Of a stretch of 64,000 nucleotides of DNA, positions 1-64,000 are shown piece after piece. Made by a program: the position numbers and the translations under genes. Under the pieces are notes generated by a model. It saw only the letters and a list, made by a program, of their open reading frames with translations. It did no database searches and was not told where the DNA came from. Numbering within the stretch: the stretch's first letter is position 1; the number at the start of each line of letters is the position of its first letter. This stretch comes from Giardia intestinalis (lineage: Eukaryota), in assembly GCA_000002435.2 (NCBI GenBank), contig CM018793.1; one strand, written 5' to 3'.

Positions 1-1
1 T

Positions 2-3000
2 TCTACCTCGGTCTATTCGTACAGCAGTAGCTATTCCTCAACCAAATACTACGATGATTCAGACGCATATTCTACCTACTCTGATTCAGTAGTGGAAGAA
101 GCAGATGAAGAAAGGCGCACAACATCAAGAAAGAGATCTCACTCACAGGGGAGGATGTCAACAAGGACGAACCATAAAGTTAGCAGCTCACAACGAAGGT
201 CAAAGAGGGAGTCTACCAGTCACTCAAAAAGGTCTCGTGGCCAATCTGCCCGACACCGACGCAGGCCTTCCTCCGCCACAAGATCTAGGTCAGCAAAGTC
301 AAAACCTGCAGACAAGGTGCACAGTGATTCCTTTATTGCAAAGGACGCGCACCAAAGAAGCATTTATGAGCCCAAAGAAAAGCCTCTTTCTCCCAGAAAT
401 CTTAATGCATCGAATCAAGCTTCAGTCAATGTTCCGTCTGGACACCAAACCCTTAATACTGGCATGGATTCAAAAAGTCAAGAGGAATATATGTCAGATC
501 GTGAGCTACTTCTTCAATTGGGCAGAGCCACAGCCAAAAAGTATGTGACTTCCGGCGGAGAATTCTACGACACGACTAGGCAAACACCCACTTCCTTGCA
601 GCAAATGTCTGAGTTTCCTGCCTCAAACTCTGACCCTACTCAGTTGCATGTAGATCTATCGCGTTACTCTGTTAAAGACAAGAGTATTCTTGCAAACACA
701 GCAATTGATAATGCAGATCTTCAGATCAATCATCTCAATGCCGTTCCGCTGCCACCGCGCGCTGGGCCCTTCTCTGCCGGTCCGCCAACTCTTCCTGCAG
801 TCCCGGTAACCAGCTCCTATCCACCGAGCTGCCATCCGTCCATTAATCCGGTATATAATGAACCTTCCTATAACATACAAGCAGCGTGTCCTGCCACACC
901 TCTTTACATTAATCCTCAAAGAGAAACTGGAGCAGAATCTGTTGGAACGAGCGCTGCTAATATGCCCACGTATAATTTCCCGAAGGATGGAGTATACGTC
1001 CCTGGATATCCTTATATTGTTCCGACTGAATTTGGTGATGCGCCCTCAAGAGAGCCCTACAGTGATGCAGAAGCTTCTGCTCTGCCAGCGTCGTTTGTTA
1101 TGGCACAGAGACATGTCGAAAGCACCCCAATCATGAGTAACGGACAAGACCTGAGGCCACTCCTAGATAAGCACCCAGACCCTATGATGGAGTACATGAT
1201 AGAAGCAGAGATCAGACGTGCAGAATCAGACCCGCGGCAATTAGAGGAAATAAACAATCTAGCACAAGAAGACAATTATCGGAAGAGCGTTACATCAAGA
1301 ACAACCACTCTTCCATTGCCCTCCACGTCGACATCAGTAGCTCTGAACAGCGACCATCCCACCTCAGTTCCTGCTACTTCTCTGCCAACACCATCCTATT
1401 CTGGCTCTGCGCACATGGGAAGGATAGATTCTCGCACCAATGAGCTTCTGCCAGCCCCATCAGTAACCAACAGCAACACTGTCGTTAGCGCTCGTGACGG
1501 AGCGTCCAGCCTGCCTCCGCCAACGACCACAAACTCAGGTATCTCCACAGCTCCCCTGAGATATCCTACGAGTACTACTGTTGAGACGCTCGATGATTAC
1601 ACTGGGCTCGTGAAGCATGCCCTCCAGAACACCCCATCCACTGCACCGTCACATCCAACCACCTCTGGATCCCACACTTCTCAGAGTTTTTATGACAACT
1701 TGACTAGCTATTCTGGGAAAGAGCTATCTAGTAGCTTTAGGGAGCGTATAAACAAACTAACCAGGGAATCCAGTTCAACGCCAGAGACGGCGTCCGTTTC
1801 AGCTAGAGAAGCGATTCCAACAAGAACAGTGGCCTCTTTGAATAACAGAATACTGGTAACCAATGGCCTCCCTGGAGTATCCTCCACTCCCACAGCGACA
1901 GCAGCAGTTCCATTAATGGTCAACAAATATGGACAGGTCCAGGTCAATCCAGATATAGTCTTTCCGGAGATACCGGCTTCAGAGCGCCACAAACCAGAGT
2001 ACAGAGCAGCTATTGAAGCAGAGGCCCTGCGACAAACACATGCTATCGTCCCAGATACAGCCAAGTATCACTCGGTAGGCGATCTTACTGAAGACGATCT
2101 TAAAAAGAGTGGCATTGCGTACATCAGGGAGTCGTCTACCACTTCTGGCTCTTCCAGTATCCCAGAGTGTGTGATTGGACACTTGGTAGGAGGAGGAAGT
2201 CGCTCTACCCTGTCGATGACCAAACCCACAGTTAACATAGAAGCTCCAGAGGTGGCTCTACAAGAGACGTTGACTGCTGGCGACAAATCATTCCACAAGA
2301 CCAGTAGACAAGATTATCCAGATCCTTACTCTGTGCCAAAACCGTTCAATAATCTACCCACTGCTAATGTCTCTGCTGTGCCGTCCACATCTCGCTCGTT
2401 GTACACACATAGTGTCAGCATTCCAGAGTCCATCCCGTTAGGTGGAAATATTAAGACTGCCATCGAAGCGATAACTGATCGAGTTGAACACGTACAGTCA
2501 GAGCTTACAGCGGCAACGGCGGCAACTGCAGCAATAATTGGATCACACAATGGTGTTGGTGGTAGCAGTAGTAGTAGTGCAAGCGTTGCCTCAATCCGAC
2601 AGCCTTATGACTTGTCCAAGACTAGCACTGGTGCACGGGGATCCAGACGTGATGATACACCAGTGACGAGTGGTCCGAGGGGAGATAGCGTGCTGAGTAG
2701 TATGAACACAATGTCCACAAAAAGCGTTCGCTTTGCTGGCCAGGACACAACGGACTCCCACGATTTATCAGAGCACTTGTCATCTGTCCGTGACGACTTT
2801 TTAAATTTAGAGCAGGTATCTAAGTCGCCATCTGACAGGGTATCTACATCTATGCACCAAATGACGAAAGAATCTAGTTCAACTACCCTGCCACTGCCCT
2901 CCACAAATACGACAAATCCAGAGAAGACACTAACATCCAACCTGCCTGTGGCGTCAAGCACTTCCCAAAACCACAGCTATGACATAGATAGTAAGCAGGC

Positions 3001-3931
3001 CCTCATAGAATCTGCTCAATCTCTTGGCAGAACAGCCAGTGCTCTGCAGAGACTCCAGGCCAGTGGGGTCTCCCACTCCACGCCAGCAACCTCATCTCCA
3101 AAGGAGTATATTGGACGCCGGTTCGACTCTACGCCCGAGACTACTGGTGGCTCTCTTCCTCCTCCCGAAAGCGCGTCATCAGTGTCCAACCCTATTGGTA
3201 CTGTGATGTCTGGAACCGGAAGCGTATTGATTCCCCCGTCTAGCACAACTAACACGGGTGCGACAGGATCAAGTGCTCGTCCAAATCTGTATCTTCCTAG
3301 CCTTGGTCAGTCTACTGAGATGATTTCCTCTGTGGAAAATCCCAATCTTGTACTGAATAATAGTACACTAGTTCTATCCGATGGCATAGCAAATTCCCTA
3401 GGACGACGACTTAATGCCGAGATGCACACAGAACCGAAGCATCATATTCCCCAGTATCCTCCTATGGGCCCTCCAGCCTCCAATGTTCCTCCAGCCATTG
3501 ATAAAGCAGCAGATGAACTAGGTGCCAAGCCAGGAGCCACGTCACAAACTAGTATCATATCCGGGTCTGCTGGGGGCTCCGGAACATCTAAGAGCTCTGG
3601 TGGATCAGGTAGCTCAACAAACACTATAAAACACTTATCTCACGGATTAAGCGATGATGCAAATGGCTTGGGAACCCTATCAGTTAATGCGCATCGAACA
3701 AGTACAGAAAGCCCCCCTAGTAATGGATTAGAAGCCAGTAGGATACCTTTGAGCGGAAGCCGCCTCCGAGAGCTTAAGGCGCAGGGAGAAAAGCTTATCA
3801 GGGCTGCAAATGAAATCGAGACAGCGTTTGTTCCTCCCTATCTTAATCAGGGGTCGTCTACAGGAACCACAGTGATTGGGCCAAGCAGCCTTGGAAGCAC
3901 GAGTGCAAATAATACGACATACTCCAGTTAG
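2..3931 (+). CDS. Ser/Thr/Pro-rich low-complexity hypothetical protein, 5' end truncated by the window edge
   Basis: The frame is open from base 2 with no stop before 3931. The track's 'M' at 92 is a GTG. Composition is extremely S/T/P-rich. The ORF ends 25 bp before the stop of the convergent gene. Confidence 0.6.
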   Translation, partial: STSVYSYSSSYSSTKYYDDSDAYSTYSDSVVEEADEERRTTSRKRSHSQGRMSTRTNHKVSSSQRRSKRESTSHSKRSRGQSARHRRRPSSATRSRSAKSKPADKVHSDSFIAKDAHQRSIYEPKEKPLSPRNLNASNQASVNVPSGHQTLNTGMDSKSQEEYMSDRELLLQLGRATAKKYVTSGGEFYDTTRQTPTSLQQMSEFPASNSDPTQLHVDLSRYSVKDKSILANTAIDNADLQINHLNAVPLPPRAGPFSAGPPTLPAVPVTSSYPPSCHPSINPVYNEPSYNIQAACPATPLYINPQRETGAESVGTSAANMPTYNFPKDGVYVPGYPYIVPTEFGDAPSREPYSDAEASALPASFVMAQRHVESTPIMSNGQDLRPLLDKHPDPMMEYMIEAEIRRAESDPRQLEEINNLAQEDNYRKSVTSRTTTLPLPSTSTSVALNSDHPTSVPATSLPTPSYSGSAHMGRIDSRTNELLPAPSVTNSNTVVSARDGASSLPPPTTTNSGISTAPLRYPTSTTVETLDDYTGLVKHALQNTPSTAPSHPTTSGSHTSQSFYDNLTSYSGKELSSSFRERINKLTRESSSTPETASVSAREAIPTRTVASLNNRILVTNGLPGVSSTPTATAAVPLMVNKYGQVQVNPDIVFPEIPASERHKPEYRAAIEAEALRQTHAIVPDTAKYHSVGDLTEDDLKKSGIAYIRESSTTSGSSSIPECVIGHLVGGGSRSTLSMTKPTVNIEAPEVALQETLTAGDKSFHKTSRQDYPDPYSVPKPFNNLPTANVSAVPSTSRSLYTHSVSIPESIPLGGNIKTAIEAITDRVEHVQSELTAATAATAAIIGSHNGVGGSSSSSASVASIRQPYDLSKTSTGARGSRRDDTPVTSGPRGDSVLSSMNTMSTKSVRFAGQDTTDSHDLSEHLSSVRDDFLNLEQVSKSPSDRVSTSMHQMTKESSSTTLPLPSTNTTNPEKTLTSNLPVASSTSQNHSYDIDSKQALIESAQSLGRTASALQRLQASGVSHSTPATSSPKEYIGRRFDSTPETTGGSLPPPESASSVSNPIGTVMSGTGSVLIPPSSTTNTGATGSSARPNLYLPSLGQSTEMISSVENPNLVLNNSTLVLSDGIANSLGRRLNAEMHTEPKHHIPQYPPMGPPASNVPPAIDKAADELGAKPGATSQTSIISGSAGGSGTSKSSGGSGSSTNTIKHLSHGLSDDANGLGTLSVNAHRTSTESPPSNGLEASRIPLSGSRLRELKAQGEKLIRAANEIETAFVPPYLNQGSSTGTTVIGPSSLGSTSANNTTYSS

Positions 3932-3956
3932 ATGCGCGACTTGTAAACTTAGAAAG

Positions 3957-5939
3957 CTACCATGTTTGTATCCTTCGCTCGTAAGAGCTACGTCGATCTG
4001 CTTCTTTAAGCCTCAGCCTATCTTGATAACAATCTATCCAACAACAAAAGGCGAGGTGTTGAATAAATTGATTGAGGCGAAGATCAAGCAGATTCTTATG
4101 TCTAGTCCACTTGTCCGTATAAAATTGTCCCGTCTCAAAGATTTCCTGCGCAAATTTTGCAACTAATCTGTTGCAGTCTCTAGCAGCCAGCGCCTCAGAC
4201 CATGCCCTGAATGCTCGCCGTTGAAGAAGATGGTTAACTAGCAAAAAGCCCGCATCATAGTAGGCATGTGCATACCGTGAAATAATATGCTGATTAGCTG
4301 CGCACGCAATAAGAGACTGCCGCTTGTAAATCCGCTGACCCTTGAACTTAAAATGAGGAGCTGTTGTGTCCTTGATTGTGTACCGAGACCAATCTATGTC
4401 CGACTGAGAGTCTGTATCGCCAAGTAGATTCAGGGATGTCTGTTCATAGTCTAAGTCCGATGTGGTAGGACTCGAAGGCGCCGAAGGCGGTGATGAGGGC
4501 CCTTCTTGTGAAGCAGGCATAAGCTGAGTGACAGTCTTTGGGGTCTTGAAGGCAGTAGGAGATGCTTTGGGTGGCTGAGAACCAGCCTGAGCAAGAGGTG
4601 AGAGAGGTAGTGTATTCGGTTTAGTTGAATCTGTGAGAATCGCAGACTGCACATTGGTATTTTGAGATGGGTTTGATGGTCCAGTAAGACTCACTTCCTG
4701 GGGTAAGACCGGCTTCCATGACACGTTTCGAGGTAGTTGACAAGATGCATAAGGGTACAAAATCTGCCAGGGAGAGCTCCTTTGAAAGAGGACCTCAATA
4801 CATGTGGTAATTAATTCCCGCTCTGCACCATTTGCGCCCCAGTCAGCCCCAGGAAGGACGGAGGCATAGTTGTCACACAAATCTACTGCTATAAGGAGAA
4901 ATGACAACTTCTTCTTTGCATTTTCATCCTTCGAACACCTTTCAACAATTGCCTTGTGCACGTGCCACGTTTCATTAAACTTTGAGATGAACTTCACGGA
5001 CTTCTTATGTGTCTCTAAAATTTCCTCCATGGACCTCAGCAGGTATACAAGTCTAGCGTGGTATCTGCTTTTGATAAAAAGGGCGTCAGCCAGATCAGTC
5101 AAGGGTACAGATCCATTGTCTTTTGGGACCTGAAATACTTTTTCTAGAATTCTATACCGGAGTAGCCCTAAGATTAGGCACGCGGAAGAAGCAAATAAAT
5201 GCCGTACATAGTCATTCCATGTCAGCGTTTGCTGCACCTCTGGAAAGTTATTGGACGTAAGCAAATTGTCCTGGATGAAGGACAGGCATTGCTCTAAATT
5301 GTTATCTTTGATCATCTGCTCTACTGCAGTATACATCTGCTGAATTTCTGCCCCTACAAGAGTCCTTCTTTTGCACTTTTTAGAAGGCACAACAGCATTT
5401 GTGAAGTAGCAGAGCAGATGAAATTCCCAGCCAAAGCTGCTTGCCTCACCTGATGCGTGTTTTAGAAGTTCAATGAAAAGCTTATCGTAGAAAGGAAACT
5501 CGATGGCTAGCGCGTTGCCTTTGGCTGCCTGAGATAGCAGATGCTTCGTATAGGCATAGATGGAGAAGGGCATCATGAGACAGTAAAACGAAAACAGCGC
5601 CATCGTGTGAGCAGAAATGATGGAAGCGTCTTCCTCCATGGAGCTTTGACGAAGCGTAGCGCATAGCTTCCGCGCACTGATGGGGATCACTTGTAGCCGT
5701 GGAACAAGATACTTAAGAATCTCCTCTATTCCATACGGCGCATATCTAAATAAATCAAGAATCAGATAGAAGTATGTGTGACAGATTTGGCTCTTGTTCT
5801 GTTCTGGAAGAGTAGTCGAGCTGTTAGCCCGTTGATAGGCAATTATTAGCCTCCAGTCGTTTGGCTTACCATTGAGCTGTTCGAATTTAGTGTCATAGTT
5901 GCGGTTAGGGTCGGGAGCTATTGAAAAGAAGATGTTCAT
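3957..5939 (-). CDS. hypothetical protein (~660 aa) with an internal Ser/Pro-rich linker
   Basis: Long ORF. The track start at 5990 is a TTG. The first ATG (5939) sits directly behind an AT-rich initiator (minus-strand context ttttaaaa-ATG). Confidence 0.6.
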   Translation of the reverse strand: MNIFFSIAPDPNRNYDTKFEQLNGKPNDWRLIIAYQRANSSTTLPEQNKSQICHTYFYLILDLFRYAPYGIEEILKYLVPRLQVIPISARKLCATLRQSSMEEDASIISAHTMALFSFYCLMMPFSIYAYTKHLLSQAAKGNALAIEFPFYDKLFIELLKHASGEASSFGWEFHLLCYFTNAVVPSKKCKRRTLVGAEIQQMYTAVEQMIKDNNLEQCLSFIQDNLLTSNNFPEVQQTLTWNDYVRHLFASSACLILGLLRYRILEKVFQVPKDNGSVPLTDLADALFIKSRYHARLVYLLRSMEEILETHKKSVKFISKFNETWHVHKAIVERCSKDENAKKKLSFLLIAVDLCDNYASVLPGADWGANGAERELITTCIEVLFQRSSPWQILYPYASCQLPRNVSWKPVLPQEVSLTGPSNPSQNTNVQSAILTDSTKPNTLPLSPLAQAGSQPPKASPTAFKTPKTVTQLMPASQEGPSSPPSAPSSPTTSDLDYEQTSLNLLGDTDSQSDIDWSRYTIKDTTAPHFKFKGQRIYKRQSLIACAANQHIISRYAHAYYDAGFLLVNHLLQRRAFRAWSEALAARDCNRLVAKFAQEIFETGQFYTDKWTRHKNLLDLRLNQFIQHLAFCCWIDCYQDRLRLKEADRRSSYERRIQTW

Positions 5940-6221
5940 TTTTAAAACAGTTTGGTCAGTTTTTAGCAAGGCACGGAATTGCAAGGCCAATATCTCAAGT
6001 TAATAGGAGTGCAACTTTCTAATACTGTAAGCTCCATTTAACTTTTTGAGCATGGATTCCCGGCTCAGGGAACTTTGCCGCCATAGAGATTTAATAATAA
6101 ATAACTGGGATTATAGAGGCATGCGCGGATTGCTAAACGTTATGTTGGTGAACGCCCTCGGTACCATGAGAGCCGAAACAGCAAGGATTTCAAAATTTGT
6201 TTACCTCACAACCGATAGCGA

Positions 6222-8777
6222 ATGGTTGCACCGACCTCTCAGGGCCAACAAGAGGCCGAGAGCTCCACTAGCGTGGTAGAAATAACAACCGGGACTACTG
6301 TTCATCATATTACCATCCCAGCCAGACCTAGGGCTGCCAAGTCGCCGCCTTTGAGATCGGCAGTTGAAAACTTGATGAAGGGGGGTATCTTTTCAACAGC
6401 CCAGCATACAGGCTCAGAAGAGGCAGCTACAAGGGGTCTATCTAGGGGATCGGGAGCTAAATCGTCCCTGGGAGACAATGGAAGATCTTGTACCAGGAAA
6501 AAGCGGTCCAGAAGCACGATCTTGAATATGAGGAAGGAGCTTGACGATATCCTAGCGCCACTAGGACCCCCTGAGGGCTCTTCTGTTGCAAGCCCGAGAT
6601 CAGGCCAAAATATACGATCGGTTTCTCCTCTGGTTGCAGTTAATAACATAGATGATACCGACACTGCAGCAATGGGTGGGAGGACTAAACTGATGATGGC
6701 TGCTATTGTAGATGACGTACTCGCTGTACAGAAATACATCACTGAACAAGGGCAGCGCACTCCAGACGGAAGGACAGCTCTCATGCTTGCAGCTGAACAT
6801 GGATCAATTGCGTGTATCGATCAGTTGATCCCCTGGGAGTCCGGTCTGGTTAGCAATAATGGGTGGACAGCAATAATGTATGCCATCGCGGCACAGAAGT
6901 TGCAGGCAGTGGAGCTCCTGGCTAGAAAGCCAAAGGAGCTGACCTCGACAACAGCAGACGGACGAACTCCGCTTATCCTGGCCGCTGAGATTGGCAGCGA
7001 GGAAGTTGTACAGCTATTTCTGGAGTCCAGACTCATTGGAATGACAACAGCTGACGGCAGAACAGCACTTATGCAAGCCGCGTGGAATAGGCATTTAGAT
7101 TGTGTTCGTTGGTTAGCAAAAAAGGAGGGTGGAATACAAGACTCAGAAGGGAAAACGGCTCTTATGCTGGCCATTGAGGGGAGATCTATCAATAGGCAAC
7201 AACACGATAAGGCCAGGACACAGGATTTCGTTAATCTGCTGGCTAGTGAAATGGGCAAAACCACAGCCGACGGAACTACGGCACTAATGTGTGCTGTGCT
7301 GAACAATGAAGAGGATAGTATCCCTCTGCTCAAGAGTGAGCTCATGAAGAGGCAAAGGAGTGGACGCACTGCATTGATTCTGGCCGCCAGACAAGGCACA
7401 CTTACAAGTCTTCATGATTTGCTGCCTGAAGCTGGAAGTAGGGACGGCTCTGGAAAACCAGCTTTATATTATGCACTGGAAGGGCGAAACATGACTCATG
7501 TGAGGGAGTTATCTGCAGAGTATAATATGACGATTGATGACGATGTGTCCATGCTCATGTCGGCAATAATTTTCGGCAATGAAGAGGCAGCCCTTCTCAT
7601 ACTGAAGGAGCTACAAAAGCAATCACTTACTACCCCAGCCAAAGGTCCTTTGCCCCCGTTGCATGTTCCAGTTACCGAAAGAGAGCAGAAGACAGCCCTG
7701 ATTCTTGCCGTCGAGGCAGGAAGTCTCGCACTGGTGAAGGAGTTATCCCTTACAGAGCATTCTTTTCAAGATGTTAAGGGGACCACGGCTCTGATGTACG
7801 CTGCAGAACGAGAGTTTTGTGATGCAATTAAGATTCTCTTGCCTTTGGAGGAGCACATGAAAAACGTTGCAGGCCACACAGCACTCATTCAGATGGCCAT
7901 GAATAACAACATCCTTGCCGTATCCTTCCTTCTCTCAGAGGCCTGTGACACTGACAATTCTGGAATGACAGCGCTTATGCACGCAGCACATTTGGGGCAC
8001 CATAATATAGTGAGCATTCTTCTCAGTAGCAACGAGGTCGGGATGGTCGACACCCATGGGATGACGGCCCTCATGCACGCTGCCATGAACGGCCATACAC
8101 AGTGCGTCTCTCTCTTGGCCCCGAAGGAGCACCATTACGCGCGGATGTACCGCTTATTGAAGGATAGCAATACTGGCATGACTGATGAGCAGGTGTGGTC
8201 CCACCAAAGTTTCTATTCCGGCCGGACGGCATTAATTATAGCGGCCATGTATAATTCGCTGGACTGTGTCAAGCAACTAATTCCTTGGGAAGCCTGGGTT
8301 CTCAATGAATACAATCGACTTCCCTCTACAGTGATAAATATAGGAACTTATTCTAACGACATTCAGGACGCTCTTACCATTCGAGGCATTCATAGATTAA
8401 TGAAAATGTATTATGCAAGACGGCGTAATGAGCTGGGGTCCTGCAACATCTGCCTCAACAAGATCTCTAGCATGAAGTGCTACCCGTGTAATCACACTGT
8501 TTGTTGCGAGGAGTGTGCTGAGAGGCTAATGACAACAAAAAAGCCATGTCCCCTTTGCAGACGGCCAATCCTGTTCTGGATCACAGAGTGTTATGATTTG
8601 GCCACTATGTCATTTACTCTAGCCCCAAATTTCGAATGGATCGACCTCCCAAGCGACGACGACGATGACGACAGTGATAGAAAACATTCCAAAGATGAGG
8701 ATACTGATGACGAGCTGTATGTCAATATACACTTGGACCACGAGATAGAAGTCTCATCGTATTCATGGTTTCACTAG
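6222..8777 (+). CDS. ankyrin-repeat protein with C-terminal C3HC4 RING finger and acidic tail (Giardia 'protein 21.1'-like)
   Basis: More than 15 ankyrin repeats of the G(R/K)TALM.AA..GH type. C-terminal CNICLNKISSMKCYPCNHTVCCEECAERLMTTKKPCPLCRRPI matches a C3HC4 RING. Poly-Asp tail DDDDDDSD. Confidence 0.8.
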   Translation: MVAPTSQGQQEAESSTSVVEITTGTTVHHITIPARPRAAKSPPLRSAVENLMKGGIFSTAQHTGSEEAATRGLSRGSGAKSSLGDNGRSCTRKKRSRSTILNMRKELDDILAPLGPPEGSSVASPRSGQNIRSVSPLVAVNNIDDTDTAAMGGRTKLMMAAIVDDVLAVQKYITEQGQRTPDGRTALMLAAEHGSIACIDQLIPWESGLVSNNGWTAIMYAIAAQKLQAVELLARKPKELTSTTADGRTPLILAAEIGSEEVVQLFLESRLIGMTTADGRTALMQAAWNRHLDCVRWLAKKEGGIQDSEGKTALMLAIEGRSINRQQHDKARTQDFVNLLASEMGKTTADGTTALMCAVLNNEEDSIPLLKSELMKRQRSGRTALILAARQGTLTSLHDLLPEAGSRDGSGKPALYYALEGRNMTHVRELSAEYNMTIDDDVSMLMSAIIFGNEEAALLILKELQKQSLTTPAKGPLPPLHVPVTEREQKTALILAVEAGSLALVKELSLTEHSFQDVKGTTALMYAAEREFCDAIKILLPLEEHMKNVAGHTALIQMAMNNNILAVSFLLSEACDTDNSGMTALMHAAHLGHHNIVSILLSSNEVGMVDTHGMTALMHAAMNGHTQCVSLLAPKEHHYARMYRLLKDSNTGMTDEQVWSHQSFYSGRTALIIAAMYNSLDCVKQLIPWEAWVLNEYNRLPSTVINIGTYSNDIQDALTIRGIHRLMKMYYARRRNELGSCNICLNKISSMKCYPCNHTVCCEECAERLMTTKKPCPLCRRPILFWITECYDLATMSFTLAPNFEWIDLPSDDDDDDSDRKHSKDEDTDDELYVNIHLDHEIEVSSYSWFH

Positions 8778-9013
8778 ACTCTCTCAGCTCCAAGACATGG
8801 ATACAATGCTTAGAATATTTCAGCTAGAACCCCAAGATCGCTTCTTAAGTGTAGTAACAATTTCGGCCCTAAAAGTCTGAACCTGCTGAACATAGCTATC
8901 ATCTAATGGTAACAGCTCATTTTGAAATCTAGACACTTCTCCAAATACTCCAAACATTGAATATTTTACAACCAACGCAGAGAGTGTGTCATACCATGGC
9001 GGGTACAAAACCC

Positions 9014-12000
9014 TTACTTGCGAAGAAGAATGTTTGCCCAGAGCCTCCCAACGGACCGAAGGTCTTTGCTCAAGAACTCTATGTCTTTGAGCCACGAGTC
9101 CACCGGTACTTCTAGAACATTTCCAATAACTACTAGAGCCTGCTCGATTAGATCCAACGGGGGCGAGAATACATGTAGAGATTTGGCATATTCTGTTGGT
9201 GGAAGAAGATCCATATAGGGCGTAATGCGAATGAGGTACGACTCGTCTGTGTATAACGAGTACGTAAGAATTTGTTCCTCATGTCTCTTTTCTGCATAAT
9301 TGAGGAGGGACAAGTAGATAGCATTGGACTTATTCGACAGCTGATCAGATTGAGCCACAATTGCAGCATAGAGGAGGCACACCCGCATAGAAAAATCACA
9401 TACAGTGTCCTTCTTAATAGGATGCTCCATTTCAGACAGCAGATGGACATAGCTGCTCACAAGCGCCTTCTTACAGATGGCGCGCAAGAAGTTTATGTAG
9501 ACCGTACGGATTATCCTGCAAGTAGACTGTGGGATATTAATGAGAACACCGGATTCTCTCATCAGAATCCACCCAGAGGCAGCAGTGTAGTTCATTATCG
9601 GCGATCTGTCATTGTACACGCCTGCGAGCCACTGCTGGGACGAAATGACGCCATCCTCTGTGTATGCAACATGGTTGAAGTAGGAACAGGCTGCCCCTAA
9701 AAGCAGGCCTAGAATTTGTGCGTCTGACAACAGGCCGTGAGAGCCTTTTTGGAGCATGGCTAGAAAGATGAATACTTGCCTTAGAACCAGGATAGACCGT
9801 GAGCTGCAGTAGTAGGTGCTGGAAACCTCATTGGTCGTGAGCTTATAGCAAAGATCTGAGAGAGACTGGGGAGGTATCTTATAGTGCGACAACTCAAAGT
9901 ATTGAATACAGGAAAAAAGAAGCCTGAAGAGCTTTTTATGGTTTGACACGTTACTCCTAAACGTGTACAACGTATGTTCTAGCTTCTCGGGCCTCTCTGC
10001 CTCCAACTTTTCATCTGAGACACTTCCATTCAAAATGATATTAGCCCAATAAGAGGCCATAGCCTCGTTGGTCATCTTCTTGAAGTTCTTGCTTACCTTG
10101 GCTGGAAAAAGCGTTCCAGTTGTGTAATCCTGGTAATCTTCGCATCCTTGAGAAAAGAAGCTATGAGGGTACTGGCTATACACATCTTCATTGATTTTCA
10201 TTATAAAATGCTCTGTGTCGACTATTTTTGATCTAGAAATAATAATGGACTTTAAAAACGCCTTTTCACTGGCAGAAAGCTCCTCGATGGTCTTGTAATT
10301 CTTCTCCGGTATCTGAGGCGTTGGGCAGGCAAGATACTGTCCTCGTACCTTTACGCGCTGGCCTATCTTAGCTTGTCGGACCATGTCGTCTGCACTGAAG
10401 CTGTCACGAACGAGCGAGTAGGACAGATGCCCCCCATCGTCTGTTATAGAATCCCGCGCACAAAACGTACCGGACAAGAAGGCGTCGACGGCATTATCAA
10501 TACTCTGCTCTATATGAGTGACCGATGAACGAAGGTCTGACAAATAGTTGTTAATGTTCATCGTCTCCTTCCTGCTCCTGTCGTCATACTTGTTCAGCAA
10601 AGGATTTCTGAGAGATGCGTTGTTCCTCTTTCCTATTAGATGACCAAAGAAGTAGTGGATTGTCTCCAAATGAATATCCTGGTCTCGAACAAAGAGTTGG
10701 TGCTGTATCTGTCTCATGAACATTTCTTTCAGATACAGTCTGATCAGCTTTTTCTGCGAGTTCGTGATAGCATCTGTGTTCAGAAGATCGATGGACAGGG
10801 CCAGAAGCTGCTGATGGGTCTCTTGCACTAAAAACCTAGATTTATACTGTAGCGGTGGCTTTATATCACCAGAGGGGGTATAATTGATCTCGTGTGCTGG
10901 CAAATAGAGAGCTATAATGTTGGGTATGTGCATTATCGTGTATGGATTCGAAGTAACCGTGTCGACTATCTCCTTGGTCTCAACTGCGTCACGCTTCAAT
11001 GCAAACACATTTGTTATCAAGTCTTCTGCCATCTTGTCGCTCCGGCACGGCTTTGCAAGACAGAAAAAGGTGTTATAGACATATTCCATGAAGCCGATGC
11101 GCGAACGCTGGTACTTTTCCAAGAGGATATGTGATATGTAATGCGACACGCTTATCTCTGCGTCCCTTAGGCACCGGATGAATAGTTTTTTGTACCCCTG
11201 AAGATCTCCGTCAGAGTGGGGCAGAGACAGTAGGGAGATAACTGTTTCAGTCACCGAATTGTATATCTCTGTAGAGAAGATAGGCGTTTTTATAAACCAG
11301 GCGTAGTAGACACGAATCAGAATGTCTTTCATTTGAGTCGTATCTGTCGCCACTGCTACTTCATTTTGATATGCAGCTGCATCAGTAAGAAAGAATAACT
11401 GCTGATTGCCCGCTCCCGTCTGTGTGATGTATATATTAAAGAGGTGTCTTGAGCGCTTATTGAACAAGATCTCGCAAAACCTGGCCGCCATCTTGGGTCG
11501 CACAACGGGTTCAAATGTTATTGTGCAGGTCACCAAATTGGCTAGGGGAGCGAAAATCCATATCTTTTGATACACCTTAACCGGTAGAAATACATTGAGG
11601 AAGGTAAGGAAACGTGTCAGTAGCGTCACTGAAAGATATTTCACATTAAGGACAGTAATTACTTCCAGCAGATTTTCTGTCCACTTCGTAAAAGTTGATT
11701 CTTGGCACAGCATATATAAGCACTTCCGCGATGTCACAGTGGACTCCAGAACCTTGAGGAACCTGCTGCGCACGGTGCAATTGATGAAGATTGTCATGAT
11801 TATGTTGAACACAGCGACAACGGAAAGAGCATGTATAAGTACATTGCTGGTGTATCCGGAAGAGGTAGAGACGTAGTTTGGCTCGGAGTTAAACTCATAG
11901 ATGAGACCCAGCAAATAGATCACACAAAGTGGGGGAATGCAGAGCTTTGCGTAGAAGGTTGCATGTACGGGGGAAAAGGCAAATGAAGTAAACAGGAGGC

Positions 12001-12322
12001 AGAGAAAGATGGGCTGGAAAATGTCGATAAAAAGAAATATCGTTCTAATATAGTAGTAAAACATCTCGGAGATAAAGACCCCAGCATTCTGCAGTAAGTT
12101 TAGAAACATGTATGTAATAATTGGAAGGTAGCTCAGTGTCACGATCGCAAAGAGCAGGGCGCTAGAGTAGGGATAGTGCACGGAGTCTTCGGAGCGTCTT
12201 GTGCGAAAGCTTAAAATTTGTCTTATCACCCGCGCATACCCAGCGATGTAAAATGCTAATGAGATGAATATCCACTCCTCAACTACCAGGCGCGCTATGC
12301 CGTGCGGCTCCAGCTCTGCCAT
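9014..12322 (-). CDS. hypothetical polytopic membrane protein (N-terminal ~300 aa multi-TM, then ~800 aa soluble region)
   Basis: 1102-aa ORF starting at a genuine ATG behind an AT-rich element. The N-terminus has at least 7 hydrophobic helices (e.g. IFISLAFYIAGYARV, LLFAIVTLSYLPIITYMFLNLL, IFLFIDIFQPIFLCLLFTSFAF). Confidence 0.65.
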   Translation of the reverse strand: MAELEPHGIARLVVEEWIFISLAFYIAGYARVIRQILSFRTRRSEDSVHYPYSSALLFAIVTLSYLPIITYMFLNLLQNAGVFISEMFYYYIRTIFLFIDIFQPIFLCLLFTSFAFSPVHATFYAKLCIPPLCVIYLLGLIYEFNSEPNYVSTSSGYTSNVLIHALSVVAVFNIIMTIFINCTVRSRFLKVLESTVTSRKCLYMLCQESTFTKWTENLLEVITVLNVKYLSVTLLTRFLTFLNVFLPVKVYQKIWIFAPLANLVTCTITFEPVVRPKMAARFCEILFNKRSRHLFNIYITQTGAGNQQLFFLTDAAAYQNEVAVATDTTQMKDILIRVYYAWFIKTPIFSTEIYNSVTETVISLLSLPHSDGDLQGYKKLFIRCLRDAEISVSHYISHILLEKYQRSRIGFMEYVYNTFFCLAKPCRSDKMAEDLITNVFALKRDAVETKEIVDTVTSNPYTIMHIPNIIALYLPAHEINYTPSGDIKPPLQYKSRFLVQETHQQLLALSIDLLNTDAITNSQKKLIRLYLKEMFMRQIQHQLFVRDQDIHLETIHYFFGHLIGKRNNASLRNPLLNKYDDRSRKETMNINNYLSDLRSSVTHIEQSIDNAVDAFLSGTFCARDSITDDGGHLSYSLVRDSFSADDMVRQAKIGQRVKVRGQYLACPTPQIPEKNYKTIEELSASEKAFLKSIIISRSKIVDTEHFIMKINEDVYSQYPHSFFSQGCEDYQDYTTGTLFPAKVSKNFKKMTNEAMASYWANIILNGSVSDEKLEAERPEKLEHTLYTFRSNVSNHKKLFRLLFSCIQYFELSHYKIPPQSLSDLCYKLTTNEVSSTYYCSSRSILVLRQVFIFLAMLQKGSHGLLSDAQILGLLLGAACSYFNHVAYTEDGVISSQQWLAGVYNDRSPIMNYTAASGWILMRESGVLINIPQSTCRIIRTVYINFLRAICKKALVSSYVHLLSEMEHPIKKDTVCDFSMRVCLLYAAIVAQSDQLSNKSNAIYLSLLNYAEKRHEEQILTYSLYTDESYLIRITPYMDLLPPTEYAKSLHVFSPPLDLIEQALVVIGNVLEVPVDSWLKDIEFLSKDLRSVGRLWANILLRK

Positions 12323-12489
12323 GCGCCTGCCAATAAATAATCGGCCAAAAAAGAGGACACAATAGATTAAAAAGTAATGTAAGTCAGGAAAAATGCATAA
12401 AAATTATGAAATGCCATGAACGCTAAAACATCATAGGCACCTTTCCGAGGAGCTAGAAGCTAGAGGAATGCACGGCTTGCACAGCCGGG

Positions 12490-13827
12490 TTATACGATGT
12501 TGCGCTTAAACTCCAAGCCATTGCGCAGCACCGAAATGAGATTGTTCAGCTTTCCTCGGTCAAATCTATTGTACTTATGTATAACATACTCGCTCTCTTT
12601 CACGGTGAGTACTCGCCCAGACACACCGTCTATGGTTGTTATATCTCCATATGTGGCGTCTATCAATTCAACAAAGTGGAATGCATACTCGCAAAGAGCT
12701 CTAGGGCTCACTTTTGCGAAATTTTTGGGCAGTAACGCACACTCCTCCAACGGCGCTTGTACCATTAGCGTGAACTCCCCAGCCTTCAGTTTGGCCACAA
12801 CAGTTTCTCGCTTGATTCTCTCGGCGGTTCTGGTGTTTCTTAAAACATTGGTAATGTGAAAGCATGAAAACGGCAACAGCATGCAACCAACAGCACCATG
12901 CATCAAGCAAGAGAGTACATGAATGGGGACGGAATTGATGAGCCAAAGTGCCATAAACTTAACAGATATCTTCTTAGACCAGGCTAGGCTCAGCACAGGG
13001 AGACCAGGAAGCGTTAGGACTCGATAAATGGTTAGAGCATTAATGAGCGCAGTGTTAATGAGTGCCACGGATGTAAAAAAGAGAAACCCGTTGAACCACA
13101 GAAGATTGTTTCTGCCTATGCAGCTATTAGTCCAGATGCAGTGGTGATCAAAGTCCAGCACACACCTTGAGCAAACGCCGCAGTGATGAGAACGAGGCGG
13201 TCGAGGAACCATGCATGTAGAGCATACTTTTCTGGGGTACAAAAAGGTGTCATATGCACTGTCGGACTCCAGGTCCGAAGCCTCCTTTCGGGCGTCAACC
13301 TCCGGGTCTGTCACACCAACAGAATTGTTAGCACCAGTGCTAGATTTATCTGGTGCCACGGTTCCAGGATCCAGCAGGCATGCCAGCGCAAAGGAGGTTG
13401 CTGATAAAATATTAAAGGCAGGTACACTGACCATACGAACCTTACCAACTATACTAACCTTACTAGGGCTAGACGAGTAGGGGGATAAATTTAAAAGCGC
13501 TCGGGTCCATTGATACGCGCCTTCCTCTCCACTTCTTTCTGGGATGATTACTGTTAGAGGTCCTAGAATAGTTTTGAAAAAAGAATACATGGACATGATG
13601 AAGAGCAGCCAATAGAAACATACGACAAAGCAGTTGCGTCGCTGAAATAAGAGCTGGTCAAGGTTCAGAACACACACACCCTTCCTATTTCTCTCTAAAC
13701 ACAAAAGACATTGCCTCAACCTATAGAGGCGCGACGTACGCGGTGCTGCAGCTGCAATGTTGCCAATAAGCACCCCGAACGCAAGAGATAACGGCGCTGC
13801 TATGACTAGAAAGACCAATATGGCCAT
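12490..13827 (-). CDS. DHHC-type protein S-palmitoyltransferase
   Basis: DHHC cysteine-rich domain CSTCMVPRPPRSHHCGVCSRCVLDFDHHCIWTNSCIGRNN. Four TM helices, a post-TM4 NxTTxE-like motif (NTRTAE) and a C-terminal tail. ATG behind an AT-rich initiator. Confidence 0.85.
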   Translation of the reverse strand: MAILVFLVIAAPLSLAFGVLIGNIAAAAPRTSRLYRLRQCLLCLERNRKGVCVLNLDQLLFQRRNCFVVCFYWLLFIMSMYSFFKTILGPLTVIIPERSGEEGAYQWTRALLNLSPYSSSPSKVSIVGKVRMVSVPAFNILSATSFALACLLDPGTVAPDKSSTGANNSVGVTDPEVDARKEASDLESDSAYDTFLYPRKVCSTCMVPRPPRSHHCGVCSRCVLDFDHHCIWTNSCIGRNNLLWFNGFLFFTSVALINTALINALTIYRVLTLPGLPVLSLAWSKKISVKFMALWLINSVPIHVLSCLMHGAVGCMLLPFSCFHITNVLRNTRTAERIKRETVVAKLKAGEFTLMVQAPLEECALLPKNFAKVSPRALCEYAFHFVELIDATYGDITTIDGVSGRVLTVKESEYVIHKYNRFDRGKLNNLISVLRNGLEFKRNIV

Positions 13828-13857
13828 CGAATTTTATACATTTATAAAAAGTAGAGA
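13828..13857. promoter_or_regulatory. 30-bp AT-rich bidirectional initiator region between the divergent DHHC and coiled-coil genes
   Basis: cgaattttatacatttataaaaagtagaga lies between the ATG at 13827 (minus strand) and the ATG at 13858 (plus strand). Giardia promoters are short AT-rich initiators next to the ATG. Confidence 0.55.
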
Positions 13858-16800
13858 ATGCCTCCAGATCCGAGCATGATCACAAAGCTTTTGCAGCAGG
13901 CCGAAGTGGCCTCGGCCCAGCTAGGAAGCACACAATCAAAGCTAAGTCTCAATAAAGCCACTAAGGTCTCAAAGCGGGCCACAACCACGATCACAACCAC
14001 GGCCACAGCAGTCCCCCCACCGGTGCTTCCAGAAGAGGAGGAGCACGGCGATGTCATGACATCAACGATGGAGCACCTTCTGCGAAACCGGGGATATGAG
14101 TATCTCACTGAACAGAATGAGTTAGCCCAAAAGAGCAAAGAGGACGCCCGCATTCTAGTTGAGCAAGGGGCGAAGGAGTTTTTCTATGGCAAAGATCTTC
14201 CGCCGATCAGCTTAACGCAAGACCCGGAACGCTACGTCAACAAGGTTTTATCAGATAACTCAGCGTTTTACTCGAACATCAGAGAGTCGTCTATCACCAA
14301 CAAAGGCAACACTAAACCAGGCTGCACTTTAGAGAACACTGTAAGGAAATGCAGCTCTGTTTTATCTGATGCATCGAGCAACCCTGACACAGTCTCAGCG
14401 AGCGGCACAACAGGATCTACTCATACAGGAAGGGCTTCTAAAGAACCAGGCGCAGTCAGGCAACGCAATCATCGCACACTCGCTACGTCTCTTAATATCG
14501 TACAGAAACTGCTTAACGAACCAGTCACTCGAAAGCAGTCTATATTTACACTTTCTCAGCGCCACTTCCTCACAGCAGACTTCCTCATGGGCGACATAAT
14601 CGATGCTTTAGCATCTGACTCCCGTGAGATGCGAGGTGCAATGGAGATGGCCAGGAAGATCTACACCTCAGCTTATTCAGATAACAAGTGTGGAGACTTT
14701 CTGCTGTCGGCGGAAATAGTACGCCTGAAGCAGGAGTTACACGAAACAAAAATAGCATTAGAAAAGCAGAGACAACGGGCAATTGTCTTGCTCACAGCCA
14801 TGGATGACCGGCGCAAGCTGGACCAAAAGAGAGCAGAAGAAACCGTCAAGAAGGTGGAGGAGCAGAGGGCCATAGAGGTCAATGCTGCAATGCAGCGGAC
14901 TCGTGACTACGGTGAGCAGGTGCGTATACTGCGGGCTGTCATTGAAGCAATTAAAAATGACCAGCAAGTGAAGGAAGTAGAGACCCTCAAGCAGAACCTG
15001 GATTCCTCGCGTGCGCTTACCAGGGAGTTGGAAGGCAAAAACGTGCAGCTCATGGAATCTCTTCAAACACTGCAGGCAGCGTACAGCGATCTTCAGATGG
15101 AGCATCAAGAGGCTGGAGCTGTAATAATGCAGCTGAGAGCAGAGCTAAAGGCTGCTAACAACGAGAGGGAGTACTGTAAGGGTTGTTCGAGTAGGATCAT
15201 AGAGAGGTCCAAATACGTCGGTTCTGAGATAACTAATCGCGTAGAGAGGCTGGAAGCTGTCAGTGCCATACTCTCTGGACTGCAGGTCAATAAGGAAAAG
15301 CTTCAGATGTCTATTGATAACCCAGGAGTGTCAGAGTATCTCTACGAAAAAGAGAAAGTAGTGTCTTCCTTCTTCGATGATTTAAGGGCAGCGGAGAAAG
15401 AGAAGCTGCACCTCCTGCAGCAGGAGCCGCCTGATGCTCAAGCCGAGCATCCCGAAGGACAGAACAAAGGGGCCTCTGTCGTCGACAGAGTAGACGAGTC
15501 GTATTACCTTATTGATCTCAGCAAGTTGGCACGCTCACTCTGTCTTATAGAAATGCGCCTGGAAGCGGCGCCAAAGCTTCAGCAGTTAGACGATGAAATA
15601 ACTGCTCTGCGGTACGAAAACAACAGGCTCAAGAACGTTGAGCAAGAGCTCACCGAGCTAAGGAAGGTATACCGATCTGTTATTTCTCGCACCCAGGCTA
15701 TAGAGCCCAAGGCTTCGGGTGCTGACACAGAAGCGGACCCCAAGGGGGACTCTACAAAGGAAACTCAGGGCGCTTCAGCCGGAAAGATAGAGGGGTCGCA
15801 CTTAGCATCAGCTCAGAACCAAGGTATCTACGAGAACTCTGTGACTCTTCTGCGCGAGCAGCCCTTGCAACTGCTTATATCTAAAAATTTCAAGATACAG
15901 CTAGTAGAAAGAGAAGACAGAGACAAGGAGGGATCAGAGCTTACAACAACACCAAACTACGTCTCCGCGGTTATTTTGAGCTTTCTCCGACACCTCTGCA
16001 TGTCCTCTTTCACATCAGATACGTCGATGTGCCGCCAGCTGACCGGGCGGTGCATGCCAAAAGCCGATGGCACACCCTATCCAACGACTTATCCCATACA
16101 GGCACTCTTTACGGGCTGGGTTCATGCGCAGTATCACATCGTTCCAGAAGATAGGAGGCAGTTTGAGGTCGAGCTACTTGTCAACAAGGTTTCTTGCTGT
16201 CTACAAGCCTTTCAATCTCTCACATCAGACATCTTTATTGAAGACGAGTCAATGCTGCTCTCCCTCGGCTCCCTACTATTAAACACCTCCATCAGCGCAG
16301 ACGAGGTGAGTTTCTTGATATACATTACCATTCTAACACACGGTGGCCTTCCAGACGCCCACCCTGTGCTTCTCCCTCACCTGGAGAAAGACGTAAAGAT
16401 AACCACAGCGTACATCTCCCTAAAACGAGCAATTAATATTATTCTTGCTACTGTCTCCAAAACTATTCAGAAGGGCTTTATCGAGTTCTTTATCCATCAA
16501 GGCCGGTCGACATCGCTGATAAAAGACGTCACGCTGGCCGACATCTCCTCTGGGAGGGTCTTCGTGGTCGACGTATACGAAAACCTGGATGGGGATGACC
16601 TTTATGACGCGGACATTCGTGAGATTTTTGCAGCCAACAAGGACTACTTCAGCGATACTGGAGCGGCGTCCTCCGCTACCGTTGGACTTTCCTCAAGTGT
16701 GGCATCACCCATCAAGAACCTACGGAACCGTGACGATCTAACACGAGTCTCCATCATTAACGCAAACTTCTTTTTGCTGTCCATGCTCAAGGCCTACCGG

Positions 16801-17664
16801 ACAGAGGTTATGACGCGCCTTGAAGCTACCAGACTGATGTATGCGGGAAGTCTTCTGGAGACCTCTACATTGTTGCGCTCTTCTAAGATGACCGCTCTTC
16901 CGGACACCATGAAATTCAGGATTGTGAGGGAGATAATAAGGATGATTAACCCCATCTGTGACGATAGCATGATTGATGCTGCTTATTTGGATGTCATTTG
17001 GAGGAGCCCGAGCGCCAACTGGAGCATCCTTGTCGACGCGTGCAAAACACGTGGCGTGTTTGCAAGCGCATTGAAGTTCCCGCCCATCGAGGTCATGATG
17101 CCTTTGGTGGGAGGCTACTATACAGGTGCTACAAACCCTGGGCTGTCATCTAACCCGGGTGTTGCTCCAGCAAGCATAGCGGCGTATGCAAATGACTACG
17201 ATACTATACTAAGCCAAGCAAGAAGCCTTTTTGACAAAGCAAAAGTGGCCCTTCTGCACCTGTCCAGCGCAATGGGAACGGAATCGGCTGTTTGCACCAG
17301 GTCCATTATTCAGGAAGTATCAAACATAGAGAGGACAGCGCTTACGTTTGACAATTTAGGCCTTGTCATTAGTGCCCTCAAAGCAACCCTGCTCTATGCA
17401 GTAGAGCTATCCTTCTCCGTCATTTCTGCCTGTGGAAGAGACTATGGAATAGAGTCTCTGTCTGTGCGTAAATCCCTTGCAGAAGGCAAGGGCGTGTCTC
17501 TTCGCAAGGTGGCCCGACAGCCGACAGAGATATGGATCGACAGCCTTTATTACCTCACAGGGGCCCTTGCAGCCTCCTTGGGGTGGGAGACGGACTCCGG
17601 CATGTGCGTGGCGAGCATGTCTATGAAACGGAAGCTATCATCTCGTGGAGAGTCGCGGGCGTAG
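13858..17664 (+). CDS. large coiled-coil hypothetical protein (1268 aa)
   Basis: Long ORF from a genuine ATG. Extended heptad-like, charged region (residues ~270-620, e.g. LKQELHETKIALEKQRQRAIV...). Ends 18 bp before the stop of the convergent RPS2 gene. Confidence 0.65.
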   Translation: MPPDPSMITKLLQQAEVASAQLGSTQSKLSLNKATKVSKRATTTITTTATAVPPPVLPEEEEHGDVMTSTMEHLLRNRGYEYLTEQNELAQKSKEDARILVEQGAKEFFYGKDLPPISLTQDPERYVNKVLSDNSAFYSNIRESSITNKGNTKPGCTLENTVRKCSSVLSDASSNPDTVSASGTTGSTHTGRASKEPGAVRQRNHRTLATSLNIVQKLLNEPVTRKQSIFTLSQRHFLTADFLMGDIIDALASDSREMRGAMEMARKIYTSAYSDNKCGDFLLSAEIVRLKQELHETKIALEKQRQRAIVLLTAMDDRRKLDQKRAEETVKKVEEQRAIEVNAAMQRTRDYGEQVRILRAVIEAIKNDQQVKEVETLKQNLDSSRALTRELEGKNVQLMESLQTLQAAYSDLQMEHQEAGAVIMQLRAELKAANNEREYCKGCSSRIIERSKYVGSEITNRVERLEAVSAILSGLQVNKEKLQMSIDNPGVSEYLYEKEKVVSSFFDDLRAAEKEKLHLLQQEPPDAQAEHPEGQNKGASVVDRVDESYYLIDLSKLARSLCLIEMRLEAAPKLQQLDDEITALRYENNRLKNVEQELTELRKVYRSVISRTQAIEPKASGADTEADPKGDSTKETQGASAGKIEGSHLASAQNQGIYENSVTLLREQPLQLLISKNFKIQLVEREDRDKEGSELTTTPNYVSAVILSFLRHLCMSSFTSDTSMCRQLTGRCMPKADGTPYPTTYPIQALFTGWVHAQYHIVPEDRRQFEVELLVNKVSCCLQAFQSLTSDIFIEDESMLLSLGSLLLNTSISADEVSFLIYITILTHGGLPDAHPVLLPHLEKDVKITTAYISLKRAINIILATVSKTIQKGFIEFFIHQGRSTSLIKDVTLADISSGRVFVVDVYENLDGDDLYDADIREIFAANKDYFSDTGAASSATVGLSSSVASPIKNLRNRDDLTRVSIINANFFLLSMLKAYRTEVMTRLEATRLMYAGSLLETSTLLRSSKMTALPDTMKFRIVREIIRMINPICDDSMIDAAYLDVIWRSPSANWSILVDACKTRGVFASALKFPPIEVMMPLVGGYYTGATNPGLSSNPGVAPASIAAYANDYDTILSQARSLFDKAKVALLHLSSAMGTESAVCTRSIIQEVSNIERTALTFDNLGLVISALKATLLYAVELSFSVISACGRDYGIESLSVRKSLAEGKGVSLRKVARQPTEIWIDSLYYLTGALAASLGWETDSGMCVASMSMKRKLSSRGESRA

Positions 17665-17682
17665 CGGGGACGGTTTACTTGC

Positions 17683-18411
17683 CTAGTCAGCGAGGGACAT
17701 GGTACGGATGTCCTGGACATGGTCGAGCTGTTCTTTTTTCCACAGGTCAGGCGTAAGAATGGAGTAGGAGCTTTTCAGGGCGTTGTAAACGGCCCCCACC
17801 GAGTTCATCAGCGTTCTTGAGTGGCCACTCTGCCTCGTGAAGACATCGGATACGCCCGCGAACTCAAGGACTTTTGCAACCGTGGGGGACGCCACAATGC
17901 CTGCGCCGCGGGGCGCGGGAATAAGACGGACCCGGACGGAGCCGCACTTACCTGAGAGCTTCGACGACACCGTATGAGGATCTCCAAGCTTTCCGCCCCA
18001 GAAGCCGCGCCTGACGGGAACGATGTTGAGCCTGGCGTTCTTTGCCGCCTTCTTGATGGCATTCGCCACCTCCTTGGAGACACCTGCTCCATAGCCGATG
18101 AATCCGTCACGGTTCCCGACTATCACATGAGCACGGAACCTCGTACGCTGCCCGGCTGTGGTCTGCTTCTGGACAGACATGATATTGCACACCTCCTCCG
18201 CAAGCTCGCTCTTCGGAAAGAAGTAGTCAATGATCTCTGTCTCCTTGATGGGGAGAGAATACTTGAAAATGTCATAAAGGGACTCTATCTTTCCTGCCTT
18301 CACCAAGCGGCCGAGTTTCGTGGACGGATGCCACTCTTCCTCCTCCATCTGACGAGGTCCGCGCTCACCGCGCTCTGGTCGTTCTGGCCTGGGAGCACTT
18401 TCAGCCTGCAT
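17683..18411 (-). CDS. RPS2: 40S ribosomal protein S2 (uS5)
   Basis: N-terminal RPERPERGERG Arg/Gly-rich region. Conserved uS5 core (GFWGGKLGDPHTV ... VRLIPAPRGAGIVASPTVAKVLEFAGV ... SGHSRTLMNSVGAVYNAL). Confidence 0.95.
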   Translation of the reverse strand: MQAESAPRPERPERGERGPRQMEEEEWHPSTKLGRLVKAGKIESLYDIFKYSLPIKETEIIDYFFPKSELAEEVCNIMSVQKQTTAGQRTRFRAHVIVGNRDGFIGYGAGVSKEVANAIKKAAKNARLNIVPVRRGFWGGKLGDPHTVSSKLSGKCGSVRVRLIPAPRGAGIVASPTVAKVLEFAGVSDVFTRQSGHSRTLMNSVGAVYNALKSSYSILTPDLWKKEQLDHVQDIRTMSLAD

Positions 18412-18539
18412 GCTACGCCATGGACGTTAGTTTTGGGCTACAAAGTCAAATCAAAATTAGAACGTTTTTTTAATCGCTGGTCAGAAAAGTGGACGAAATT
18501 TGAAAAGTGTGCACCTCTAATTTCAGTGTAATAATTGCA
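18412..18539. promoter_or_regulatory. shared divergent promoter region of RPS2 and the UTP18-like gene
   Basis: 128-bp AT-rich spacer (aaattagaggtgcacacttttcaaatttcgtcc..., taataattgca-ATG) between the two start codons. Confidence 0.45.
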
Positions 18540-20177
18540 ATGAGCACAAGGGACCGAGAGGCGGAGGAGGCTCTTTACAAGGACGTGTTTGGGGAGTCTG
18601 AGCTCCTGGACTTGTGCTCGGACAACAGGGCTCTGCAGGAGGGGTCTGTGCACGCGTCTCCCGGGGCATCTCCTCAATCTGGGGACGGGCGATCCGAAGC
18701 GTCTGGTTCAGTCCTCTCCGACGACTCCTTTTTTGATGACGAAGATGTCGATAAGACGGAAGAACAGAATATTCGCAATCAAAAGGCACGAGGTCTTTCC
18801 TGGGCCGTTGAACGGGCAGAGGACGATGAGTTTCGAAAAAGACTGGATGAGCTAGCCCGGGAAGAAGCTATCAATGTATTATCTTTGGGGACAGAACCCA
18901 ATCTAAAAAGGACCGTATTAAGCCAATTGGGTCCTTCTAGTCAACTGGAGTTAAAGCGGCTCTCACCACTCACAGTTTCTGATTGTCCTATGCACAAGGT
19001 AACGTCGATTCACGTGCACCCCAATGGAAGACTAGCGATTGTCTCTTCGCTGGACAATAGGCTCCGTCTCTTCGAGATAGACGACCCTACAAACCCACTT
19101 GTCAGCTCCTTCCTATTCACGCAGGTTACCCCCACATCTGCCTTCTTTTCAGACAACTACCGGTGGCTGGTGATTACTGGCAATACAAACTTTTATCACC
19201 TTTTTGATTTAGAGACGGGGACTGATGTCAAGCGCAGGCTTCCCTTGCGAAAGCGGCACCTCAAAGATGCTAGCTTGGACTATTATCTCAAAGGGAGGAA
19301 CCGTGAAGTCCTAGTTCTCTCCATGCAGAGCTCCATTCCAGGATGGCCAGGGAGTTCGCTTATATTTTTCAGCGAGTGCAGTGGTGCTGCAAATTATAGC
19401 AGGGTGAACAATTTGGCACACAGAAATGTTGACCCTGGGAAAACAAACGGCATAAAGGCAGGCTATGGGCCCCCAGACGCACAATCGGAGACCAGAGAGA
19501 CAGACAGATACACCTTTGTTTATGGCTTACACTTAGAGACCAACTCATATGCCTATAAGCTGCAATTCCCCTTTGCTACAACGGGTCTTATACGACTCAT
19601 AAGTCCGTCTAACATGTCCCTGGCGCGGATATCGGGCCACACAAATGAGCACCCTATCCTGGTGGTTTCGGGGCGGGGACATGGTAACATTGCCTTGGTC
19701 GAGTTCGATGCATCGAATTTCTACTCGGTGAAGGATCCTATAATCTTCGGTGACGACTCCTTCAATATCACGGCTATGGCGGCCAGCCAAGTGCATATTG
19801 CTACGGGCGATGAGCACGGCTTCATCAACATCTATCGCATCTCAGACGTTTACTCAGCTAGTTCCACCAATAGTTCCTTAGAGCAGGACGCCTCCTCCAT
19901 CTATCGGCGGCCTCTGCGCGTTGCCCCATTATACGTCATTAAGAACATCGTCACTGAGATTATTTCCATGGAATTCAATCCGACCGGAGAAATACTAGTG
20001 GTGGCTTCTCAAGCCAACGAGACTCGCTTTATCAATCTTCACACTGGCAAGGTCTTCGACATTCAAAAGCCCCCCAGTGGTGCGTGCACGTTCGCCTTCA
20101 CTCCGGATCTCAGTAGGGTCTTTTGCGGGAGCCGACGGGGTGTGGTGGACACTTATGAACTAGTGGCTTCAAGTTGA
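18540..20177 (+). CDS. WD-repeat nucleolar protein, UTP18-like (U3 snoRNP / SSU processome)
   Basis: N-terminal EEALYKDVFGESELLDL resembles the yeast Utp18 N-terminal EEEQLLAKFVFGDTTDL motif. WD region DNRLRLFEIDDPTNPLVSSFLF resembles yeast Utp18 DKTLRIYHIDGKTNHLVTSLHL. The track start (18507) is a GTG. The first ATG at 18540 has an AT-rich context. Confidence 0.7.
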   Translation: MSTRDREAEEALYKDVFGESELLDLCSDNRALQEGSVHASPGASPQSGDGRSEASGSVLSDDSFFDDEDVDKTEEQNIRNQKARGLSWAVERAEDDEFRKRLDELAREEAINVLSLGTEPNLKRTVLSQLGPSSQLELKRLSPLTVSDCPMHKVTSIHVHPNGRLAIVSSLDNRLRLFEIDDPTNPLVSSFLFTQVTPTSAFFSDNYRWLVITGNTNFYHLFDLETGTDVKRRLPLRKRHLKDASLDYYLKGRNREVLVLSMQSSIPGWPGSSLIFFSECSGAANYSRVNNLAHRNVDPGKTNGIKAGYGPPDAQSETRETDRYTFVYGLHLETNSYAYKLQFPFATTGLIRLISPSNMSLARISGHTNEHPILVVSGRGHGNIALVEFDASNFYSVKDPIIFGDDSFNITAMAASQVHIATGDEHGFINIYRISDVYSASSTNSSLEQDASSIYRRPLRVAPLYVIKNIVTEIISMEFNPTGEILVVASQANETRFINLHTGKVFDIQKPPSGACTFAFTPDLSRVFCGSRRGVVDTYELVASS

Positions 20178-20264
20178 TTTTCTTAGAGAGGTGACAGAGA
20201 AGGTGAATCTAACAGTGGTTTTACAGAGCGAAAAGACAGACGAGTAAATAGGTACACAAGTGAA

Positions 20265-20690
20265 TTAGAGGAGAGTGAGCGTGGCCCCGGCAAAGCCGAT
20301 TAGCATGTTGAGCAGCGCCTCGTTGACACTATATGGCCTGTCTGCAATGAAAAGGGAGGCTTGCTTGGCGAGTCCAACAATGAAGATGAATGCACCCGTG
20401 AGGCGCATAAAATTATGTGGGCCAAGGGCAGGCTTGCGAGGGATGATACAAGCTCGCAGAAGAGTCCAGACAAAAAGAAGAATAGTTGCTGAAAGAAACA
20501 GAGTCGTTAGTAATGGATTGGGGAAGCTGTGAATCATCAGGCTGTTGCGTAGTATCTTTGGGAAGAGCGGCACCTCCTCTCCACGAGCAAAGTAGTCAAT
20601 GCGAAGGTTAGTCACCATAAGTGCGTATGGGTTCGCTGTTTGCTTTTTTCCAGGAAAACAAACCAATTTACAATGAAAGCTGGGGTGCAT
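20265..20690 (-). CDS. doubtful small hydrophobic protein (2-3 TM helices)
   Basis: ORF in a 555-bp convergent gap. The track start is a GTG. Neither candidate ATG (20690, 20618) has an AT-rich initiator. Hydrophobic segments LLTTLFLSATILLFVWTLL and LTGAFIFIVGLA. Confidence 0.3.
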   Translation of the reverse strand: MHPSFHCKLVCFPGKKQTANPYALMVTNLRIDYFARGEEVPLFPKILRNSLMIHSFPNPLLTTLFLSATILLFVWTLLRACIIPRKPALGPHNFMRLTGAFIFIVGLAKQASLFIADRPYSVNEALLNMLIGFAGATLTLL

Positions 20691-20732
20691 GCCACACACA
20701 AGCCATACGAGACACGGTGGAAGGCAGCATAA

Positions 20733-21074
20733 TTAGACATGCTTATAGCGTAGATATTCTGTTAAGAAAACCATAAGACGCTTTGTGAAGAGTAAGCACA
20801 CACAGAAAACTGCCAAAACTACTAGAAGGACCATATTCCGCTTATCGGACCGCCGCTTGGCCGCTGTATCTTCGAAGTATTTCTCTAGTTCAGTAAGATC
20901 CTTCTCCCTCCTATCCATGAGCCGCTTTACAGTGTAGATACTCATCGTGAGATATTCCTTAAGATCCGAGTTCTCGGCCAGGACATTGAAAGAGCGCGTA
21001 GCTTGGCGATGAACATTTGCGTACAGCTGAGTGTTCGTCAGCTCCGACGGGACATCGCGCTTCTGTTGTTGCAT
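20733..21074 (-). CDS. tail-anchored small protein, SNARE-like (single C-terminal TM after a charged helical segment)
   Basis: 113 aa. Helical charged region (DLKEYLTMSIYTVKRLMDRREKDLTELEKYFEDTAAKRRSDKRN) followed by a TM anchor MVLLVVLAVFCVCLLF. Genuine ATG behind an AT-rich initiator. Confidence 0.5.
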   Translation of the reverse strand: MQQQKRDVPSELTNTQLYANVHRQATRSFNVLAENSDLKEYLTMSIYTVKRLMDRREKDLTELEKYFEDTAAKRRSDKRNMVLLVVLAVFCVCLLFTKRLMVFLTEYLRYKHV

Positions 21075-21099
21075 TTGTAAATTTTGTCCTCATTAAAAA
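21075..21099. promoter_or_regulatory. 25-bp AT-rich bidirectional initiator between divergent genes
   Basis: ttgtaaattttgtcctcattaaaaa flanked by an ATG on each strand (21074 minus, 21100 plus). Confidence 0.55.
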
Positions 21100-22038
21100 A
21101 TGTTCGAAGAATTGAAGGAAGAGCGGGAAAAGTTCGCAGCGAAGATACAGTCTTTACAGAGGGCCAGACATGAAAGCTTAGTCCGCTCGTTCTATTCTCT
21201 CCAGCCTCAAAAGTCCCAATCCCTATCGCGACTTTATAGCCAGACAATTGAGCCGGTATTATGCAGTAAAAGCGGTGATGAGACAAGAGCAACCAACCAG
21301 GTCGATCTCCTTGCCGAGTCAATTACTGATCCAGAGAAGATATATGGTGAGAAGCTCGATAGCATTGCTAATATTACTAATGTATCACAGGATAAAGCGA
21401 GCAGCACAGTGCCTCCGGCGACCACAGCCGATAATTCATCAGAAACATATTGTTCCCCTACCACATACAATGTAATACGTAGCGGATACCAGCTGTGTGA
21501 CAGCGATAGCTCTTTCGGCAACTACAACACGATTGATGTTCTCAACCATTTAGCTGTTCACAGCCAGGCGACAAACGAAGAAAGAGACGAAGAAGTAAGT
21601 ATCCCGGCGGCTGTGCACACCCCAGTGACGCGGCACACAGAAACTGTAGCTCACCGTGTGAACGTGACCAAGAATGCCGTATCTGCGAACAAGATAGACT
21701 ATCGGCAGGCTGGGACACACACCCCTAGCAGAGATCCATCAACACAAAGTCACAAGCAAGCTAACAAGGGAACAATGACGCACAGCCTGTGTCTCAAGTC
21801 AGTCGCTATACAGGTCCATAGCCAGCCACCAAAGGCCTCCGACCACAGACAAGATGTTAAAAAGAAATTAACAGTTTCAGCCTTCGTGCACCCCATTAGA
21901 AAACAGCCCAAAATAGAGTACCACCCCGGTGCCATATCAAGCCTGGTGCATCCTGCGTATAGCTCTTCTGTGCTCCAATCATACACAGAAATATATAAAA
22001 GCCTCAGCAACACTAGCAAAGCGATACTGAGCAGCTAG
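21100..22038 (+). CDS. hypothetical protein, low-complexity (312 aa)
   Basis: ORF from an ATG directly behind the AT-rich initiator. Its stop overlaps the stop of the convergent gene inside a CTAG palindrome. Confidence 0.55.
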   Translation: MFEELKEEREKFAAKIQSLQRARHESLVRSFYSLQPQKSQSLSRLYSQTIEPVLCSKSGDETRATNQVDLLAESITDPEKIYGEKLDSIANITNVSQDKASSTVPPATTADNSSETYCSPTTYNVIRSGYQLCDSDSSFGNYNTIDVLNHLAVHSQATNEERDEEVSIPAAVHTPVTRHTETVAHRVNVTKNAVSANKIDYRQAGTHTPSRDPSTQSHKQANKGTMTHSLCLKSVAIQVHSQPPKASDHRQDVKKKLTVSAFVHPIRKQPKIEYHPGAISSLVHPAYSSSVLQSYTEIYKSLSNTSKAILSS

Positions 22039-24812
22039 TAGTCCATATTCGTCAGTACATCCTCCAGGGCATTGATGAGTTGCCGTGCACCAAGGCTTGC
22101 CAGGCCAAGTGGGGTTCTGTGAGTTTCCATGTATGATATCGCCTCATTCACCATCTTCTCTATCTGCTCACTAGATTGGCACAGCGTCGTTCCTAGCAAG
22201 GCGTGATGTTGTATTAACGGGTTTGTTAGCTTAGTCTCGCTATAGTTAACGACTGTCTGCCTGTGTACCTGCTGAGTCGTGGAGACGTCCAGAGAGCCGG
22301 GATTCAGAGACACCTCTTTGGCAGTTGAGTCTCTTGCACTGTACCCGACCCCTGGTGCAAAGATCAACGAGCTCAACGGCATAGCGCTTTCTGTGTTATA
22401 ATTGATAAGCCCCTCCTGCACCACAAACTTATAGATCTTATGGATTGTGTCAACTGGTACAGGAAGGATGTCATACAGTACAAAACATTTGAACGGACGC
22501 TTCTGCGTGGTTAGATAGTAATGTATTATCGTATTTCTAAACAGGATATAGTCTTGTTCTCGTAACTTCCCATTAGACAGCTCCGATGCGAAGTAGCCCT
22601 TTTCTAGCGGATACATGATAGTTACATCTTCGAACCACTTGTTCGGTGTCACCTGGAACAAGCTTGAATAGCTAGAATGAGTACGGGGGGCTGGGCTTTT
22701 AAAGTCAAGCATGCACTCTATCTCTCCATCCAGTACCTGTCTGGCCACAATAAGCCCTGACCCGGTGTGTCCATACGCCCTACCGTCATCGGCAACCCCC
22801 GTGAATTGCGGACCAAACAAGAGGGTGTCTAGGACAGGTGGGTACTTATATTTATGGCACTTAAACTCGTCCATTATCTGTGAAACAGGGACCAGATTTC
22901 CCTGTTCATCGGGTATCTTCAAATATTTGCGCAACTCTAGCTGATTATCACTACACCGAATTATGGATAACAGTATCTTTTCGGTATCACTGTCAAAATT
23001 ACTATTATAAATATAGCTAAATGCTGTCAATAGAAAGTGCTCTTTCAAGACCTCACACTTTCGTCCCAAGAAGCGCGGGTTGCTCAAAGTCATAGTGCAC
23101 TGAGCATCGTCTAGTGCTGCCTTTGTCTGATGATCTATTAACTGGCTCAGCACTGGCGAGTCCTCCTTAGCACCTGCCAAGAGAGCATGTGGCAGGTGTC
23201 CGTTCTGCCACTTAGATGGGTCTGAGGTTGGACTGAACAGAATATCGACAACATCCTTGGTCGAAAGGACACCGTGAAATGATAACATCCTATGTTCGTT
23301 TGGAGCATCTCTAAAAGATAATGTGCCAAAAGAGAGTGTGACATTTATTTTTTCATAGTTATATGTCTCTGCATCTCTCTCGTTTATGCCTGATTGACTG
23401 TCAGCTGGACTAAGGGTATATCCTATGTTTTTCTTTAAAAGATTCAAGGAGGACTCGTACTTCTCAGGATGGGCTCGCATGTTAGTGTAGAAGTAACTAA
23501 GATTGGGGCTCGTAAACTCAATATCTCGAAAAACAAATCTACATCCTCCACAGTGGCATTCGTAGTATTTGCAAGAATTATCTGAGGGCTGTGATAAGGG
23601 CGCAGCCGCCACATTCGCTGACTCCTCGAGGGCAGCTATGGGAACGTAGGTTATGTTTTGCTCGGTATAGTCTGATAGCTCACATAGCTCATTGTAGTTT
23701 AACGAATCCAAAAGCCACTGGAGCGACAGAAAGACAACTTCAAGACACACAGACCTGGGTGAAACAGATTCATGGGTGTCTGATTGTGCGGAGGCATCTG
23801 AAGAGAAGGTGTCCAGAGCATCTATAAAGTTCTGTGCATCAATGGAGTTGTCAAAAGAGAGTAGGGCGCGGGACCCTAGAAGGGGGACTACCTCACTTGC
23901 AGTAGGCTTTACCCCCTTGGCCTCTGCAACAAGCTGCTTCTGTTCCACTGTGTCGTACGAAGGAGGAGACCGTAACATGTGCACCAAGTACTGGTCTTCT
24001 ACAAATTCCAATATGCGGAAGGAGATTCGTGAAATGGCGAGATTGTCCTGCAATCGTCCTCGTCTAGGCTGAACAATTACTTTTCGCAGCTTATCGTCGC
24101 CACTCGGAAACCATGGAGCACACAACACAAGTGGGACAGCTGAGGTAAATACTTTGCCGAGCTGGTTGCAGGAACTAAGTGAGTCATCATCCTGCTTTTG
24201 TGTCGTATCCCGATCCTCATCGTGATAGTAAATTTCGTCAGCGTGAACTGAAAAGGAATGCTTGCCTACTACTGCTACTGAAGATGGCGCAAAATAGGAC
24301 GAGATTTTGAACTTGTTACACGCCTCCCCAAGCAATCTTTTTAACTCTACTGGCATGTGAGGATCAAAGATCAAGATATATTGCTTGCCAATCCTCTCTT
24401 CATTAATAGCTGCATAACACTTCGCATAGAGCGATAGGAACTCGTCAGTTGCCATGGAGGAGATGTGCTGGTAAACAGCGTCATACCTGAGCATGATCGA
24501 TGCCTCCGATGAATGAGAGATAATCATCCGCAGAATAAGGTGAAGCGTCTTATTGCGTGTTTTAGTATTGCTTAGGAGATAATGGGGGATCTTTGTTTGA
24601 GGCTGCACCCCTGCCTTCAACCCAAGAAGGGTGTCTGCACGCTCAAAAAAACACGAAAAGATACCTGAGAGCTTGTTGGAACAGTAAGCGTCCGTAAGTT
24701 TCCGACCGTCTTCAAAGAATGAGTGCGGAAGTTGCTGAATAAATGAATGAATATATGGCTGTAATAGCGTCTCCAGATAATCTTGAGACCAAGTGGCCTT
24801 GAGAAAAACCAT
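22035..24812 (-). CDS. large hypothetical protein (925 aa)
   Basis: Long ORF with a genuine ATG behind AT-rich tggcttactgaaattaaaataaattatc. No recognisable catalytic motif. Confidence 0.65.
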   Translation of the reverse strand: MVFLKATWSQDYLETLLQPYIHSFIQQLPHSFFEDGRKLTDAYCSNKLSGIFSCFFERADTLLGLKAGVQPQTKIPHYLLSNTKTRNKTLHLILRMIISHSSEASIMLRYDAVYQHISSMATDEFLSLYAKCYAAINEERIGKQYILIFDPHMPVELKRLLGEACNKFKISSYFAPSSVAVVGKHSFSVHADEIYYHDEDRDTTQKQDDDSLSSCNQLGKVFTSAVPLVLCAPWFPSGDDKLRKVIVQPRRGRLQDNLAISRISFRILEFVEDQYLVHMLRSPPSYDTVEQKQLVAEAKGVKPTASEVVPLLGSRALLSFDNSIDAQNFIDALDTFSSDASAQSDTHESVSPRSVCLEVVFLSLQWLLDSLNYNELCELSDYTEQNITYVPIAALEESANVAAAPLSQPSDNSCKYYECHCGGCRFVFRDIEFTSPNLSYFYTNMRAHPEKYESSLNLLKKNIGYTLSPADSQSGINERDAETYNYEKINVTLSFGTLSFRDAPNEHRMLSFHGVLSTKDVVDILFSPTSDPSKWQNGHLPHALLAGAKEDSPVLSQLIDHQTKAALDDAQCTMTLSNPRFLGRKCEVLKEHFLLTAFSYIYNSNFDSDTEKILLSIIRCSDNQLELRKYLKIPDEQGNLVPVSQIMDEFKCHKYKYPPVLDTLLFGPQFTGVADDGRAYGHTGSGLIVARQVLDGEIECMLDFKSPAPRTHSSYSSLFQVTPNKWFEDVTIMYPLEKGYFASELSNGKLREQDYILFRNTIIHYYLTTQKRPFKCFVLYDILPVPVDTIHKIYKFVVQEGLINYNTESAMPLSSLIFAPGVGYSARDSTAKEVSLNPGSLDVSTTQQVHRQTVVNYSETKLTNPLIQHHALLGTTLCQSSEQIEKMVNEAISYMETHRTPLGLASLGARQLINALEDVLTNMDY

Positions 24813-25051
24813 GATAATTTATTTTAATTTCAGTAAGCCAACGGTGATTGCTACATGCCCCTCTGTTGCACAAATGCAGGCCGAAACAGTGTTCCTCGGG
24901 CAATGGACACGAAGAGCCCTTTTAATTTTAAAGTAATCTTCTGTGAGCACTCTGAATCATAGTCAAAGTGTGCTGGCATACAGATCCTACGAGATAAAGT
25001 GTGTTGAGAACCAATATTATTGATATTAGATTACTTAACTTAAAAAGCCGA

Positions 25052-25411
25052 ATGGAGGCCTTTGTTGATGTTCGAATGCTCGGTTTGTGGGCGTCGTCTA
25101 AGGCGGCTACATGTACTAACGAGATCTCAGAGTGCCAGGATGTCATGCACTTCCTGCTGGCAGCAGAGGAGCTACTGCTATCAGGAAAGAGTGAGCGGAA
25201 GGTTCTCGTGCACTTAGGTTGCGACGTCTACGAGCCTGGTCTTTGCGACTTAAATGGGTGGATAAAGATCCACCTCGGCGCAGGGATTGTGGTTGAGATG
25301 ACCTATGCAGAGGCCAAGAAGTATTTGACACGGCGGATTCGTGATCTTACCGATGAGATAGACGAACTTCATAAGACCATGGCTGATTGCGCAGCTTTAT
25401 GTTCTAATTGA
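25052..25411 (+). CDS. prefoldin-like subunit
   Basis: KVLVHLGCDVYEPG...GWIKIHLGAGIVVEMTYAEAKKYLTRRIRDLTDEIDELHKTM fits a prefoldin beta-hairpin plus C-terminal coiled coil. The track start is a GTG. The first ATG at 25052 follows ttaacttaaaaagccga. Confidence 0.55.
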   Translation: MEAFVDVRMLGLWASSKAATCTNEISECQDVMHFLLAAEELLLSGKSERKVLVHLGCDVYEPGLCDLNGWIKIHLGAGIVVEMTYAEAKKYLTRRIRDLTDEIDELHKTMADCAALCSN

Positions 25412-26017
25412 GACCTATCCTGTCTTATTCACTGTCTACACCTCAAGATAGCCACTTATCATTCTAGCAGCTAGAGTTCTCAACTCTCCAGTGTTATGTC
25501 CTTGTTGGATCGCCCATAACTATCTGGTGCGTTGTACCGTAGTTTTCGATGCACGTATGCAATGCAGTATCCGATTGTATCTCTATTCGGCAAACGTGAG
25601 ATGTACTTGGATTTACCCTTGAGGCAGAGTATTCATCTTATTAGACGCAACAGTGCTGCCGACCAAGCCACTGCTAGGCAGAGCACACGGCCTGTATCTG
25701 CTCATCTCGTGCTCTAGCCAGCCACCCTGCGTGAGCATCTGGAGACATGCCTGGACATATGTGTGGTATTCTGCGGTGTGTACGGTCCCGTGTCCACGCA
25801 GTAGGCCAGCCAGAGAGCGTGTGCAGGCACGCCATGTGGCACCACGTCCTTTGTGGAGCGCTGGAGGAATACACAGGTGAGGGTCTACCATCAAGATGCG
25901 GACACGTTGCTTCCTGACATGGAAGGTCAATGAGGCTATCCAGATGGCCCAGCTATGGTAGAAGGCTAGCAGATGTGATCGTATTGGCCATCAGCACTGT
26001 CACTAACACCAACATGC

Positions 26018-27610
26018 ATGACTAATGGACCTAGCAGGGCCGCAATGTTGCTACTAGTTCTCTGCTTTTTGATGAGCGCCCTCGCCGCGCAACGCACTAA
26101 ACAACCCACATCCGACTGCGGAGTCGCAAACTGCGCCCAGTGCAACGCGGACGGCAGGACGTGTGATCAGTGCAGCGAGGGGTACAACCTCAACCAGGAG
26201 AAGACCCAGTGCACCAAGGCGTGCGCGGTCGCAAACTGCGCCCAGTGCAACGCGGACGGCAGGACGTGTGATCAGTGCAGCGAGGGGTACAACCTCAACC
26301 AGGAGAAGACCCAGTGCACCAAGGCGTGCGCGGTCGCAAACTGCGCCCAGTGCAACGCGGACGGCAGGACGTGTGATCAGTGCAGCGAGGGGTACAACCT
26401 CAACCAGGAGAAGACCCAGTGCACCAAGGCGTGCGCGGTCGCAAACTGCGCCCAGTGCAACGCGGACGGCAGGACGTGTGATCAGTGCAGCGAGGGGTAC
26501 AACCTCAACCAGGAGAAGACCCAGTGCACCAAGGCGTGCGCGGTCGCAAACTGCGCCCAGTGCAACGCGGACGGCAGGACGTGTGATCAGTGCAGCGAGG
26601 GGTACAACCTCAACCAGGAGAAGACCCAGTGCACCAAGAACCCAGAAGCGCGATGCAATACTCCCAACTGTAAGACCTGTGACAGCCCCAAAACAGACAG
26701 TGAAATCTGCACTGAATGTAATAATGGCAACTACCTCACCCCGACAAAGCAGTGCACGCAGAGCTGCGGAACAATAGGAAGCTACTACAACGGAGACAAA
26801 GTGTGCGAGCCCTGTGATCCTAGCTGTGCTGCGTGCATCACAAAGGGACCAGCGAAGTGCACGCTGTGTCCTCCCGGGAAGAGGCTCCAGTACACAGATG
26901 AAGGAGCCACTCAGAACGGCGGATCCTGCGTAGATGAGTGCAAGCCTGAAGGAGGAGCTAGCGGATGCGAGACCTGCGGAGCCACCATCGGAGGGACAAA
27001 GTATTGCTCGAAGTGCAGCACATCCACGGAGGTCCCCGTCAACGGGGTCTGTACAGCAGACAATGCCCGCGCAGCTGCGTGCAAGGTGAAAGATGGCAAG
27101 GGAGGGTGCACTACGTGTGAGAGTGGATACTTCCTCCAAGACGGCGGTTGCTACAAACTCGGTAGACAGCCCGGTGAGCAGATATGCACAGCAGCCAGTA
27201 GCGCTGGTAAGTGCGAGACGTGCGCCAATAGTCTTCAGCCCAATAATGGAGCATGCCCCTCGTGTCACTCGACCTGTAAGACATGTCGTGATGCTAATTC
27301 TGCAAATGCTTGTACAACGTGTGCAGCTGGGTACTATATGGTCGGATCAGCAGCTGGACCATGCACTTCGTGTGACAGCAACAGTGGAAGTGTCAAGGGA
27401 GTTGCTGGCTGCATGAGCTGCGCTCCTCCATCGTCTAGTACTGGCTCCGTCCTTTGCTACCTCATGAACGGTGACAGTGCCGGCGGAAGCACGAACAAGA
27501 GCGGCCTTAGCACAGGCGCCATCGCAGGCATTTCTGTCGCAGTCATCGTTGTCGTGGGGGGTCTTGTCGGCTTCCTCTGCTGGTGGTTCCTCTGCAGGGG
27601 CAAGGCGTAG
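26018..27610 (+). CDS. variant-specific surface protein (VSP) with five 35-aa tandem modules
   Basis: Signal peptide, many CxxC motifs, a GGCY motif, a C-terminal TM, and the invariant tail FLCWWFLCRGKA-stop. The vsp extended poly(A) signal follows. Confidence 0.95.
   Translation: MTNGPSRAAMLLLVLCFLMSALAAQRTKQPTSDCGVANCAQCNADGRTCDQCSEGYNLNQEKTQCTKACAVANCAQCNADGRTCDQCSEGYNLNQEKTQCTKACAVANCAQCNADGRTCDQCSEGYNLNQEKTQCTKACAVANCAQCNADGRTCDQCSEGYNLNQEKTQCTKACAVANCAQCNADGRTCDQCSEGYNLNQEKTQCTKNPEARCNTPNCKTCDSPKTDSEICTECNNGNYLTPTKQCTQSCGTIGSYYNGDKVCEPCDPSCAACITKGPAKCTLCPPGKRLQYTDEGATQNGGSCVDECKPEGGASGCETCGATIGGTKYCSKCSTSTEVPVNGVCTADNARAAACKVKDGKGGCTTCESGYFLQDGGCYKLGRQPGEQICTAASSAGKCETCANSLQPNNGACPSCHSTCKTCRDANSANACTTCAAGYYMVGSAAGPCTSCDSNSGSVKGVAGCMSCAPPSSSTGSVLCYLMNGDSAGGSTNKSGLSTGAIAGISVAVIVVVGGLVGFLCWWFLCRGKA
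26126..26638 (+). repeat. 105-bp perfect tandem repeat, about 4.9 copies, inside the VSP coding region
   Basis: Units start at 26126, 26231, 26336, 26441 and 26546 and are identical base for base (gcaaactgcgcccagtgcaacgcggacggcaggacgtgtgatcagtgcagcgaggggtacaacctcaaccaggagaagacccagtgcaccaaggcgtgcgcggtc). Confidence 0.95.
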
Positions 27611-27616
27611 ATGTGT

Positions 27617-27631
27617 ACTTAGGTAGTAAAC
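27617..27631 (+). promoter_or_regulatory. vsp extended polyadenylation signal ACTTAGGTAGTAAAC (contains AGTAAAC)
   Basis: Lies 6 nt after the VSP1 stop. The same 15-mer follows VSP2 and its inverted copy. Giardia poly(A) signal consensus is AGTRAAY. Confidence 0.8.
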
Positions 27632-28664
27632 GCGTCATTGTGTGTGGCTTATATAAATGTGCTGCTGGGGCTATCTGAGCGTGGCCCAGAGGTCGTGCGG
27701 GTGAGCCCGCTCCTTCCTGGCCAGTCCAGGAACGATGGCTGGTTTTGGATGATATAATAGGGATCTCCCTTCACTTGTATACCAGGAGTCTTTTGCGTCC
27801 CTCAGTTGTTCCGCAGAGGTGTGCTCAGTTCGAGTGTGCGCGTCGCTCAGCCCAGGATTCAACTTACTTGTCCATCTGCATTGTCCACCATTGGTGCCAC
27901 TTCTTGGTCTACCGCTCTGATGCCGGAGGGTCCCAGTAGTTGATGACCCTGGACTGACGCCTCGACAGACCGAAGCATCAGCCCAAGTGTGCTGTGCAGT
28001 GCAGATGGACCAGCCCACACGTCACTGAGCCAGACGCACTGCACAGGGTGAGCGTCGACACGGTCTCGTACTGGATGACGGACCACCTGCAAGAGCGCAC
28101 TGCGATCCATGAGCAGAGGACCATACTTCTCCCCCGATACCAACGCATAGGAGCTGTCCGCCGGCATCCACGAACGCGTACTATGACTCCAAGATAGAGG
28201 CGCACGGGGAGCATACCCTCCGATCATACTCGGAACCGATGATCGCTTCATGGGGAGACAAAGAGGTGCCCCGAGGAACGGGATAGGCACCCGAGGTCGT
28301 GGCGTGCGATCTTCGTCACGGAGCACCAGGGCCACGTGGAGGCCAGGCTGCTGTGACCGACGGTAGCCCCGAGACAACAGGTGCTCACTAGATATCAGAC
28401 GATGGTTGACCCCGACGGGCCAGAGGATGGGAGGAATCTAGAGGCACCGCGAGGAGCGGCAGGTCCCGGGGGAGACAGGATATAGGAGTTCTCCCGCCGG
28501 GATCGAGGGCATCCGACTCTCGGATTTCTGATCTCAGCTATTGTATGAGCGAGAGGCTTGCCCAGGGCGGCAATGGCTCGCATGAAAAGACCACTCCGGT
28601 AGCAGGCGACAACCCCGCCTCATTAAAATTTACTCTTCCCTAACCTCGTCTCTCTAGATATCTG

Positions 28665-29219
28665 ATGGTAGGCCCATTTGACAGTCTTGCAGATGCATTA
28701 ATACGACAGATGAACCTCCAGTTGGAGGACATGCGGCACAATGGAGAATACTCTCTCCTTCTAAGGATCATTCGGGGCCAGACCTCATTAACAGACAGAG
28801 TTGCCAAGAACCAAGAAGCACTATCTGTTGCCCGGAAGAAAGCAGGGGCAATTTTGACTGTATCACGACCTAAGCCACAAACTGACCCTGGATTTATTCA
28901 GAGAACGCAAAAAGCCCTTGAAGAAACACAGGACGCTATCCAGGAGACTCAGCGAAATATAGAGCGTCTCGAAGCCCAGCTAAAAGATGTTACTGCCAAG
29001 ACTGCAAACAAGGATGAATTACGACGTGCTGCATTGACTCTAGCAGACAGAGAAAATGCGGGTAGGGAGGAGCTCGTTGAACTTTATCACAGCATATCGG
29101 GAGTACACTGGGATCAGCCCGACTTGGGATATGTGCTTAGCGAGGAGATTGCAAAACCCATCCGTTTCAGCTCCTGTGTCGATGCCACCAACCAGCTCTG
29201 GGAAATGATTAACATGTAG
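28665..29219 (+). CDS. small coiled-coil hypothetical protein (184 aa)
   Basis: ORF from an ATG. The central segment is predicted helical/coiled (QRTQKALEETQDAIQETQRNIERLEAQLKDVTAKTANKDELRRAAL). Confidence 0.5.
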   Translation: MVGPFDSLADALIRQMNLQLEDMRHNGEYSLLLRIIRGQTSLTDRVAKNQEALSVARKKAGAILTVSRPKPQTDPGFIQRTQKALEETQDAIQETQRNIERLEAQLKDVTAKTANKDELRRAALTLADRENAGREELVELYHSISGVHWDQPDLGYVLSEEIAKPIRFSSCVDATNQLWEMINM

Positions 29220-29250
29220 TGACTACATTCACTTCTTACTATGGCTCCGG

Positions 29251-31101
29251 TCATCTTGCCTTTTTCCATCTACTATCTTTGGTAGGAATGCGTACGGGTT
29301 CTGCTAGTTTCCCTTTGCCACGCCCCTTTCCGATTCCTCTGCGAGGCATCATGGGCTTTCTCACTGGGCCCAGCCCTTGTTTCATTGCCCTTGCTGCCCG
29401 TGCATCCGCTCTTCGCATCCGCTCTGTCTTGTGTGACCCGATTGCAAAACTTCCCTGGTAAGTAGAGCGTATTCCCTCTGCATTGGGAAGTAAATAAGAG
29501 GGGACGAATTTCAGGTGCATTGTCATCTGACGTTGTCTTTCTATGAGGGGGTTCGTTTTGATCCGTTTAATCAGGGCCATATCTTTGCTCTGCTGGCTGA
29601 AGTACTTTCGTAAGGAATCTGAAGCCAAAATCTCTGCCTTTATCTCAGAAAGCCGATATTCCTTAATGGCGGAGGGTGTTAGTCCATGCAGCACATCCAC
29701 AACACGGTAGCGGAAGCTCTCCAGGGCTTGGATATTGAACTGAAATGGTGCGAGGAGCTCTTTTCCAAACTCTTCGCGCTGCGCCCGCAATACGTCAAGG
29801 ACGACATCACGATTATCCTTACTATCTTCATGGATAATAGTTATAGCGTGCCCGCAAGGATTGGCGCCACGCGCTGTGCGGCCTATTCTATGGATATAGT
29901 TTATGCTAGACACTGGGCAGTCGAAGTTTAGCACTACATCGACTCTCGTGAAGTCCAGCCCTCTGAAAATTCCGGCCTCCTTTGAGGCTGATGGCGCTGA
30001 TGCTTGCTTCTCTGCTGGGGTGCTAGGGTCATGCTCGGCAGCTTTTGTTGCCATGCTCGAACTATCTGCCTCTTGCACACCTTCAGTTTCCTTATTATCA
30101 GAAGCTTTAGTACCATCTTTGGTATCACTTTTGGTATCATCCTTGGCACTATCCCTGATACTGTCATCAACCGCAATAAGAACATACTCTGCTCCAAGGT
30201 TGTAGCCTTCAATGACTGCTTGCCGAGTCGAGACAGGAAGCTCTGGATTATAAAGAAATGCCTTCTGGCCGAATCGGTACAAGAACAATTTAAGCTTGTA
30301 CGCTGTAGTGACAGAGTTGACAAAGATCACAATGTATCCGCGAAGAATTTGCAGCTTGACAAGGGCATATATTAGCATGTATTTTTTCTCTGTTGTGTCT
30401 AGAGATATTAGATGTTGGACTGGCTGTGTAAGGAGCTTTTGCTCCGTCTCCTCTAGCTTGATAAGCTTTGGCGATCGTAAATGTAGATTGACTATGTTCT
30501 CCAGTTTTTGGTCAAGGGTTGCTGAAAGAAAGAACTTCTGAGCTGACGCGGGCAAATATTCGAGGAGAGCCTCTAGATCGGGACCGTAGTCCATGTCAAA
30601 GATCAAGTCTGCCTCATCGCATACAAACTGGACGATGTTCTTGAGAGAGATCTTGCTGTCTTTGATAAGGTTCATAACCAAAGATGGAGTGGAGATGAGG
30701 ATCTCTGGCATAGACCGCAGAGTAATTGCTTCTGCAGAAGAATTTTCTCCAAGATAAATCGCTGCGCAGGTGACAGTAAATGCGTTGCTTGAAAACTCCT
30801 TTATTATGGCAAGTAGGACCTCCTCGAGCTGGCGACAGAGCTCACGTGTGGGGACCACTATGAGGGCCGTTATGGCGGCCATTGGCTTAACACTCCTAGA
30901 GCGCCCCTGAAGAATGCGATGAAGAATGGCGGTGAGATATATGACAGTCTTCCCGCTACCCGTAAAACTCTGGCAGAGGATATCATTGTGTGCTAAGGCC
31001 TCGGGTATTGCAAGTTTTTGTATAGGTAGTGCCTCATATAAGCCAAGGTTTCGCAGTGCATCGCAGAGTCTAGGATCAATACCGAAGCTCTCCCAATCCA
31101 T
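29251..31101 (-). CDS. DEAD-box ATP-dependent RNA helicase (DDX56/Dbp9-like N-terminus)
   Basis: Q motif LPIQ; motif I SFTGSGKT; Ia PTRELC; II DEAD; III SAT; VI HRIGRTARG. Lys/Glu/Asp-rich insertion and a C-terminal GKGRGKGK tail. ATG directly after the AT-rich atttaaaaa-ATG (minus strand). Confidence 0.9.
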   Translation of the reverse strand: MDWESFGIDPRLCDALRNLGLYEALPIQKLAIPEALAHNDILCQSFTGSGKTVIYLTAILHRILQGRSRSVKPMAAITALIVVPTRELCRQLEEVLLAIIKEFSSNAFTVTCAAIYLGENSSAEAITLRSMPEILISTPSLVMNLIKDSKISLKNIVQFVCDEADLIFDMDYGPDLEALLEYLPASAQKFFLSATLDQKLENIVNLHLRSPKLIKLEETEQKLLTQPVQHLISLDTTEKKYMLIYALVKLQILRGYIVIFVNSVTTAYKLKLFLYRFGQKAFLYNPELPVSTRQAVIEGYNLGAEYVLIAVDDSIRDSAKDDTKSDTKDGTKASDNKETEGVQEADSSSMATKAAEHDPSTPAEKQASAPSASKEAGIFRGLDFTRVDVVLNFDCPVSSINYIHRIGRTARGANPCGHAITIIHEDSKDNRDVVLDVLRAQREEFGKELLAPFQFNIQALESFRYRVVDVLHGLTPSAIKEYRLSEIKAEILASDSLRKYFSQQSKDMALIKRIKTNPLIERQRQMTMHLKFVPSYLLPNAEGIRSTYQGSFAIGSHKTERMRRADARAARAMKQGLGPVRKPMMPRRGIGKGRGKGKLAEPVRIPTKDSRWKKAR

Positions 31102-31383
31102 TTTTTAAATTTCAATTATTACAAACTCATACTCATTAGAAAGCTTCTGAATGTAGGAGTCTGCGCTTTCTCCGGCCAATATATTTATGTTCCGCCAGTC
31201 TAAAAAGCAGCTCGCATGCAGTTTCTGATGGATAGGATGTGGCTTTCTGTGATCGGGGCCACAGAATCGAAACGACAATCAAGAGTGTCATACAGTATTA
31301 CCATTCGCTCATCATTATGTTGGATTAATTGGCCTGTAGAGAAGCATTATCACGAATGAATCACCTTGCTTCATCATTTGGAA

Positions 31384-33771
31384 TTACTTTACAGGGCCAC
31401 TTGCATCATCCTTGTTGCTCATTTTCTTTTCAAAAAGTGCATATAAATTGCTTATGCTTTCAATCTGTTTCATCAATATAGAATTTCTAATAAGAATGTT
31501 ATCATATCTTGATAACTCGGCTGTAAGCTTATTAAAGACCATCACATCCTCTGGTATTAGTGGATCCGGTGATATCAGTGAAGCAGATTTATCGGCGGTC
31601 TCTGCCTCTACCTCCAGGGTGTCATGTAAAAGAGCTACAGAACCAGTGGCTCTTGAGCAGTTTTCAGCGTTCTGGATCGTATCCTTTGGCGGCTTCCTGC
31701 ACAGCTGATAGCTAGATTTGCATGGCTTACAGCAGCACATAAAGCACCTGACACACAGTGGGCAAAGCCTCACAAAAAGGGGGACAAAAATGATGAGTAG
31801 GATGATTGACATGATAAGCAAAAGAATTCGCCCAACCCTCGTCGTAAAAAACAGCCTTACAATTTCAAAGAAGCCCTTCCCCTTCAGCTTTTCAAAGAAC
31901 TCTATTACGTCCCGGAAAACTGTGTTTTTCCACGACGGAACTTCAGGATCAGCAAAAACAAAGTCGTCGAGACACATGTAAAGCTTGTTATCTTCACGCG
32001 TTTCATAGCGTGTTGCTCCCTCTGGGCAGACGCATGGAACTGCCAAAATGTTGGTGCTATTATTTTTCTTTCCCTTTCCACAATCTACAGAAATATTAGT
32101 AAATGGTATGTACTGAGGGATGAAGAGATCGTCTGCGCTTACCCCATCTTCCGCTGCCTTCTCCTCTGTGGATATGCACACGCCTCTTATGGACGAGAAG
32201 TATGGACGAGAATGTCCATACTTAGCTAGGCAGTCGACCGGCCTGCATGACGGAATATCACCCATTTCCATGGTCTGATCACATGAGCAGGCGACTAGGC
32301 ATACAAGGGTGGATGTTTGTGGAGCTGTAAATCGTATGTCTGGGTCTACACACTGTACAGGAGAGTCTATCCTCACGTAGGTTCCTGGCGCATATCCAGA
32401 TACTGTCCCTAGCCAAGAGATAGTGGCTTCGCTAGTAGCCGCCTGGGACTCGCTTTCGGGCCCCGCGGCTTGGAGAAATTGTATACTACACCTTCCTGGG
32501 CTCAAAGCAAGAGATTCGGCAACGATGACATTTGCCGGGCTCGTCAGCAAAAAGCTGTAGATGGCTGTCTTATCCACGTCAATGAAGTGCTTGATAGGCT
32601 TTCCTGTATAAGTAAAGGACCCAACGATTGGAGAGCTCGAAATGCACCGAAGAAGCTTGACTGTCACTACTCCCGGCATCATGCCTTCGTTCCCAACTGT
32701 AATGTTCAAGATGGCCTGCCTGCGGACGAGACTCACTACCGATTGAAGCACAACCGGCTTGCCTATGAGTTGTGTGAGCGTGACACTGTCTGCTGAAATG
32801 TGTAGACTAAATGCCAATAGAAGAATATCATCGCTGCATGCATACTTTACGGTTTGTGCTGAATCGCCACTCATGTTACACCCCTCTACACAGTTGCAAT
32901 TGCTTGGCAAATAAGGTGAATCATCCCTGTAGTTTAGTAGCTGATCGGCAGGAAACACGTCAGGGGTTGGCGGACTGCCTATGAATGTCAGCTCATTCGT
33001 CCTGGTGCTAGAGTCTGAAGCTATAACGGCTCTCTTCCAGACGCTCGGGAGCATGCCCAGTAAGTTTGTGCCACCAAACCCGACAACATCAAAAGGCACT
33101 GCCATGCTATTGAGCACTCCCTCGTTTTCCCTGTGTATCACGTAGCAGCCAAAGCAGAACATGTTATTTGTGGAGCCTGTGGAAACAACCACGGTCTGCA
33201 TGTATGAATTTCCATCTATGACAGGTCCCTTCTTGTTGTGCTCGTTGAAGATGACGTCATACTTGTTAACCGTTCCGTCTTCCTCCTCAATGGTTATGAC
33301 AGCAGTCACTGTGTATGATAAACGTGGGAGACCTGGCTTCCACACTTTGTGTGGGTCGACCTGCTGCAGTTTGCGAACCTTGTTCCCATAGGGCGTTCTT
33401 TTGCAGTGGCCGATATTTGTATCCGTGAAGTCTGGGCATCGAAGGGTAGTGATTTCTAAGGTCTCTGCAGCATTATACGCATCGAAGCGCTTGGCATAAT
33501 CTATGACTGCGCGCGCTTCCATCTTGATGAGGACCTTCACCAGGGACTTAAGCTCCCATCGACTGACAACGTGCCCATCCTTATCGACGATCTGGTAAAT
33601 CTTAGACGTGGTATAGGAAAGCTGCTTGTCGTAAGCATCTGACTTAATCTCGCCATAGATGGAGACGTACTGCTTTCCGTCAGACGTTATGATCTCACTA
33701 TTGATGCCTTGAGTCGGCTCGGTAGCAAGCGCTGACCACAAGCAAACAGCCCAAATGCACGATCTAATCAT
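31384..33771 (-). CDS. type I membrane glycoprotein, hypothetical (signal peptide, ~640-aa ectodomain, TM, Cys-rich cytoplasmic juxtamembrane CPLCVRCFMCCCKPC)
   Basis: N-terminal MIRSCIWAVCLWSALA signal. Single TM ILLLIMSIILLIIFVPLFV. Many N-glycosylation sequons and paired cysteines in the ectodomain. Confidence 0.65.
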   Translation of the reverse strand: MIRSCIWAVCLWSALATEPTQGINSEIITSDGKQYVSIYGEIKSDAYDKQLSYTTSKIYQIVDKDGHVVSRWELKSLVKVLIKMEARAVIDYAKRFDAYNAAETLEITTLRCPDFTDTNIGHCKRTPYGNKVRKLQQVDPHKVWKPGLPRLSYTVTAVITIEEEDGTVNKYDVIFNEHNKKGPVIDGNSYMQTVVVSTGSTNNMFCFGCYVIHRENEGVLNSMAVPFDVVGFGGTNLLGMLPSVWKRAVIASDSSTRTNELTFIGSPPTPDVFPADQLLNYRDDSPYLPSNCNCVEGCNMSGDSAQTVKYACSDDILLLAFSLHISADSVTLTQLIGKPVVLQSVVSLVRRQAILNITVGNEGMMPGVVTVKLLRCISSSPIVGSFTYTGKPIKHFIDVDKTAIYSFLLTSPANVIVAESLALSPGRCSIQFLQAAGPESESQAATSEATISWLGTVSGYAPGTYVRIDSPVQCVDPDIRFTAPQTSTLVCLVACSCDQTMEMGDIPSCRPVDCLAKYGHSRPYFSSIRGVCISTEEKAAEDGVSADDLFIPQYIPFTNISVDCGKGKKNNSTNILAVPCVCPEGATRYETREDNKLYMCLDDFVFADPEVPSWKNTVFRDVIEFFEKLKGKGFFEIVRLFFTTRVGRILLLIMSIILLIIFVPLFVRLCPLCVRCFMCCCKPCKSSYQLCRKPPKDTIQNAENCSRATGSVALLHDTLEVEAETADKSASLISPDPLIPEDVMVFNKLTAELSRYDNILIRNSILMKQIESISNLYALFEKKMSNKDDASGPVK

Positions 33772-34051
33772 ATAGTAACTATTTGCAGATCCACACGCTC
33801 ACCCGTCCATAGCGGTTCGTTTCCGGATTGCTCGTTTCCAGTTGTAAATTAATTTAAAGTGAATTCTTCTCAAGTTTTTACGCGGTGTCGAGAATGATGA
33901 GACGTGTTCCTCTCTCCTACAGACTCCCTGGGGATGCTATGTACACCTTACTGATTTACTTTCCTTTTCTCAAGGGCCATTGTGTCGTGCCATTGTGTTT
34001 TTGCGGGGCTTAGTGGTTCCCAGTGCAGTCGCCCGGATCCGGCAGGACCTA

Positions 34052-35251
34052 CTACTCTCTATCATCGTGCTTGAACCCAAACTCAGAGAGAGCAATCTCG
34101 AGAGCCTTGATCCCTTCGATGTATTCTTTCACTGCCTCGGAGTCAAGGAAGTAGCGGCGGGGGGTCATGACCTCCGTTGCGAGGATTTCTGCGGTGGCAG
34201 TCGCGCTGCGTGTGTCGTATTCTTTGCCGCGCAGAAGTTCGTCGCGCCTCATAGTGAAGAATTTGATGATGTTCGTGGCCTTGTAGAGGGCCAGCTTGTA
34301 CTCACTGGTGCCACTGTTGGTCCCGTGCTTGGCGGGGAGTGATTGCATACTTGTAGACCCATCGACACCGTCTACCTGCTCAAGAACAGCTCCGAGCCCG
34401 GTGCTTTGCTGAAGTTTCTGGGTTGTTTCTTGTATCAAGCTCCGAATTCCTGTGTGTGCAGCGCGTATTATCTGTGTCTTATCGTGCAAATCTCGAGATT
34501 GCTCGATTTTAAAACGCTCTATGTTGTCCAAGAGATCAGCCTCTCTTTCGTTAAGGATCTTCCGGAGGCGCTCAAAGCCTTCTCGAGTGCGGGATCGGAC
34601 AAGCTCAACGCTCTCGTTAAGCTCATCTGTAGACACTTTTAGGCTTTCGAGGGCCTGCTCCAAGTCAGAGCTCTTCTGCTGAAGAAGATCGAGGGCAGAA
34701 GACATTTCCAAGCGAACCACGGACAGCCCCTTGGCGACACTCTGAACAATGTGGTCCGGCCCAGGTGGATGGGAGCCGCTGACAATGCAATAAATACAGC
34801 ACAGCTCTTGGCACGTGGCGCAAATGTGCGTCGTCACTTCTGCTTCATGGTACTTGCACATGACAGGAGGCATGTAGTCCAATGCACTGACGCGCTCATG
34901 CCTTACAAAGAGTTTGTTATGGTGGATATTAGCTTCGCATCGACTACAAAGCCAGCCTTGGCAGTTCAAGCAGAACACGGATGCCCCTGCCTCTTGACAG
35001 CTGTCGCAGAGGTGCTGCTTTCCCACAGACCTCTGTGATGTTGCGCCAGATATTAAATTACCAAAGCCCGATGCTGAAATATGCGGTTCAGCAAGATCCT
35101 CGGGCATTTTTGCCTTGGATGCCACGCGCTTCTGGGTCGGTCTGGGCGGCGAACCCTTAGTCTGCGCAAGGGGCATGATGCTCTCATAGCTTTCAGAGTG
35201 GCTTCCAGGAGACTGCCGATCAACAGACGAACGCGTCCTCGCGGCTTGCAT
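34052..35251 (-). CDS. B-box zinc-finger / coiled-coil protein (TRIM-like without RING)
   Basis: Two B-box-like Cys/His clusters (CDSCQEAGASVFCLNCQGWLCSRCEANIHH; CKYHEAEVTTHICATCQELCCIYCIVSGSH) followed by ~200 aa of helical/coiled sequence. Confidence 0.75.
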   Translation of the reverse strand: MQAARTRSSVDRQSPGSHSESYESIMPLAQTKGSPPRPTQKRVASKAKMPEDLAEPHISASGFGNLISGATSQRSVGKQHLCDSCQEAGASVFCLNCQGWLCSRCEANIHHNKLFVRHERVSALDYMPPVMCKYHEAEVTTHICATCQELCCIYCIVSGSHPPGPDHIVQSVAKGLSVVRLEMSSALDLLQQKSSDLEQALESLKVSTDELNESVELVRSRTREGFERLRKILNEREADLLDNIERFKIEQSRDLHDKTQIIRAAHTGIRSLIQETTQKLQQSTGLGAVLEQVDGVDGSTSMQSLPAKHGTNSGTSEYKLALYKATNIIKFFTMRRDELLRGKEYDTRSATATAEILATEVMTPRRYFLDSEAVKEYIEGIKALEIALSEFGFKHDDRE

Positions 35252-35285
35252 TAAAATTCAAAATTCTTGGTTAAATGAAGTTAGA
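35252..35285. promoter_or_regulatory. 34-bp AT-rich bidirectional initiator
   Basis: taaaattcaaaattcttggttaaatgaagttaga lies between the ATG at 35251 (minus) and the ATG at 35286 (plus). Confidence 0.5.
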
Positions 35286-35672
35286 ATGAAGTTTGTACCT
35301 CATGAACGAGGCGGCCTGGGGCCAGATCTAGACCGTGAATGCACACGTGAAGCTCGCGAGAAGCGGACAAAACAACAGGAGTATGCAAGGCGTCTCCGCG
35401 AAACGATCCAGGATCTTCCCAAGCGGGTGGAGAAGCCTCCACGCAAAACGGAGGCCGAGTTGAAACGCGAGAGGCAGCAGGAGTATGCGAAGAACATACC
35501 AAGACCAGCTGTACGTCCTCAAACTGACAGAGAAACCATTTCCCTCCCTCCTCTTAGAAAGTCTACAACACAGGAAGAGAGGCCCATTGTAAAGCTGATG
35601 GACATGCTTGAGCAGCACGACAAGATGCTGAAAGAGTGCGCAGAAATCTACGCATACTTCGGCCTGCAGTGA
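35286..35672 (+). CDS. small basic K/R/E-rich hypothetical protein (128 aa)
   Basis: ORF from an ATG at the divergent initiator. Charged, helical composition. Ends 17 bp before the stop of the next convergent gene. Confidence 0.45.
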   Translation: MKFVPHERGGLGPDLDRECTREAREKRTKQQEYARRLRETIQDLPKRVEKPPRKTEAELKRERQQEYAKNIPRPAVRPQTDRETISLPPLRKSTTQEERPIVKLMDMLEQHDKMLKECAEIYAYFGLQ

Positions 35673-35689
35673 GGCTACAGCTCGGTCAA

Positions 35690-37537
35690 CTAGGGCTCCA
35701 TTATATACCCTTTAGTGTACGTCATTGTGAGAACTATAATCCCGCAAATCAATACTGTTGCAGCAATACTCGCAGAAATAAGTCCACTTTCAAAGTAACT
35801 TTCTTTTATAAATATGTATTGATACTCCTTGTGAATATCCGCAGCGGGCGCTCCAGAGTCAGTGGGGCGGAAGGAAGTCTCGGCATATACGCCGGTACCG
35901 TTTTTGTAAGCTTCCAGGACACTTTTCAGCTTGCTAGAACAGCTTCCTGTCACGTAGTACTCGATATCCTGCTTAGGAACGTTTTCAGACGAGTATACTC
36001 CCCGCTGATACATTGTATCGCAAGTAAATACTAGTTCTTTGCCCCTCTTGTACTCTGTCTCCCCAGACATTCGCACAAAAAGCCTTTCCAAAGTGATTGC
36101 TGAAATGCTAGTGCCAGAGTGGATGTAGATGTCTAAAGTAACTTCTGTCATGCCCTCAGCAACGGGGCATTCCGCCGGGGATCTTCCGATGGGTCGTAAT
36201 ATGGCCAAATTAGTTGCCACGACAAGGGTAGCCCTGGAAAAGCATGTTCGCTGAACACTCCCAGGATAGGGAATAATGGTCTCGGGAAGAGCTTTTCCTG
36301 AAAAGTACTGTAAGGTGAATGAACCTGTCAACGACAGATTGCCAGCCAGCAGCCTATTCATATCTCTGAGGCATGTAACAGTGGTGCATGGAAGGAACTG
36401 CTTTGTCCGTTTGAATGTAAAGTTTGAATTTTCGAGGGATATCCTAATAGTAGGTGCAAGTAACGAGGTGTCCTGTGCAGTTGTAAGCTCTCCGCAGACG
36501 ATGATTTTATGGTAGTCTATTAGGTCGTTGCAGATTGAAGCGGAATCACGTTCAAGAAGCACAGCGAGGACCCCAAAGTAGACCTGCACTATAACAGACT
36601 TATAGCACTTAGAGTACCCTGCGCTGGCCTTGACAGCAGAGACAATCCCTGCTTGAGCAACTGTGCTTGGGGTCACCACTTCTACCTGAGGATCTGAAGA
36701 TGAGACCGCTGTGGGGGTCTTCGACTTTGTCGTACCAGGAATGGGCACATAGACAATCAAGGTTGCAGACCACGCTGTCTCCACCTTGAGGATATCAATA
36801 AGCTCTATGCATCTATCGTATTTGTTTGAATTAGTAAGCCAGTCGTTACCAGGGTAGCGAACCCCGTTGCATGAGTAGCAAAATTGAGTTACTAAATTAT
36901 GGGTATACGGTCTGATAAAGTTGGGTAGTTGAGCATTTGTGCCATGGGATGATAATGTTATGTTTAGATAAGCATCCGGTAGTGTATCCAGATGAATCAA
37001 CATGAAGGCCTCATAAGTATTCTGCAAATTAGTGTCCTTGGGCAGGTCGCAGTCCGAAGGAGTCACTAAAAAGCATATCTCCTTATTGAAATAATCCACC
37101 GAGACCCTAGGATCCGTCCAGCAAGCAGAGTTATTCGTGAGAGTGTAGTAGACATTGGTTGTTACTAACGAGACCTTCGAGCTAGCGTAGTTGAGTTCCA
37201 CCTGGACCACTGTAGACCCAGTGAGATTTGTCTGGCAATCTGAAGTGGCTGTTTTATCTGTTGGACAGGTAAATGTTAGTAAGTTAGGCTGCTCCATACT
37301 CCAAAACGGAACACTTATCGATGAAAATGTGTACGACCCTACCATGGCAGTGGCCGTCATCCCTGTTGTGCCCTGGAGGATGGAGCAGTCGGCGGTCTGG
37401 TGATTTAGTGGCAGCGGCCAGACTGTAATTGCTAATGAATGCTTGTTAAGCAAAATATTAACGGTGGTGTTGGGGGAAAAGCAGCTTAGAGCACTTATGG
37501 TGGCAAACAGGCCCTTTAAAGCCAAGAAGATGAGCAT
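35690..37537 (-). CDS. type I membrane glycoprotein, hypothetical (signal peptide, ~560-aa ectodomain, TM, 10-aa tail)
   Basis: MLIFLALKGLFATISALSC signal. C-terminal TM LISASIAATVLICGIIVLTMTY. Numerous NxS/T sequons. Confidence 0.65.
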   Translation of the reverse strand: MLIFLALKGLFATISALSCFSPNTTVNILLNKHSLAITVWPLPLNHQTADCSILQGTTGMTATAMVGSYTFSSISVPFWSMEQPNLLTFTCPTDKTATSDCQTNLTGSTVVQVELNYASSKVSLVTTNVYYTLTNNSACWTDPRVSVDYFNKEICFLVTPSDCDLPKDTNLQNTYEAFMLIHLDTLPDAYLNITLSSHGTNAQLPNFIRPYTHNLVTQFCYSCNGVRYPGNDWLTNSNKYDRCIELIDILKVETAWSATLIVYVPIPGTTKSKTPTAVSSSDPQVEVVTPSTVAQAGIVSAVKASAGYSKCYKSVIVQVYFGVLAVLLERDSASICNDLIDYHKIIVCGELTTAQDTSLLAPTIRISLENSNFTFKRTKQFLPCTTVTCLRDMNRLLAGNLSLTGSFTLQYFSGKALPETIIPYPGSVQRTCFSRATLVVATNLAILRPIGRSPAECPVAEGMTEVTLDIYIHSGTSISAITLERLFVRMSGETEYKRGKELVFTCDTMYQRGVYSSENVPKQDIEYYVTGSCSSKLKSVLEAYKNGTGVYAETSFRPTDSGAPAADIHKEYQYIFIKESYFESGLISASIAATVLICGIIVLTMTYTKGYIMEP

Positions 37538-37860
37538 AAGAGGGGTTTTTTGAAATCACTTATGCCAAGTAAACGGTCTCCGGAGGAGTGGAAGCAAACA
37601 GATTGATGCGTTGCTCTACAAGGCAGGCACTTCTGTGGTACTTTTGTAGCGGCACTTAAGGCCACATTCCTCGGCTATTGCCTGCTACTTTTTGGAAAAA
37701 ATCATTATCCCCTCCCCTCAGTCATCTGGGCACACGCACCTCAGAGCAACATGAAGAAAGCGAAATACTAGGAACGCCATTCAACATGCAATTAGGTATT
37801 TTAAAAACCTTATCGAAATTAAATTAAAATTTGGGAATACAAAGCCAAATCGCAAAAGCC

Positions 37861-40635
37861 ATGTTCTCCCATGAGGTTGCCCTTAGCAGCAAGCCGCCAA
37901 TTTCCCCTCAGAAGCCCGTGAACCCCCGTGTAGCTGCGCTCCTCGTTGAGCAGGACTCAATCGGGCACGGCAAGGCTATCGCGAATACGCTACTGGCTGA
38001 TAACAGCCAGGCCATGGGGACGTGCATCGGGTCGTTGCAGTTTCACAACATGTTCCAGGTACCCTCTAAGATAAAGGAGGACACCATTCAGAGCAACATC
38101 ATCAGCTTCATAAAGTATCACCTGGGGCGTGACTCCACCACTATAGACACCTTTGGAATGTTCCAGGCTACCTCGATATCGATTCGCAACACCCTTATTG
38201 ACAACTGGCGCAAGACTCTACAGCACCAGACCGCTACAAAGGCGCGCACGGTTAACTATCTCAGCTTGGAGTTTCTGATGGGCCGCGCTCTGACCAACAC
38301 GCTCTACAATTTGGAGTTGGGCCATGTTTATAAAAATGCCCTCAAGGACCTCGGCTTTACCATCGAGGCTCTCCAGCAGGAGGAGTCCGACGCGGCCCTT
38401 GGAAACGGTGGTCTTGGCCGTCTAGCAGCGTGCTTTATCGATTCCATGGCGTCTATGGACATTGCTTCGTACGGGTATGGCATCCGCTACAGTTATGGAA
38501 TGTTCAAGCAAACCATTAGAGATGGGTGTCAAGAGGAGTTCCCAGACTATTGGCTGACACACGGCAGCGAACCGTTCCCCATAATCGAGCGTCTCGACAA
38601 GGACTACACCGTGCGCTTCTACGGTTATTCTAGCAGTGAGCCAGATGTCAAGAACCCTAAGCGCAAGCTTTTCAGATGGGAAGGGGGCGAAACTGTCCGC
38701 GCCATAGCTCACGATTGCCTTTGCCCTGGGCATCACACAACCAACGTATCTAACATCAGGCTTTGGAGTGCCCAGGCTAGCTGTGACTTCAATCTGGCCG
38801 CCCATAGTAGCGGGGACTATTACTCCTCCATCCGCGAGCGCATGGAGAGCGAAAACATCTCCTTTGTACTGTATCCGTCTGACAGTACGGACAGCGGAAA
38901 ACTCTTGCGACTTAAGCAGGAGTACTTCTTCGTCTCTGCCTCTCTGCAGGATATGATCTACCGCTGCAAGAATATGGGCTGCAGTGTTCATGACTTCCAC
39001 AAATACTTCGCGATCCAGCTGAACGATACACATCCTGCTCTGGGCATTCCCGAGCTCATGCGCTTGTTGATGGACGAGGAACGTCTCGAATGGTCGGAAG
39101 CCTGGACAATCGTCAGCAACACCTTCTGTTACACAAACCACACAGTTCTTCCTGAGGCTCTCGAAAAGTGGAATCTCGGAATCATTGCAAAGCTCCTCCC
39201 CAGACATACAGAGATCATATTTGAAATCAACCGTCGCTTTATTGATGAGTTGAGAAAGATCCACAAATGTCCAGACGATGTTATCTCGAAGCTCTCGATA
39301 TTTGAAGAATGCGGAGGATCCAAGAAGGTGCGCATGGCCAACCTTAGCATTATAGGCTCATACAAAGTTAATGGAGTGGCGGCTCTCCACACGGAGATCA
39401 TCCGGAACACGCTCTTCAAGGAGTTCAATGATCTCTATCCCAACAAGATTGTCAATGTCACTAACGGAGTCACACCGCGTAGATGGGTTGCGCAGGCGAA
39501 CCCGCTTCTGTCTCACTATCTCACCAAGCACCTGAAGGAGCATAAGATAGCGGAGTCTGAGCACGAGTGGCTCAGTAATATGCAGCTGCTCACCTCGCTT
39601 GTGGAGCCTCTATCTAAGGATTCTCATGCAATAGCTGAGCTTTTGGAGATCAAGAGGCATAACAAGCAACGCCTGGCAAACTACATCCAGAGGCATGTGA
39701 GCTCTGAGTATACGTTCGACCGTCCGATTCCCACCACAATGATCTTCGATACCCAAGTGAAGCGTATCCATGAGTACAAGCGCCAGCTTCTGAACATTCT
39801 TCAAGCCATCCATTTCTATTTGACCCTCAAGCAGATGCACACGCACGAGGAGAAGGAGGCGTTCATGGGATCAGGGGTTTGCAAGATATTTGCTGGTAAG
39901 GCTGCATCGGCCTATGTGACTGCAAAGCGCATCATCAAACTCATAAACAATGTGTCGAAGCGCATAAATAACGATCCGGATACATGCAATTACTTGCAAG
40001 TCTACTTTTTACCGAACTATAACGTGTCATCGGCGGAGATAATATTCCCGGGCACAGACCTTTCCGAGCAAATCTCTACAGCAGGCGCTGAGGCTTCGGG
40101 CACAGGAAATATGAAGGCCTGCATGAACGGCGGAGTTATTGTCGGCACGATGGATGGCGCCAATGTCGAGATCTACAACCATGTGGGCGAGGAGAACATC
40201 TTTATCTTTGGTGCAGACACTAATACCGTTACGGAAGTGAGAGAGCAGTACTCGCAGGGCCGTCGCTTGCAGATATCTACGAGCTTGAATGAGGTCCTTG
40301 ACTGCATTGAGTCTGGCTTCTTCGGTGGCCTAGACGACTACAACACGCACTTCAAGCCCCTCGTAGACATGATCAGAGCGGGCAATGACTGGTATCTTGT
40401 GAGCGTCGACTTCGAAAGCTACAACGAGTGCTACCAGACTCAGATTGTGCCTCTGTTCCGTGATAAGAAGACCTGGGGGAAGATGGCACTAAACAACTGC
40501 CTCCGCATGTCATACTTCAGCAGTGACCGCTCCATCCGCGACTACTGCGAGAAGATTTGGAATGTGGAGCCCTGCAACCCGGACAGCAGTGTTGGTTCCT
40601 GCCTGGCTGGGGTGCCCTTGAACAGAAGTGCCTAG
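37861..40635 (+). CDS. glycogen (alpha-1,4-glucan) phosphorylase
   Basis: Pyridoxal-phosphate site EASGTGNMKACMNGG. Conserved SLEFLMGRAL and DAALGNGGLGRLAACFIDSMA blocks. The track start (37831) is a TTG. The true ATG at 37861 follows aaattaaattaaaattt. Confidence 0.95.
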   Translation: MFSHEVALSSKPPISPQKPVNPRVAALLVEQDSIGHGKAIANTLLADNSQAMGTCIGSLQFHNMFQVPSKIKEDTIQSNIISFIKYHLGRDSTTIDTFGMFQATSISIRNTLIDNWRKTLQHQTATKARTVNYLSLEFLMGRALTNTLYNLELGHVYKNALKDLGFTIEALQQEESDAALGNGGLGRLAACFIDSMASMDIASYGYGIRYSYGMFKQTIRDGCQEEFPDYWLTHGSEPFPIIERLDKDYTVRFYGYSSSEPDVKNPKRKLFRWEGGETVRAIAHDCLCPGHHTTNVSNIRLWSAQASCDFNLAAHSSGDYYSSIRERMESENISFVLYPSDSTDSGKLLRLKQEYFFVSASLQDMIYRCKNMGCSVHDFHKYFAIQLNDTHPALGIPELMRLLMDEERLEWSEAWTIVSNTFCYTNHTVLPEALEKWNLGIIAKLLPRHTEIIFEINRRFIDELRKIHKCPDDVISKLSIFEECGGSKKVRMANLSIIGSYKVNGVAALHTEIIRNTLFKEFNDLYPNKIVNVTNGVTPRRWVAQANPLLSHYLTKHLKEHKIAESEHEWLSNMQLLTSLVEPLSKDSHAIAELLEIKRHNKQRLANYIQRHVSSEYTFDRPIPTTMIFDTQVKRIHEYKRQLLNILQAIHFYLTLKQMHTHEEKEAFMGSGVCKIFAGKAASAYVTAKRIIKLINNVSKRINNDPDTCNYLQVYFLPNYNVSSAEIIFPGTDLSEQISTAGAEASGTGNMKACMNGGVIVGTMDGANVEIYNHVGEENIFIFGADTNTVTEVREQYSQGRRLQISTSLNEVLDCIESGFFGGLDDYNTHFKPLVDMIRAGNDWYLVSVDFESYNECYQTQIVPLFRDKKTWGKMALNNCLRMSYFSSDRSIRDYCEKIWNVEPCNPDSSVGSCLAGVPLNRSA

Positions 40636-40780
40636 GTGCGTTTGAAGTTTGCGCGTATAGGCGGGGCAGACGTAAATACTTTTGTTAGCACTCTTTATTT
40701 ATATATGCCTCCAAGTCTGCGAAGTTTCTGCGCGTTGGGCTCGCATTGCGAAAGATGTCGTGGTATAAAAATAATTACAC

Positions 40781-41593
40781 ATGCCAACCCCCGATGTGGT
40801 GCAAGTTGACATCCCCGCAGAAGCCAATCCCGACGGCTACAGTGAGCTGATGTGGTTCCGAGCGCGGATCAATGCAATCTCCGGAGTCCACTTCTTAAAT
40901 CTCATCCTGATTGTTATTGGATTTGCAGTGAGCATAGCATCTCTTGCTTTAGGAGTACAGTTCACCACGGTGCTACCCTTGCTGGCATTCGCAGGGGGCT
41001 TCTTTTGCAATATCTTTATTAATTATATAACACTATTCCTATCCACGCCTCTATTTCTTATTGTCGTTATCTACGGAATCTATAGTCTAAGCCTCTTTAT
41101 CTTGTTTGCTATCTCATCTGGCATAGGATCCTTTTCGTCGAAAGAGCTCGCTGCATTTGTGTTGGACATATGCTTGCTTCCGTTGGGCATTACCTTAGTT
41201 GTGTTAAACTTAGTGGTGCGCCGGCTGATTATCAAGACCATGGAGCACGTAATGCCCAATGCGCCTTTGCCAGGCACTGCCCTTCGGTACTCCTACACGA
41301 AGGCATACACGAAGATGAAGTCGATGAACGATGAAGCATACATTATTCTGGGGCATAGCGACATTGGAGAACAGTGTCAGCCCTTAGTAATAGCTGCCCC
41401 CGAAGAAAGCCATAAGCCAGTATTGCGAGAATTTGAAAAAGACCGGCGCAAGGGAATAATTCGCTCTGGAGGCATAGGGATTTTAAGGGGCTCACACAAA
41501 AATATAAACCCGGAGGCAATATCGTACCGCTATATGGCAAAGACGTTTCTGCCTCTAGGCTCTGACTTTGTCCCATCAGGTGTTATAAAATAA
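40781..41593 (+). CDS. hypothetical multi-pass membrane protein (270 aa)
   Basis: ATG after tggtataaaaataattacac. At least 4 hydrophobic helices (FLNLILIVIGFAVSIASLALGV, LLAFAGGFFCNIFINYITLFL, LFLIVVIYGIYSLSLFILFAI, FVLDICLLPLGITLVVLNLVV). Confidence 0.55.
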   Translation: MPTPDVVQVDIPAEANPDGYSELMWFRARINAISGVHFLNLILIVIGFAVSIASLALGVQFTTVLPLLAFAGGFFCNIFINYITLFLSTPLFLIVVIYGIYSLSLFILFAISSGIGSFSSKELAAFVLDICLLPLGITLVVLNLVVRRLIIKTMEHVMPNAPLPGTALRYSYTKAYTKMKSMNDEAYIILGHSDIGEQCQPLVIAAPEESHKPVLREFEKDRRKGIIRSGGIGILRGSHKNINPEAISYRYMAKTFLPLGSDFVPSGVIK

Positions 41594-41613
41594 GCAAAAA
41601 CGTCAAAGATAGC

Positions 41614-44600
41614 ATGTTTCCTGGCTTACCGAATCCCAGTAAGCCGGTGACTGACAACGATATTATGGACGCGTACCTCCAACTGAGGAAGCAGACGGGA
41701 TCCCGGTCCTCTTCGCCAGCTAAGTCCTTATCGAAGCCGGCCGCCCTTCCCAAGACTCTTAAGCCTATACAAGTTTCGCATCAAATGAAGATAGATACTG
41801 AAACGGCTTCTCTAGCGGTAGAGCATCGGTTTACAGATCACATGTACGACCTCTTTGGAGAGCTTGAAAACGATCCTATTTTTGGGGAAGATGGGCTACT
41901 GAGGAGCAATGGTTCACTTCTACATGTCTCTTCTTCTCTCAAAGTCCCTTTCGGCAAAGAGGTTGGCATTACTGACCTTTCGCCCTCCAGATTCTCGACC
42001 GTGTCTAGCCCTTCCCCGCACTCAACCAGCTCAGGTAGCCTCAAGACAAAGGATCCTTTGGATATTTACCTAGAGTCGGCATATTCTGCTTTAGACACCG
42101 TAAACACCTTTGACCCTTCCGCCGCAGATGTGCTCTATAGGGTGATTAAGTGGCTAGTAACCGACGCTCGAGTCAAGCCTGAGGAGGTAGCGCGCCACAA
42201 GGAAGCATCTGCCCATGCTCTCGCTCTGGTCGCAGACAGAGAAAAAGTGATCGAATCCCTTACAAAGGAGAAGAACTCTGCTGTGGCCGAGTTTGAGGAC
42301 CTACGAAGACAAATAAAAGACTCAGAAAGCGCTGCTGCTAGACTCCAGTTCGACCTAGACTCATCTAGAGCGGAGATTCGCATGCATCTGGAGAAGATCT
42401 CTCTTCTCCAAGCAGATTTACTTGAAGAGGAAAAAAAGTTTTATGACATGAAGATGGAGAGAAATAAGTTAGCTTACCGGAACACGGAGCTGGTCACCAC
42501 TGGTGTTGAGTTACGCACGCAGATAGAGGAGTTTATTAAAGTCCAGAAGGAGTGCACGTCTCACGACGAGGAGTACACTATGGAGATTAAAAGGCTGAAG
42601 AGTGAGCTTGACAATCTGAAGGAGCAGTATGACGATGACATTGTGGCGTATCAGCAAATAGTGGGCTCAAAGACAGAGTTGATTGCAGATTTAACAATGC
42701 AATGCAACACGGCTCAGAATGAAGTTATGATATTAAAGGACAAACTAGCGTACATGCAGAATTGTATTATGGCCAACAAAACGGTCTCAAGCCAAAGAGT
42801 CAAAGATGGGAGCCTTGAGGGCAGCCTTGTCGGGATTGTCGATCAATCAACAAAGAATACTAAAGGCAGTGGTGATCAATCTGATACCGCGTCACAAGCT
42901 AGAGCGGCTGTAAAAAAATCTAAGCCAACTCGTGGTATCGCTGTCCAGATAGGAGGTGACAAAGATGGCCTCTGCACAGTTGCAGGAGAAGATCTAGAGG
43001 ACTCTGAGGCTAGCTCATTTATCCAGTTCAGACTAGGAGATGCAGGAGCCGGTTCTCAGCTACTGGACTTGCCCTCTCTGGCAGCCTTCCTATCTGCCCA
43101 AGTGAGCGCGGAGGCATCGAAGGTGAATGCCCTGCTGGATATATGCTCTACTGGTTCGCCTTCTAAGCAGTCCAATGTTGCTTCCAATGTAATCAGGCGG
43201 AAGATGCAGCTATTCAACAATCAGGTTTCAAAATATAAAGAGCTCTTGATCAAACTTGCTAACTCTGAGGACGTGGCTGTCGATCTGGACGTAGACTCAG
43301 ATATAGACTTTCAGGCCAGCCCACATACCCACTCGGCAAAGAATCCAAACGAGAACCCTTCCAAGAAGACTCTGCATGGAGTAAGCTCCTCTTCTGATGC
43401 CCAATTGAAGACCGATGACATTAGGACGTTGCAGACTATACAAGCAGTGCTTGGTGAGACGTTTACACTGGATGATCTCATCACTAACGAGGAGCTTTTA
43501 CGCATCGTGGGAGAAGCGAAACTGAACTTGCTTCTAGGTAAACTCAAGCAGAGAGGGTGCTCAACCTTTAACGCGAGCAACCTACTCAGCGAGGCTAGCA
43601 CTAAAGACGCCGATGATTCTAAGCTAAGCGTGGCACAGCATTCTCTACCACTCAGGGAGCCAGGAAAAGAACAGCTATTTGCAGCTACGAGTCCTCATGT
43701 TAAAGCACCCAAAAAAGGAGGACAAAAGAATGCACTAGGAACAGAGTCCTTAACCCGCAAAAAAGCTCCATCATTTCCGCAAAAGGTGTTGAATCACACT
43801 GGAGTTAGAACTGCACAGAAAACCATGCCTAATCGTGCAGCAGTACGTGATGGCAAACTTCCACAGGATGAGGCTTCACAGCTTGTCATGGACGGCCGCT
43901 TAGAGGGCCAAATGCTGCAGAAGATCACTGATATTTCGCAAATTGATGTCAACCTTAATCCAGAAAACGACTCACTGATAGAGGAAAATGGGCCAAGCAA
44001 TCTCCTACCTTCCGATATGACTGAAGAGACGCCTATCTACGGATATGTGTCACCGGCTCTCACCTCAGATATATTTGGTGCTGACCCTAAAGGATCACGC
44101 GAGTACCCAACCAAGGTTATCACTGACAAGAACACTGTGGAGAACAAGCCCGAATCAGTTGTGCATAATAGACTCTCTACTGAAACGAGTGTCTCCCAGA
44201 AAAAGCCTGTAACAGCTATTGCTATGACAGGAACGCGAACTGCGACCCAAGAGTCAGCAGAAGAGACACACCAAGCTATGAAGGAAATTCTTGAGCCTCC
44301 TGCTCGCCTGCAAACGCCGCAAGATCAACAGAGGCAGAGAATGCCTCCTGACACGAAGCAACAGGCCATGTACACTGTCACCACCAAGCAAGACTCTCAA
44401 TTGTTAACTGGAATGGTTGTTAAAGCAACAGGTCCTCTAGTTTCTGAAACGCCAGTGCGCATAAAAGGCACACCATCCGTTCAGGTAGGGAAAGCCACGC
44501 CACACATTTATAAGTCCAGTGTACGGCAGCCTAATGACCAGATGGTATTTCTACCAGGTAACCCAGTTAAGAGCATAGGCAAATTGAATGACCATCAGGA

Positions 44601-47600
44601 CAGCGACGATGAATCGGAGTCCAGTTCATCTTCGTCTCTTTCACTAAGTTCACACTTTGAAGATGGCAAGCTCCTAGAGAAGGATGTTGCTGGCGGAGTG
44701 ACCAATGAACCGGCTGCATCTCCAACCCAAATAGGTCTTACTGAAGATCGTAAACATAAAAAGAAGAAGCATAACGCTAAAGCACATATTAAATCTGATA
44801 AGGAACAAGGCATATTGATACAGCTCCAAGGAAAAGATGCTAAGAAGGGCTACTACACGTATCTACAGACAAAGAACGACAAGGCATTGCAGTATGAACC
44901 TCTCCTCGAGGGCAGCCGTGCATTTTCTGATGTTATTCTCACGGCGTCACATATTTATGATCCACATTTTGAGAATGCCCTTCTGGCGAAAAGTAAGCAG
45001 GCGCTGGAGCGCATTAAGACCAGGGCCCTGTCGGACCGCACAAAGCTACAGATGGCAGACCTTGATTATAACTACAAAATGCCGGCAAACAGCATCTTGC
45101 AAGGATCCCAACTTCTCAAACGTCAGCAATCAGAGCCGGATCTGTCCAGGGGCTCCGAGAAGCTGGGCGGCCCTATCGTTACGGCCTTGTTTGATGGAAC
45201 AATTCCTCATGTAGATGGAGTTACATCAGTTGCAAAGAAACTGATAGAAAATAAAGCTATTGATCACACTCCTAGAGGAGATGCTTCTGTGAGTGACCTA
45301 GATCTTTCGGGCCTTAGAACATATGACACAGGAAGCTTTGCGTCAAGCAAGTCGGTATTGGACAATGACGATCCACTAATTGACATGGCACAACGCGCAG
45401 TGAGACATTTCCGCTTGGTTGGTAAAAGCATGCAAGCGGACGACACTCCACCCTTCACTACTGAAGCAGCTACCAGTACACCCATGCGGGAAGAACTGCC
45501 CACAAATCCTAAGCCTTTACTCTCCTTGCATCAATCACCTCCAATAGAGCTGCAAGAGCATAAGACTGCGGCTGGGGAAGTGTGCCAATCCAGTCACGAT
45601 ATGTCTGCGTCGAAGCCTGAACCTACCCTAGCGTCTGCAAAACGTGAGAATTTAGTCTCACAGGCGAGCTCCTTGTTGAAGAAAACAGCCCCCATCCTGG
45701 TTCGTACATTTGAACCTGATCCGCTTTTATCGGACCGAGCCACTGATGAAGAAGGTAGCACTAATAAGTGTTGTTATGATATTGAGTCTATCTTTTCACT
45801 GGGAATGCCTAGCGACGAGAAGTCCTTTGAATTGCTAAGAACTGCTGTTTCGGCGCTAGCTGCTAAAAATATGGCATTGCATGATGAGATAGAAATGCTT
45901 AAGCAGAAGCTTGCAAGCGCTAAATCCACTAGCATCGCTCATCCGACTCCGTCAATATCTATGGCATGTCAATCAGATCCCAATCCAGCGGCAATGGCGT
46001 CACCAGCAAAGACAGATACTGAGGCATTTACTGTTGCCGCGGATTCATCTCACCCGAAGCGGCAAGAATTGCGATCTTTTTATCCCCCAAAGGCATTGAA
46101 TGTTCCTGCGCAGTGTTCTTCTAATGACCTCGTGGACCAGCAGCCTAATGCTTCTTTTGTGTCGCCTCCAACAAACTCCTTTGTAGAAATTAAGTCACAG
46201 GAGGGACTGATAGATACACGCTCTCCATGTCAATTTGAGACTGATCAAAGGACTATCAATTTGGAGTTTTCCAACGAGGAGAGAGTAGGTTCAGCGGTCG
46301 TAAAGCGAAAGCTAGGATATGAGGTGTTGACACACGTTGCCCAGGTAGCTCACGAGCCGCTTCTCAAGCCAAATAAGGACATAGTCCACCAATCAGAACT
46401 TTATGCCTATCCTCTTGTTGATCCAGCAGCTGAGAATACAGCGGATGGTGGCTTTGGAGCTTCACTTACCTATGATACTGCCTTAAATCTGGCGAAGTCT
46501 TCTATTAGCAAGTCGATAATAGTTAAGAACAAGGCCATAGATCATCCAACCCAGTCAGCAGAGCTCGACAATCTAATGCAGATAGACCCTAACAGTGAGC
46601 ATGTTCTTGCCCTGTCTGATGGCTCCGAAGATGAATTCCATCAGTTGGCAAGTACCAACACTGCTGATACTTTTAGACCCAGTGCTACAGAACAGCACAT
46701 AAATAGAATTCTGTTTCGCAATCACGCAAAGCCTCTGCTAGATGAGTACACGTCCATCAAGCATGCCAATGGACTCACTACTAATGCAAATTCACGCGAC
46801 GAAAATATTCCTAGTGCTCGATCCGCAGCACTACCTGTTTTGGTTACTGATCTAAAAGCTGCAGGTCTCAAAGGGAGGCCTCATCGCTCTGCAAGCGCAT
46901 CAACCAGTGTCCAGGGTACTGCTTTGCAACTGTTCCCCGCGGAAGATATTGACACGCAAAATCAGTATCTGGTAAGAACAGGATCATGCAAGGCAATCTT
47001 GATAACTACGCAAAATGAAGAGCCCCTGGGTAGCAAGGAATTAGAAAATTCTAATGGCAACATTGCTAGCAGTACTGATAATCAAAAACCTCCTTCAACG
47101 TCTGATAGGTTTTTACAGGGGCTGCAACCTCCCACCAATGGAAGAATCCAGCTAGATGGAGATGAAGATAAGACCACTGTTGTTGGCGCATCTCAGTACA
47201 ATCCATATATGCAGAAAAGAGTTGTGCCTTATGGAGACTTGCAGACGAGTAGAATCCACGTCCAGGATAACTGCGAAGTGGTCCCTGCTGATCTTTTATA
47301 CAAGGAGCCAACCGATGAAGAGGTAATAAGGCAGCACATACACCAGTCTGCACAGGCAGACCTAGATGCTTCGGCTGAAAGGCTTGGCAGTCTGGTGCGT
47401 AATCGGTGCAACGCTATCACAGAGCGCCCTATCAACTTAAAGTCACAACGCTCTTCTCCAAAACAATCGCCATCTAGATCTATCTCCCCAACCGTTACAG
47501 CTATGGGCAAGGGCGAGGTTTCTGCGGAGCCTCACCTCTATACTAGCGCACCTCTGAGTCCTATGCGGATGCTTCCACAGCAAAATGACGGGGCCGTTCA

Positions 47601-49803
47601 TCAGGGCTTGCAATCCAAACGTATGTCATATCCAAACACGTTCACTTGGAGAGAAGAAAAGCACCATGATTTTCAGGTTCTGTCTCCACGACGGCACACA
47701 TCAAACAAGAAGACAGGGTCATCGTTCAGCTTAGCGCTAAAGAAGGAAGAGCTGCGGCAACGGAATGAATTAGCTAAGCACATTCACATCCTAGAGGCAG
47801 AACTAGCGCTTGAGCGACAGCGCGTTGAAATGGCGCAGACAAATCCCATGATGATATCGTGCAACTACAATCCAAGCTCTTACCCCTCTGCATTTTTTCA
47901 GGTGAGCGACGGGTTCAAGACTATAATGATCAAAAATCTCAAGAGCAAGCCAGCTGCCCGTCTCCTTTTGCGTGTAGGATCAGATTCTTTAGAGCGGAAC
48001 GATGCTTCTTCCGTGAGGGCGCCTGTAGCAACCCGCTCGCATAGATCTGTTCACCTTCCTTCTGCTCCAGTGGCTATTCCATTATTTGAGCCAACTGAAG
48101 TCCATCAAGGGCTGGCGATAAGCGTTAAGAAAGAGCAGAACCCGGATATCAATGAGCATGTTACCTTCAATGACTCTCTCACCTATGCCACTGCACTAGA
48201 CTGTTTACTGAATGAGATTTTTCCGCTCCCGCCTTCTATCTATAACAACACGCTGACATCATCAGCATTCCTTCAGTCCTATGTTGCAAAGTTTCCAGAA
48301 CTAGCTGAACTACGCAGAGCTCGGACAGCTGCAGCAGATATTCTTCTTTTAGTTCCAGCATCCTGTCCTGCAGCAGAATTGGGAAAATACATTTGTGACT
48401 ACCGTGCGACTAATCCACAAACACATACCTATCCATTGGCTATCGGGGACAAGGTGACCATGGTCTTTTATAAACAAGAGCTTACCAAAGGGGATGGGCG
48501 CGTCATAGAGTCCACACCTGATCCTGCTATCCAGTTCCTGGTCACTAACTCACCAGATCTACAACTGTTACGATATAACACTACAGCAATATATGCATTA
48601 CTTCCATGCCATGTTAAGATTAAATCCATCTCTTGGTTGACACGATTGATCCGACTTCTGATTGAAGAGATTACAAGTCAGGGCCCAGTATCTGCTTTGC
48701 TAGATAGGAACATGGCTATTAAGCGCGTCCATTTATGGGCAAAGAAAAAGTATGGTCTTCAACAATTGGTTACGAATCTTCTCTGGCATCTGTATTGCTC
48801 TCTACTTTTTCATCGACGCACTGATGTAGAGGTGGATTTCTTTGCACGTATTCTGTGCGGAGACTATGATGCCGACCAGCTAAACTTTTATTTGAGCCTC
48901 CGCGATCTGCTTATGCTATCTGCAGGTGCTCAAGATAAGGATAAAGATAAAAGTAGAGACAACTGTGATAGCGGAGATTCTTCTGCAGCTTCCGATAAAA
49001 GTCAACACATAATCGCCTTGAGCGCAGCATTCTCAGTGACAGACAAGCTTTTCCCGATGCTAAACTCCGCTGACGCCTATGAGGTGTTTGGGGCCATCCT
49101 GGACAATTCTACCTTAATGACAGACTCCAGGGATGTTTTCAGAACCGATCTCCGTGCGCATATTAGCACTGTAAAAGACAATCCTGACAAGTGCTCCTCC
49201 ATACGGTCTCTTTCCGTGCCTGTAGGAACTCTGGAAACGTATGTGCTCGTACACATATTACTTAGCATATACACATCTAGAAGAACGGTATTTAACATGC
49301 ATCTCATAGATTTGTTTGAAGCAAGTGCTAGCAGTGCCGGTCCCAAAGCAGGACTGAGCTTAGAAATTGGTCTCGAGATTCTGCGGAAAGCGTGGCCGTA
49401 CCTGCACCGCGAGACCATACTCTCGTTAGTTCATAGAAAGAACCCCAACTCCGCGGTAACTCAGGTGCTGCATTTCGAGGAGTTCGTGGAGCTGTTGGCA
49501 GGTCTTGTTATTGCACCCCCTACTACGATAGACCCTCTCCTTCTACAAGCAAAGGCCGGATTTGCTGCTGCGGAGCAGCAAGCGGTGAAGTTGATACCTC
49601 TTTTGGACAAGGATGTGCCGGACGATGCAGCGCTTTTGCAGGCGCTGGATTCTTTGCGGCAAGATGCCATTGCTGCGCTGCAAAGGCAGTGTTCGCTCAA
49701 GGCAAATGTTGTGGTCGCTGAGTACCTTCGGGTGGCAGAGTTTGAAGGAATGAGGAGAGGCCTTGTGGAAGAAACTCCCGATACTCCAAACGAAATAGAA
49801 TGA
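41614..49803 (+). CDS. giant hypothetical protein (2729 aa), N-terminal coiled-coil region then Ser/Thr-rich low complexity
   Basis: 8.2-kb uninterrupted ORF from an ATG 20 bp after the previous stop (ataaaataagcaaaaacgtcaaagatagc-ATG). Coiled-coil segment ~residues 190-400. Confidence 0.7.
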   Translation: MFPGLPNPSKPVTDNDIMDAYLQLRKQTGSRSSSPAKSLSKPAALPKTLKPIQVSHQMKIDTETASLAVEHRFTDHMYDLFGELENDPIFGEDGLLRSNGSLLHVSSSLKVPFGKEVGITDLSPSRFSTVSSPSPHSTSSGSLKTKDPLDIYLESAYSALDTVNTFDPSAADVLYRVIKWLVTDARVKPEEVARHKEASAHALALVADREKVIESLTKEKNSAVAEFEDLRRQIKDSESAAARLQFDLDSSRAEIRMHLEKISLLQADLLEEEKKFYDMKMERNKLAYRNTELVTTGVELRTQIEEFIKVQKECTSHDEEYTMEIKRLKSELDNLKEQYDDDIVAYQQIVGSKTELIADLTMQCNTAQNEVMILKDKLAYMQNCIMANKTVSSQRVKDGSLEGSLVGIVDQSTKNTKGSGDQSDTASQARAAVKKSKPTRGIAVQIGGDKDGLCTVAGEDLEDSEASSFIQFRLGDAGAGSQLLDLPSLAAFLSAQVSAEASKVNALLDICSTGSPSKQSNVASNVIRRKMQLFNNQVSKYKELLIKLANSEDVAVDLDVDSDIDFQASPHTHSAKNPNENPSKKTLHGVSSSSDAQLKTDDIRTLQTIQAVLGETFTLDDLITNEELLRIVGEAKLNLLLGKLKQRGCSTFNASNLLSEASTKDADDSKLSVAQHSLPLREPGKEQLFAATSPHVKAPKKGGQKNALGTESLTRKKAPSFPQKVLNHTGVRTAQKTMPNRAAVRDGKLPQDEASQLVMDGRLEGQMLQKITDISQIDVNLNPENDSLIEENGPSNLLPSDMTEETPIYGYVSPALTSDIFGADPKGSREYPTKVITDKNTVENKPESVVHNRLSTETSVSQKKPVTAIAMTGTRTATQESAEETHQAMKEILEPPARLQTPQDQQRQRMPPDTKQQAMYTVTTKQDSQLLTGMVVKATGPLVSETPVRIKGTPSVQVGKATPHIYKSSVRQPNDQMVFLPGNPVKSIGKLNDHQDSDDESESSSSSSLSLSSHFEDGKLLEKDVAGGVTNEPAASPTQIGLTEDRKHKKKKHNAKAHIKSDKEQGILIQLQGKDAKKGYYTYLQTKNDKALQYEPLLEGSRAFSDVILTASHIYDPHFENALLAKSKQALERIKTRALSDRTKLQMADLDYNYKMPANSILQGSQLLKRQQSEPDLSRGSEKLGGPIVTALFDGTIPHVDGVTSVAKKLIENKAIDHTPRGDASVSDLDLSGLRTYDTGSFASSKSVLDNDDPLIDMAQRAVRHFRLVGKSMQADDTPPFTTEAATSTPMREELPTNPKPLLSLHQSPPIELQEHKTAAGEVCQSSHDMSASKPEPTLASAKRENLVSQASSLLKKTAPILVRTFEPDPLLSDRATDEEGSTNKCCYDIESIFSLGMPSDEKSFELLRTAVSALAAKNMALHDEIEMLKQKLASAKSTSIAHPTPSISMACQSDPNPAAMASPAKTDTEAFTVAADSSHPKRQELRSFYPPKALNVPAQCSSNDLVDQQPNASFVSPPTNSFVEIKSQEGLIDTRSPCQFETDQRTINLEFSNEERVGSAVVKRKLGYEVLTHVAQVAHEPLLKPNKDIVHQSELYAYPLVDPAAENTADGGFGASLTYDTALNLAKSSISKSIIVKNKAIDHPTQSAELDNLMQIDPNSEHVLALSDGSEDEFHQLASTNTADTFRPSATEQHINRILFRNHAKPLLDEYTSIKHANGLTTNANSRDENIPSARSAALPVLVTDLKAAGLKGRPHRSASASTSVQGTALQLFPAEDIDTQNQYLVRTGSCKAILITTQNEEPLGSKELENSNGNIASSTDNQKPPSTSDRFLQGLQPPTNGRIQLDGDEDKTTVVGASQYNPYMQKRVVPYGDLQTSRIHVQDNCEVVPADLLYKEPTDEEVIRQHIHQSAQADLDASAERLGSLVRNRCNAITERPINLKSQRSSPKQSPSRSISPTVTAMGKGEVSAEPHLYTSAPLSPMRMLPQQNDGAVHQGLQSKRMSYPNTFTWREEKHHDFQVLSPRRHTSNKKTGSSFSLALKKEELRQRNELAKHIHILEAELALERQRVEMAQTNPMMISCNYNPSSYPSAFFQVSDGFKTIMIKNLKSKPAARLLLRVGSDSLERNDASSVRAPVATRSHRSVHLPSAPVAIPLFEPTEVHQGLAISVKKEQNPDINEHVTFNDSLTYATALDCLLNEIFPLPPSIYNNTLTSSAFLQSYVAKFPELAELRRARTAAADILLLVPASCPAAELGKYICDYRATNPQTHTYPLAIGDKVTMVFYKQELTKGDGRVIESTPDPAIQFLVTNSPDLQLLRYNTTAIYALLPCHVKIKSISWLTRLIRLLIEEITSQGPVSALLDRNMAIKRVHLWAKKKYGLQQLVTNLLWHLYCSLLFHRRTDVEVDFFARILCGDYDADQLNFYLSLRDLLMLSAGAQDKDKDKSRDNCDSGDSSAASDKSQHIIALSAAFSVTDKLFPMLNSADAYEVFGAILDNSTLMTDSRDVFRTDLRAHISTVKDNPDKCSSIRSLSVPVGTLETYVLVHILLSIYTSRRTVFNMHLIDLFEASASSAGPKAGLSLEIGLEILRKAWPYLHRETILSLVHRKNPNSAVTQVLHFEEFVELLAGLVIAPPTTIDPLLLQAKAGFAAAEQQAVKLIPLLDKDVPDDAALLQALDSLRQDAIAALQRQCSLKANVVVAEYLRVAEFEGMRRGLVEETPDTPNEIE

Positions 49804-49867
49804 ACTCCTTCCCCATAAAGCCAACTATACTTATGTAAAAGTGTGTGTTGTCGCTTTGAATAAAAGT

Positions 49868-50374
49868 ATGGAGCGTGAAGAGGTTCCTGTTTTTGACCCT
49901 GAAACGCTCGAGATAATAGGGAAGAGGTATCGCGATGAACTTACGAAAGAGGACATCCATGGAATTGTCTGCGTTGTCGTCGAGAATTCCGTTGGACAGA
50001 TATTTATGCAAGTTCGCTCTCACACGAAGAAGCTCTATCCTGGAGCCTTTGATCTGTCTGCAAGCGGGTTTGTGCGTGCAGGCGAGCGCTTTGAGGAGTC
50101 TGCATCTCGTGAGCTTGCAGAGGAAATTGGACTGATCGTCGACCCCTCAGCGTTGTCTGAGAGATTGATTTTCCGGGGGATGCTAGCGCCTTCAGAGTAC
50201 CCCTGCTATACACATGTTTACAAGGTACAGACGGATGAGCCGCCTTTGACGTCGACTGATGAGGTCGAGGATGGAAAGTGGTTTGCTCTAGACGAACTGC
50301 GGACAGCAATGCAGACCCAGCCAAAGCGTTTCACACGACTTGCACCTTTGGTTCTGAACCGAGTTTATCCATGA
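49868..50374 (+). CDS. Nudix hydrolase
   Basis: Nudix box GFVRAGERFEESASRELAEEIGL (Gx5Ex7REUxEExGU). The track start is a GTG. The ATG at 49868 follows gctttgaataaaagt. Confidence 0.8.
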   Translation: MEREEVPVFDPETLEIIGKRYRDELTKEDIHGIVCVVVENSVGQIFMQVRSHTKKLYPGAFDLSASGFVRAGERFEESASRELAEEIGLIVDPSALSERLIFRGMLAPSEYPCYTHVYKVQTDEPPLTSTDEVEDGKWFALDELRTAMQTQPKRFTRLAPLVLNRVYP

Positions 50375-50381
50375 TTAGAGC

Positions 50382-51524
50382 TTAACAGCCATTAAGGACG
50401 CTCATGATTATTCCCCTCTCTGCTTCGTCAGGACACATTTCGTATGGCTGTGTCTGCTTCTTGACGTCTTGTGCTGGAGATACGCAGTAGAGCGTGCTAT
50501 AATACTGTGCATAGTCATGAACTGTCAGACCTCCTTCAACGCCATTCCGTTTTGCATATCCCAGAAGTGAGTTAGATAAGCACCTGATCTTGTTGAACCA
50601 CAGTGGCTTGTTCTTCTTAATCCAGTAGTGCAGTGTTTCGACCTCATTAAGCTCATTGATGAATCCTGTTTCGACTGCGAACTCCATCGCTCTCGTGCTA
50701 TCTTCATCTGGAAATGCTCTGCGCAAACTGTCCACTGCTTGCTTTCCAATCTTAATGGATGTCTCGGTGTTATTACTGTAGGCCATTACAATAGACTTCG
50801 GGGCTATCCTGAGGATTAGATCGCTGAATGTAGAGTTTTCTACAGGCACATAGTCTTGTAGTGCACCTATCTCGTCTATTACACTTTCCAATTTGAACTG
50901 GGCGGTGATACTGGATAGTTTTTCACGGACCCACTGTGGCTTTAAGGATACACCTATATCAATGTATTGTGATGCTATACTTAGCATTCGCAATAGATCT
51001 GCGTACCTATTTTGTTTAGATGGTTCTTGATCTATATGGAGAACATTCAATGGGACGCCTTCATCTCGTAAGCGTCGTGCAATGCGAGCGACTGCTTCTA
51101 TATGGCGATAGTCCGTCATGTTGTTGGGATCATCGTTGAGATATATCATCAAATCAGTTGTTATTCCTTTGCTCGCTAAGTACTGGATGTCATAAACATA
51201 ATCTTCCTCGTACGGGAGGACTCCCTTGCTATAGTAATCTTCATACTCCCACTCCACAGACCCTGCGAAGAGAATTACGTTATTAAAGCCATGGAGTGAG
51301 CAAAAGTCTGCTAACTTTTCTATTTCTCCCTGTCTGTTTTTGATCAGGAGGATCCAGGCAGGCGTGCCGTCAATACGGTTGGTTGTGGAGTGAGACCACA
51401 CATAGAGGGACTTCTTTTGTTCTTTATATGCAGTAAATTCCGGATATAGCGCGTCTACATCACTTGAAGAAGTGAATGCGTATGTTGTTACTGCAAGCTC
51501 AAGGATCAGTCCCAGTGTGAGCAT
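50382..51524 (-). CDS. hypothetical secreted protein (N-terminal signal-like segment; possible glycoside-hydrolase-like fold)
   Basis: MLTLGLILELAVTTYAFTSS hydrophobic N-terminus. 380-aa ORF with a genuine ATG. Its stop is 7 bp from the Nudix stop. Confidence 0.55.
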   Translation of the reverse strand: MLTLGLILELAVTTYAFTSSSDVDALYPEFTAYKEQKKSLYVWSHSTTNRIDGTPAWILLIKNRQGEIEKLADFCSLHGFNNVILFAGSVEWEYEDYYSKGVLPYEEDYVYDIQYLASKGITTDLMIYLNDDPNNMTDYRHIEAVARIARRLRDEGVPLNVLHIDQEPSKQNRYADLLRMLSIASQYIDIGVSLKPQWVREKLSSITAQFKLESVIDEIGALQDYVPVENSTFSDLILRIAPKSIVMAYSNNTETSIKIGKQAVDSLRRAFPDEDSTRAMEFAVETGFINELNEVETLHYWIKKNKPLWFNKIRCLSNSLLGYAKRNGVEGGLTVHDYAQYYSTLYCVSPAQDVKKQTQPYEMCPDEAERGIIMSVLNGC

Positions 51525-52458
51525 TTTATTTCCCGGGCCAGAGCATAGCTTATTAAGCCATCATTCGATTGGGTACACATATGAACAATGAGTTCCTAGT
51601 GTTCATATACTTTGGCTGAGACTTTCCTCTTCAGATACGATTACAAAAGTCTAAGATCACCTTTCTAACTATTATCTGAACAAGTTTCTTGGTAAGAAGC
51701 ATTGTTCAGATTCACACCCCAATACTTTATATCAATAATTTAGAAAGTTTCTGTAGACTGCTTGTATTATGCTGATATGTCTTTGAATAACTTGCCAACC
51801 ATATCTGCATTATCTACAAGTAAAAAGGAGAGTGCCGTATATTGCTGACTGGTGATGCATCGCACAGAAAGCATACCACAAGACAGTTTAGATAATAATT
51901 CACTCCACCTTAGTTATTTTCATCGTCGGCTCTTTGGGACTGACTAATGGCTGCCTCTGTCGTCTCTTGGTGTCCGTCCAGTTCGTGGCCTCAGAGATAC
52001 TTGAGATCTCCGGGTAGCTGGCGGTTCTTCCTTTCCAATCGCTTTGGAGACAGACTCTCGGAGCCTGTTAACTAGCCCCATCGGGTGCTCACTTTGCTGC
52101 CATGCCAAATCTCTCAAGATGTTTCTGGACATAGAATGGAGAAGTCATCTGCTCCATGTGTAATTGAGAGCATCCTATCCTTGTATCTTTGCTGCTTCCT
52201 CGTCGTAGTCAGTATGGCTATTGAATGATGCACACGTCAACTGCCTTTCACTTGCCGATAATCCAGATATCCAGCTGTTGAGTATGCGCCAGCTCCCCTA
52301 CAGCTAAGGATTGTGTGAGTGACCATGTCTGGCTTTTAGTCCTTTCTTTGTGCAGCCTTGGGGACCCTCCTCCATGGTCAAGGATTGAGCAGTCTATAAT
52401 GGCAGGATTGCGCTCGCCAGGGGCCCTTTTCCTGTCTCCTGGTGATCTAATAGTCTTT

Positions 52459-54588
52459 TTAACAGCAGCACTCCAACCTTTGTAGTACTTCGTTCGAGAG
52501 GAGGGAGACTATCTCGTGGCATCCCCATAGCTTGGCCATACAAAGAGCATCTCCTCCCGTACTGTCTCTCAGACTCTTCTCTCTCACGAGGAGCTTTACA
52601 CAGTCAATACTACCAATTTTCATAGCAAACATAAGAGCGGTCCATCCCGTTTTCTCCTTCATGCCAGCTTCCTTGTCTACGAGTAGCCTAACACAATCTA
52701 CGTGACGATTCTGCGCAGCCCACATGAGAGCGGTCATCCCGTCAGTCCTCTGCATACCACCCTCCAGCTCCACAAGTAATTTGACGCAGTCTGTGCGGCC
52801 GAGCTCTGCAGCGCACATGAGAGCGGTCCATCCATTGCCATCTTGCATGCGGCTTTCCTTTTTCATGAGTAGCTTAACACAGTCTGTATAACCACGACCT
52901 GCTGCAGCCATGAGAGCTGTAGTTCCGTTATTATCTTGCATACATATCTCCTTCCTTAGTAAACTCCTGGCGCAGTTCGAGTAGCCATTACCTACTGTGG
53001 CCATAAGAGCCGTTCCTCCATTGTTATCTCTCATACCTCCTTCCCTTTCCAGCAAAAGCTCGAGACAGTCTATGTGACCAGTTCTTGCAGCCCATATGAG
53101 GGCCGTCCACCCGCTATTATCTCTTATGCCCCCTTCCTTCTCCAGTAGCAGCCCCACAAGTTCTGTGTGACCGTGTATCGCTGCTCTCATCAGGGCGGTC
53201 CCTCCGCATATCTTCCATCTGTCCACATGTGTGCATCCCTTCATCTGCATGCCTCCCTGGAGCGGTATGAGGGTCTTCACTGCCTCCACGTCGTTTCTGT
53301 CAACGGCCCTCATGAGGTCGGTGGAGTCGTCCTCTTCGAGATGCTCCTCCTCTGTGTCCTCTATATTGTCTGTCTCGTCTGTCGTATCTATTGCATCTAC
53401 TGTGTCTGTCGTATCTGTCGTATCCGCTGTATCCGTTGCATTCCACGCGTCCCCCATGCCTATCTTCATCCATATCTCCTTTACCTTCTCAAGCGTCTTG
53501 GAGGTCTCACCAAACTGCTCCTTAGGGATATCTGCCCCTGCGGATTTAGCAGCAAGCTCCTTCTCAAGAGATAGGATCTTGTTGTTGGCATCATTCAGAG
53601 CAGCCTCCAAAGATGCGCATCTGTTCCTCAGTGCTTTATCTTTGGCTTCCTGTTCATCAGGAGGGCCGTTGAGCATCTGAAGCAGACGGACAAGCCCTCT
53701 GGCTGTCGGCCTCCTCTCTGGATCCAGCACGAATATCCGCTCCAGAACACTCTTTATGAAGCCGTCGGTGATGCCACTCAGATCGGGCCTCCACCCATCG
53801 ACGAAGACATCCTCTGGTTCTCTGCCCCCCAAGAAGTCCGGCTTCCTCAGGGTGGCGAGCTCGTATGCTATGGCCCCAATGCTCCAGATGTTGGACGCGG
53901 GAGTTATGATACCGCGGAGGAGCGTCTCGGGGGCCATGTATGCGGGGTCGCCGGTCTTCGTAGCCCAGCTCGACATGCCCATGCAGAGTTCGAAATTCGC
54001 AAGAACAATGTGCCTCCTATTTTCTGTGAATAAAATATTGTCAGGCTTGAAGATAACACCAGGAAACAGGCTGCCGTGGACACCATTGATGGGATCATGC
54101 AAGTAGATAAGGCAATTAGCAAGGTCTCTTACAAGGGAAAGTACCAACCTCTTAGGAATAGGCTTATGAGTTTCTCTGTAATTAGTGATCAACTGCTGAA
54201 GGTCTCCGCAGCGGCGGTCCATGATAATAAAAATCGTATTGCGACTCTTAATTATCTTGCCGCAGCTGAGAACATCCGGATAAGAGGTGTTTGGAAGAGC
54301 GACTAGCTTGAGTTTGGCAGCATCTACACTATACTGGTCTGGATCATCAGGCCGGATCTCCTTCGCGGCAAGGTGAGGGTATCCTTTAAGAGAGTAGATA
54401 GTACTGTAGGCATCCTTGCTGAGCACGTCACCCAGGCACCTGCGCAGCTTCTCGGGACTGAACATGGGGACGTCATCTGTATCCACCAGCCCCGCAAAAC
54501 CACTAGCTGACCCCTCAGTAGGACTCCTTAGAGTGCTATGTGCGGCGGATGAGGTAAGGGGGTAAGACCGGCAGTCAACAGCCATCAT
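52459..54588 (-). CDS. NEK-like protein kinase-domain protein with C-terminal ankyrin repeats, probably a pseudokinase
   Basis: Kinase fold with AAKEI (VAIK Lys) and MAPE, but the catalytic loop HRD is replaced by HGS...KPDN and DFG by NFE. Coiled-coil linker, then at least 8 ankyrin repeats (GGTALM.AA..GH..). The track start is a GTG. The first ATG (54588) has an AT-rich context. Confidence 0.85.
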   Translation of the reverse strand: MMAVDCRSYPLTSSAAHSTLRSPTEGSASGFAGLVDTDDVPMFSPEKLRRCLGDVLSKDAYSTIYSLKGYPHLAAKEIRPDDPDQYSVDAAKLKLVALPNTSYPDVLSCGKIIKSRNTIFIIMDRRCGDLQQLITNYRETHKPIPKRLVLSLVRDLANCLIYLHDPINGVHGSLFPGVIFKPDNILFTENRRHIVLANFELCMGMSSWATKTGDPAYMAPETLLRGIITPASNIWSIGAIAYELATLRKPDFLGGREPEDVFVDGWRPDLSGITDGFIKSVLERIFVLDPERRPTARGLVRLLQMLNGPPDEQEAKDKALRNRCASLEAALNDANNKILSLEKELAAKSAGADIPKEQFGETSKTLEKVKEIWMKIGMGDAWNATDTADTTDTTDTVDAIDTTDETDNIEDTEEEHLEEDDSTDLMRAVDRNDVEAVKTLIPLQGGMQMKGCTHVDRWKICGGTALMRAAIHGHTELVGLLLEKEGGIRDNSGWTALIWAARTGHIDCLELLLEREGGMRDNNGGTALMATVGNGYSNCARSLLRKEICMQDNNGTTALMAAAGRGYTDCVKLLMKKESRMQDGNGWTALMCAAELGRTDCVKLLVELEGGMQRTDGMTALMWAAQNRHVDCVRLLVDKEAGMKEKTGWTALMFAMKIGSIDCVKLLVREKSLRDSTGGDALCMAKLWGCHEIVSLLSNEVLQRLECCC

Positions 54589-55182
54589 TACTTTTAATTT
54601 TACAGTACAGTTTACTCTCCGTTTCACTGGGTAAATCTCCCATGCGAGCCAGCGCCGCCCTGGGCAGGTCTCTTGCTTACTCACTAACCGAAATCCAAAT
54701 CCAGACTTCGCAAGTCAAACGTCGTCCACTTCAGCGGGAGAAGAAGCCCAAATGGGGAAGTCGGTGGTCCAACGCCTAGCCCTCTGCGTCCCCAGTAGAC
54801 AACAAACCCGCGGCTGCTCCCACGAGTGAGCCGCTGAGGAAGGCCTGCGGGGACTCGAAGAAAAGAGTCTAGAGAGCATCCAATAGAATGAGCAGGAGGG
54901 CCAGGAGACAGGAACAAGAGAGCTCTAGCATCTTCCTCTAGCGAACCTCCCTGTCATGGAGAAGGGTGTATGGTGGCTGAGTGTGGGGGTTGTAAACCTA
55001 GAGCAATCGCCGGGTCGATGGCTTCAGCATGGCTTTCAGCAAGATGTAGCAGGGAATCCGAACCAGCTGAGCATTGGACCAGGTCCTGGATAGGAGCTAA
55101 GGGCTCCTGTGCACGGCTGGGCTGCTCTCTAGATGGGACAGGGCACGGTGAGCTGGACGGGTGTGATACTATAAGGTATCTA

Positions 55183-55202
55183 TAGTTGTATCGATACAAC
55201 TA
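55183..55202. repeat. 20-bp perfect palindrome tagttgtatcgatacaacta
   Basis: Seen directly in the sequence. Self-complementary around a central atcgat. Confidence 0.8.
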
Positions 55203-58200
55203 GTAGGCCCACACTGGACTCTGAGAAGTACACTGCTAGACAGGCTGGAGAAGCCTGAGGGGCGATAGCACCATCTTGTTATCGCTATGCAGTGCTCTGT
55301 GGGCATGCATTCAAGACATCATCCCCTGGTAGCCGGGGAGGGGACAGAGTCAGGCGGTAGTGAGCATGCCCATCAGAATGCCTCTAGGTACTGACCAGCC
55401 ACTCCCTAGAAGCGCAGATGTCTCGGCTAGGTTGCATCACATCCAGAGCAAAAGAGGAAGCTGTACTGTCCTATTTGTTTCTCAGAACAATGTGCGAATA
55501 GAAGGCGGCCCAGCGACTGATACTCTGCACCGTCCTCTTCATCCACAGCCTGAGCAGCCAGATGCCAGGCTCAATATGAAGACGGAGGCTGCGAAGAGTA
55601 AACTCACCACGGGGCCGATTGTCTGACACCAAAAAATCCGAAAGGACGACAGTAGCTGCTGTCTCCTTGAAGAGTGCATCACACACAGTATCGACCTTGG
55701 TCTCCTAGACGAACACTCTAGAACATTCTACACTAGCCCTGACTTCTGAGGCATTAAACCCTATAACTAGCACAGAGTGAGGCAACAGCATGCAGACGGT
55801 GCGTTATCTTCATAGATGTGTACTACAGCTTCCGACTGCATATGGATGTACCGAGATGGGCAGTTTGACCGGCTTACATTGGCGACTTGTCCGTCACCGT
55901 GTTTGCTGCGATGAGAAGCTGCGTCTGCCCGGCAGACTGAGCATAGATTACAGCAGCTTCTCTGCTGATGCATGTATGGCCATGCGCCGCCCTAGTAGGT
56001 GGCGTAAATACCATAATGCCTAACCTGTCTGTTGTTAGCGGAAAATAGCAGTTAGTCGTGTTAGAGATGCCTCTAAGTAAGCCTCTAGTCTTTGTGCCTA
56101 CTCCTCTACCAATTATAGTGACGACCGTATATTCAGAAAGACTACGGAACTCTCCACCGTCTCTCAAGGAGACTAACGGCTCATGCATGGGCTAGCGACG
56201 GAGGCCCATGAACTACCTACTACGAGCCTAGCTTACTGAGCAGTCTGGATCACAGTGCACTTGATAAGCATCTATGCACTCATTTGGATGCTCACTACTA
56301 ATACTGACAAGACTACAAGGAGGTTTGCTTTTGGTCACACTCCCCTCATAATGCTTAGCCCTTGGCACCACATTTCAACGAAGGAAGATGTTAGGTAGGT
56401 ACGCAAAAGGCTATTTGTGCACGGTGGTTCCTGGAGAGCAAGTTTGCACAAAGACTGTAAAGGCGACTAGCAGATCAGTGAGGTAAGCCTGACGTTATAG
56501 AGACAAGCTGTAGATCCGGATTGCAATGGGGACGCCTGTGGTGTCTCTCTGGCCTTCGAGTGTAGAAAAATCGCGAGGTCTGCAGACAGGTGAAGCTAGT
56601 TTTTGATTTATGCGCTTATAGCAGTGTAATATTTATTGGGACCTGTTTCGTCTGAGGCCGAAGACGTTTATCTTTTCTCCGTATACAAGCAAGGATCTAC
56701 TGTAGAGATATACTGTGCAGGCCAGTACCAATCGACGTGGTTGCTATTAGCAGGTGTCTCACTTGCACCTTCTCATAACGGGTAGCCATCAGCAGCGTCC
56801 TCGGCCCACGTGACATTCTAGATGCATCTCTGCCTTTGACCAAAGATTGACACACGCGTTGTGTAGTTTAGATTGCTCATCAGCCAGAGTGGCGTGGCTA
56901 CCCCTTATCCTCTACTTGTCTATCTCGTACAACCATTGCTGATGGCCTTTCCAGATTAGCATGCAAATGCTCTTATCGGTCCCACAAAGGCATACGTCAT
57001 ACAAATAATCACTACAGTCTAGGGTCCTGTCTACCAAAGAAAAGGCCAACCAGTTTACCACGTAGGCATTCATTGTGCATCTCATATAGTCTGGCAAGTC
57101 TTGTGCTCCCCAACATTCCCTCGCAAGCCCTCAGCTAAAGCCCGTATGCATATCGTTATTGACAAGCGCCTTAGCTTCATCTGGCCACTTAGGGCGTTAG
57201 ACCCTTTGCCTTGTACAATGAGTATACTCGGCGTGGGAGGTATACAATCAGCATCGGCCTTTTCTGCTCGTTGTCCGTATGATACTGTTGTTGCTTCTTG
57301 ATTCAACCAGCAACCTAGTTAATGGCTCAAGAGTAGGTGATAGCCCGCCAACGGGCAGTCAATAGTGGCCATAACGCATACCTTCACCAAGGCACAGCCT
57401 CCCTGAGCAGAGCACAAAAGTGGACCCTGCCATTCTGCGGCCCTACTATTCTCTTGAATAACAGGATCAGAGCAGCTCATGGTTAGTATTAGCTGTCTTC
57501 GGGTCTCCACCTGTCCTTATTGTCTGAGGTATGCTTGACTCCGTAGATTCGAAAGATGCTGTACTGTACTCGTACCTGCAAGCCTCAGCCAAGCAAGGCT
57601 ACCATCTTGAAGGCTTGGCAGTGATGAGCCACACAGTCGGCGGGATCTGCAGAGAGCATTCATCCCAATGAGCCTTTTACTTGTCGTATACAGGTTGTGG
57701 CTGTGACCTCATAGGCGCAGGACTTTCTGGAATAACCGGTCAACTACAGAGTCTGTCCACTCATGTAAAGCCACCTGATAGAGGGCGATATCAATCTCGT
57801 CACTCGTCTACAACATACACCAGTCGAATCTCACAGATGAACAAGGGCCACCCAGCCCGCAGCACTAGACATTAACAGATATCCTTCACGACAAAGGGGG
57901 TGAGCGACTAGTAGACCACAGCAGTCGCCTGCCCATTGAAGATCTTCCAGTCACTGACCTAGGTCAGCTTCCTACAAGATCTTGAGAGCTTTATTAGAGG
58001 TGCATGCTTATAGAATCCCCAACTCAAGGTGCATGCTGTCGGACCCTGCTATTTTTCACATCAGCTCGTAGACATCGGTTCTTTTGATCTCTAGTGGGGT
58101 CACGGGGGATCGCAAGATATGGTTCCCTCAGTAAGGCTTTATCTGACTCCTGTAGCTATATGACAGGAGGATACCGGTCTTCTATGGATTATTTAACGCA

Positions 58201-59357
58201 TGCTAAGGTGCACCAGTACAAGTCCTACAGTGTGGCATGATTCGTGAGTCAAAAGGTAGGATGCTTGGGCTGATTGGCGTGTCTCCTCGGGACCAAATAC
58301 AGCTAGGACCAAAGGTCATGAACGAATGCTATTCGATTCCCTTATCAGCAGATGGGGGTCAACTGCTCTAGTATCCACAAGAGGCTATAGAGGGTACTGG
58401 ACCAGGCATCCGGCCAATTGCTGGCAAATCAACACAACCTCCTTGGATCTCCATTCTTTCCTCACAGGCATCTACATGTAGGAAGCTCTGAGGACCTAGA
58501 GCCCTACACTAACAGGCTCAAGGTATTGCACTCCTAGGTGCTTCCATTAGTGGTGGTAGTGATAGCACCAGGATGATCCAGAAGGGGGATAGAAATCCTG
58601 CCCCGTTAGCTCAAGAAATGGCACAGTTTGAGCAGGGTTTCCTCCTTGTTTAAATTTGGGAGTACTAGCCTACGCCCTCTGACCATCTGACGCCTTATCA
58701 TGCGATGGGGAATCTTAATAGTATCCACTACAAAAAGCCAGAAATAGCACCATGCACACCCAACAAACCAGAGCGTCTCATAGGCTAATCTACACTGATT
58801 CGCACTTCCACGGACCCTAGCGACCACTGTAACCGTCTCTCGGGATCTTGCAAGGGACTGTCCTTGAGCGCGATTCCTCCATGACAACCAGAAGTCGCAG
58901 ACATAGTCCAAAGGGATGAGAATACTATAGAGGCGGAGAAGAGATCATCTGCGCACGGGGGTCCGCAGGGGCCCGACCCGCACAGGGAAGGCGTAAGAGG
59001 CCAATTCCCCAGGAATGCAGAGACATTAAGAGAGGAACCAGCAGTGGGCCCATAACACAGGGAGGTCACCCGGGCCGCCCCCTGATTGGCCACAGGGTAG
59101 AGGAGCAGCATGCGCGCGGGACAGCATTGCTACTTATTTTTGAATTTTCTGTTTCCCTGCATGTTGTGCAGGGGTCCGCGGTGGGTGCTAGACTATAGTT
59201 AGTAGATGCTTTCGGCATTAACAACTATCTCTTGTACAACAATATTATCAAAAAGGGATTTCTTTAAGCTGGCAGCATAGCAATAACCGAATGGAGCTTT
59301 TTAGCTTTGGGTATCTTTGCTAGTAGGATTCTTGATAGTGGATTAAGAAGAATCTCA

Positions 59358-60617
59358 ATGTTGCTGATAGCTTTCTATCTTGGGCTGAGCGCCCTTGCGG
59401 CACAATGTAAGCAAGTACAAAATTGTGCAGCAGGTAAGTGTGAGATGGTTGGCGGCACTGAAATTTGTACAGAATGCGCGACAAATGGAAACGTTCCTAT
59501 CAATGGGGAGTGTACACCAAAAGGTAATGCGGCTGATAAATGCAAGAAAGTTAACGGTAATGAGCTTGTTGACGATAAGACATGTGGAAAATGTGAGAAC
59601 ACATACTTCATGTACAAGGGTGGATGCTATCAACTTGGCAGTGATGTCGCACTCCTCATCTGCAACGATCAAGCTGCTTCACCTGGAGGGCGTAATGCTG
59701 TTGCTGGCGTTTGCACAGAATGTAATGCTACTGGGGGATTCTTCAAAAGCCCAGAGGCGGCCGACACGACAGATTCCTGCATATCGTGCAGTGATACAAC
59801 TGGAGTGCAGGTTAATGGCGGTAACACGTATAAAGGTATCGAGAATTGTGTAGTATGTGCAGCTCCAGAAAGAGGAACAGGTAACGAAAATAAGATTGCT
59901 GCATGTGAGTCATGTCTTGAAGGATTCTTCGTTGCATCTAACAAGGCAGTATGCACACGTTGTACTGATAATGATAATTGCGCTAAGTGTGATGCAGGCG
60001 AAAACAAGTGCACAAAATGTAAGGCAACAGCCAGCAAACCATATCTAAAAAAGGGCGAAACCGAGGACTCTAATACATGTGTTAATAGTAACGAATGTAC
60101 TACTGATAAAACTTACTTCACTGATGATACTGACGACCCTACTCATGGAAAGATGTGCAAGAAATGCTCAGAAGGGATAGCAGACTGTAAGAAATGCGCT
60201 CCATCATCACCTTCTGCTTTAGCTACAGTATCCGCAATTGTGTGCACAGAATGTACAACACAGACCAACAAACCCAATGTTGCCGGAACAGGGTGCTTCA
60301 CATGCTCCGTAGACGGATGTAGTAACTGTAGCGAGAATGACGTATGTGAAAAGTGTGGACCTAACAAGAAGGTGAGCCCCGGGAGGAAGTCATGCGTGGA
60401 TAGCTGTCCCGAGAACTCCATTGACGATAACTCTGTCTGTACATGCAGCAGTGGGTACAGCCCTGACAGCAGTGGGGCCTCCTGTGTGTCCACTGGCAGT
60501 AATAGGAGCGGGCTCTCCACGGGGGCCATAGCGGGGATCTCCGTCGCAGTCATCGTCGTCGTCGGGGGTCTCATAGGGTTCCTCTGCTGGTGGTTCGTGT
60601 GTAGGGGGAAGGCGTGA
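59358..60617 (+). CDS. variant-specific surface protein (VSP)
   Basis: Signal peptide MLLIAFYLGLSALAAQ, CxxC-rich ectodomain, TM, and the invariant CRGKA-stop. The track start at 59307 is a TTG. The ATG at 59358 follows gattaagaagaatctca. The poly(A) signal overlaps the stop. Confidence 0.95.
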   Translation: MLLIAFYLGLSALAAQCKQVQNCAAGKCEMVGGTEICTECATNGNVPINGECTPKGNAADKCKKVNGNELVDDKTCGKCENTYFMYKGGCYQLGSDVALLICNDQAASPGGRNAVAGVCTECNATGGFFKSPEAADTTDSCISCSDTTGVQVNGGNTYKGIENCVVCAAPERGTGNENKIAACESCLEGFFVASNKAVCTRCTDNDNCAKCDAGENKCTKCKATASKPYLKKGETEDSNTCVNSNECTTDKTYFTDDTDDPTHGKMCKKCSEGIADCKKCAPSSPSALATVSAIVCTECTTQTNKPNVAGTGCFTCSVDGCSNCSENDVCEKCGPNKKVSPGRKSCVDSCPENSIDDNSVCTCSSGYSPDSSGASCVSTGSNRSGLSTGAIAGISVAVIVVVGGLIGFLCWWFVCRGKA

Positions 60618-61162
60618 CTTAGGTAGTAAACACGTCACTGTATATGGCTTATTACGCTATTCTGCCGGGGCTATCTGAGGATCGCCCAGAGGTCGTGCGA
60701 GTGATCCTCGCTCAAGCTCTGACCAGTCTAAGGACGAGGGTTGGTCATGAATAACATGACGGAGAGCCCTCTCCAGTGACACATCCAGAATCTGGGCATT
60801 CCTCGCCGCTCCATGAGGATATGCTCTGTCTGGATGTCCATGCCGATCTATCTTGGATTCAGGCCTTCTCGCAGGCTCTCTACTCTACCCGTGGCGCCTC
60901 TCCATGGTCTTCCTTCGTGGTGGGTGAAGCTCCGGTCGCTGTTTTTTAGATGCTCCTGTCTGTCAGGGGCTGCCACCGGGCTCTCCGCTGGCTGGGCCCT
61001 CGGTGTCCGTCCGGCTGTGGCCCGGGCAGCGCTCTACGGTCGCGGTCACTTGGGTCTCAGTGGGTTCGGATGGTGGGGAGGCGAGGGGAGTTAGGGCGGT
61101 GAGGCCGGAGGGGCTGGAGGGGCTGGAGGGGCTGAGGTTGGTGGTGGTTGTATGCGCCTCTG
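59871..61162. repeat. left arm of a large inverted repeat (3' two-thirds of VSP2 plus ~545 bp of 3' flank)
   Basis: The reverse complement of 62711..64000 matches this segment essentially base for base. The outer limit of the left arm is unknown because the right arm runs off the window. Confidence 0.9.
60617..60631 (+). promoter_or_regulatory. vsp extended polyadenylation signal ACTTAGGTAGTAAAC
   Basis: Identical 15-mer to the one after VSP1. Overlaps the TGA stop. Confidence 0.8.
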
Positions 61163-62710
61163 GTCCCTCGATAGACTGGGGTGATCGCAGCTGTGGTGAC
61201 TGGGGGCTGTCCATCTGTGACTCACCCCTCTGTGTGCTCGTGGTCTGTGAGTGCCTCCACCCAGACAACCCTCAGGAGCCGTGCACACCAGGACAGAGAG
61301 GGTGACAGAGGAGAGTCAAGCAGCCCTGCCACGAGGGTGCACAGCAGCCAGCCTGGGCTGCAGGGCCCGCTCGAGCGATGGTAGTGACAGACGACTCCCT
61401 CTGACAGCAGCCCTGGTGACTGGCACTGGTCTGCTTTCGAGGCTGAGTGACAGTGTGCACAGATGGACATGAGTGCAGGAGGACCATCCACACACGGACA
61501 GACTGTGCCCCCATACGAGAGCGCCAGGCAACCACCCGAGCACCCGAGAGGCAGCAACAGACACGGGCACTAGAGATCCCCAGCCAGACAGCTGCCATGC
61601 TCATCCATAGGGGCATCAGAGGACCAGGGGAGTCACCCTCACAATCAGGGTATGATAGGAAGCCAGAGGACTCAAACACTACAGCATAGCAGATCCAAGG
61701 GAGGCACACTCCAGCAGGCGAGCAGTGGCAGAGCCCTGATAGCTGCCAGCCCCCCATGACACCCAGGCAGGCACCAGGCTCACCGAAGGCTCTGCTGGCC
61801 TCCACCGATGATCCGAGGGGGCAGCAACCAGAGGAGTGGGGAGGCCTTCGGACACCACAAGAGGCCCGGCTGTCCAGCAGGCGATGGAGCACAGGTGGCC
61901 TCTGAGCACCATACAGGCACAGAGCCGACCATCAGAGTGATGCCCGATCAGAGACGACCACGAGCACCCTCCACCGCACTCTGAGGGGCTGTCGATCATC
62001 CCACTGCCTCTCATAGCAGACCTCCTTGAGAGCAGTGCAGTGGGTCCCAGCTCATGCACGCCTCCCCTGGCATAGGACACCCCGGCTCTCCCCGAGGGGT
62101 CATCAGAGCCACGAGAGGTGTCAAGGTCCTGGTAGATCACACCGGGAACTCCCCGAGGGCACAGCAACTGAGATATGAGTGACCCTCAGTGTGCTCCTCT
62201 CTGATGGTAGAGCATCTTGAGACCAAGGGGGTCACCTCTGCCTACGGACGACACACAGCACTCCACAACAAGGACCCACTAGGAGCAGCACAGCTGACCA
62301 CGGGGACAGTGCAGTCACCAGTGCCCCACCGTGCCAGTTTTCTGGGCCATCATACTATAGGCATGAGAGAACCCCATCCCATCCACAGGGTCATCCATGC
62401 CCCTGCTGGCCCGAGGTGAACTCCCCGTCGAGGCGCTGGACAGGGCATGCCAGGGGCTCAGCAGACCCACAGAGAGAATCAGCGAGTAGCAGGAGGGGCT
62501 GCGATGGCCTGCCTCAGCCCTCACGTACCAGCCAGACAGAGAGACAGTACTGCCTGAGGCATGCAGGGGCCAAGGGAGGCGATCAGTCAGGGGACACGAC
62601 ACGATCGTCGGTGCCTGTGTCTCGGGAGTGCAACGAAGGCTGGAGATCAGACACAGCCACCTTAGCAAACAGAGTGGGGACAACCCACCACCCCAATAGC
62701 CCACCGAACC

Positions 62711-64000
62711 CAGAGGCACATACAACACCACCAACCTCAGCCCCTCCAGCCCCTCCAGCCCCTCCGGCCTCACCGCCCTAACTCCCCTCGCCTCCCCACC
62801 ATCCGAACCCACTGAGACCCAAGTGACCGCGACCGTAGAGCGCTGCCCGGGCCACAGCCGGACGGACACCGAGGGCCCAGCCAGCGGAGAGCCCGGTGGC
62901 AGCCCCTGACAGACAGGAGCATCTAAAAAACAGCGACCGGAGCTTCACCCACCACGAAGGAAGACCATGGAGAGGCGCCACGGGTAGAGTAGAGAGCCTG
63001 CGAGAAGGCCTGAATCCAAGATAGATCGGCATGGACATCCAGACAGAGCATATCCTCATGGAGCGGCGAGGAATGCCCAGATTCTGGATGTGTCACTGGA
63101 GAGGGCTCTCCGTCATGTTATTCATGACCAACCCTCGTCCTTAGACTGGTCAGAGCTTGAGCGAGGATCACTCGCACGACCTCTGGGCGATCCTCAGATA
63201 GCCCCGGCAGAATAGCGTAATAAGCCATATACAGTGACGTGTTTACTACCTAAGTCACGCCTTCCCCCTACACACGAACCACCAGCAGAGGAACCCTATG
63301 AGACCCCCGACGACGACGATGACTGCGACGGAGATCCCCGCTATGGCCCCCGTGGAGAGCCCGCTCCTATTACTGCCAGTGGACACACAGGAGGCCCCAC
63401 TGCTGTCAGGGCTGTACCCACTGCTGCATGTACAGACAGAGTTATCGTCAATGGAGTTCTCGGGACAGCTATCCACGCATGACTTCCTCCCGGGGCTCAC
63501 CTTCTTGTTAGGTCCACACTTTTCACATACGTCATTCTCGCTACAGTTACTACATCCGTCTACGGAGCATGTGAAGCACCCTGTTCCGGCAACATTGGGT
63601 TTGTTGGTCTGTGTTGTACATTCTGTGCACACAATTGCGGATACTGTAGCTAAAGCAGAAGGTGATGATGGAGCGCATTTCTTACAGTCTGCTATCCCTT
63701 CTGAGCATTTCTTGCACATCTTTCCATGAGTAGGGTCGTCAGTATCATCAGTGAAGTAAGTTTTATCAGTAGTACATTCGTTACTATTAACACATGTATT
63801 AGAGTCCTCGGTTTCGCCCTTTTTTAGATATGGTTTGCTGGCTGTTGCCTTACATTTTGTGCACTTGTTTTCGCCTGCATCACACTTAGCGCAATTATCA
63901 TTATCAGTACAACGTGTGCATACTGCCTTGTTAGATGCAACGAAGAATCCTTCAAGACATGACTCACATGCAGCAATCTTATTTTCGTTACCTGTTCCTC
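62711..64000. repeat. right arm of the inverted repeat (continues past the window end)
   Basis: Mirror copy of 59871..61162. Only an indel and a mismatch are visible near the inner junction (ttggtggtggttgtatgcgcc vs ttggtggtgttgtatgtgcc). Confidence 0.9.
63255..64000 (-). CDS. variant-specific surface protein, inverted duplicate of VSP2 (5' part lies outside the window)
   Basis: The minus-strand translation is identical to VSP2 residues ~172-419 and ends CRGKA-stop. Minus-strand ACTTAGGTAGTAAAC lies at 63241..63255. Confidence 0.9.
   Translation of the reverse strand, partial: GTGNENKIAACESCLEGFFVASNKAVCTRCTDNDNCAKCDAGENKCTKCKATASKPYLKKGETEDSNTCVNSNECTTDKTYFTDDTDDPTHGKMCKKCSEGIADCKKCAPSSPSALATVSAIVCTECTTQTNKPNVAGTGCFTCSVDGCSNCSENDVCEKCGPNKKVSPGRKSCVDSCPENSIDDNSVCTCSSGYSPDSSGASCVSTGSNRSGLSTGAIAGISVAVIVVVGGLIGFLCWWFVCRGKA

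Follow-up and report, generated by a model that had tools for sequence, protein, structure and literature searches.

The array of identical 105-bp units found within the window (the whole 64,000-nt stretch of Giardia DNA that was analysed) is very probably the known tandem-repeat region of the gene vsp108, in which the first 35-residue cysteine module has been amplified in frame by a recent or ongoing process. VSPs form the coat of the Giardia trophozoite, and it is these antigens that vary in the course of an infection. The gene and its repeat have each been described in the literature before and constitute an ordinary case of a well-known feature. The sole new element is a literature-derived hint of a two-unit difference in array length between assemblage-A stocks.

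At 26123..26638, Tandem Repeats Finder (TRF) detects an array with a period of 105 and 4.9 copies that agree fully (100% matches, 0% indels), scoring 1032; the next-best tandem array within the 64-kb window scores 73. A comparison of the sequence with itself at a lag of 105 shows continuous identity from 26123 to 26533, such that the array reaches 26638. A run of 411 successive matches at one lag cannot be explained by chance. Four full 105-nt units are followed by a fifth of 96 nt, with no differences over the 516 nt. The original prediction described a perfect 105-bp array of 4.9 copies, with units identical base for base and including silent sites. Its period, copy number, and perfection are all reproduced, while the start moves from 26126 to 26123, which is codon position 1 of Val36 in the 530-aa model. 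If the units are read in a phase that begins at 26114, five full units are obtained, and only the opening 9 nt of the first depart from the rest.

The repeat keeps to the reading frame of the ORF at 26018..27610 (ORF listing). Each unit encodes the peptide VANCAQCNADGRTCDQCSEGYNLNQEKTQCTKACA, the 35 residues of which include six cysteines and form two CXXC motifs. The proposal that each unit specifies a 35-aa CxxC module inside a VSP agrees with the reading frame, the Pfam assignment, the CRGKA tail, and the 24 CXXC motifs of the vsp108 protein, 10 of which come from the array. The adjoining, non-repeated cysteine module is a diverged paralogue of the repeat unit and is itself conserved in VSP relatives; its CNTPNCKxCD motif is kept in VSP homologues.

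Over its full 530 aa, the product shows 100% identity to XP_001705986.1, which is a Giardia lamblia WB (ATCC 50803) VSP, and it matches the Pfam profile PF03302 (Giardia VSP) with an E value of 2.9e-98 and 329.8 bits against a cut-off of 31.4. VSP ectodomains are characterized by approximately 11–13% cysteine and many CXXC motifs, a composition shared by vsp108, for which 71 cysteines in 521 residues (13.6%) and 24 CXXC motifs are computed. The earlier assignment of the gene as a VSP is borne out by the profile match, the CRGKA tail, the CXXC content, and the identity to the WB protein. The gene thus displays the PF03302 profile, a transmembrane segment with the CRGKA tail, the characteristic cysteine and CXXC content, the initiator element (Inr), and the 3′ motif, together with the arrangement of a tandem-repeat VSP, i.e., 4.9 in-frame copies of 105 nt beginning 78 nt past the ATG. 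The 2020 model of the protein, XP_001705986.2, has 521 residues, starts with MLLLVLCF, and contains five units (supplement of preprint 10.1101/2022.03.07.483299). This start corresponds to ATG 26045, within the Inr CAATGTT at 26043–26049. Translation of vsp108 most likely begins at this codon, and the nine residues by which the ORF from 26018 is longer at its N-terminus are probably not translated. In the AlphaFold2 model, a helix is found near the N-terminus at residues 2–13. The same preprint supplement enters the 3′ motif TACTTAGGTAGTAAACGCGT for GL50803_00102662 at positions 9–28.

Table 1. Coordinates of vsp108, its tandem array, and overlapping ORFs in the window, with the array states of compared genes and assemblies
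Feature	Position	Strand	Details	Basis
vsp108 / GL50803_102662 coding sequence	26045..27610	+	521 aa + stop	ORF listing, Pfam, identity to XP_001705986.1
Older gene model	26018..27610	+	530 aa, start ATG 26018	ORF listing
VSP initiator element	26043..26049	+	CAATGTT, spans the likely true start codon ATG 26045	Motif search, Inr entry of Adam 2010, start of XP_001705986.2
Predicted signal peptide	26045..26089	+	MLLLVLCFLMSALAA, hydrophobic	Read from sequence; ATG 26045 chosen by the 2020 annotators
Diverged head of unit 1	26114..26122	+	GACTGCGGA (Asp-Cys-Gly); inter-unit counterpart GCGTGCGCG (Ala-Cys-Ala)	Units laid out in 26114 phase
Tandem array, identical units	26123-26227, 26228-26332, 26333-26437, 26438-26542, 26543-26638	+	Four units of 105 nt, last of 96 nt	TRF, lag-105 run
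Adjoining non-repeated cysteine module	26639..26755	+	NPEARCNTPNCKTCDSPKTDSEICTECNNGNYLTPTKQC	Alignment, translation
Transmembrane segment	27518..27592	+	AIAGISVAVIVVVGGLVGFLCWWFL	Sequence; helix at residues 495-517 in AlphaFold2 model
Invariant cytoplasmic tail	27593..27607	+	CRGKA (stop codon 27608-27610)	Sequence
Conserved VSP 3′ motif	27616..27635	+	TACTTAGGTAGTAAACGCGT, with AGTAAA polyadenylation signal (27625-27630)	Sequence
Antisense ORF, by-product	26054..27268	-	404 aa	Unit stop-free in antisense frame; no Pfam match
Alternate-frame ORF, by-product	26163..26777	+	204 aa	Unit stop-free in +1 offset frame; Pfam at chance level, E 0.48
P15 P0002			3.0 x 105 bp at same position, internal identity 100%	Repeat scan of fetched DNA
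P15 P0003			2.9 x 120 bp at same position, internal identity 100%	Repeat scan of fetched DNA
P15 P0005			No repeat, single module at same position	Repeat scan of fetched DNA
Beaver isolate (assemblage A)			Exon 1 180 nt (aa 1-60), gap 210 nt, exon 2 1410 nt (aa 61-530), score 2958, no indels	Draft annotation
WB ATCC 30957 (uncloned)			Exon 1 180 nt (aa 1-60), gap 200 nt, exon 2 1410 nt (aa 61-530), score 2958, no indels	Draft annotation

Adam et al. (2010; PMC2996952, Additional file 1) list vsp108 as a complete clade II gene (GL50803_102662) on chromosome 5 with a TR105 repeat of 105 nt in 4 repeats, the Inr CAATGTT, and a product of 530 aa and 54.5 kDa harboring 71 cysteines and 24 CXXC motifs. 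Both of these counts equal those computed here. The 2022 preprint (10.1101/2022.03.07.483299) also prints a 105-nt consensus identical to that of TRF, in row 28 of the ‘Consensus’ sheet of its supplement. Tandem-repeat vsp genes of WB number 30 in the former study and 36 out of 136 in the latter; their repeats are in frame and head to tail, measure 105–516 nt, and lie in ectodomain-coding sequence beginning soon past the leader.

An identical tail-to-tail VSP pair lies in the same window at 59358..60617 (+) and from 63255 to the window end (−), with a spacer of 2637 bp and inverted-repeat arms that are perfect for at least 1275 nt. The spacer matches that of the pair d14331/14331 on chromosome 5 (Xu et al. 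2020, Table 2). On the basis of this reproduced pair, the window is assigned to WB chromosome 5.

The closest full-length relatives of vsp108 are three VSPs of the assemblage-E isolate P15 (P0002, P0003, and P0005), with 64–73% amino acid identity. In all three, the module or array lies directly upstream of the CNTPNCKxCD module, as in WB vsp108. The single module of P0005 is 82.7% identical to the WB unit at the DNA level, and the remainder of P0005 is 81% identical to vsp108; for the P0002 unit, identity to the WB unit is approximately 68%. The unit sequences therefore differ between WB vsp108 and the P15 genes, though within any one array the units agree perfectly. If the copies dated back to the split between assemblages A and E, they would be expected to differ at approximately 18 of the 105 sites per unit, and none are seen. 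This indicates that each array grew recently, and separately from the others, out of one ancestral module, or else undergoes continual homogenisation. The recent expansion or concerted evolution that had been proposed from the WB array is strengthened by the absence of the expected differences, as well as by P15 arrays that are perfect with differing units.

In a broader comparison, perfect arrays prove frequent in the VSP family: exact amino acid tandem repeats occur in 17 of the best 120 VSP matches. Among the sequences of the preprint supplement, approximately 10 WB VSPs have single-module units of 105–120 nt with the same cysteine framework. As to whether the module is shared with other vsp genes, a check suggested at the outset, the framework is common to these proteins, while the unit sequence itself was found in no other gene.

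The conserved cysteine spacing of the module across VSPs could point to an old array, the units of which are held identical by purifying selection on the protein rather than by recent amplification or homogenisation. This explanation is hardly credible; selection on the protein cannot act on synonymous sites, yet no base differs between the units over the 516 nt, the module differs by 17% between WB and P15, and the relatives vary in having one, three, or five copies. A better, albeit improbable, alternative is that the array was imported from another VSP gene by recombination or gene conversion, such that vsp108 would be a mosaic in which a donor array sits between a 5′ leader and a 3′ body that are both shared. 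From the leader to the first CXXC, vsp108 and the chromosome 5 VSP GL50803_114813 agree at 97 of the first 99 nt, and past this point, inside the first module, the similarity collapses abruptly. At 4 of its 9 positions, the head of unit 1 also departs from the sequence of the four inter-unit junctions, and recombination among vsp genes has been reported (Adam 2010; PMC2996952). The apparently mosaic 5′ end fits the recombination described in that study. However, no other gene with the vsp108 unit was found, and every tandem-repeat sequence is unique to its gene according to the same authors. When the exact repeat-unit motifs ANCAQC and NCAQCN are sought in the best 120 protein matches, P0001 alone has them as a tandem array, and NCAQCN occurs once more, in P0005. 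Furthermore, the module of the single-copy P15 gene occupies the corresponding position and has diverged to the same extent as the rest of that gene, which fits in-place amplification.

Two alternatives concern the assembly and the overlapping ORFs rather than the history of the repeat. The copy number might be an assembly artefact, with a longer array collapsed or a shorter one expanded, as Sanger-assembly repeat numbers may be condensed (Adam et al. 2010; PMC2996952) and two nanopore hybrid assemblies seem to hold 200–210 nt more at the vsp108 locus. This is very unlikely for WB-C6. The Sanger model (2007, 530 aa) and the PacBio model (2020, 521 aa) both contain five units, with the start codon as the sole difference, and the agreement of two independent assemblies indicates that the array is not an artefact in this clone; the collapse or expansion named beforehand as the outcome that would undo the finding is thus not borne out. 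In addition, an array of only 516 bp should be spannable by single reads, and the nanopore material differs (uncloned WB ATCC 30957 and a beaver isolate), making a real difference equally likely. As for the two overlapping ORFs (404 aa antisense and 204 aa in an alternate frame), the chance that either is a genuine gene is next to nil. Both are long, but their length is due to the absence of stop codons from the 105-bp unit in three of six frames, namely that of the gene, its +1 offset, and one on the antisense strand, which makes both by-products of the repeat, as originally read. Their products are low-complexity repeat translations, and neither matches a family in Pfam.

The preferred explanation remains in-frame amplification of the resident module. 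One 35-aa cysteine module, the first past the signal peptide, would have been amplified head to tail in frame, giving five identical modules near the N-terminus, the chain end opposite the transmembrane anchor. That end is expected to point away from the membrane. The most likely origin is that 105-bp units paired out of register, either in homologous exchange or through slippage at replication; the same process would also keep the units uniform and would be recent or continuing in the lineage of assemblage A. A change by whole units, whether gained or lost, would keep the reading frame and alter only the number of identical disulfide-bonded modules, with probable changes in ectodomain length and epitope multiplicity as the consequence. 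Unequal exchange, slippage, and gene conversion cannot be separated by sequence alone. No unusual single-strand DNA structure is predicted in two units, which fold no better than shuffles (z −0.14), leaving hairpin-driven slippage without support.

An AlphaFold2 model built on 51 homologues has a mean pLDDT of 79, with values of 82–89 in the repeat region, and four short strands recur in it every 35 residues. In Foldseek searches with this predicted model, the most consistent high-probability matches (up to 0.99) are to R-spondin furin-like repeats. These matches are statistically weak, with E values of approximately 1e-3, target-normalised TM-scores of 0.3–0.4, rmsd values of 9–13 Å, and 16–24% identity; a PDB sequence search with the vsp108 protein gave no matches. 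The model lends support, though not proof, to a picture of serially stacked, disulfide-bonded modules, in which added units would lengthen the ectodomain.

The hint of a different copy number in other stocks comes from Pollo et al. (2020; PMC7048089), in which reference gene models were moved by exonerate onto nanopore and Illumina hybrid assemblies; the draft-annotation coordinates of the 530-aa GL50803_102662 protein are used here. In both assemblage-A assemblies the gap occurs at residue 60, within the first repeat unit. The 210 nt of the beaver isolate equal exactly two units. The 200 nt of ATCC 30957 do not make up a whole number of 105-nt units, a mismatch that may stem from indel errors left in the nanopore sequence. 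The neighboring gene GL50803_102654 (2729 aa; ORF 41614..49803 of the window) is approximately 14.0 kb off in both nanopore assemblies and in the window, indicating that the locus is the same. The simplest reading of these draft-annotation coordinates is suggestive of approximately 6.9 units in the beaver isolate and in uncloned WB vs 4.9 in WB-C6. In the draft annotation of the assemblage-B assembly, the matches to GL50803_102662 are merely fragmentary, from which it follows that this assembly has no vsp108 orthologue. For vspA6 and vspC5, alleles that differ in copy number are documented, as summarized in PMC2996952. The copy-number change foreseen in the original prediction thus finds suggestive support in the two assemblage-A drafts, while its effects on ectodomain length and epitope dosage are deduced. 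When public contigs were queried for an exact match to the 530-aa protein, there was none on record. In a protein-cluster look-up, the 530-aa form is a singleton and the 521-aa form is absent from the collection, with no copy-number variants found. The 42-nt unit junction has no matches in JGI metagenome contigs, and the supplement of the paper comparing Be-2 with WB-C6 does not mention GL50803_102662.

The recorded array states are 4.9 units in WB-C6, an inferred 6.9 or so in the beaver isolate and uncloned WB, 3 × 105 bp, 3 × 120 bp, and a single module in P15, and 6 × 120 bp in GL50803_114813. A tentative and rather doubtful extension is that the first post-leader module in the VSP subfamily of vsp108 is a recurrent hot spot with fast, independent gain and loss, acting within assemblage A and even between WB stocks. 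If so, changes in array length would diversify the antigens at a second level, a genetic one, in addition to epigenetic VSP switching. The repeat regions of vspA6 are reported to be immunodominant (as cited in PMC2996952), and the repeat number therefore bears on epitope dosage, antibody-based typing, and VSP-based vaccine design. The biology of the vsp108 locus has already been described in general terms, and the value of the present check is practical: the start codon is corrected, the repeat count is solid in WB-C6, and the gene is placed on chromosome 5. The short vsp108 array would be a convenient PCR-sizable marker if other assemblage-A stocks carry two more units.

Among known systems, the P15 VSPs share the position of the module with vsp108, and P0002 also shares a perfect 105-bp array. 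They differ in their copy numbers (3, 3, and 1 in P0002, P0003, and P0005, respectively), in having approximately 40 more N-terminal residues, and in gene flanks without synteny to the vsp108 window. GL50803_114813 resembles vsp108 in its 5′ end, with the leader and first CXXC, and in the cysteine framework of its unit. In contrast, it diverges past the first CXXC, and its unit is 120 bp (40 aa) rather than 35 aa, in an array that is not uniform and contains two unit variants. The Fu1-Fu2 region of R-spondins likewise consists of small disulfide-rich beta-hairpin modules in series; with a weak structural match and no sequence-level one, this is a resemblance only.

The vspC5 gene (vsp90), the classic case of a VSP with a 105-bp tandem repeat (Yang et al. 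1994, as cited in PMC2996952), has a 105-bp (35-aa) in-frame unit as in vsp108. Its array likewise begins a short way past the leader (66 bp in vspC5, 78 bp in vsp108) and, by that description, has approximately 20–25 copies running to the conserved 3′ end, whereas the 4.9 copies of vsp108 are followed by approximately 880 nt of non-repetitive ectodomain-coding sequence. The two genes also belong to different clades (III for vspC5, II for vsp108; PMC2996952). The identity of vsp108 with vspC5 was considered and rejected on account of the separate vsp90 entry, the clade difference, and the unique sequence past the array. The catalogued vsp108 (PMC2996952 and the preprint) is the same as the gene described here in protein, 105-nt period, consensus unit, cysteine and CXXC counts, Inr, and chromosome. 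Nothing of substance differs between the two, as Adam 2010 rounds 4.9 copies to 4 and the 2020 model starts nine codons later than the 530-aa form.

The gene vsp108 (GL50803_102662) begins at ATG 26045 in the 2020 model, whereas the 2007 model employs the longest-ORF start, ATG 26018 (MTNGPSRAA...), which lies upstream of the initiator CAATGTT. ORF-based gene calls for vsp108 are nine codons too long (window 26018-26044). The first 99 nt of the gene, extending from the leader through the first CXXC (window 26045-26143), are nearly identical (97/99 nt) to those of GL50803_114813, another chromosome 5 VSP gene that harbors a 120-bp repeat. Past this point, the similarity falls off sharply, and the end of the likeness has the appearance of a boundary left by recombination or gene conversion between paralogues.

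The length of the 105-bp repeat array in vsp108 may vary among stocks. In the nanopore hybrid assemblies of the beaver and WB ATCC 30957 isolates, the draft annotation of the locus requires a gap within the array of 210 nt and 200 nt, respectively, suggesting that both arrays are longer than that of WB-C6 by approximately two units.

Upstream of vsp108, the sole ORF in the ~630 nt at 25412-26042 would encode 105 aa on the minus strand (25613-25930). Xu et al. 2020 described VSP genes as lying in gene-poor surroundings, and this stretch fits that picture. On the downstream side, ~540 nt from the gene, a 190-nt stretch (28146-28335) within a GC-rich region (59-63% across 27900-28500) is 74% identical to a sequence (L001 2304-2499) upstream of P0002, a VSP gene of isolate P15. 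The two loci are otherwise without synteny; the stretch could be the remnant of an element, or else a conserved sequence carried along with VSP genes.

Coordinates of the tail-to-tail VSP gene pair and associated repeats
Feature	Position	Strand
VSP gene, 419 aa, first of identical pair	59358-60617	+
VSP gene, second of identical pair, to window end	63255-64000	-
Inverted-repeat arms	59872-61146 and 62726-64000	
9-bp microsatellite, GGCTGGAGG x3.6, and its reverse complement (two sites)	61103-61134 and 62738-62769	

The two 419-aa genes of the tail-to-tail pair are separated by a 2637-bp spacer. The inverted-repeat arms are 100% complementary over at least 1275 nt and continue past the window end. 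Both microsatellites are located at the inner ends of the arms, adjoining a unique 1579-bp center. The pair matches the known d14331/14331 (vsp107.1/107.2) arrangement on WB chromosome 5.

Follow-up and report, generated by a model that had tools for sequence, protein, structure and literature searches.

In Trypanosoma brucei, the VSG genes for variant antigens are flanked by 70-bp repeats and upstream regions that serve as a substrate for recombination, whereas VSP switching in Giardia is reported to be epigenetic or post-transcriptional and not recombinational. Giardia non-LTR retrotransposons reportedly comprise GilM, GilT and GilD, the last a 'dead' family, as Arkhipova and Morrison are said to have described in 2001 (via PMC10999387). 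Genome-wide, the intergenic distance in Giardia has a median of 79 nt and a mean of 392 nt, while VSP flanks have a median of 1,280 nt and a mean of 2,131 nt, with an average G+C of 53.9% in the 2 kb upstream of VSPs (Rodriguez-Walker et al. 2022, bioRxiv 10.1101/2022.03.07.483299). These flanks are described as long, gene-poor and containing retrotransposon relics (PMC2996952; Xu et al. 2020, PMC7000408; 10.1101/2022.03.07.483299), the VSP genes have a defined PyAatgTT initiator (PMC2996952), and inverted VSP pairs consisting of two identical ORFs placed tail to tail, 2-4 kb apart, are known (Adam 2010, PMC2996952). According to Jerlstrom-Hultqvist et al. (2010, PMC3091692), breaks in synteny show an enrichment of VSPs, NEK kinases, protein 21.1, HCMPs and reverse-transcriptase sequences.

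The stretch of DNA analysed here (64 kb, hereafter the window) lies on chromosome 5 of Giardia intestinalis WB (4,018,654 bp), and within it the interval 54589-59357 (4,769 nt) fills precisely the space from the start codon of a NEK/ankyrin kinase gene on the minus strand to that of a VSP gene on the plus strand. We consider it probable that this interval is genuine non-coding DNA, namely an extended VSP-locus flank in which a conserved gene block ending in the NEK gene meets a VSP-containing variable domain. Like the published VSP flanks, it sits immediately 5' of a VSP with a PyAatgTT initiator, is gene-free and far longer than ordinary spacers, held hypothetical ORFs that were later dropped from the annotation, contains a retrotransposon relic and adjoins an identical tail-to-tail VSP pair. 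It differs from them in being more than twice as long as their mean and in the G+C of its 2 kb upstream of the VSP (49.5%), the published value being an average trait and not a strict criterion; no similarity was found to the window's other VSP flank, upstream of VSP1. With the synteny-break regions (PMC3091692) it shares the flanking NEK kinase and VSP, a left neighbour that differs between A1 and A2, sequence bearing a reverse transcriptase (RT) in or beside the homologous locus in DH and P15, and a divergence that rises steeply towards the interval; here, however, the position of the break is narrowed to about 100 nt, at the 3'-end fragment of a LINE, and the non-coding backbone is collinear across assemblages, which was not described in that study. 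The resemblance to the T. brucei VSG flanks, non-coding DNA beside a variant antigen gene that is a substrate for recombination, is an analogy only, as the interval is chromosome-internal and no tandem repeats were found in it.

The interval and its coding potential

The left flanking gene (52459..54588, minus strand) encodes a 709-aa NEK kinase with ankyrin repeats whose translation is 100% identical to KAE8305599.1 / XP_001705969.1, position 54588 being the first base of its ATG. On the right, the annotated VSP (VSP2; 59358..60617, plus strand; 419 aa; KAE8305600.1/601.1) ends in CRGKA and starts within CAATGTT (59356..59362, plus strand), which reads as the PyAatgTT initiator (Inr) motif. 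The gap between them is the largest in the window, in which 17 gaps measure at most 438 nt (most of them 7-438 nt, with one gene pair overlapping by 4 nt) and the other large ones 922, 934, 1054, 1205 and 2637 nt, so that the spacing of 0-250 bp given for the remaining genes by the first-pass annotation is only roughly right. Its description of a 4.8-kb stretch with only short ORFs was accurate, boundaries included. The G+C of the interval is 0.50 overall and 0.46-0.55 in 500-nt windows, with each base close to 25%, and amounts to 40% in the last 200 nt before the VSP.

The longest ORF runs to 108 aa from its start codon and the longest open frame to 114 codons from stop to stop, compared with 139 ± 26 codons in shuffled sequences, and the stops in six frames number 454, compared with 444 ± 16. 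Scored by a codon-usage log-likelihood trained on 18 genes from the window, the interval averaged -10.4, the shuffles -10.2 and real genes +13.3. A six-frame Pfam scan of the interval returned no match at E <= 1, and none of the frames carried an RT, endonuclease, VSP, kinase or ankyrin signal; an Rfam scan at E <= 1 and a tRNA scan of the interval were likewise empty. When the 12 longest frames were searched by HMMER against 1.84 billion proteins, only 10 short ORFs (44-183 aa) matched, and all placeable ones among these lie on homologous Giardia non-coding DNA.

Two minus-strand ORFs were formerly listed as hypothetical proteins, one of 104 aa at 55874..56188 (GL50803_117618, XP_001705967.1 only) and one of 50 aa at 59066..59218 (GL50803_115734, XP_001705961.1 only). 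Neither persists in the 2020 annotation, which places no protein-coding gene in the interval and gives the NEK and VSP2 genes consecutive accessions. In the 104-aa ORF, the longest ATG ORF in a comparison across lineages that did not include the 108-aa ORF, substitutions by codon position number 28/31/33 relative to contig L024 and 2/10/7 relative to contig L012, without an excess at the third position, and it is not a gene. The interval encodes no protein. No frameshifted or decayed protein-coding gene was detected, with codon bias, protein homology and third-position excess all absent, and the frameshift-tolerant translation that, according to the first-pass annotation, might bring out an ordinary gene reveals none.

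Homologous copies in other isolates

Contigs assembled from the short reads of about 14 runs match 53839-57845 at 99.9-100% identity, and diverged collinear copies are found in DH (A2; 92%), in another lineage (about 69%) and in P15 (assemblage E; 64%); the region is thus present and alignable in other isolates, where its absence had been considered conceivable. Its core is a single-copy, ORF-free backbone without coding signal (54969..57845), which is 99.9-100% identical in contigs L015-L021, 93.1% identical with 7 indel events in DH, 69-71% identical in L024/L025 and, from 56986 onwards, 64% identical in P15. For the VSP-proximal part (57846..59357) the identities are 90.4% (DH), 68% (L029) and 64% (P15). 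To the left of the backbone, the block 54744..54937 is 93% identical to DH contig AHGT01000063, with the same match in L012, L013 and L028, and about 70% identical to the region upstream of the DH NEK gene (L001). Collinearity with the A2 copy begins at about 54633, and collinear homology with L014, L029 and P15 ends at about 59173. The synteny comparison proposed in the first pass yields a collinear non-coding backbone in both DH and P15, together with a different left neighbour in A2.

Divergence between WB and DH climbs steeply towards the interval: the neighbouring core block differs by only 1.76%, and identity within the NEK gene, 97-99% over its 3' half, drops to 77-91% over the 5' half. 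The flank itself is 92.2% identical, compared with 98.5% in the VSP coding sequence, and 13 indel events were counted in 4.3 kb at 8% divergence. Between WB and P15, the flank identity of 64% compares with about 63% expected at silent sites by our own arithmetic from the published identities of 87% (nucleotide) and 90% (protein; PMC3091692), and the interval looks to be diverging about as fast as unconstrained DNA. As a counterpoint, a collinear copy measuring 2.2 kb or more has been retained since before the assemblage A/E split, and the backbone adjoins a VSP in four diverged lineages (WB, DH, SRR9222555/8 and P15); in P15 the adjacent VSP is inverted, so its spacing to the VSP promoter is not kept. 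Given the 79-nt median intergenic distance of the genome, such long collinear persistence with few indels could mean selection on length or position.

LINE fragments, recombination and the inverted VSP pair

At the left edge of the interval, 54634..54743 (minus strand) is a 5'-truncated 3'-end remnant of a LINE-type (non-LTR) retrotransposon that points towards the NEK start. The match was first seen as a repeat (I4). In blastn the remnant matches 28522-28584 of the window at E = 3e-7, and it is recognised at E = 3.2e-14 by an nhmmer profile whose sole sources were the 3' ends of DH-type and P15 LINEs and positions 28450-28640 of the window. The AT-rich sequence just upstream of the NEK start (54589..54633, minus strand) can in DH still be identified as the LINE 3'-end tail, the profile match there extending up to the NEK ATG (L001:308-471). 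Dispersed fragments of this type sit 0-45 nt upstream of three unrelated genes. On the side away from the NEK gene, homology to LINE copies ends at about 54743-54760, and 54744-59357 yielded no match to the intact RT ORF of P15 (tblastn) or to the elements of DH and P15 (tblastx, blastn). From the first-pass suggestion of a decayed gene or retroelement remnant, to be followed up by a translated retrotransposon search, there remains a remnant of only ~110 nt, detected by nhmmer, and no detectable decayed gene. As in GilM, GilT and GilD, the P15 element whose 3' end matches the remnant encodes an RT, with a YADD box, and the C-terminal part of its ORF resembles, in our reading, a zinc knuckle together with a restriction-like endonuclease; the A2 LINE copy resembles GilD in being full of frameshifts. 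The difference is that just ~110 nt of the WB interval derives from such an element.

This A2 copy occupies a site that is empty in WB (54938..54968), where A2 genomes carry 3,094 nt. The insert (L012:302-3395, also found in L013 and the DH assembly) is a decayed 3.1-kb LINE at 54937/54969 that holds a frameshifted RT and the element's own 3' end; it scores E = 4e-6 and 27.1 bits against Pfam RVT_1, under the curated cut-off of 29.6, and is matched by the P15 RT ORF at E = 2e-45. Diverged copies of GTATGRTRGCWGAG at both junctions resemble a target-site duplication, and contig L014 begins exactly at 54969.

The left neighbour of the homologous locus differs in A2 genomes, and the A1 and A2 gene orders part at the LINE fragment of the left edge. 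This synteny break is consistent with, although not proof of, ectopic recombination at dispersed LINE fragments. Further to the right, in mosaic contig L014 of isolate SRR21529620, a 50-nt identity profile places a recombination junction at 57350..57600, with 99-100% identity to WB leftwards and 60-70% rightwards. All WB-like contigs (L015-L021, about 14 runs) end at 57845, and the VSP-proximal non-coding part beyond it is probably repeated in WB-like genomes, most simply as the outer part of an inverted duplication. The inverted arm 59872-61146 is 100% complementary to 62726-64000, being cut only by the window end, and the identical VSP ORFs, for whose one sequence the adjacent accessions KAE8305600.1 and KAE8305601.1 exist, lie tail to tail at a distance of 2,637 nt, which fits the inverted identical pairs described previously (Adam 2010). 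Judging from the contig ends, 57845/57846 is probably the outer edge of this duplication, whose second copy would lie beyond the window.

The first-pass annotation had noted that the region adjoins an inverted VSP structure, which the paired ORFs and complementary arms bear out, and had proposed a non-genic buffer belonging to the same rearranging domain. Unconstrained divergence, the left-edge synteny break, the polymorphic LINE insertion, the recombinant haplotype and the repeat boundary at 57845 all support that proposal.

Candidate elements and competing explanations

The only perfect palindrome of at least 16 nt in the window, TAGTTGTATCGATACAACTA (20 nt, 55183..55202), lies inside a cluster of GATAC/GTATC motifs, and in DH its central CG has become TA with the palindrome still perfect. 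The best of 124 windows scanned for structure is a long imperfect hairpin of 115 nt (55506..55620), with z = -4.06 on the plus and -3.62 on the minus strand (200 dinucleotide shuffles); in the DH-type copy, the only diverged copy compared, four pairs have changed to wobble, five are broken and none is compensated. A shuffle test over the four diverged lineages gave no conserved island clearly beyond chance, the two weak candidates being a G+C-rich, borderline one at 58951..58990 (28 of 40 columns invariant, shuffle 99th percentile 27) and one at 59136..59175 (plus strand) that is within chance (25 of 40). The latter, about 185 nt upstream of the VSP ATG, contains a small hairpin, CCCTGCA-TGTTG-TGCAGGG, which is single-copy in the window and occurs once per homologous locus. 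None of the 100 published Argonaute-bound miRNAs searched (of 105; PMC3937270) matched the window with up to three mismatches.

The data refute an artefact of the long-read WB assembly or contamination by foreign DNA. The near-equal base frequencies and a dinucleotide signature somewhat unlike the rest of the window (delta* 80, compared with 33 ± 8 for coding chunks) would speak for it, but the sequence recurs in the assemblies of DH and P15, in metagenomes and in numerous short-read assemblies made independently, and at the 2-kb scale its signature is within the window's range except for the missing TA depletion, as expected of non-coding DNA. Also very improbable is an ordinary protein-coding gene that sequencing errors, frameshifts or introns would conceal, despite the two hypothetical ORFs of the old annotation. 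Identical stops are recovered at 99.9-100% identity in independent Illumina assemblies, Giardia introns number only eight cis-spliced and five trans-spliced (PMC7000408), and the shuffle-like codon score, the lack of homology to proteins and the even distribution of substitutions over codon positions add to the case. The whole interval might instead consist of one or more ancient insertions decayed beyond recognition, either an old LINE whose 3' end is at 54634-54743 or a pseudogene of the VSP or NEK family. We hold this possible but doubtful; it concerns the origin of the DNA and is compatible with a non-coding VSP flank. In its favour, the LINE 3' end at the left edge is oriented as expected for an element body extending rightwards, the unique part, at 3.2 kb, is about as long as the DH relic (3.1 kb), the purine skew switches back and forth across the interval in the manner of former genes on both strands, and transposon relics are reported from VSP flanks (10.1101/2022.03.07.483299). 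Against it stand the failure of the P15 and DH element searches to the right of the fragment, the absence of any family signal in Pfam and the end of LINE homology at the fragment itself.

A functional role for all or part of the interval as a non-coding unit of the VSP locus is unlikely in our estimation, be it as an lncRNA, which the first-pass annotation also suggested, as a small-RNA source or as a chromatin or regulatory domain that would act in cis to help keep VSP2 silent or switchable and insulate it from the constitutively used NEK promoter. Such a unit would agree with the backbone being kept beside a VSP in four lineages, the few indels, the 115-nt hairpin and both candidate islands, as well as with the many Argonaute-bound small RNAs reported from unannotated regions (PMC3937270) and the suggested epigenetic control of VSP upstream regions (10.1101/2022.03.07.483299). 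Yet overall divergence equals the silent-site expectation, the hairpin lacks compensatory change, the islands are at or below the chance threshold, neither published miRNAs nor Rfam families map here, and promoter spacing is lost in P15. Quite unlikely, too, is a more elaborate arrangement in which the backbone would be a long-lived, position-conserved platform with cis-elements (the islands 59136-59175 and 58951-58990, the palindrome and the 115-nt hairpin) for VSP silencing or switching or for small RNAs, and in which LINE 3'-end fragments would contribute promoter-proximal sequence and, as points of recombination, let VSP domains change gene neighbourhoods. The hairpin, the palindrome that stays perfect through a double change and the borderline island are not explained by spacer DNA.

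Taken as an extended non-coding VSP flank, the interval would comprise ~110 nt of LINE-type retrotransposon 3'-end scrap abutting the NEK start, a single-copy backbone of ~2.9 kb and of unrecognisable origin, and, beside the VSP, ~1.5 kb that WB-like genomes probably have in repeated form through an inverted duplication reaching to 57846. We infer that it has no sequence-specific function and would act through no product, being tolerated spacer DNA where LINEs would insert and diverged haplotypes would recombine without hitting genes; isolates may differ in structure at the VSP neighbourhood because the spacer tolerates such events. The interval is one long example of the gene-poor, rearranging VSP flank already documented in Giardia.

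Boundaries and coding content of the NEK-VSP2 interval

The window belongs to chromosome 5 of Giardia intestinalis WB (assemblage A1). The interval at 54589-59357 is the exact space separating two divergent start codons, that of a 709-aa NEK kinase on the minus strand (52459-54588, 100% identical to 'Kinase, NEK' KAE8305599.1) and that of VSP2, a 419-aa VSP ending in CRGKA on the plus strand (59358-60617), of which two identical copies are annotated side by side (KAE8305600.1 and KAE8305601.1). Because the 2020 annotation gives the NEK and VSP2 proteins consecutive accessions, it places no protein-coding gene between the two. The first-pass annotation had placed genes elsewhere 0-250 bp apart, which holds only approximately: most other gaps in the window measure 7-438 nt, four gaps of about 0.9-1.2 kb occur, and 2,637 nt separate the two VSP copies, the interval being the largest gap of all. 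Its description of this 4.8-kb stretch as lacking any long ORF proved correct, with a longest start-codon ORF of 108 aa, a longest stop-to-stop frame of 114 codons (139 +/- 26 in shuffles) and 454 stops over six frames (444 +/- 16 in shuffles); ORF lengths and stop count are thus those expected of random sequence matched in composition.

A hidden gene, its ORF split by sequencing errors, is excluded by several lines of evidence. A codon-usage scan trained on 18 genes of the window gave a mean log-likelihood of -10.4 for the interval, matching the shuffles (-10.2), compared with +13.3 for real genes, and the six-frame translations with stops masked had no Pfam match at E <= 1. Exhaustive HMMER searches with the twelve longest frames against 1.84 billion representatives returned ten matches, all to short ORFs (44-183 aa) with no protein family among them; where the contig could be traced, the matched ORF was in each case situated in non-coding DNA homologous to the interval in another Giardia genome. 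The 2007 annotation had two small ORFs in the interval, GL50803_117618 (55874-56188) and GL50803_115734 (59066-59218), which were later dropped. The former, a 104-aa ORF open in three lineages, was considered as a small gene and rejected on substitutions spread evenly over codon positions (28/31/33 against L024, a contig of a diverged lineage, and 2/10/7 against L012, a metagenome contig of A2 type). The interval is real sequence, and an assembly artefact is excluded as well, since 53839-57845 is reproduced at 99.9-100% identity by short-read contigs (L015-L021) from about 14 sequencing runs; additionally, one ORF of the interval is present on 81 WB-like short-read contigs. Contigs reached via the 380-aa neighbor of NEK break within the NEK ankyrin repeats. 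A foreign origin, considered from the dinucleotide signature, was rejected because at the 2-kb scale only missing TA depletion stands out, which is expected for non-coding DNA. Within the interval, tandem and dispersed repeats amount only to short matches at chance level, and comparison with the VSP1 flank found no similarity.

LINE-type sequence at the NEK side and elsewhere in the window

The 55-63 nt shared by 54641-54702 and 28522-28584 belong to a LINE-type 3' end that also terminates the 3.1-kb insert of A2 genomes (L012:3202-3388) and the reverse transcriptase (RT)-encoding element (5190-7340) on L026, a contig of the assemblage E isolate P15 (L026:7167-7340), where a second, inverted copy lies at L026:5191-5358. 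A profile built from the A2-insert and P15 element ends together with window 28450-28640, leaving out the NEK-side copies, matched 54634-54743 on the minus strand (E = 3.2e-14) and the region upstream of NEK in the A2 isolate DH (E = 1e-12). The retroelement remnant suggested for this stretch is therefore present at 54634-54743 but small: beyond about 54760 no similarity to these elements was found by blastn, tblastx or tblastn. The P15 RT ORF contains a YADD box and matches the A2 insert at E = 2e-45, and its C-terminal region can be read as a zinc knuckle and a restriction-like endonuclease.

Elsewhere in the window, there is similarity to the endonuclease-like end of the P15 RT ORF at 28147-28335 and to the element 3' end at 28459-28634 (plus strand). 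The RT ORF match over 28161-28335 indicates that a larger relic of this family occupies the gene-free 1 kb that follows VSP1; this stretch (27611-28664), from the VSP1 end to a 184-aa gene, is a 5'-truncated relic, and a 172-aa TTG ORF in it (27859-28377) is probably spurious. VSP1 itself, the other VSP of the window (530 aa), has a 105-nt tandem repeat in five or more near-identical copies (26012-26746), and its start (TGCATGAC) is without the PyAatgTT initiator, unlike that of VSP2.

LINE 3' ends sit 0-45 nt upstream of the starts of three unrelated genes, each pointing at the gene: at 28459-28634 (plus strand) near the 184-aa Spc24-like gene starting at 28665, at 54634-54743 (minus strand; DH counterpart L001:308-471) near the NEK start at 54588, and at L028:2282-2426 (minus strand) near a 193-aa cysteine-rich gene of DH. 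Such ends may contribute sequence close to promoters; alternatively, the element may have a preference for AT-rich promoter sites.

Related loci and structural differences among isolates

The DH contig AHGT01000063 (L028) is collinear with 54633-54937 (93%) and 54969-63291 (87.7%), and two metagenome contigs (L012, L013) are 99.7-99.9% identical to it. Between the equivalents of 54937 and 54969, A2 genomes carry a 3,094-nt insert (L028:2620-5713) that is absent from WB-like contigs. It is a LINE copy whose RT is frameshifted and scores below the curated Pfam cut-off for RVT_1 (E = 4e-6). GTATGRTRGCWGAG recurs in diverged form at both junctions of the insert, a pattern that hints at a target-site duplication. 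Where WB has NEK, left of about 54633, the A2 locus carries the 193-aa cysteine-rich gene together with a cathepsin-like peptidase. The NEK orthologue instead lies on the DH contig AHGT01000043 (L001) together with the conserved genes left of NEK, a contig that ends 469 nt upstream of the NEK start, and the DH NEK gene has its own diverged copy (67-70%) of the LINE fragment and the next 300 nt. Given this different left neighbor in A2 and the separate LINE copy at DH NEK, the A1 and A2 arrangements part at the LINE fragment, for which recombination between dispersed LINE copies would be a plausible cause.

A contig from run SRR21529620 (L014) starts exactly at 54969, as would follow from a repeated element at the junction in that isolate too. 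Its identity to WB, 99-100% as far as about 57,350, then drops via 92-86% to 60-70%, and a VSP follows; L014 is a recombinant, WB-like on the left and deeply diverged on the right, with its junction at about 57.35-57.6 kb. Its VSP is 37% identical to VSP2, yet collinear at the N-terminus. Three contigs from runs SRR9222558 and SRR9222555 (L024, L025, L029) align to 55868-57615 at 69-71% and to 57525-59173 at 68%, and after this type of flank comes a VSP start with CAATGTT. The P15 contig L026 (ACVC01000769) aligns to 56986-59173 at 64%, its flank being followed by an inverted VSP and the 475-aa RT ORF. A VSP cassette may have been replaced at 59173, but in-situ divergence of deep alleles fits the L014 VSP equally well.

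On the right side, all WB-like contigs end at 57845, and the visible inverted repeat, 59872-61146 against 62726-64000, is 100% complementary and ended only by the window edge. Together with the two identical VSPs, the simplest reading of these observations would place each arm at 57846-61146; the arms of the inverted duplication probably measure about 3.3 kb and the right 1.5 kb of the interval would be duplicated beyond the window. An inversion of the VSP loop in L012 relative to WB was dismissed as assembly ambiguity, because an assembly from short reads cannot tell which way round a loop lies when its inverted arms are identical; DH is collinear with WB. The sequence between the VSP copies (61147-62725) has an unusually high G+C content of 61-64%, a strong A-over-T skew and low CpG and TpA, and its 206-aa ORF is absent from the protein collection. 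Pseudogenes between tail-to-tail VSP pairs have been reported in published work.

Divergence, unusual features and significance of the interval

WB and DH are 92.2% identical in the flank, with 13 indel events in 4.3 kb, compared with 98.5% identity in the first 1 kb of VSP coding sequence and a difference of only 1.76% in a conserved core block (42000-51524). The DH NEK contig matches WB at 98-100% as far as about 51.8 kb and at 93-98% from there to 53.6 kb; the match weakens to 77-91% over the NEK 5' half and, interrupted by indels, to about 70% over the initial 400 nt of the interval. The NEK protein is only 88% identical between WB and DH, its divergence (52459-54588 against L001) being concentrated in the 5' half, which encodes the kinase domain and is nearest to the VSP domain; the adjoining 380-aa gene shows three residue differences. 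Within VSP2, the 98.5% identity gives way abruptly to 77-81% over the final 250 nt and the 3' flank (60369-61146 against L028), which suggests that other family members have donated the conserved VSP 3' end by gene conversion. Between WB and P15, flank identity is 64%, near a silent-site estimate of about 63% that is our own arithmetic from published orthologue identities (87% nucleotide, 90% protein; PMC3091692). In four diverged lineages, the best 40-nt windows contain 28, 26 and 25 invariant columns (shuffle 99th percentile, 27), and no sub-region of the interval is clearly constrained. RIP-like or deamination hypermutation was also rejected: the transition:transversion ratio is 8.4 in the flank and 13.5 in the core block, which makes the bias a general A1-A2 feature and not a flank-specific one.

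A non-coding RNA or regulatory role of the interval was considered in light of several unusual features. At 55506-55620, about 115 nt form an imperfect hairpin with z scores of -4.06 on the plus and -3.62 on the minus strand, the best of 124 windows scanned; in the A2 copy, four pairs become wobbles, five are broken and none is compensated, and none of 100 published Argonaute-bound miRNAs maps anywhere in the window, this hairpin included. A perfect 20-nt palindrome, TAGTTGTATCGATACAACTA (55183-55202), amid four clustered GATAC/GTATC motifs, is the only perfect one of 16 nt or more in the 64-kb window, and in its DH copy the central CG is changed to TA and the palindrome is still perfect. Collinear homology with the diverged lineages stops at about 59173, right next to a small hairpin island (59136-59175) whose conserved motif had no matches in JGI metagenomes. 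Moreover, 2 kb of non-coding sequence has stayed collinear in different assemblages, although the genome is otherwise very compact. Rfam gave no match at E <= 1 in the interval and a tRNA scan of it found none. Hairpin, palindrome, island, persistent stretch and gene-adjacent LINE ends, five features in all, are statistically unusual, but none of them has support for a function; an RNA or regulatory role is unlikely, as nothing found supports it. The evidence supports the reading, already offered in the first-pass annotation, of a non-genic buffer of a rearranging VSP domain.

Such a region is of a documented kind. Identical inverted VSP pairs lie 2-4 kb apart (Adam et al., PMC2996952), 'regions around VSPs tend to be gene-poor' and more variable (Xu et al. 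2020, PMC7000408), and synteny breaks involve VSPs, NEK kinases and RT sequences (Jerlstrom-Hultqvist et al. 2010, PMC3091692). VSP flanks, with a median/mean of 1,280/2,131 nt compared with 79/392.5 nt genome-wide, carry transposon relics, and small hypothetical genes beside VSPs have been doubted (Rodriguez-Walker et al. 2022, 10.1101/2022.03.07.483299). As it fits four published descriptions, the interval is a long member of the documented VSP-flank class, high G+C content being the one average trait that it lacks (49.5% in the 2 kb upstream compared with a reported average of 53.9%).

Overall, long gene-free VSP flanks with retroelement relics and synteny breaks were already documented for Giardia, and the interval is one long example with some new base-level detail, its value being that of a worked case at base-pair resolution. 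The small ORFs removed from the old annotation are here confirmed as non-genes. A VSP flank can be an old, collinear and freely drifting backbone common to several assemblages, within which recombinant haplotypes occur; a LINE 3'-end fragment marks where A1 and A2 gene orders diverge, and assemblage A genomes differ at one site in whether they carry a decayed LINE. The locus thereby gives concrete sites for asking whether VSP flanks matter to antigenic variation or are merely tolerated spacer DNA.

Follow-up and report, generated by a model that had tools for sequence, protein, structure and literature searches.

The window, the whole 64,000-nt stretch of Giardia intestinalis DNA analysed here, ends in two VSP genes which lie tail to tail and are identical wherever both can be read. 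This raises the question of what keeps them identical. The most probable answer (at roughly 0.9) is that this is an old VSP inverted pair, the identical arms of which are kept so by intrachromosomal gene conversion around a non-coding spacer.

A repeat search finds a single inverted pair in the window, at 59872-61146 and 62726-64000; each arm is 1275 nt long and 1579 nt lie between them. By direct string comparison the arms are complementary at 1275/1275 positions with 0 mismatches; this match is beyond chance and the inverted repeat is real. The visible part of the left arm (59872..61146) consists of the last 746 nt of a VSP coding sequence (CDS) and 529 nt of 3' flank; the right arm (62726..64000) runs to the window edge. 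Past the exact arms, pairing continues inwards for 17 nt (61147..61163 with 62710-62726) at 94% complementarity, with one mismatch or indel, and then ends abruptly. To judge by its sequence, this imperfect extension represents the ancestral junction between arm and spacer; at 4/4 arm ends in isolates WB and DH the motif TTGTATG.GCCTCTGG occurs. The stop-to-stop intergenic region is 2637 nt, and the 3' flank within each arm measures 529 nt, or 546 nt when the imperfect extension is counted. These measurements bear out the sequence-only reading, which had proposed a convergent inverted VSP duplication with identical arms, about 545 bp of duplicated downstream flank and stops about 2.6 kb apart.

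The same reading held that only the 3' two-thirds of the VSP gene is duplicated; this is an artefact of the window edge. The right arm meets the window end, so the coding sequence visible in both copies (746/1260 nt, 59%) is not the extent of the duplication. Likewise, the outer limit of the left arm at 59871/59872 is the mirror of window end 64000 and is set by the window, not by biology. An exact-sequence look-up finds the 419-aa protein as two consecutive WB accessions, KAE8305600.1 and KAE8305601.1, on a 4,018,654-bp contig; both copies are consequently full length. The arm must take in everything from 59358 onward at the least, given that neither annotated protein is truncated. A common end point at exactly 57845, shared by seven independent WB-like short-read contigs (k=31), places the start of the repeat near 57816. 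The probable outer part of the left arm is therefore 57816..59871, with the arm starting between about 57816 and 59358. From these contig ends, the outer (5') divergence would lie no more than 1542 nt upstream of the ORF.

The left copy, GL50803_00d14331 or vsp107.1 (KAE8305600.1/XP_001705960.1), is a complete CDS of 419 aa on the + strand (59358..60617). The right copy, GL50803_0014331 or vsp107.2 (KAE8305601.1/XP_037902306.1), lies on the - strand; the 3' 746 nt of its CDS are visible, including the stop (63255..64000; the reverse complement of 63255-63257 is TGA), while its 5' 514 nt are outside the window and its full-length identity is taken from the accessions. The left-copy protein begins MLLIAFYLGLSALAAQC and ends AIAGISVAVIVVVGGLIGFLCWWFVCRGKA at the stop. 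It matches Pfam PF03302 (E=1.9e-26, 93 bits against a cut-off of 31.4) and has the Cys-rich CXXC/GGCY ectodomain of a VSP, with 46 Cys (11%), 15 CXXC and one GGCY (residue 88). It also has an N-terminus resembling a signal peptide (a call made by eye), a TM domain and a CRGKA tail.

Both ends of the left gene carry VSP signals. The VSP initiator or Kozak-like element CAATGTT, read directly from the sequence at 59356..59362 (+), spans the ATG at 59358-59360. The extended VSP polyadenylation signal, GACTTAGGTAGTAAACACGT, is located at 60616..60635 (+), with AGTAAA at 60625-60630; the identical 20-mer is given for GL50803_0014331 and 00d14331 in the PAS table of a preprint (Rodriguez-Walker et al., 10.1101/2022.03.07.483299). 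A motif scan places the AGTAAA of the right copy at 63242..63247 (-). The canonical signal is thus 8 nt past the stop in each copy, and no further AGTRAA is found on either transcribed strand in the 2637-nt intergenic region.

The locus is the catalogued 'identical inverted pair' vsp107.1/107.2 (GL50803_00d14331/GL50803_0014331) on chromosome 5 of G. intestinalis WB (assemblage A1). For gene 107, Table 5 of Adam 2010 gives a 3' divergence of 529 and an ORF distance of 2638; Additional file 1 of the same paper describes the vsp107 pair as TTIPa/b, on chr 5, with 419 aa, 46 Cys, 15 CXXC and the same CAATGTT initiator for vsp107.1/.2 (PMC2996952). The pair is listed as 'd14331 14331 -> <- 419 2637' in Table 2 of Xu 2020 (PMC7000408), and the S4 table of the preprint gives it an intergenic distance of 2,637 (10.1101/2022.03.07.483299). 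The values measured here are 529 and 2637 nt, 419 aa, 46 Cys and 15 CXXC; all measurable features agree with the published pair and there is no difference. The locus also has the features by which Adam 2010 defines such pairs: two identical inverted ORFs (746 shared coding nt, 0 differences), a non-coding stretch of 2-4 kb separating them (2637 nt) and abrupt divergence 139-729 nt from the ORF (on the 3' side, 529 nt, or 546 nt if one mismatch is allowed).

The pair, its geometry and its class were published as early as 2010, and the reference genome annotation includes them; as a discovery the locus carries little weight. The published descriptions contain neither a comparison with isolate DH (assemblage A2) nor the concerted-evolution pattern. 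The useful addition is comparative: the locus itself is published, and the comparison with DH is the new result here.

DH contig AHGT01000063.1 contains the same inverted repeat, with a spacer of 1792 nt. Its arms are identical at 482/484 positions, a comparison which covers 484 nt only, as the contig ends inside the right arm, and in which some consensus blending of arms is possible, DH being a 454 assembly. A four-arm alignment of 482 columns contains 134 fixed WB/DH differences; between arms of the same genome there are 0 differences in WB and 1 in DH (2 by direct count). WB and DH spacer ends are 92.4% identical on the left and 92.7% on the right, and left and right ends are unrelated to each other; this implies one ancestral junction. 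Overall, the DH locus diverges from that of WB by 7-25%, depending on segment. Within the gene, the 5' 1043 nt of the CDS are 98.6% identical between WB and DH and the last 217 nt are 78% identical; in the arm flanks identity is 74-77%, and both arms show this symmetrically. The G-rich inner edge of the DH arms (inner 110 nt), the segment that in WB holds a 9-nt tandem repeat, has decayed to about 59% identity between arms, and the remainder is 99.6% identical.

In both lineages, over the 484 nt of the DH right arm, the arms are closer within a genome than between genomes and share a junction, as expected of a gene-conversion palindrome. The shared structure, the orthologous spacer ends and the 134 fixed against 0-2 within-genome differences point to an old duplication, the arms of which would evolve in concert by gene conversion. 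The earlier suggestion that the arms are homogenised is well supported by this pattern, with 134/482 columns differing between WB and DH and only 0 and 2 positions differing within the genomes. The 28% difference in the proximal flank between WB and DH may reflect a single ectopic replacement combined with one arm-to-arm conversion instead of a large number of events, so these data do not fix a rate of conversion.

In the favoured explanation, an old inverted segmental duplication would have included the VSP gene, the region upstream of it and 529 nt on its 3' side, around the 1.58-kb non-coding spacer. It probably arose when fold-back or template-switch repair duplicated the right-hand gene together with the nearest portion of its long T-poor flank. 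One arm would then be overwritten by the other again and again through intrachromosomal gene conversion, which would explain why the arms have not diverged. New variants, including a replacement of about 0.5 kb spanning the conserved 3' end of the VSP gene and the flank next to it, would appear in both arms. Conversion tracts would seldom reach the extreme inner edge, leaving it to decay (as in DH) or to be re-homogenised (as in WB). We infer that the mechanism is gene conversion and not repeated re-duplication. Beyond the provision of two copies of one antigen gene, the pair probably has no dedicated regulatory role.

Arms may also be identical simply because the copy is very recent, in which case homogenisation is not needed. 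The 100% identity of the WB arms fits this, and the authors of Adam 2010 read identical pairs as relatively recent duplications (PMC2996952). It is nevertheless very unlikely in view of DH, which shares the arrangement, the junction motif and, by orthology, the spacer ends at a locus that has diverged substantially from that of WB, and whose arms have a decayed inner edge; it would not be parsimonious for two lineages each to have made the duplication recently and independently at identical junctions. Misassembly of a single VSP gene as an inverted duplicate is less likely still, and can practically be dismissed. Assemblies classically go wrong at identical inverted repeats, and the warning in the sequence-only reading that the locus is prone to them is justified in general: such pairs ended contigs prematurely in Adam 2010 (PMC2996952) and were formerly questioned as artefacts, according to the preprint (10.1101/2022.03.07.483299). 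At this locus, however, an artefact is excluded by several independent assemblies. The pair is present with its 529/2637-8 geometry in both the Sanger-era (2007/2010) assembly and the PacBio reference; the 454 assembly of DH, an independent one, runs contiguously from left arm through spacer to right arm; and a metagenome contig joins right-arm-specific variants to the other spacer end. In addition, the inner 110 nt differ between the DH arms, which is impossible for a collapsed single copy.

A further proposal, first raised in the sequence-only reading, assigns the pair a role in RNA silencing: read-through past the single poly(A) signal would produce antisense VSP RNA and dsRNA, leading to Dicer/Argonaute/RdRP silencing of all but one VSP. 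The two genes are convergent and identical, and with one AGTRAA per gene a read-through RNA would meet no further canonical signal before the partner. Some VSPs are reported to be polyadenylated at alternative sites more than 1 kb downstream, antisense RNA is abundant for VSPs, and transcripts overlap in 81% of Giardia tail-to-tail gene pairs. Read-through silencing is nonetheless improbable at this pair. The canonical extended signal directly follows each stop, the median Giardia 3' UTR is 80 nt (PMC3610916), and that no second AGTRAA occurs across 2.6 kb of G+C-rich sequence is near chance (about 1 expected). Antisense RNA is seen for most VSPs, yet only 40/136 VSPs are paired; 7/20 VSP pairs are divergent, not convergent; and the paired vsp1267 is a standard, well-known expressed VSP. 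The published silencing model relies on an RNA-dependent RNA polymerase and does not require convergent genes, so that model has no need of the dsRNA idea; cruciform extrusion is also unlikely across a 1.58-kb spacer. The wider notion that convergent identical VSP pairs are built-in dsRNA sources, seeding small-RNA control of one VSP at a time, is likewise hard to credit; if it were true, concerted evolution of the arms would be selected, since the duplex stays perfect. Unique-mapping counts for GL50803_0014331 in the preprint are 0 in all samples (10.1101/2022.03.07.483299). This is explained by duplication of the gene and the discarding of multi-mapping reads; the zeros are uninformative on expression.

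Two other arrangements were considered. The spacer of contig L008 is opposite to that of DH contig L007, and first resembled an inversion isomer produced by flip-flop of the spacer. L008 has the inner edge of the right arm and the two variants specific to that arm; most simply, it would be the right copy read backwards. DH-like contigs at k=31 and k=141 all begin at L007 position 2319, which indicates a repeat beginning there. Together, L007, L008 and the DH-like contigs provide no evidence for or against a spacer flip. A link between the arm and a DH kinase contig was rejected, the last 606 nt of this contig being only 67-70% similar to the region.

The non-coding spacer, or core (61147..62725), is 1579 nt long, 61% G+C and T-poor on the + strand. 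Its composition (A.24, C.32, G.30, T.14) resembles that of the right-hand flank only, and the point at which its A/T skew switches, about 61250, is not its geometric centre. No ORF of at least 100 aa within or overlapping the spacer has a Pfam match, there is no Rfam match to the spacer at E<=1, and no gene is annotated between the two consecutive VSP accessions. That the spacer codes for protein or functions as RNA was rejected on the lack of Pfam and Rfam matches; the long ORFs on its minus strand are explained by the scarcity of A on that strand, and hence of stop codons. A degenerate palindrome inside the spacer was also rejected, as there are short chance-level matches only and the skew switch is off-centre. 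The core had been called unique. This is correct within the window; in the literature, very similar spacers occur in several other VSP pairs, and the preprint finds resemblance to those of four (10.1101/2022.03.07.483299).

The vsp1267 pair and the other 19 identical WB VSP pairs, as well as seven pairs in Giardia muris (PMC7641422), likewise have identical inverted ORFs separated by 2-4 kb, with sequence identity breaking off abruptly a few hundred nt away from the ORF. G. muris spacers contain NEK, ankyrin or zinc-finger (pseudo)genes (PMC7641422). Head-to-head VSP pairs often enclose retrotransposon relics. In contrast to both, the vsp107 spacer contains nothing recognisable.

Human Y-chromosome palindromes and plastid inverted repeats are large palindromes with arm-to-arm gene conversion. 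Like vsp107, they have inverted arms around a unique spacer, near-identity within a genome with differences between lineages, and an arm/spacer boundary which shifts between lineages. Unlike them, vsp107 is much smaller, with arms of 1.8-3.3 kb and a single antigen gene as cargo, and its conversion is deduced from two genomes only. Hairpin-RNA and convergent-transcript endo-siRNA loci, which occur in animals, plants and fungi, also consist of inverted identical sequences that would give dsRNA if co-transcribed; in vsp107, by contrast, both arms carry a whole gene equipped with an initiator and a poly(A) signal of its own.

Presence of the pair in both A1 and A2 argues that 'cryptic' pairs are long-lived gene-conversion palindromes, not recent accidents. 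This may contribute to diversification of the VSP repertoire, as a new 3' end gained by one copy would spread to both. RNA-seq and small-RNA analyses based on unique mapping cannot see paired VSPs; multi-mapping reads must therefore be kept if their expression and antisense RNA are to be seen. A minor feature of the arms is a 9-nt tandem repeat, GGCTGGAGG x3.6, found by TRF at the inner edge of the left arm (61103..61134) and mirrored at 62738-62769.

The left copy of the tail-to-tail VSP pair (vsp107.1/107.2; GL50803_00d14331/GL50803_0014331) is complete at 59358-60617 (+) and encodes 419 aa. The protein has a hydrophobic N-terminus, 46 cysteines, 15 CXXC motifs, one GGCY and a conserved transmembrane segment followed by a CRGKA tail; it matches Pfam PF03302 (Giardia VSP, E=1.9e-26). 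Its start codon lies inside the VSP initiator CAATGTT (59356-59362, +), and the extended VSP poly(A) signal GACTTAGGTAGTAAACACGT comes straight after the stop. The right copy has its stop codon at 63255-63257 (-), giving an intergenic distance of 2637 nt from stop to stop.

A repeat search of 55000-64000 returned a single inverted pair, 59872-61146 / 62726-64000, with arms of 1275 nt lying 1579 nt apart; the whole window has no second long inverted repeat. Direct comparison of the arms gives 0 mismatches in 1275 nt, which confirms the inverted VSP duplication noticed in the sequence-only reading. That reading limited the duplication to the 3' two-thirds of the gene and ~545 bp of flank. This has to be corrected: the right arm is cut at base 64000, where the window ends, so the left limit at 59872 mirrors the window edge and is not a biological boundary. 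The duplication takes in the entire gene and some DNA upstream of it. The 3' flank within the left arm is 529 nt and the right arm is its mirror image. Inwards, a further 17 nt pair up with a single difference (61147-61163 / 62710-62726), after which the repeat ends abruptly. Cruciform extrusion over a 1.58-kb spacer is unlikely; single-stranded DNA fold-back in replication or repair is possible.

The exact 419-aa sequence is found under two consecutive accessions, KAE8305600.1 and KAE8305601.1, on a 4,018,654-bp WB contig, and also as XP_001705960.1 and XP_037902306.1 (UniRef 'VSP n=2'); the neighbouring genes in the window are GL50803_0016622 and GL50803_006227. Adam et al. 2010 (PMC2996952) list gene 107 as tail-to-tail with a 3' divergence at 529 nt and an ORF distance of 2638 (Table 5); their Additional file 1 gives 107.1/107.2 as TTIPa/TTIPb, clade III, chromosome 5, GL50803_14331, with Inr CAATGTT, 419 aa, 46 Cys and 15 CXXC. 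The PacBio reference paper (Xu et al. 2020, PMC7000408, Table 2) has 'd14331, 14331, -> <-, 419 aa, 2637 bp'. The S4 table of a preprint (10.1101/2022.03.07.483299) gives 2,637 nt, no intervening gene and 'VSP like region (*5)', the last denoting a spacer much like those of several other pairs. The class is also well documented: 14 identical VSP pairs in WB were reported in 2010 (PMC2996952), 19 in 2020 (PMC7000408) and 20, comprising 13 tail-to-tail and 7 head-to-head, in the preprint (10.1101/2022.03.07.483299); Giardia muris has seven (PMC7641422). The locus is thus the pair described in these three publications, real and already known.

Mis-assembly, raised in the sequence-only reading, is excluded. 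The same geometry is found in the Sanger-era assembly, the PacBio reference and metagenome contigs, and a contig of a second isolate, assembled independently, runs from one arm across the spacer into the other. A collapsed single copy is also ruled out by the differences between the DH arms at the inner edge.

The closest relative of the 419-aa protein is in isolate DH (assemblage A2), with 95% identity. The DH contig AHGT01000063.1 (L007) is organised as in WB: the VSP, an arm ending 447 nt past the stop, a spacer of 1792 nt, and 484 nt of inverted arm up to the contig end. In direct comparison the DH arms show two differences in 484 nt. The inner arm ends of both isolates were aligned four ways and scored over the 482 columns in which all four arms are present. 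All four are identical at 347 columns, and 134 are fixed WB/DH differences (15 of them indels); the two WB arms differ from each other at 0 columns and the two DH arms at 1. Just past the arms, the left spacer ends of WB and DH are 92.4% identical and the right ends 92.7%; left and right ends are unrelated to each other. The junction motif TTGTATG.GCCTCTGG occurs at all four arm ends. Fixed differences between isolates, near-identical arms within each genome and orthologous spacer ends together indicate that the duplication predates the split of the WB and DH lineages and that the arms have been homogenised since, as far as two lineages, 484 nt of the DH right arm and a 454 assembly of DH can be taken to represent them. 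Gene conversion between the arms, proposed earlier, is supported by this four-arm comparison. Adam 2010 (PMC2996952) suggested that identical pairs are recent; the DH comparison argues against this as a simple explanation. The comparison adds one modest new finding: the pair is common to A1 and A2, and its arms evolve in concert.

Divergence between WB and DH is mosaic. Identity is 98.6% over the first 1043 nt of the CDS, 78% over its last 217 nt, 74-77% in the arm flanks and 89% in the spacer; the low-identity block is symmetric and present in both arms. The drop from ~98.6 to ~78% falls within 60400-60900 and its mirror 62970-63470 (L007 11090-11560), with what looks like a recombination breakpoint near 60400. 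It appears that one lineage had its conserved VSP 3' end replaced ectopically and that the new version was then copied into the other arm. At their innermost ~110 nt, a G-rich stretch with 9-nt repeats, the DH arms have decayed to ~59% identity while those of WB are identical; the arm/spacer boundary has therefore shifted by ~91 nt between isolates.

The 1579-nt spacer has a G+C content of 61%. Its ORFs have no Pfam matches, it returned nothing from Rfam at E<=1, and no tandem structure was found in it. Its plus strand is strongly T-poor (A.24, C.32, G.30, T.14). The right-hand 3' flank has a similar composition (A.25, C.34, G.26, T.15) and the left-hand flank the opposite one; the A/T skew switches at ~61250, beside the left arm and away from the centre of symmetry. 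This suggests that the right copy with its ~2.1-kb flank of uniform composition may be the parental arrangement. The left copy would then be a duplicate of the gene and the proximal 0.53 kb of right flank, of the kind expected from repair by fold-back or template switching. Three overlapping ORFs of 162-206 aa without Pfam homologues lie on the minus strand at 61147-62869; they are best explained by composition, as stop codons are rare on this A-poor strand (14% A).

Seven independent WB-like short-read contigs (k=31; L018-L024) match the window at 99.9-100%. They span 54636 unbroken and every one ends at exactly 57845, in sequence without low complexity. Such a common stop implies a repeat starting near 57816, and 57845 is probably the outer edge of the repeat arm, though it could be the edge of some other dispersed repeat. 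With two full-length annotated proteins, the start of the WB arm would fall between ~57816 and 59358, for an arm length of 1.8-3.3 kb; a start near 57816 would lie ~1.5 kb before the ATG and predicts that the right arm ends ~3.3 kb past 62726. DH-like contigs at k=31 and k=141 have a common start at L007 position 2319, the onset of WB/DH homology (window 54633); this suggests a repeat beginning there, in which case the A2 arms could be much longer, at ~9.4 kb. In one metagenome contig, 99.9% identical to DH (L008; ENA ERZ27317378 k141_29712, 8957-11168), the long upstream region and VSP are joined to the opposite spacer end from that in L007. The first impression was of a spacer inversion. The variants and the inner edge in this contig are those of the right arm; most simply, it is the right copy read backwards, which would go with A2 arms of ~9.4 kb. 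A true inversion or an assembler path choice is possible.

The sequence-only reading further proposed that the convergent genes give antisense RNA by read-through and so trigger RNA silencing; this is unsupported. The left copy has a single AGTRAA signal at 60625 (+) and the right copy a single one at 63242 (-); there are no further AGTRAA on the transcribed strand across the spacer, so a read-through transcript would reach the partner in antisense. This absence carries little weight, as only ~1 is expected by chance in that length. Against the proposal, the poly(A) signal is of the canonical VSP type and lies 8 nt past the stop, and the median Giardia 3' UTR is 80 nt (PMC3610916). Most VSPs, whether paired or not, are reported to have antisense transcripts; sense reads outnumber antisense ones in only 12-20% of VSPs (10.1101/2022.03.07.483299). 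Moreover, 7 of the 20 identical pairs are divergent rather than convergent, and vsp1267 is a paired gene yet a standard expressed VSP. GL50803_0014331 has zero counts in the preprint's unique-mapping table (10.1101/2022.03.07.483299); this is explained by the discarding of multi-mapping reads from a duplicated gene.

A second VSP gene at 26012-27743 (530 aa, CRGKA end, Pfam VSP E=2.9e-98) includes a tandem array (26117-26641) of four to five 105-nt units that are nearly identical, and matches vsp108 (TR105, 530 aa, chromosome 5, GL50803_102662; Adam 2010, PMC2996952). It resembles the paired VSP at 78-81% identity through the final 120 nt of coding sequence and the initial ~128 nt of 3' flank, after which the similarity ends.

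DH and DH-like contigs carry ~3.1 kb more than WB (window 54937-54969; L007 2619-5714), including a reverse-transcriptase remnant ('Reverse transcriptase', ESU35933.1; weak Pfam RVT_1). In WB, the 4.7 kb from kinase to VSP contains no credible gene. Synteny is lost left of window 54633 (window 54382-54977; L007 2281-2764; L010 1-606), where an ankyrin-repeat NEK kinase lies in WB and the DH contig instead carries an EGF-like gene and a cathepsin-like peptidase. The DH kinase orthologue is at the end of another contig (L010), whose last 606 nt are 67-70% similar to the boundary region. The contexts flanking the palindrome, or its orientation relative to them, may differ between A1 and A2. The NEK-type kinase/ankyrin-repeat gene (52459-54684, -) has ~94% DNA identity to its DH counterpart, and short-read contigs from either side break off within it at ~53750-53920. 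NEK and ankyrin genes adjacent to VSPs are reported to be highly variable, and these observations fit that pattern.
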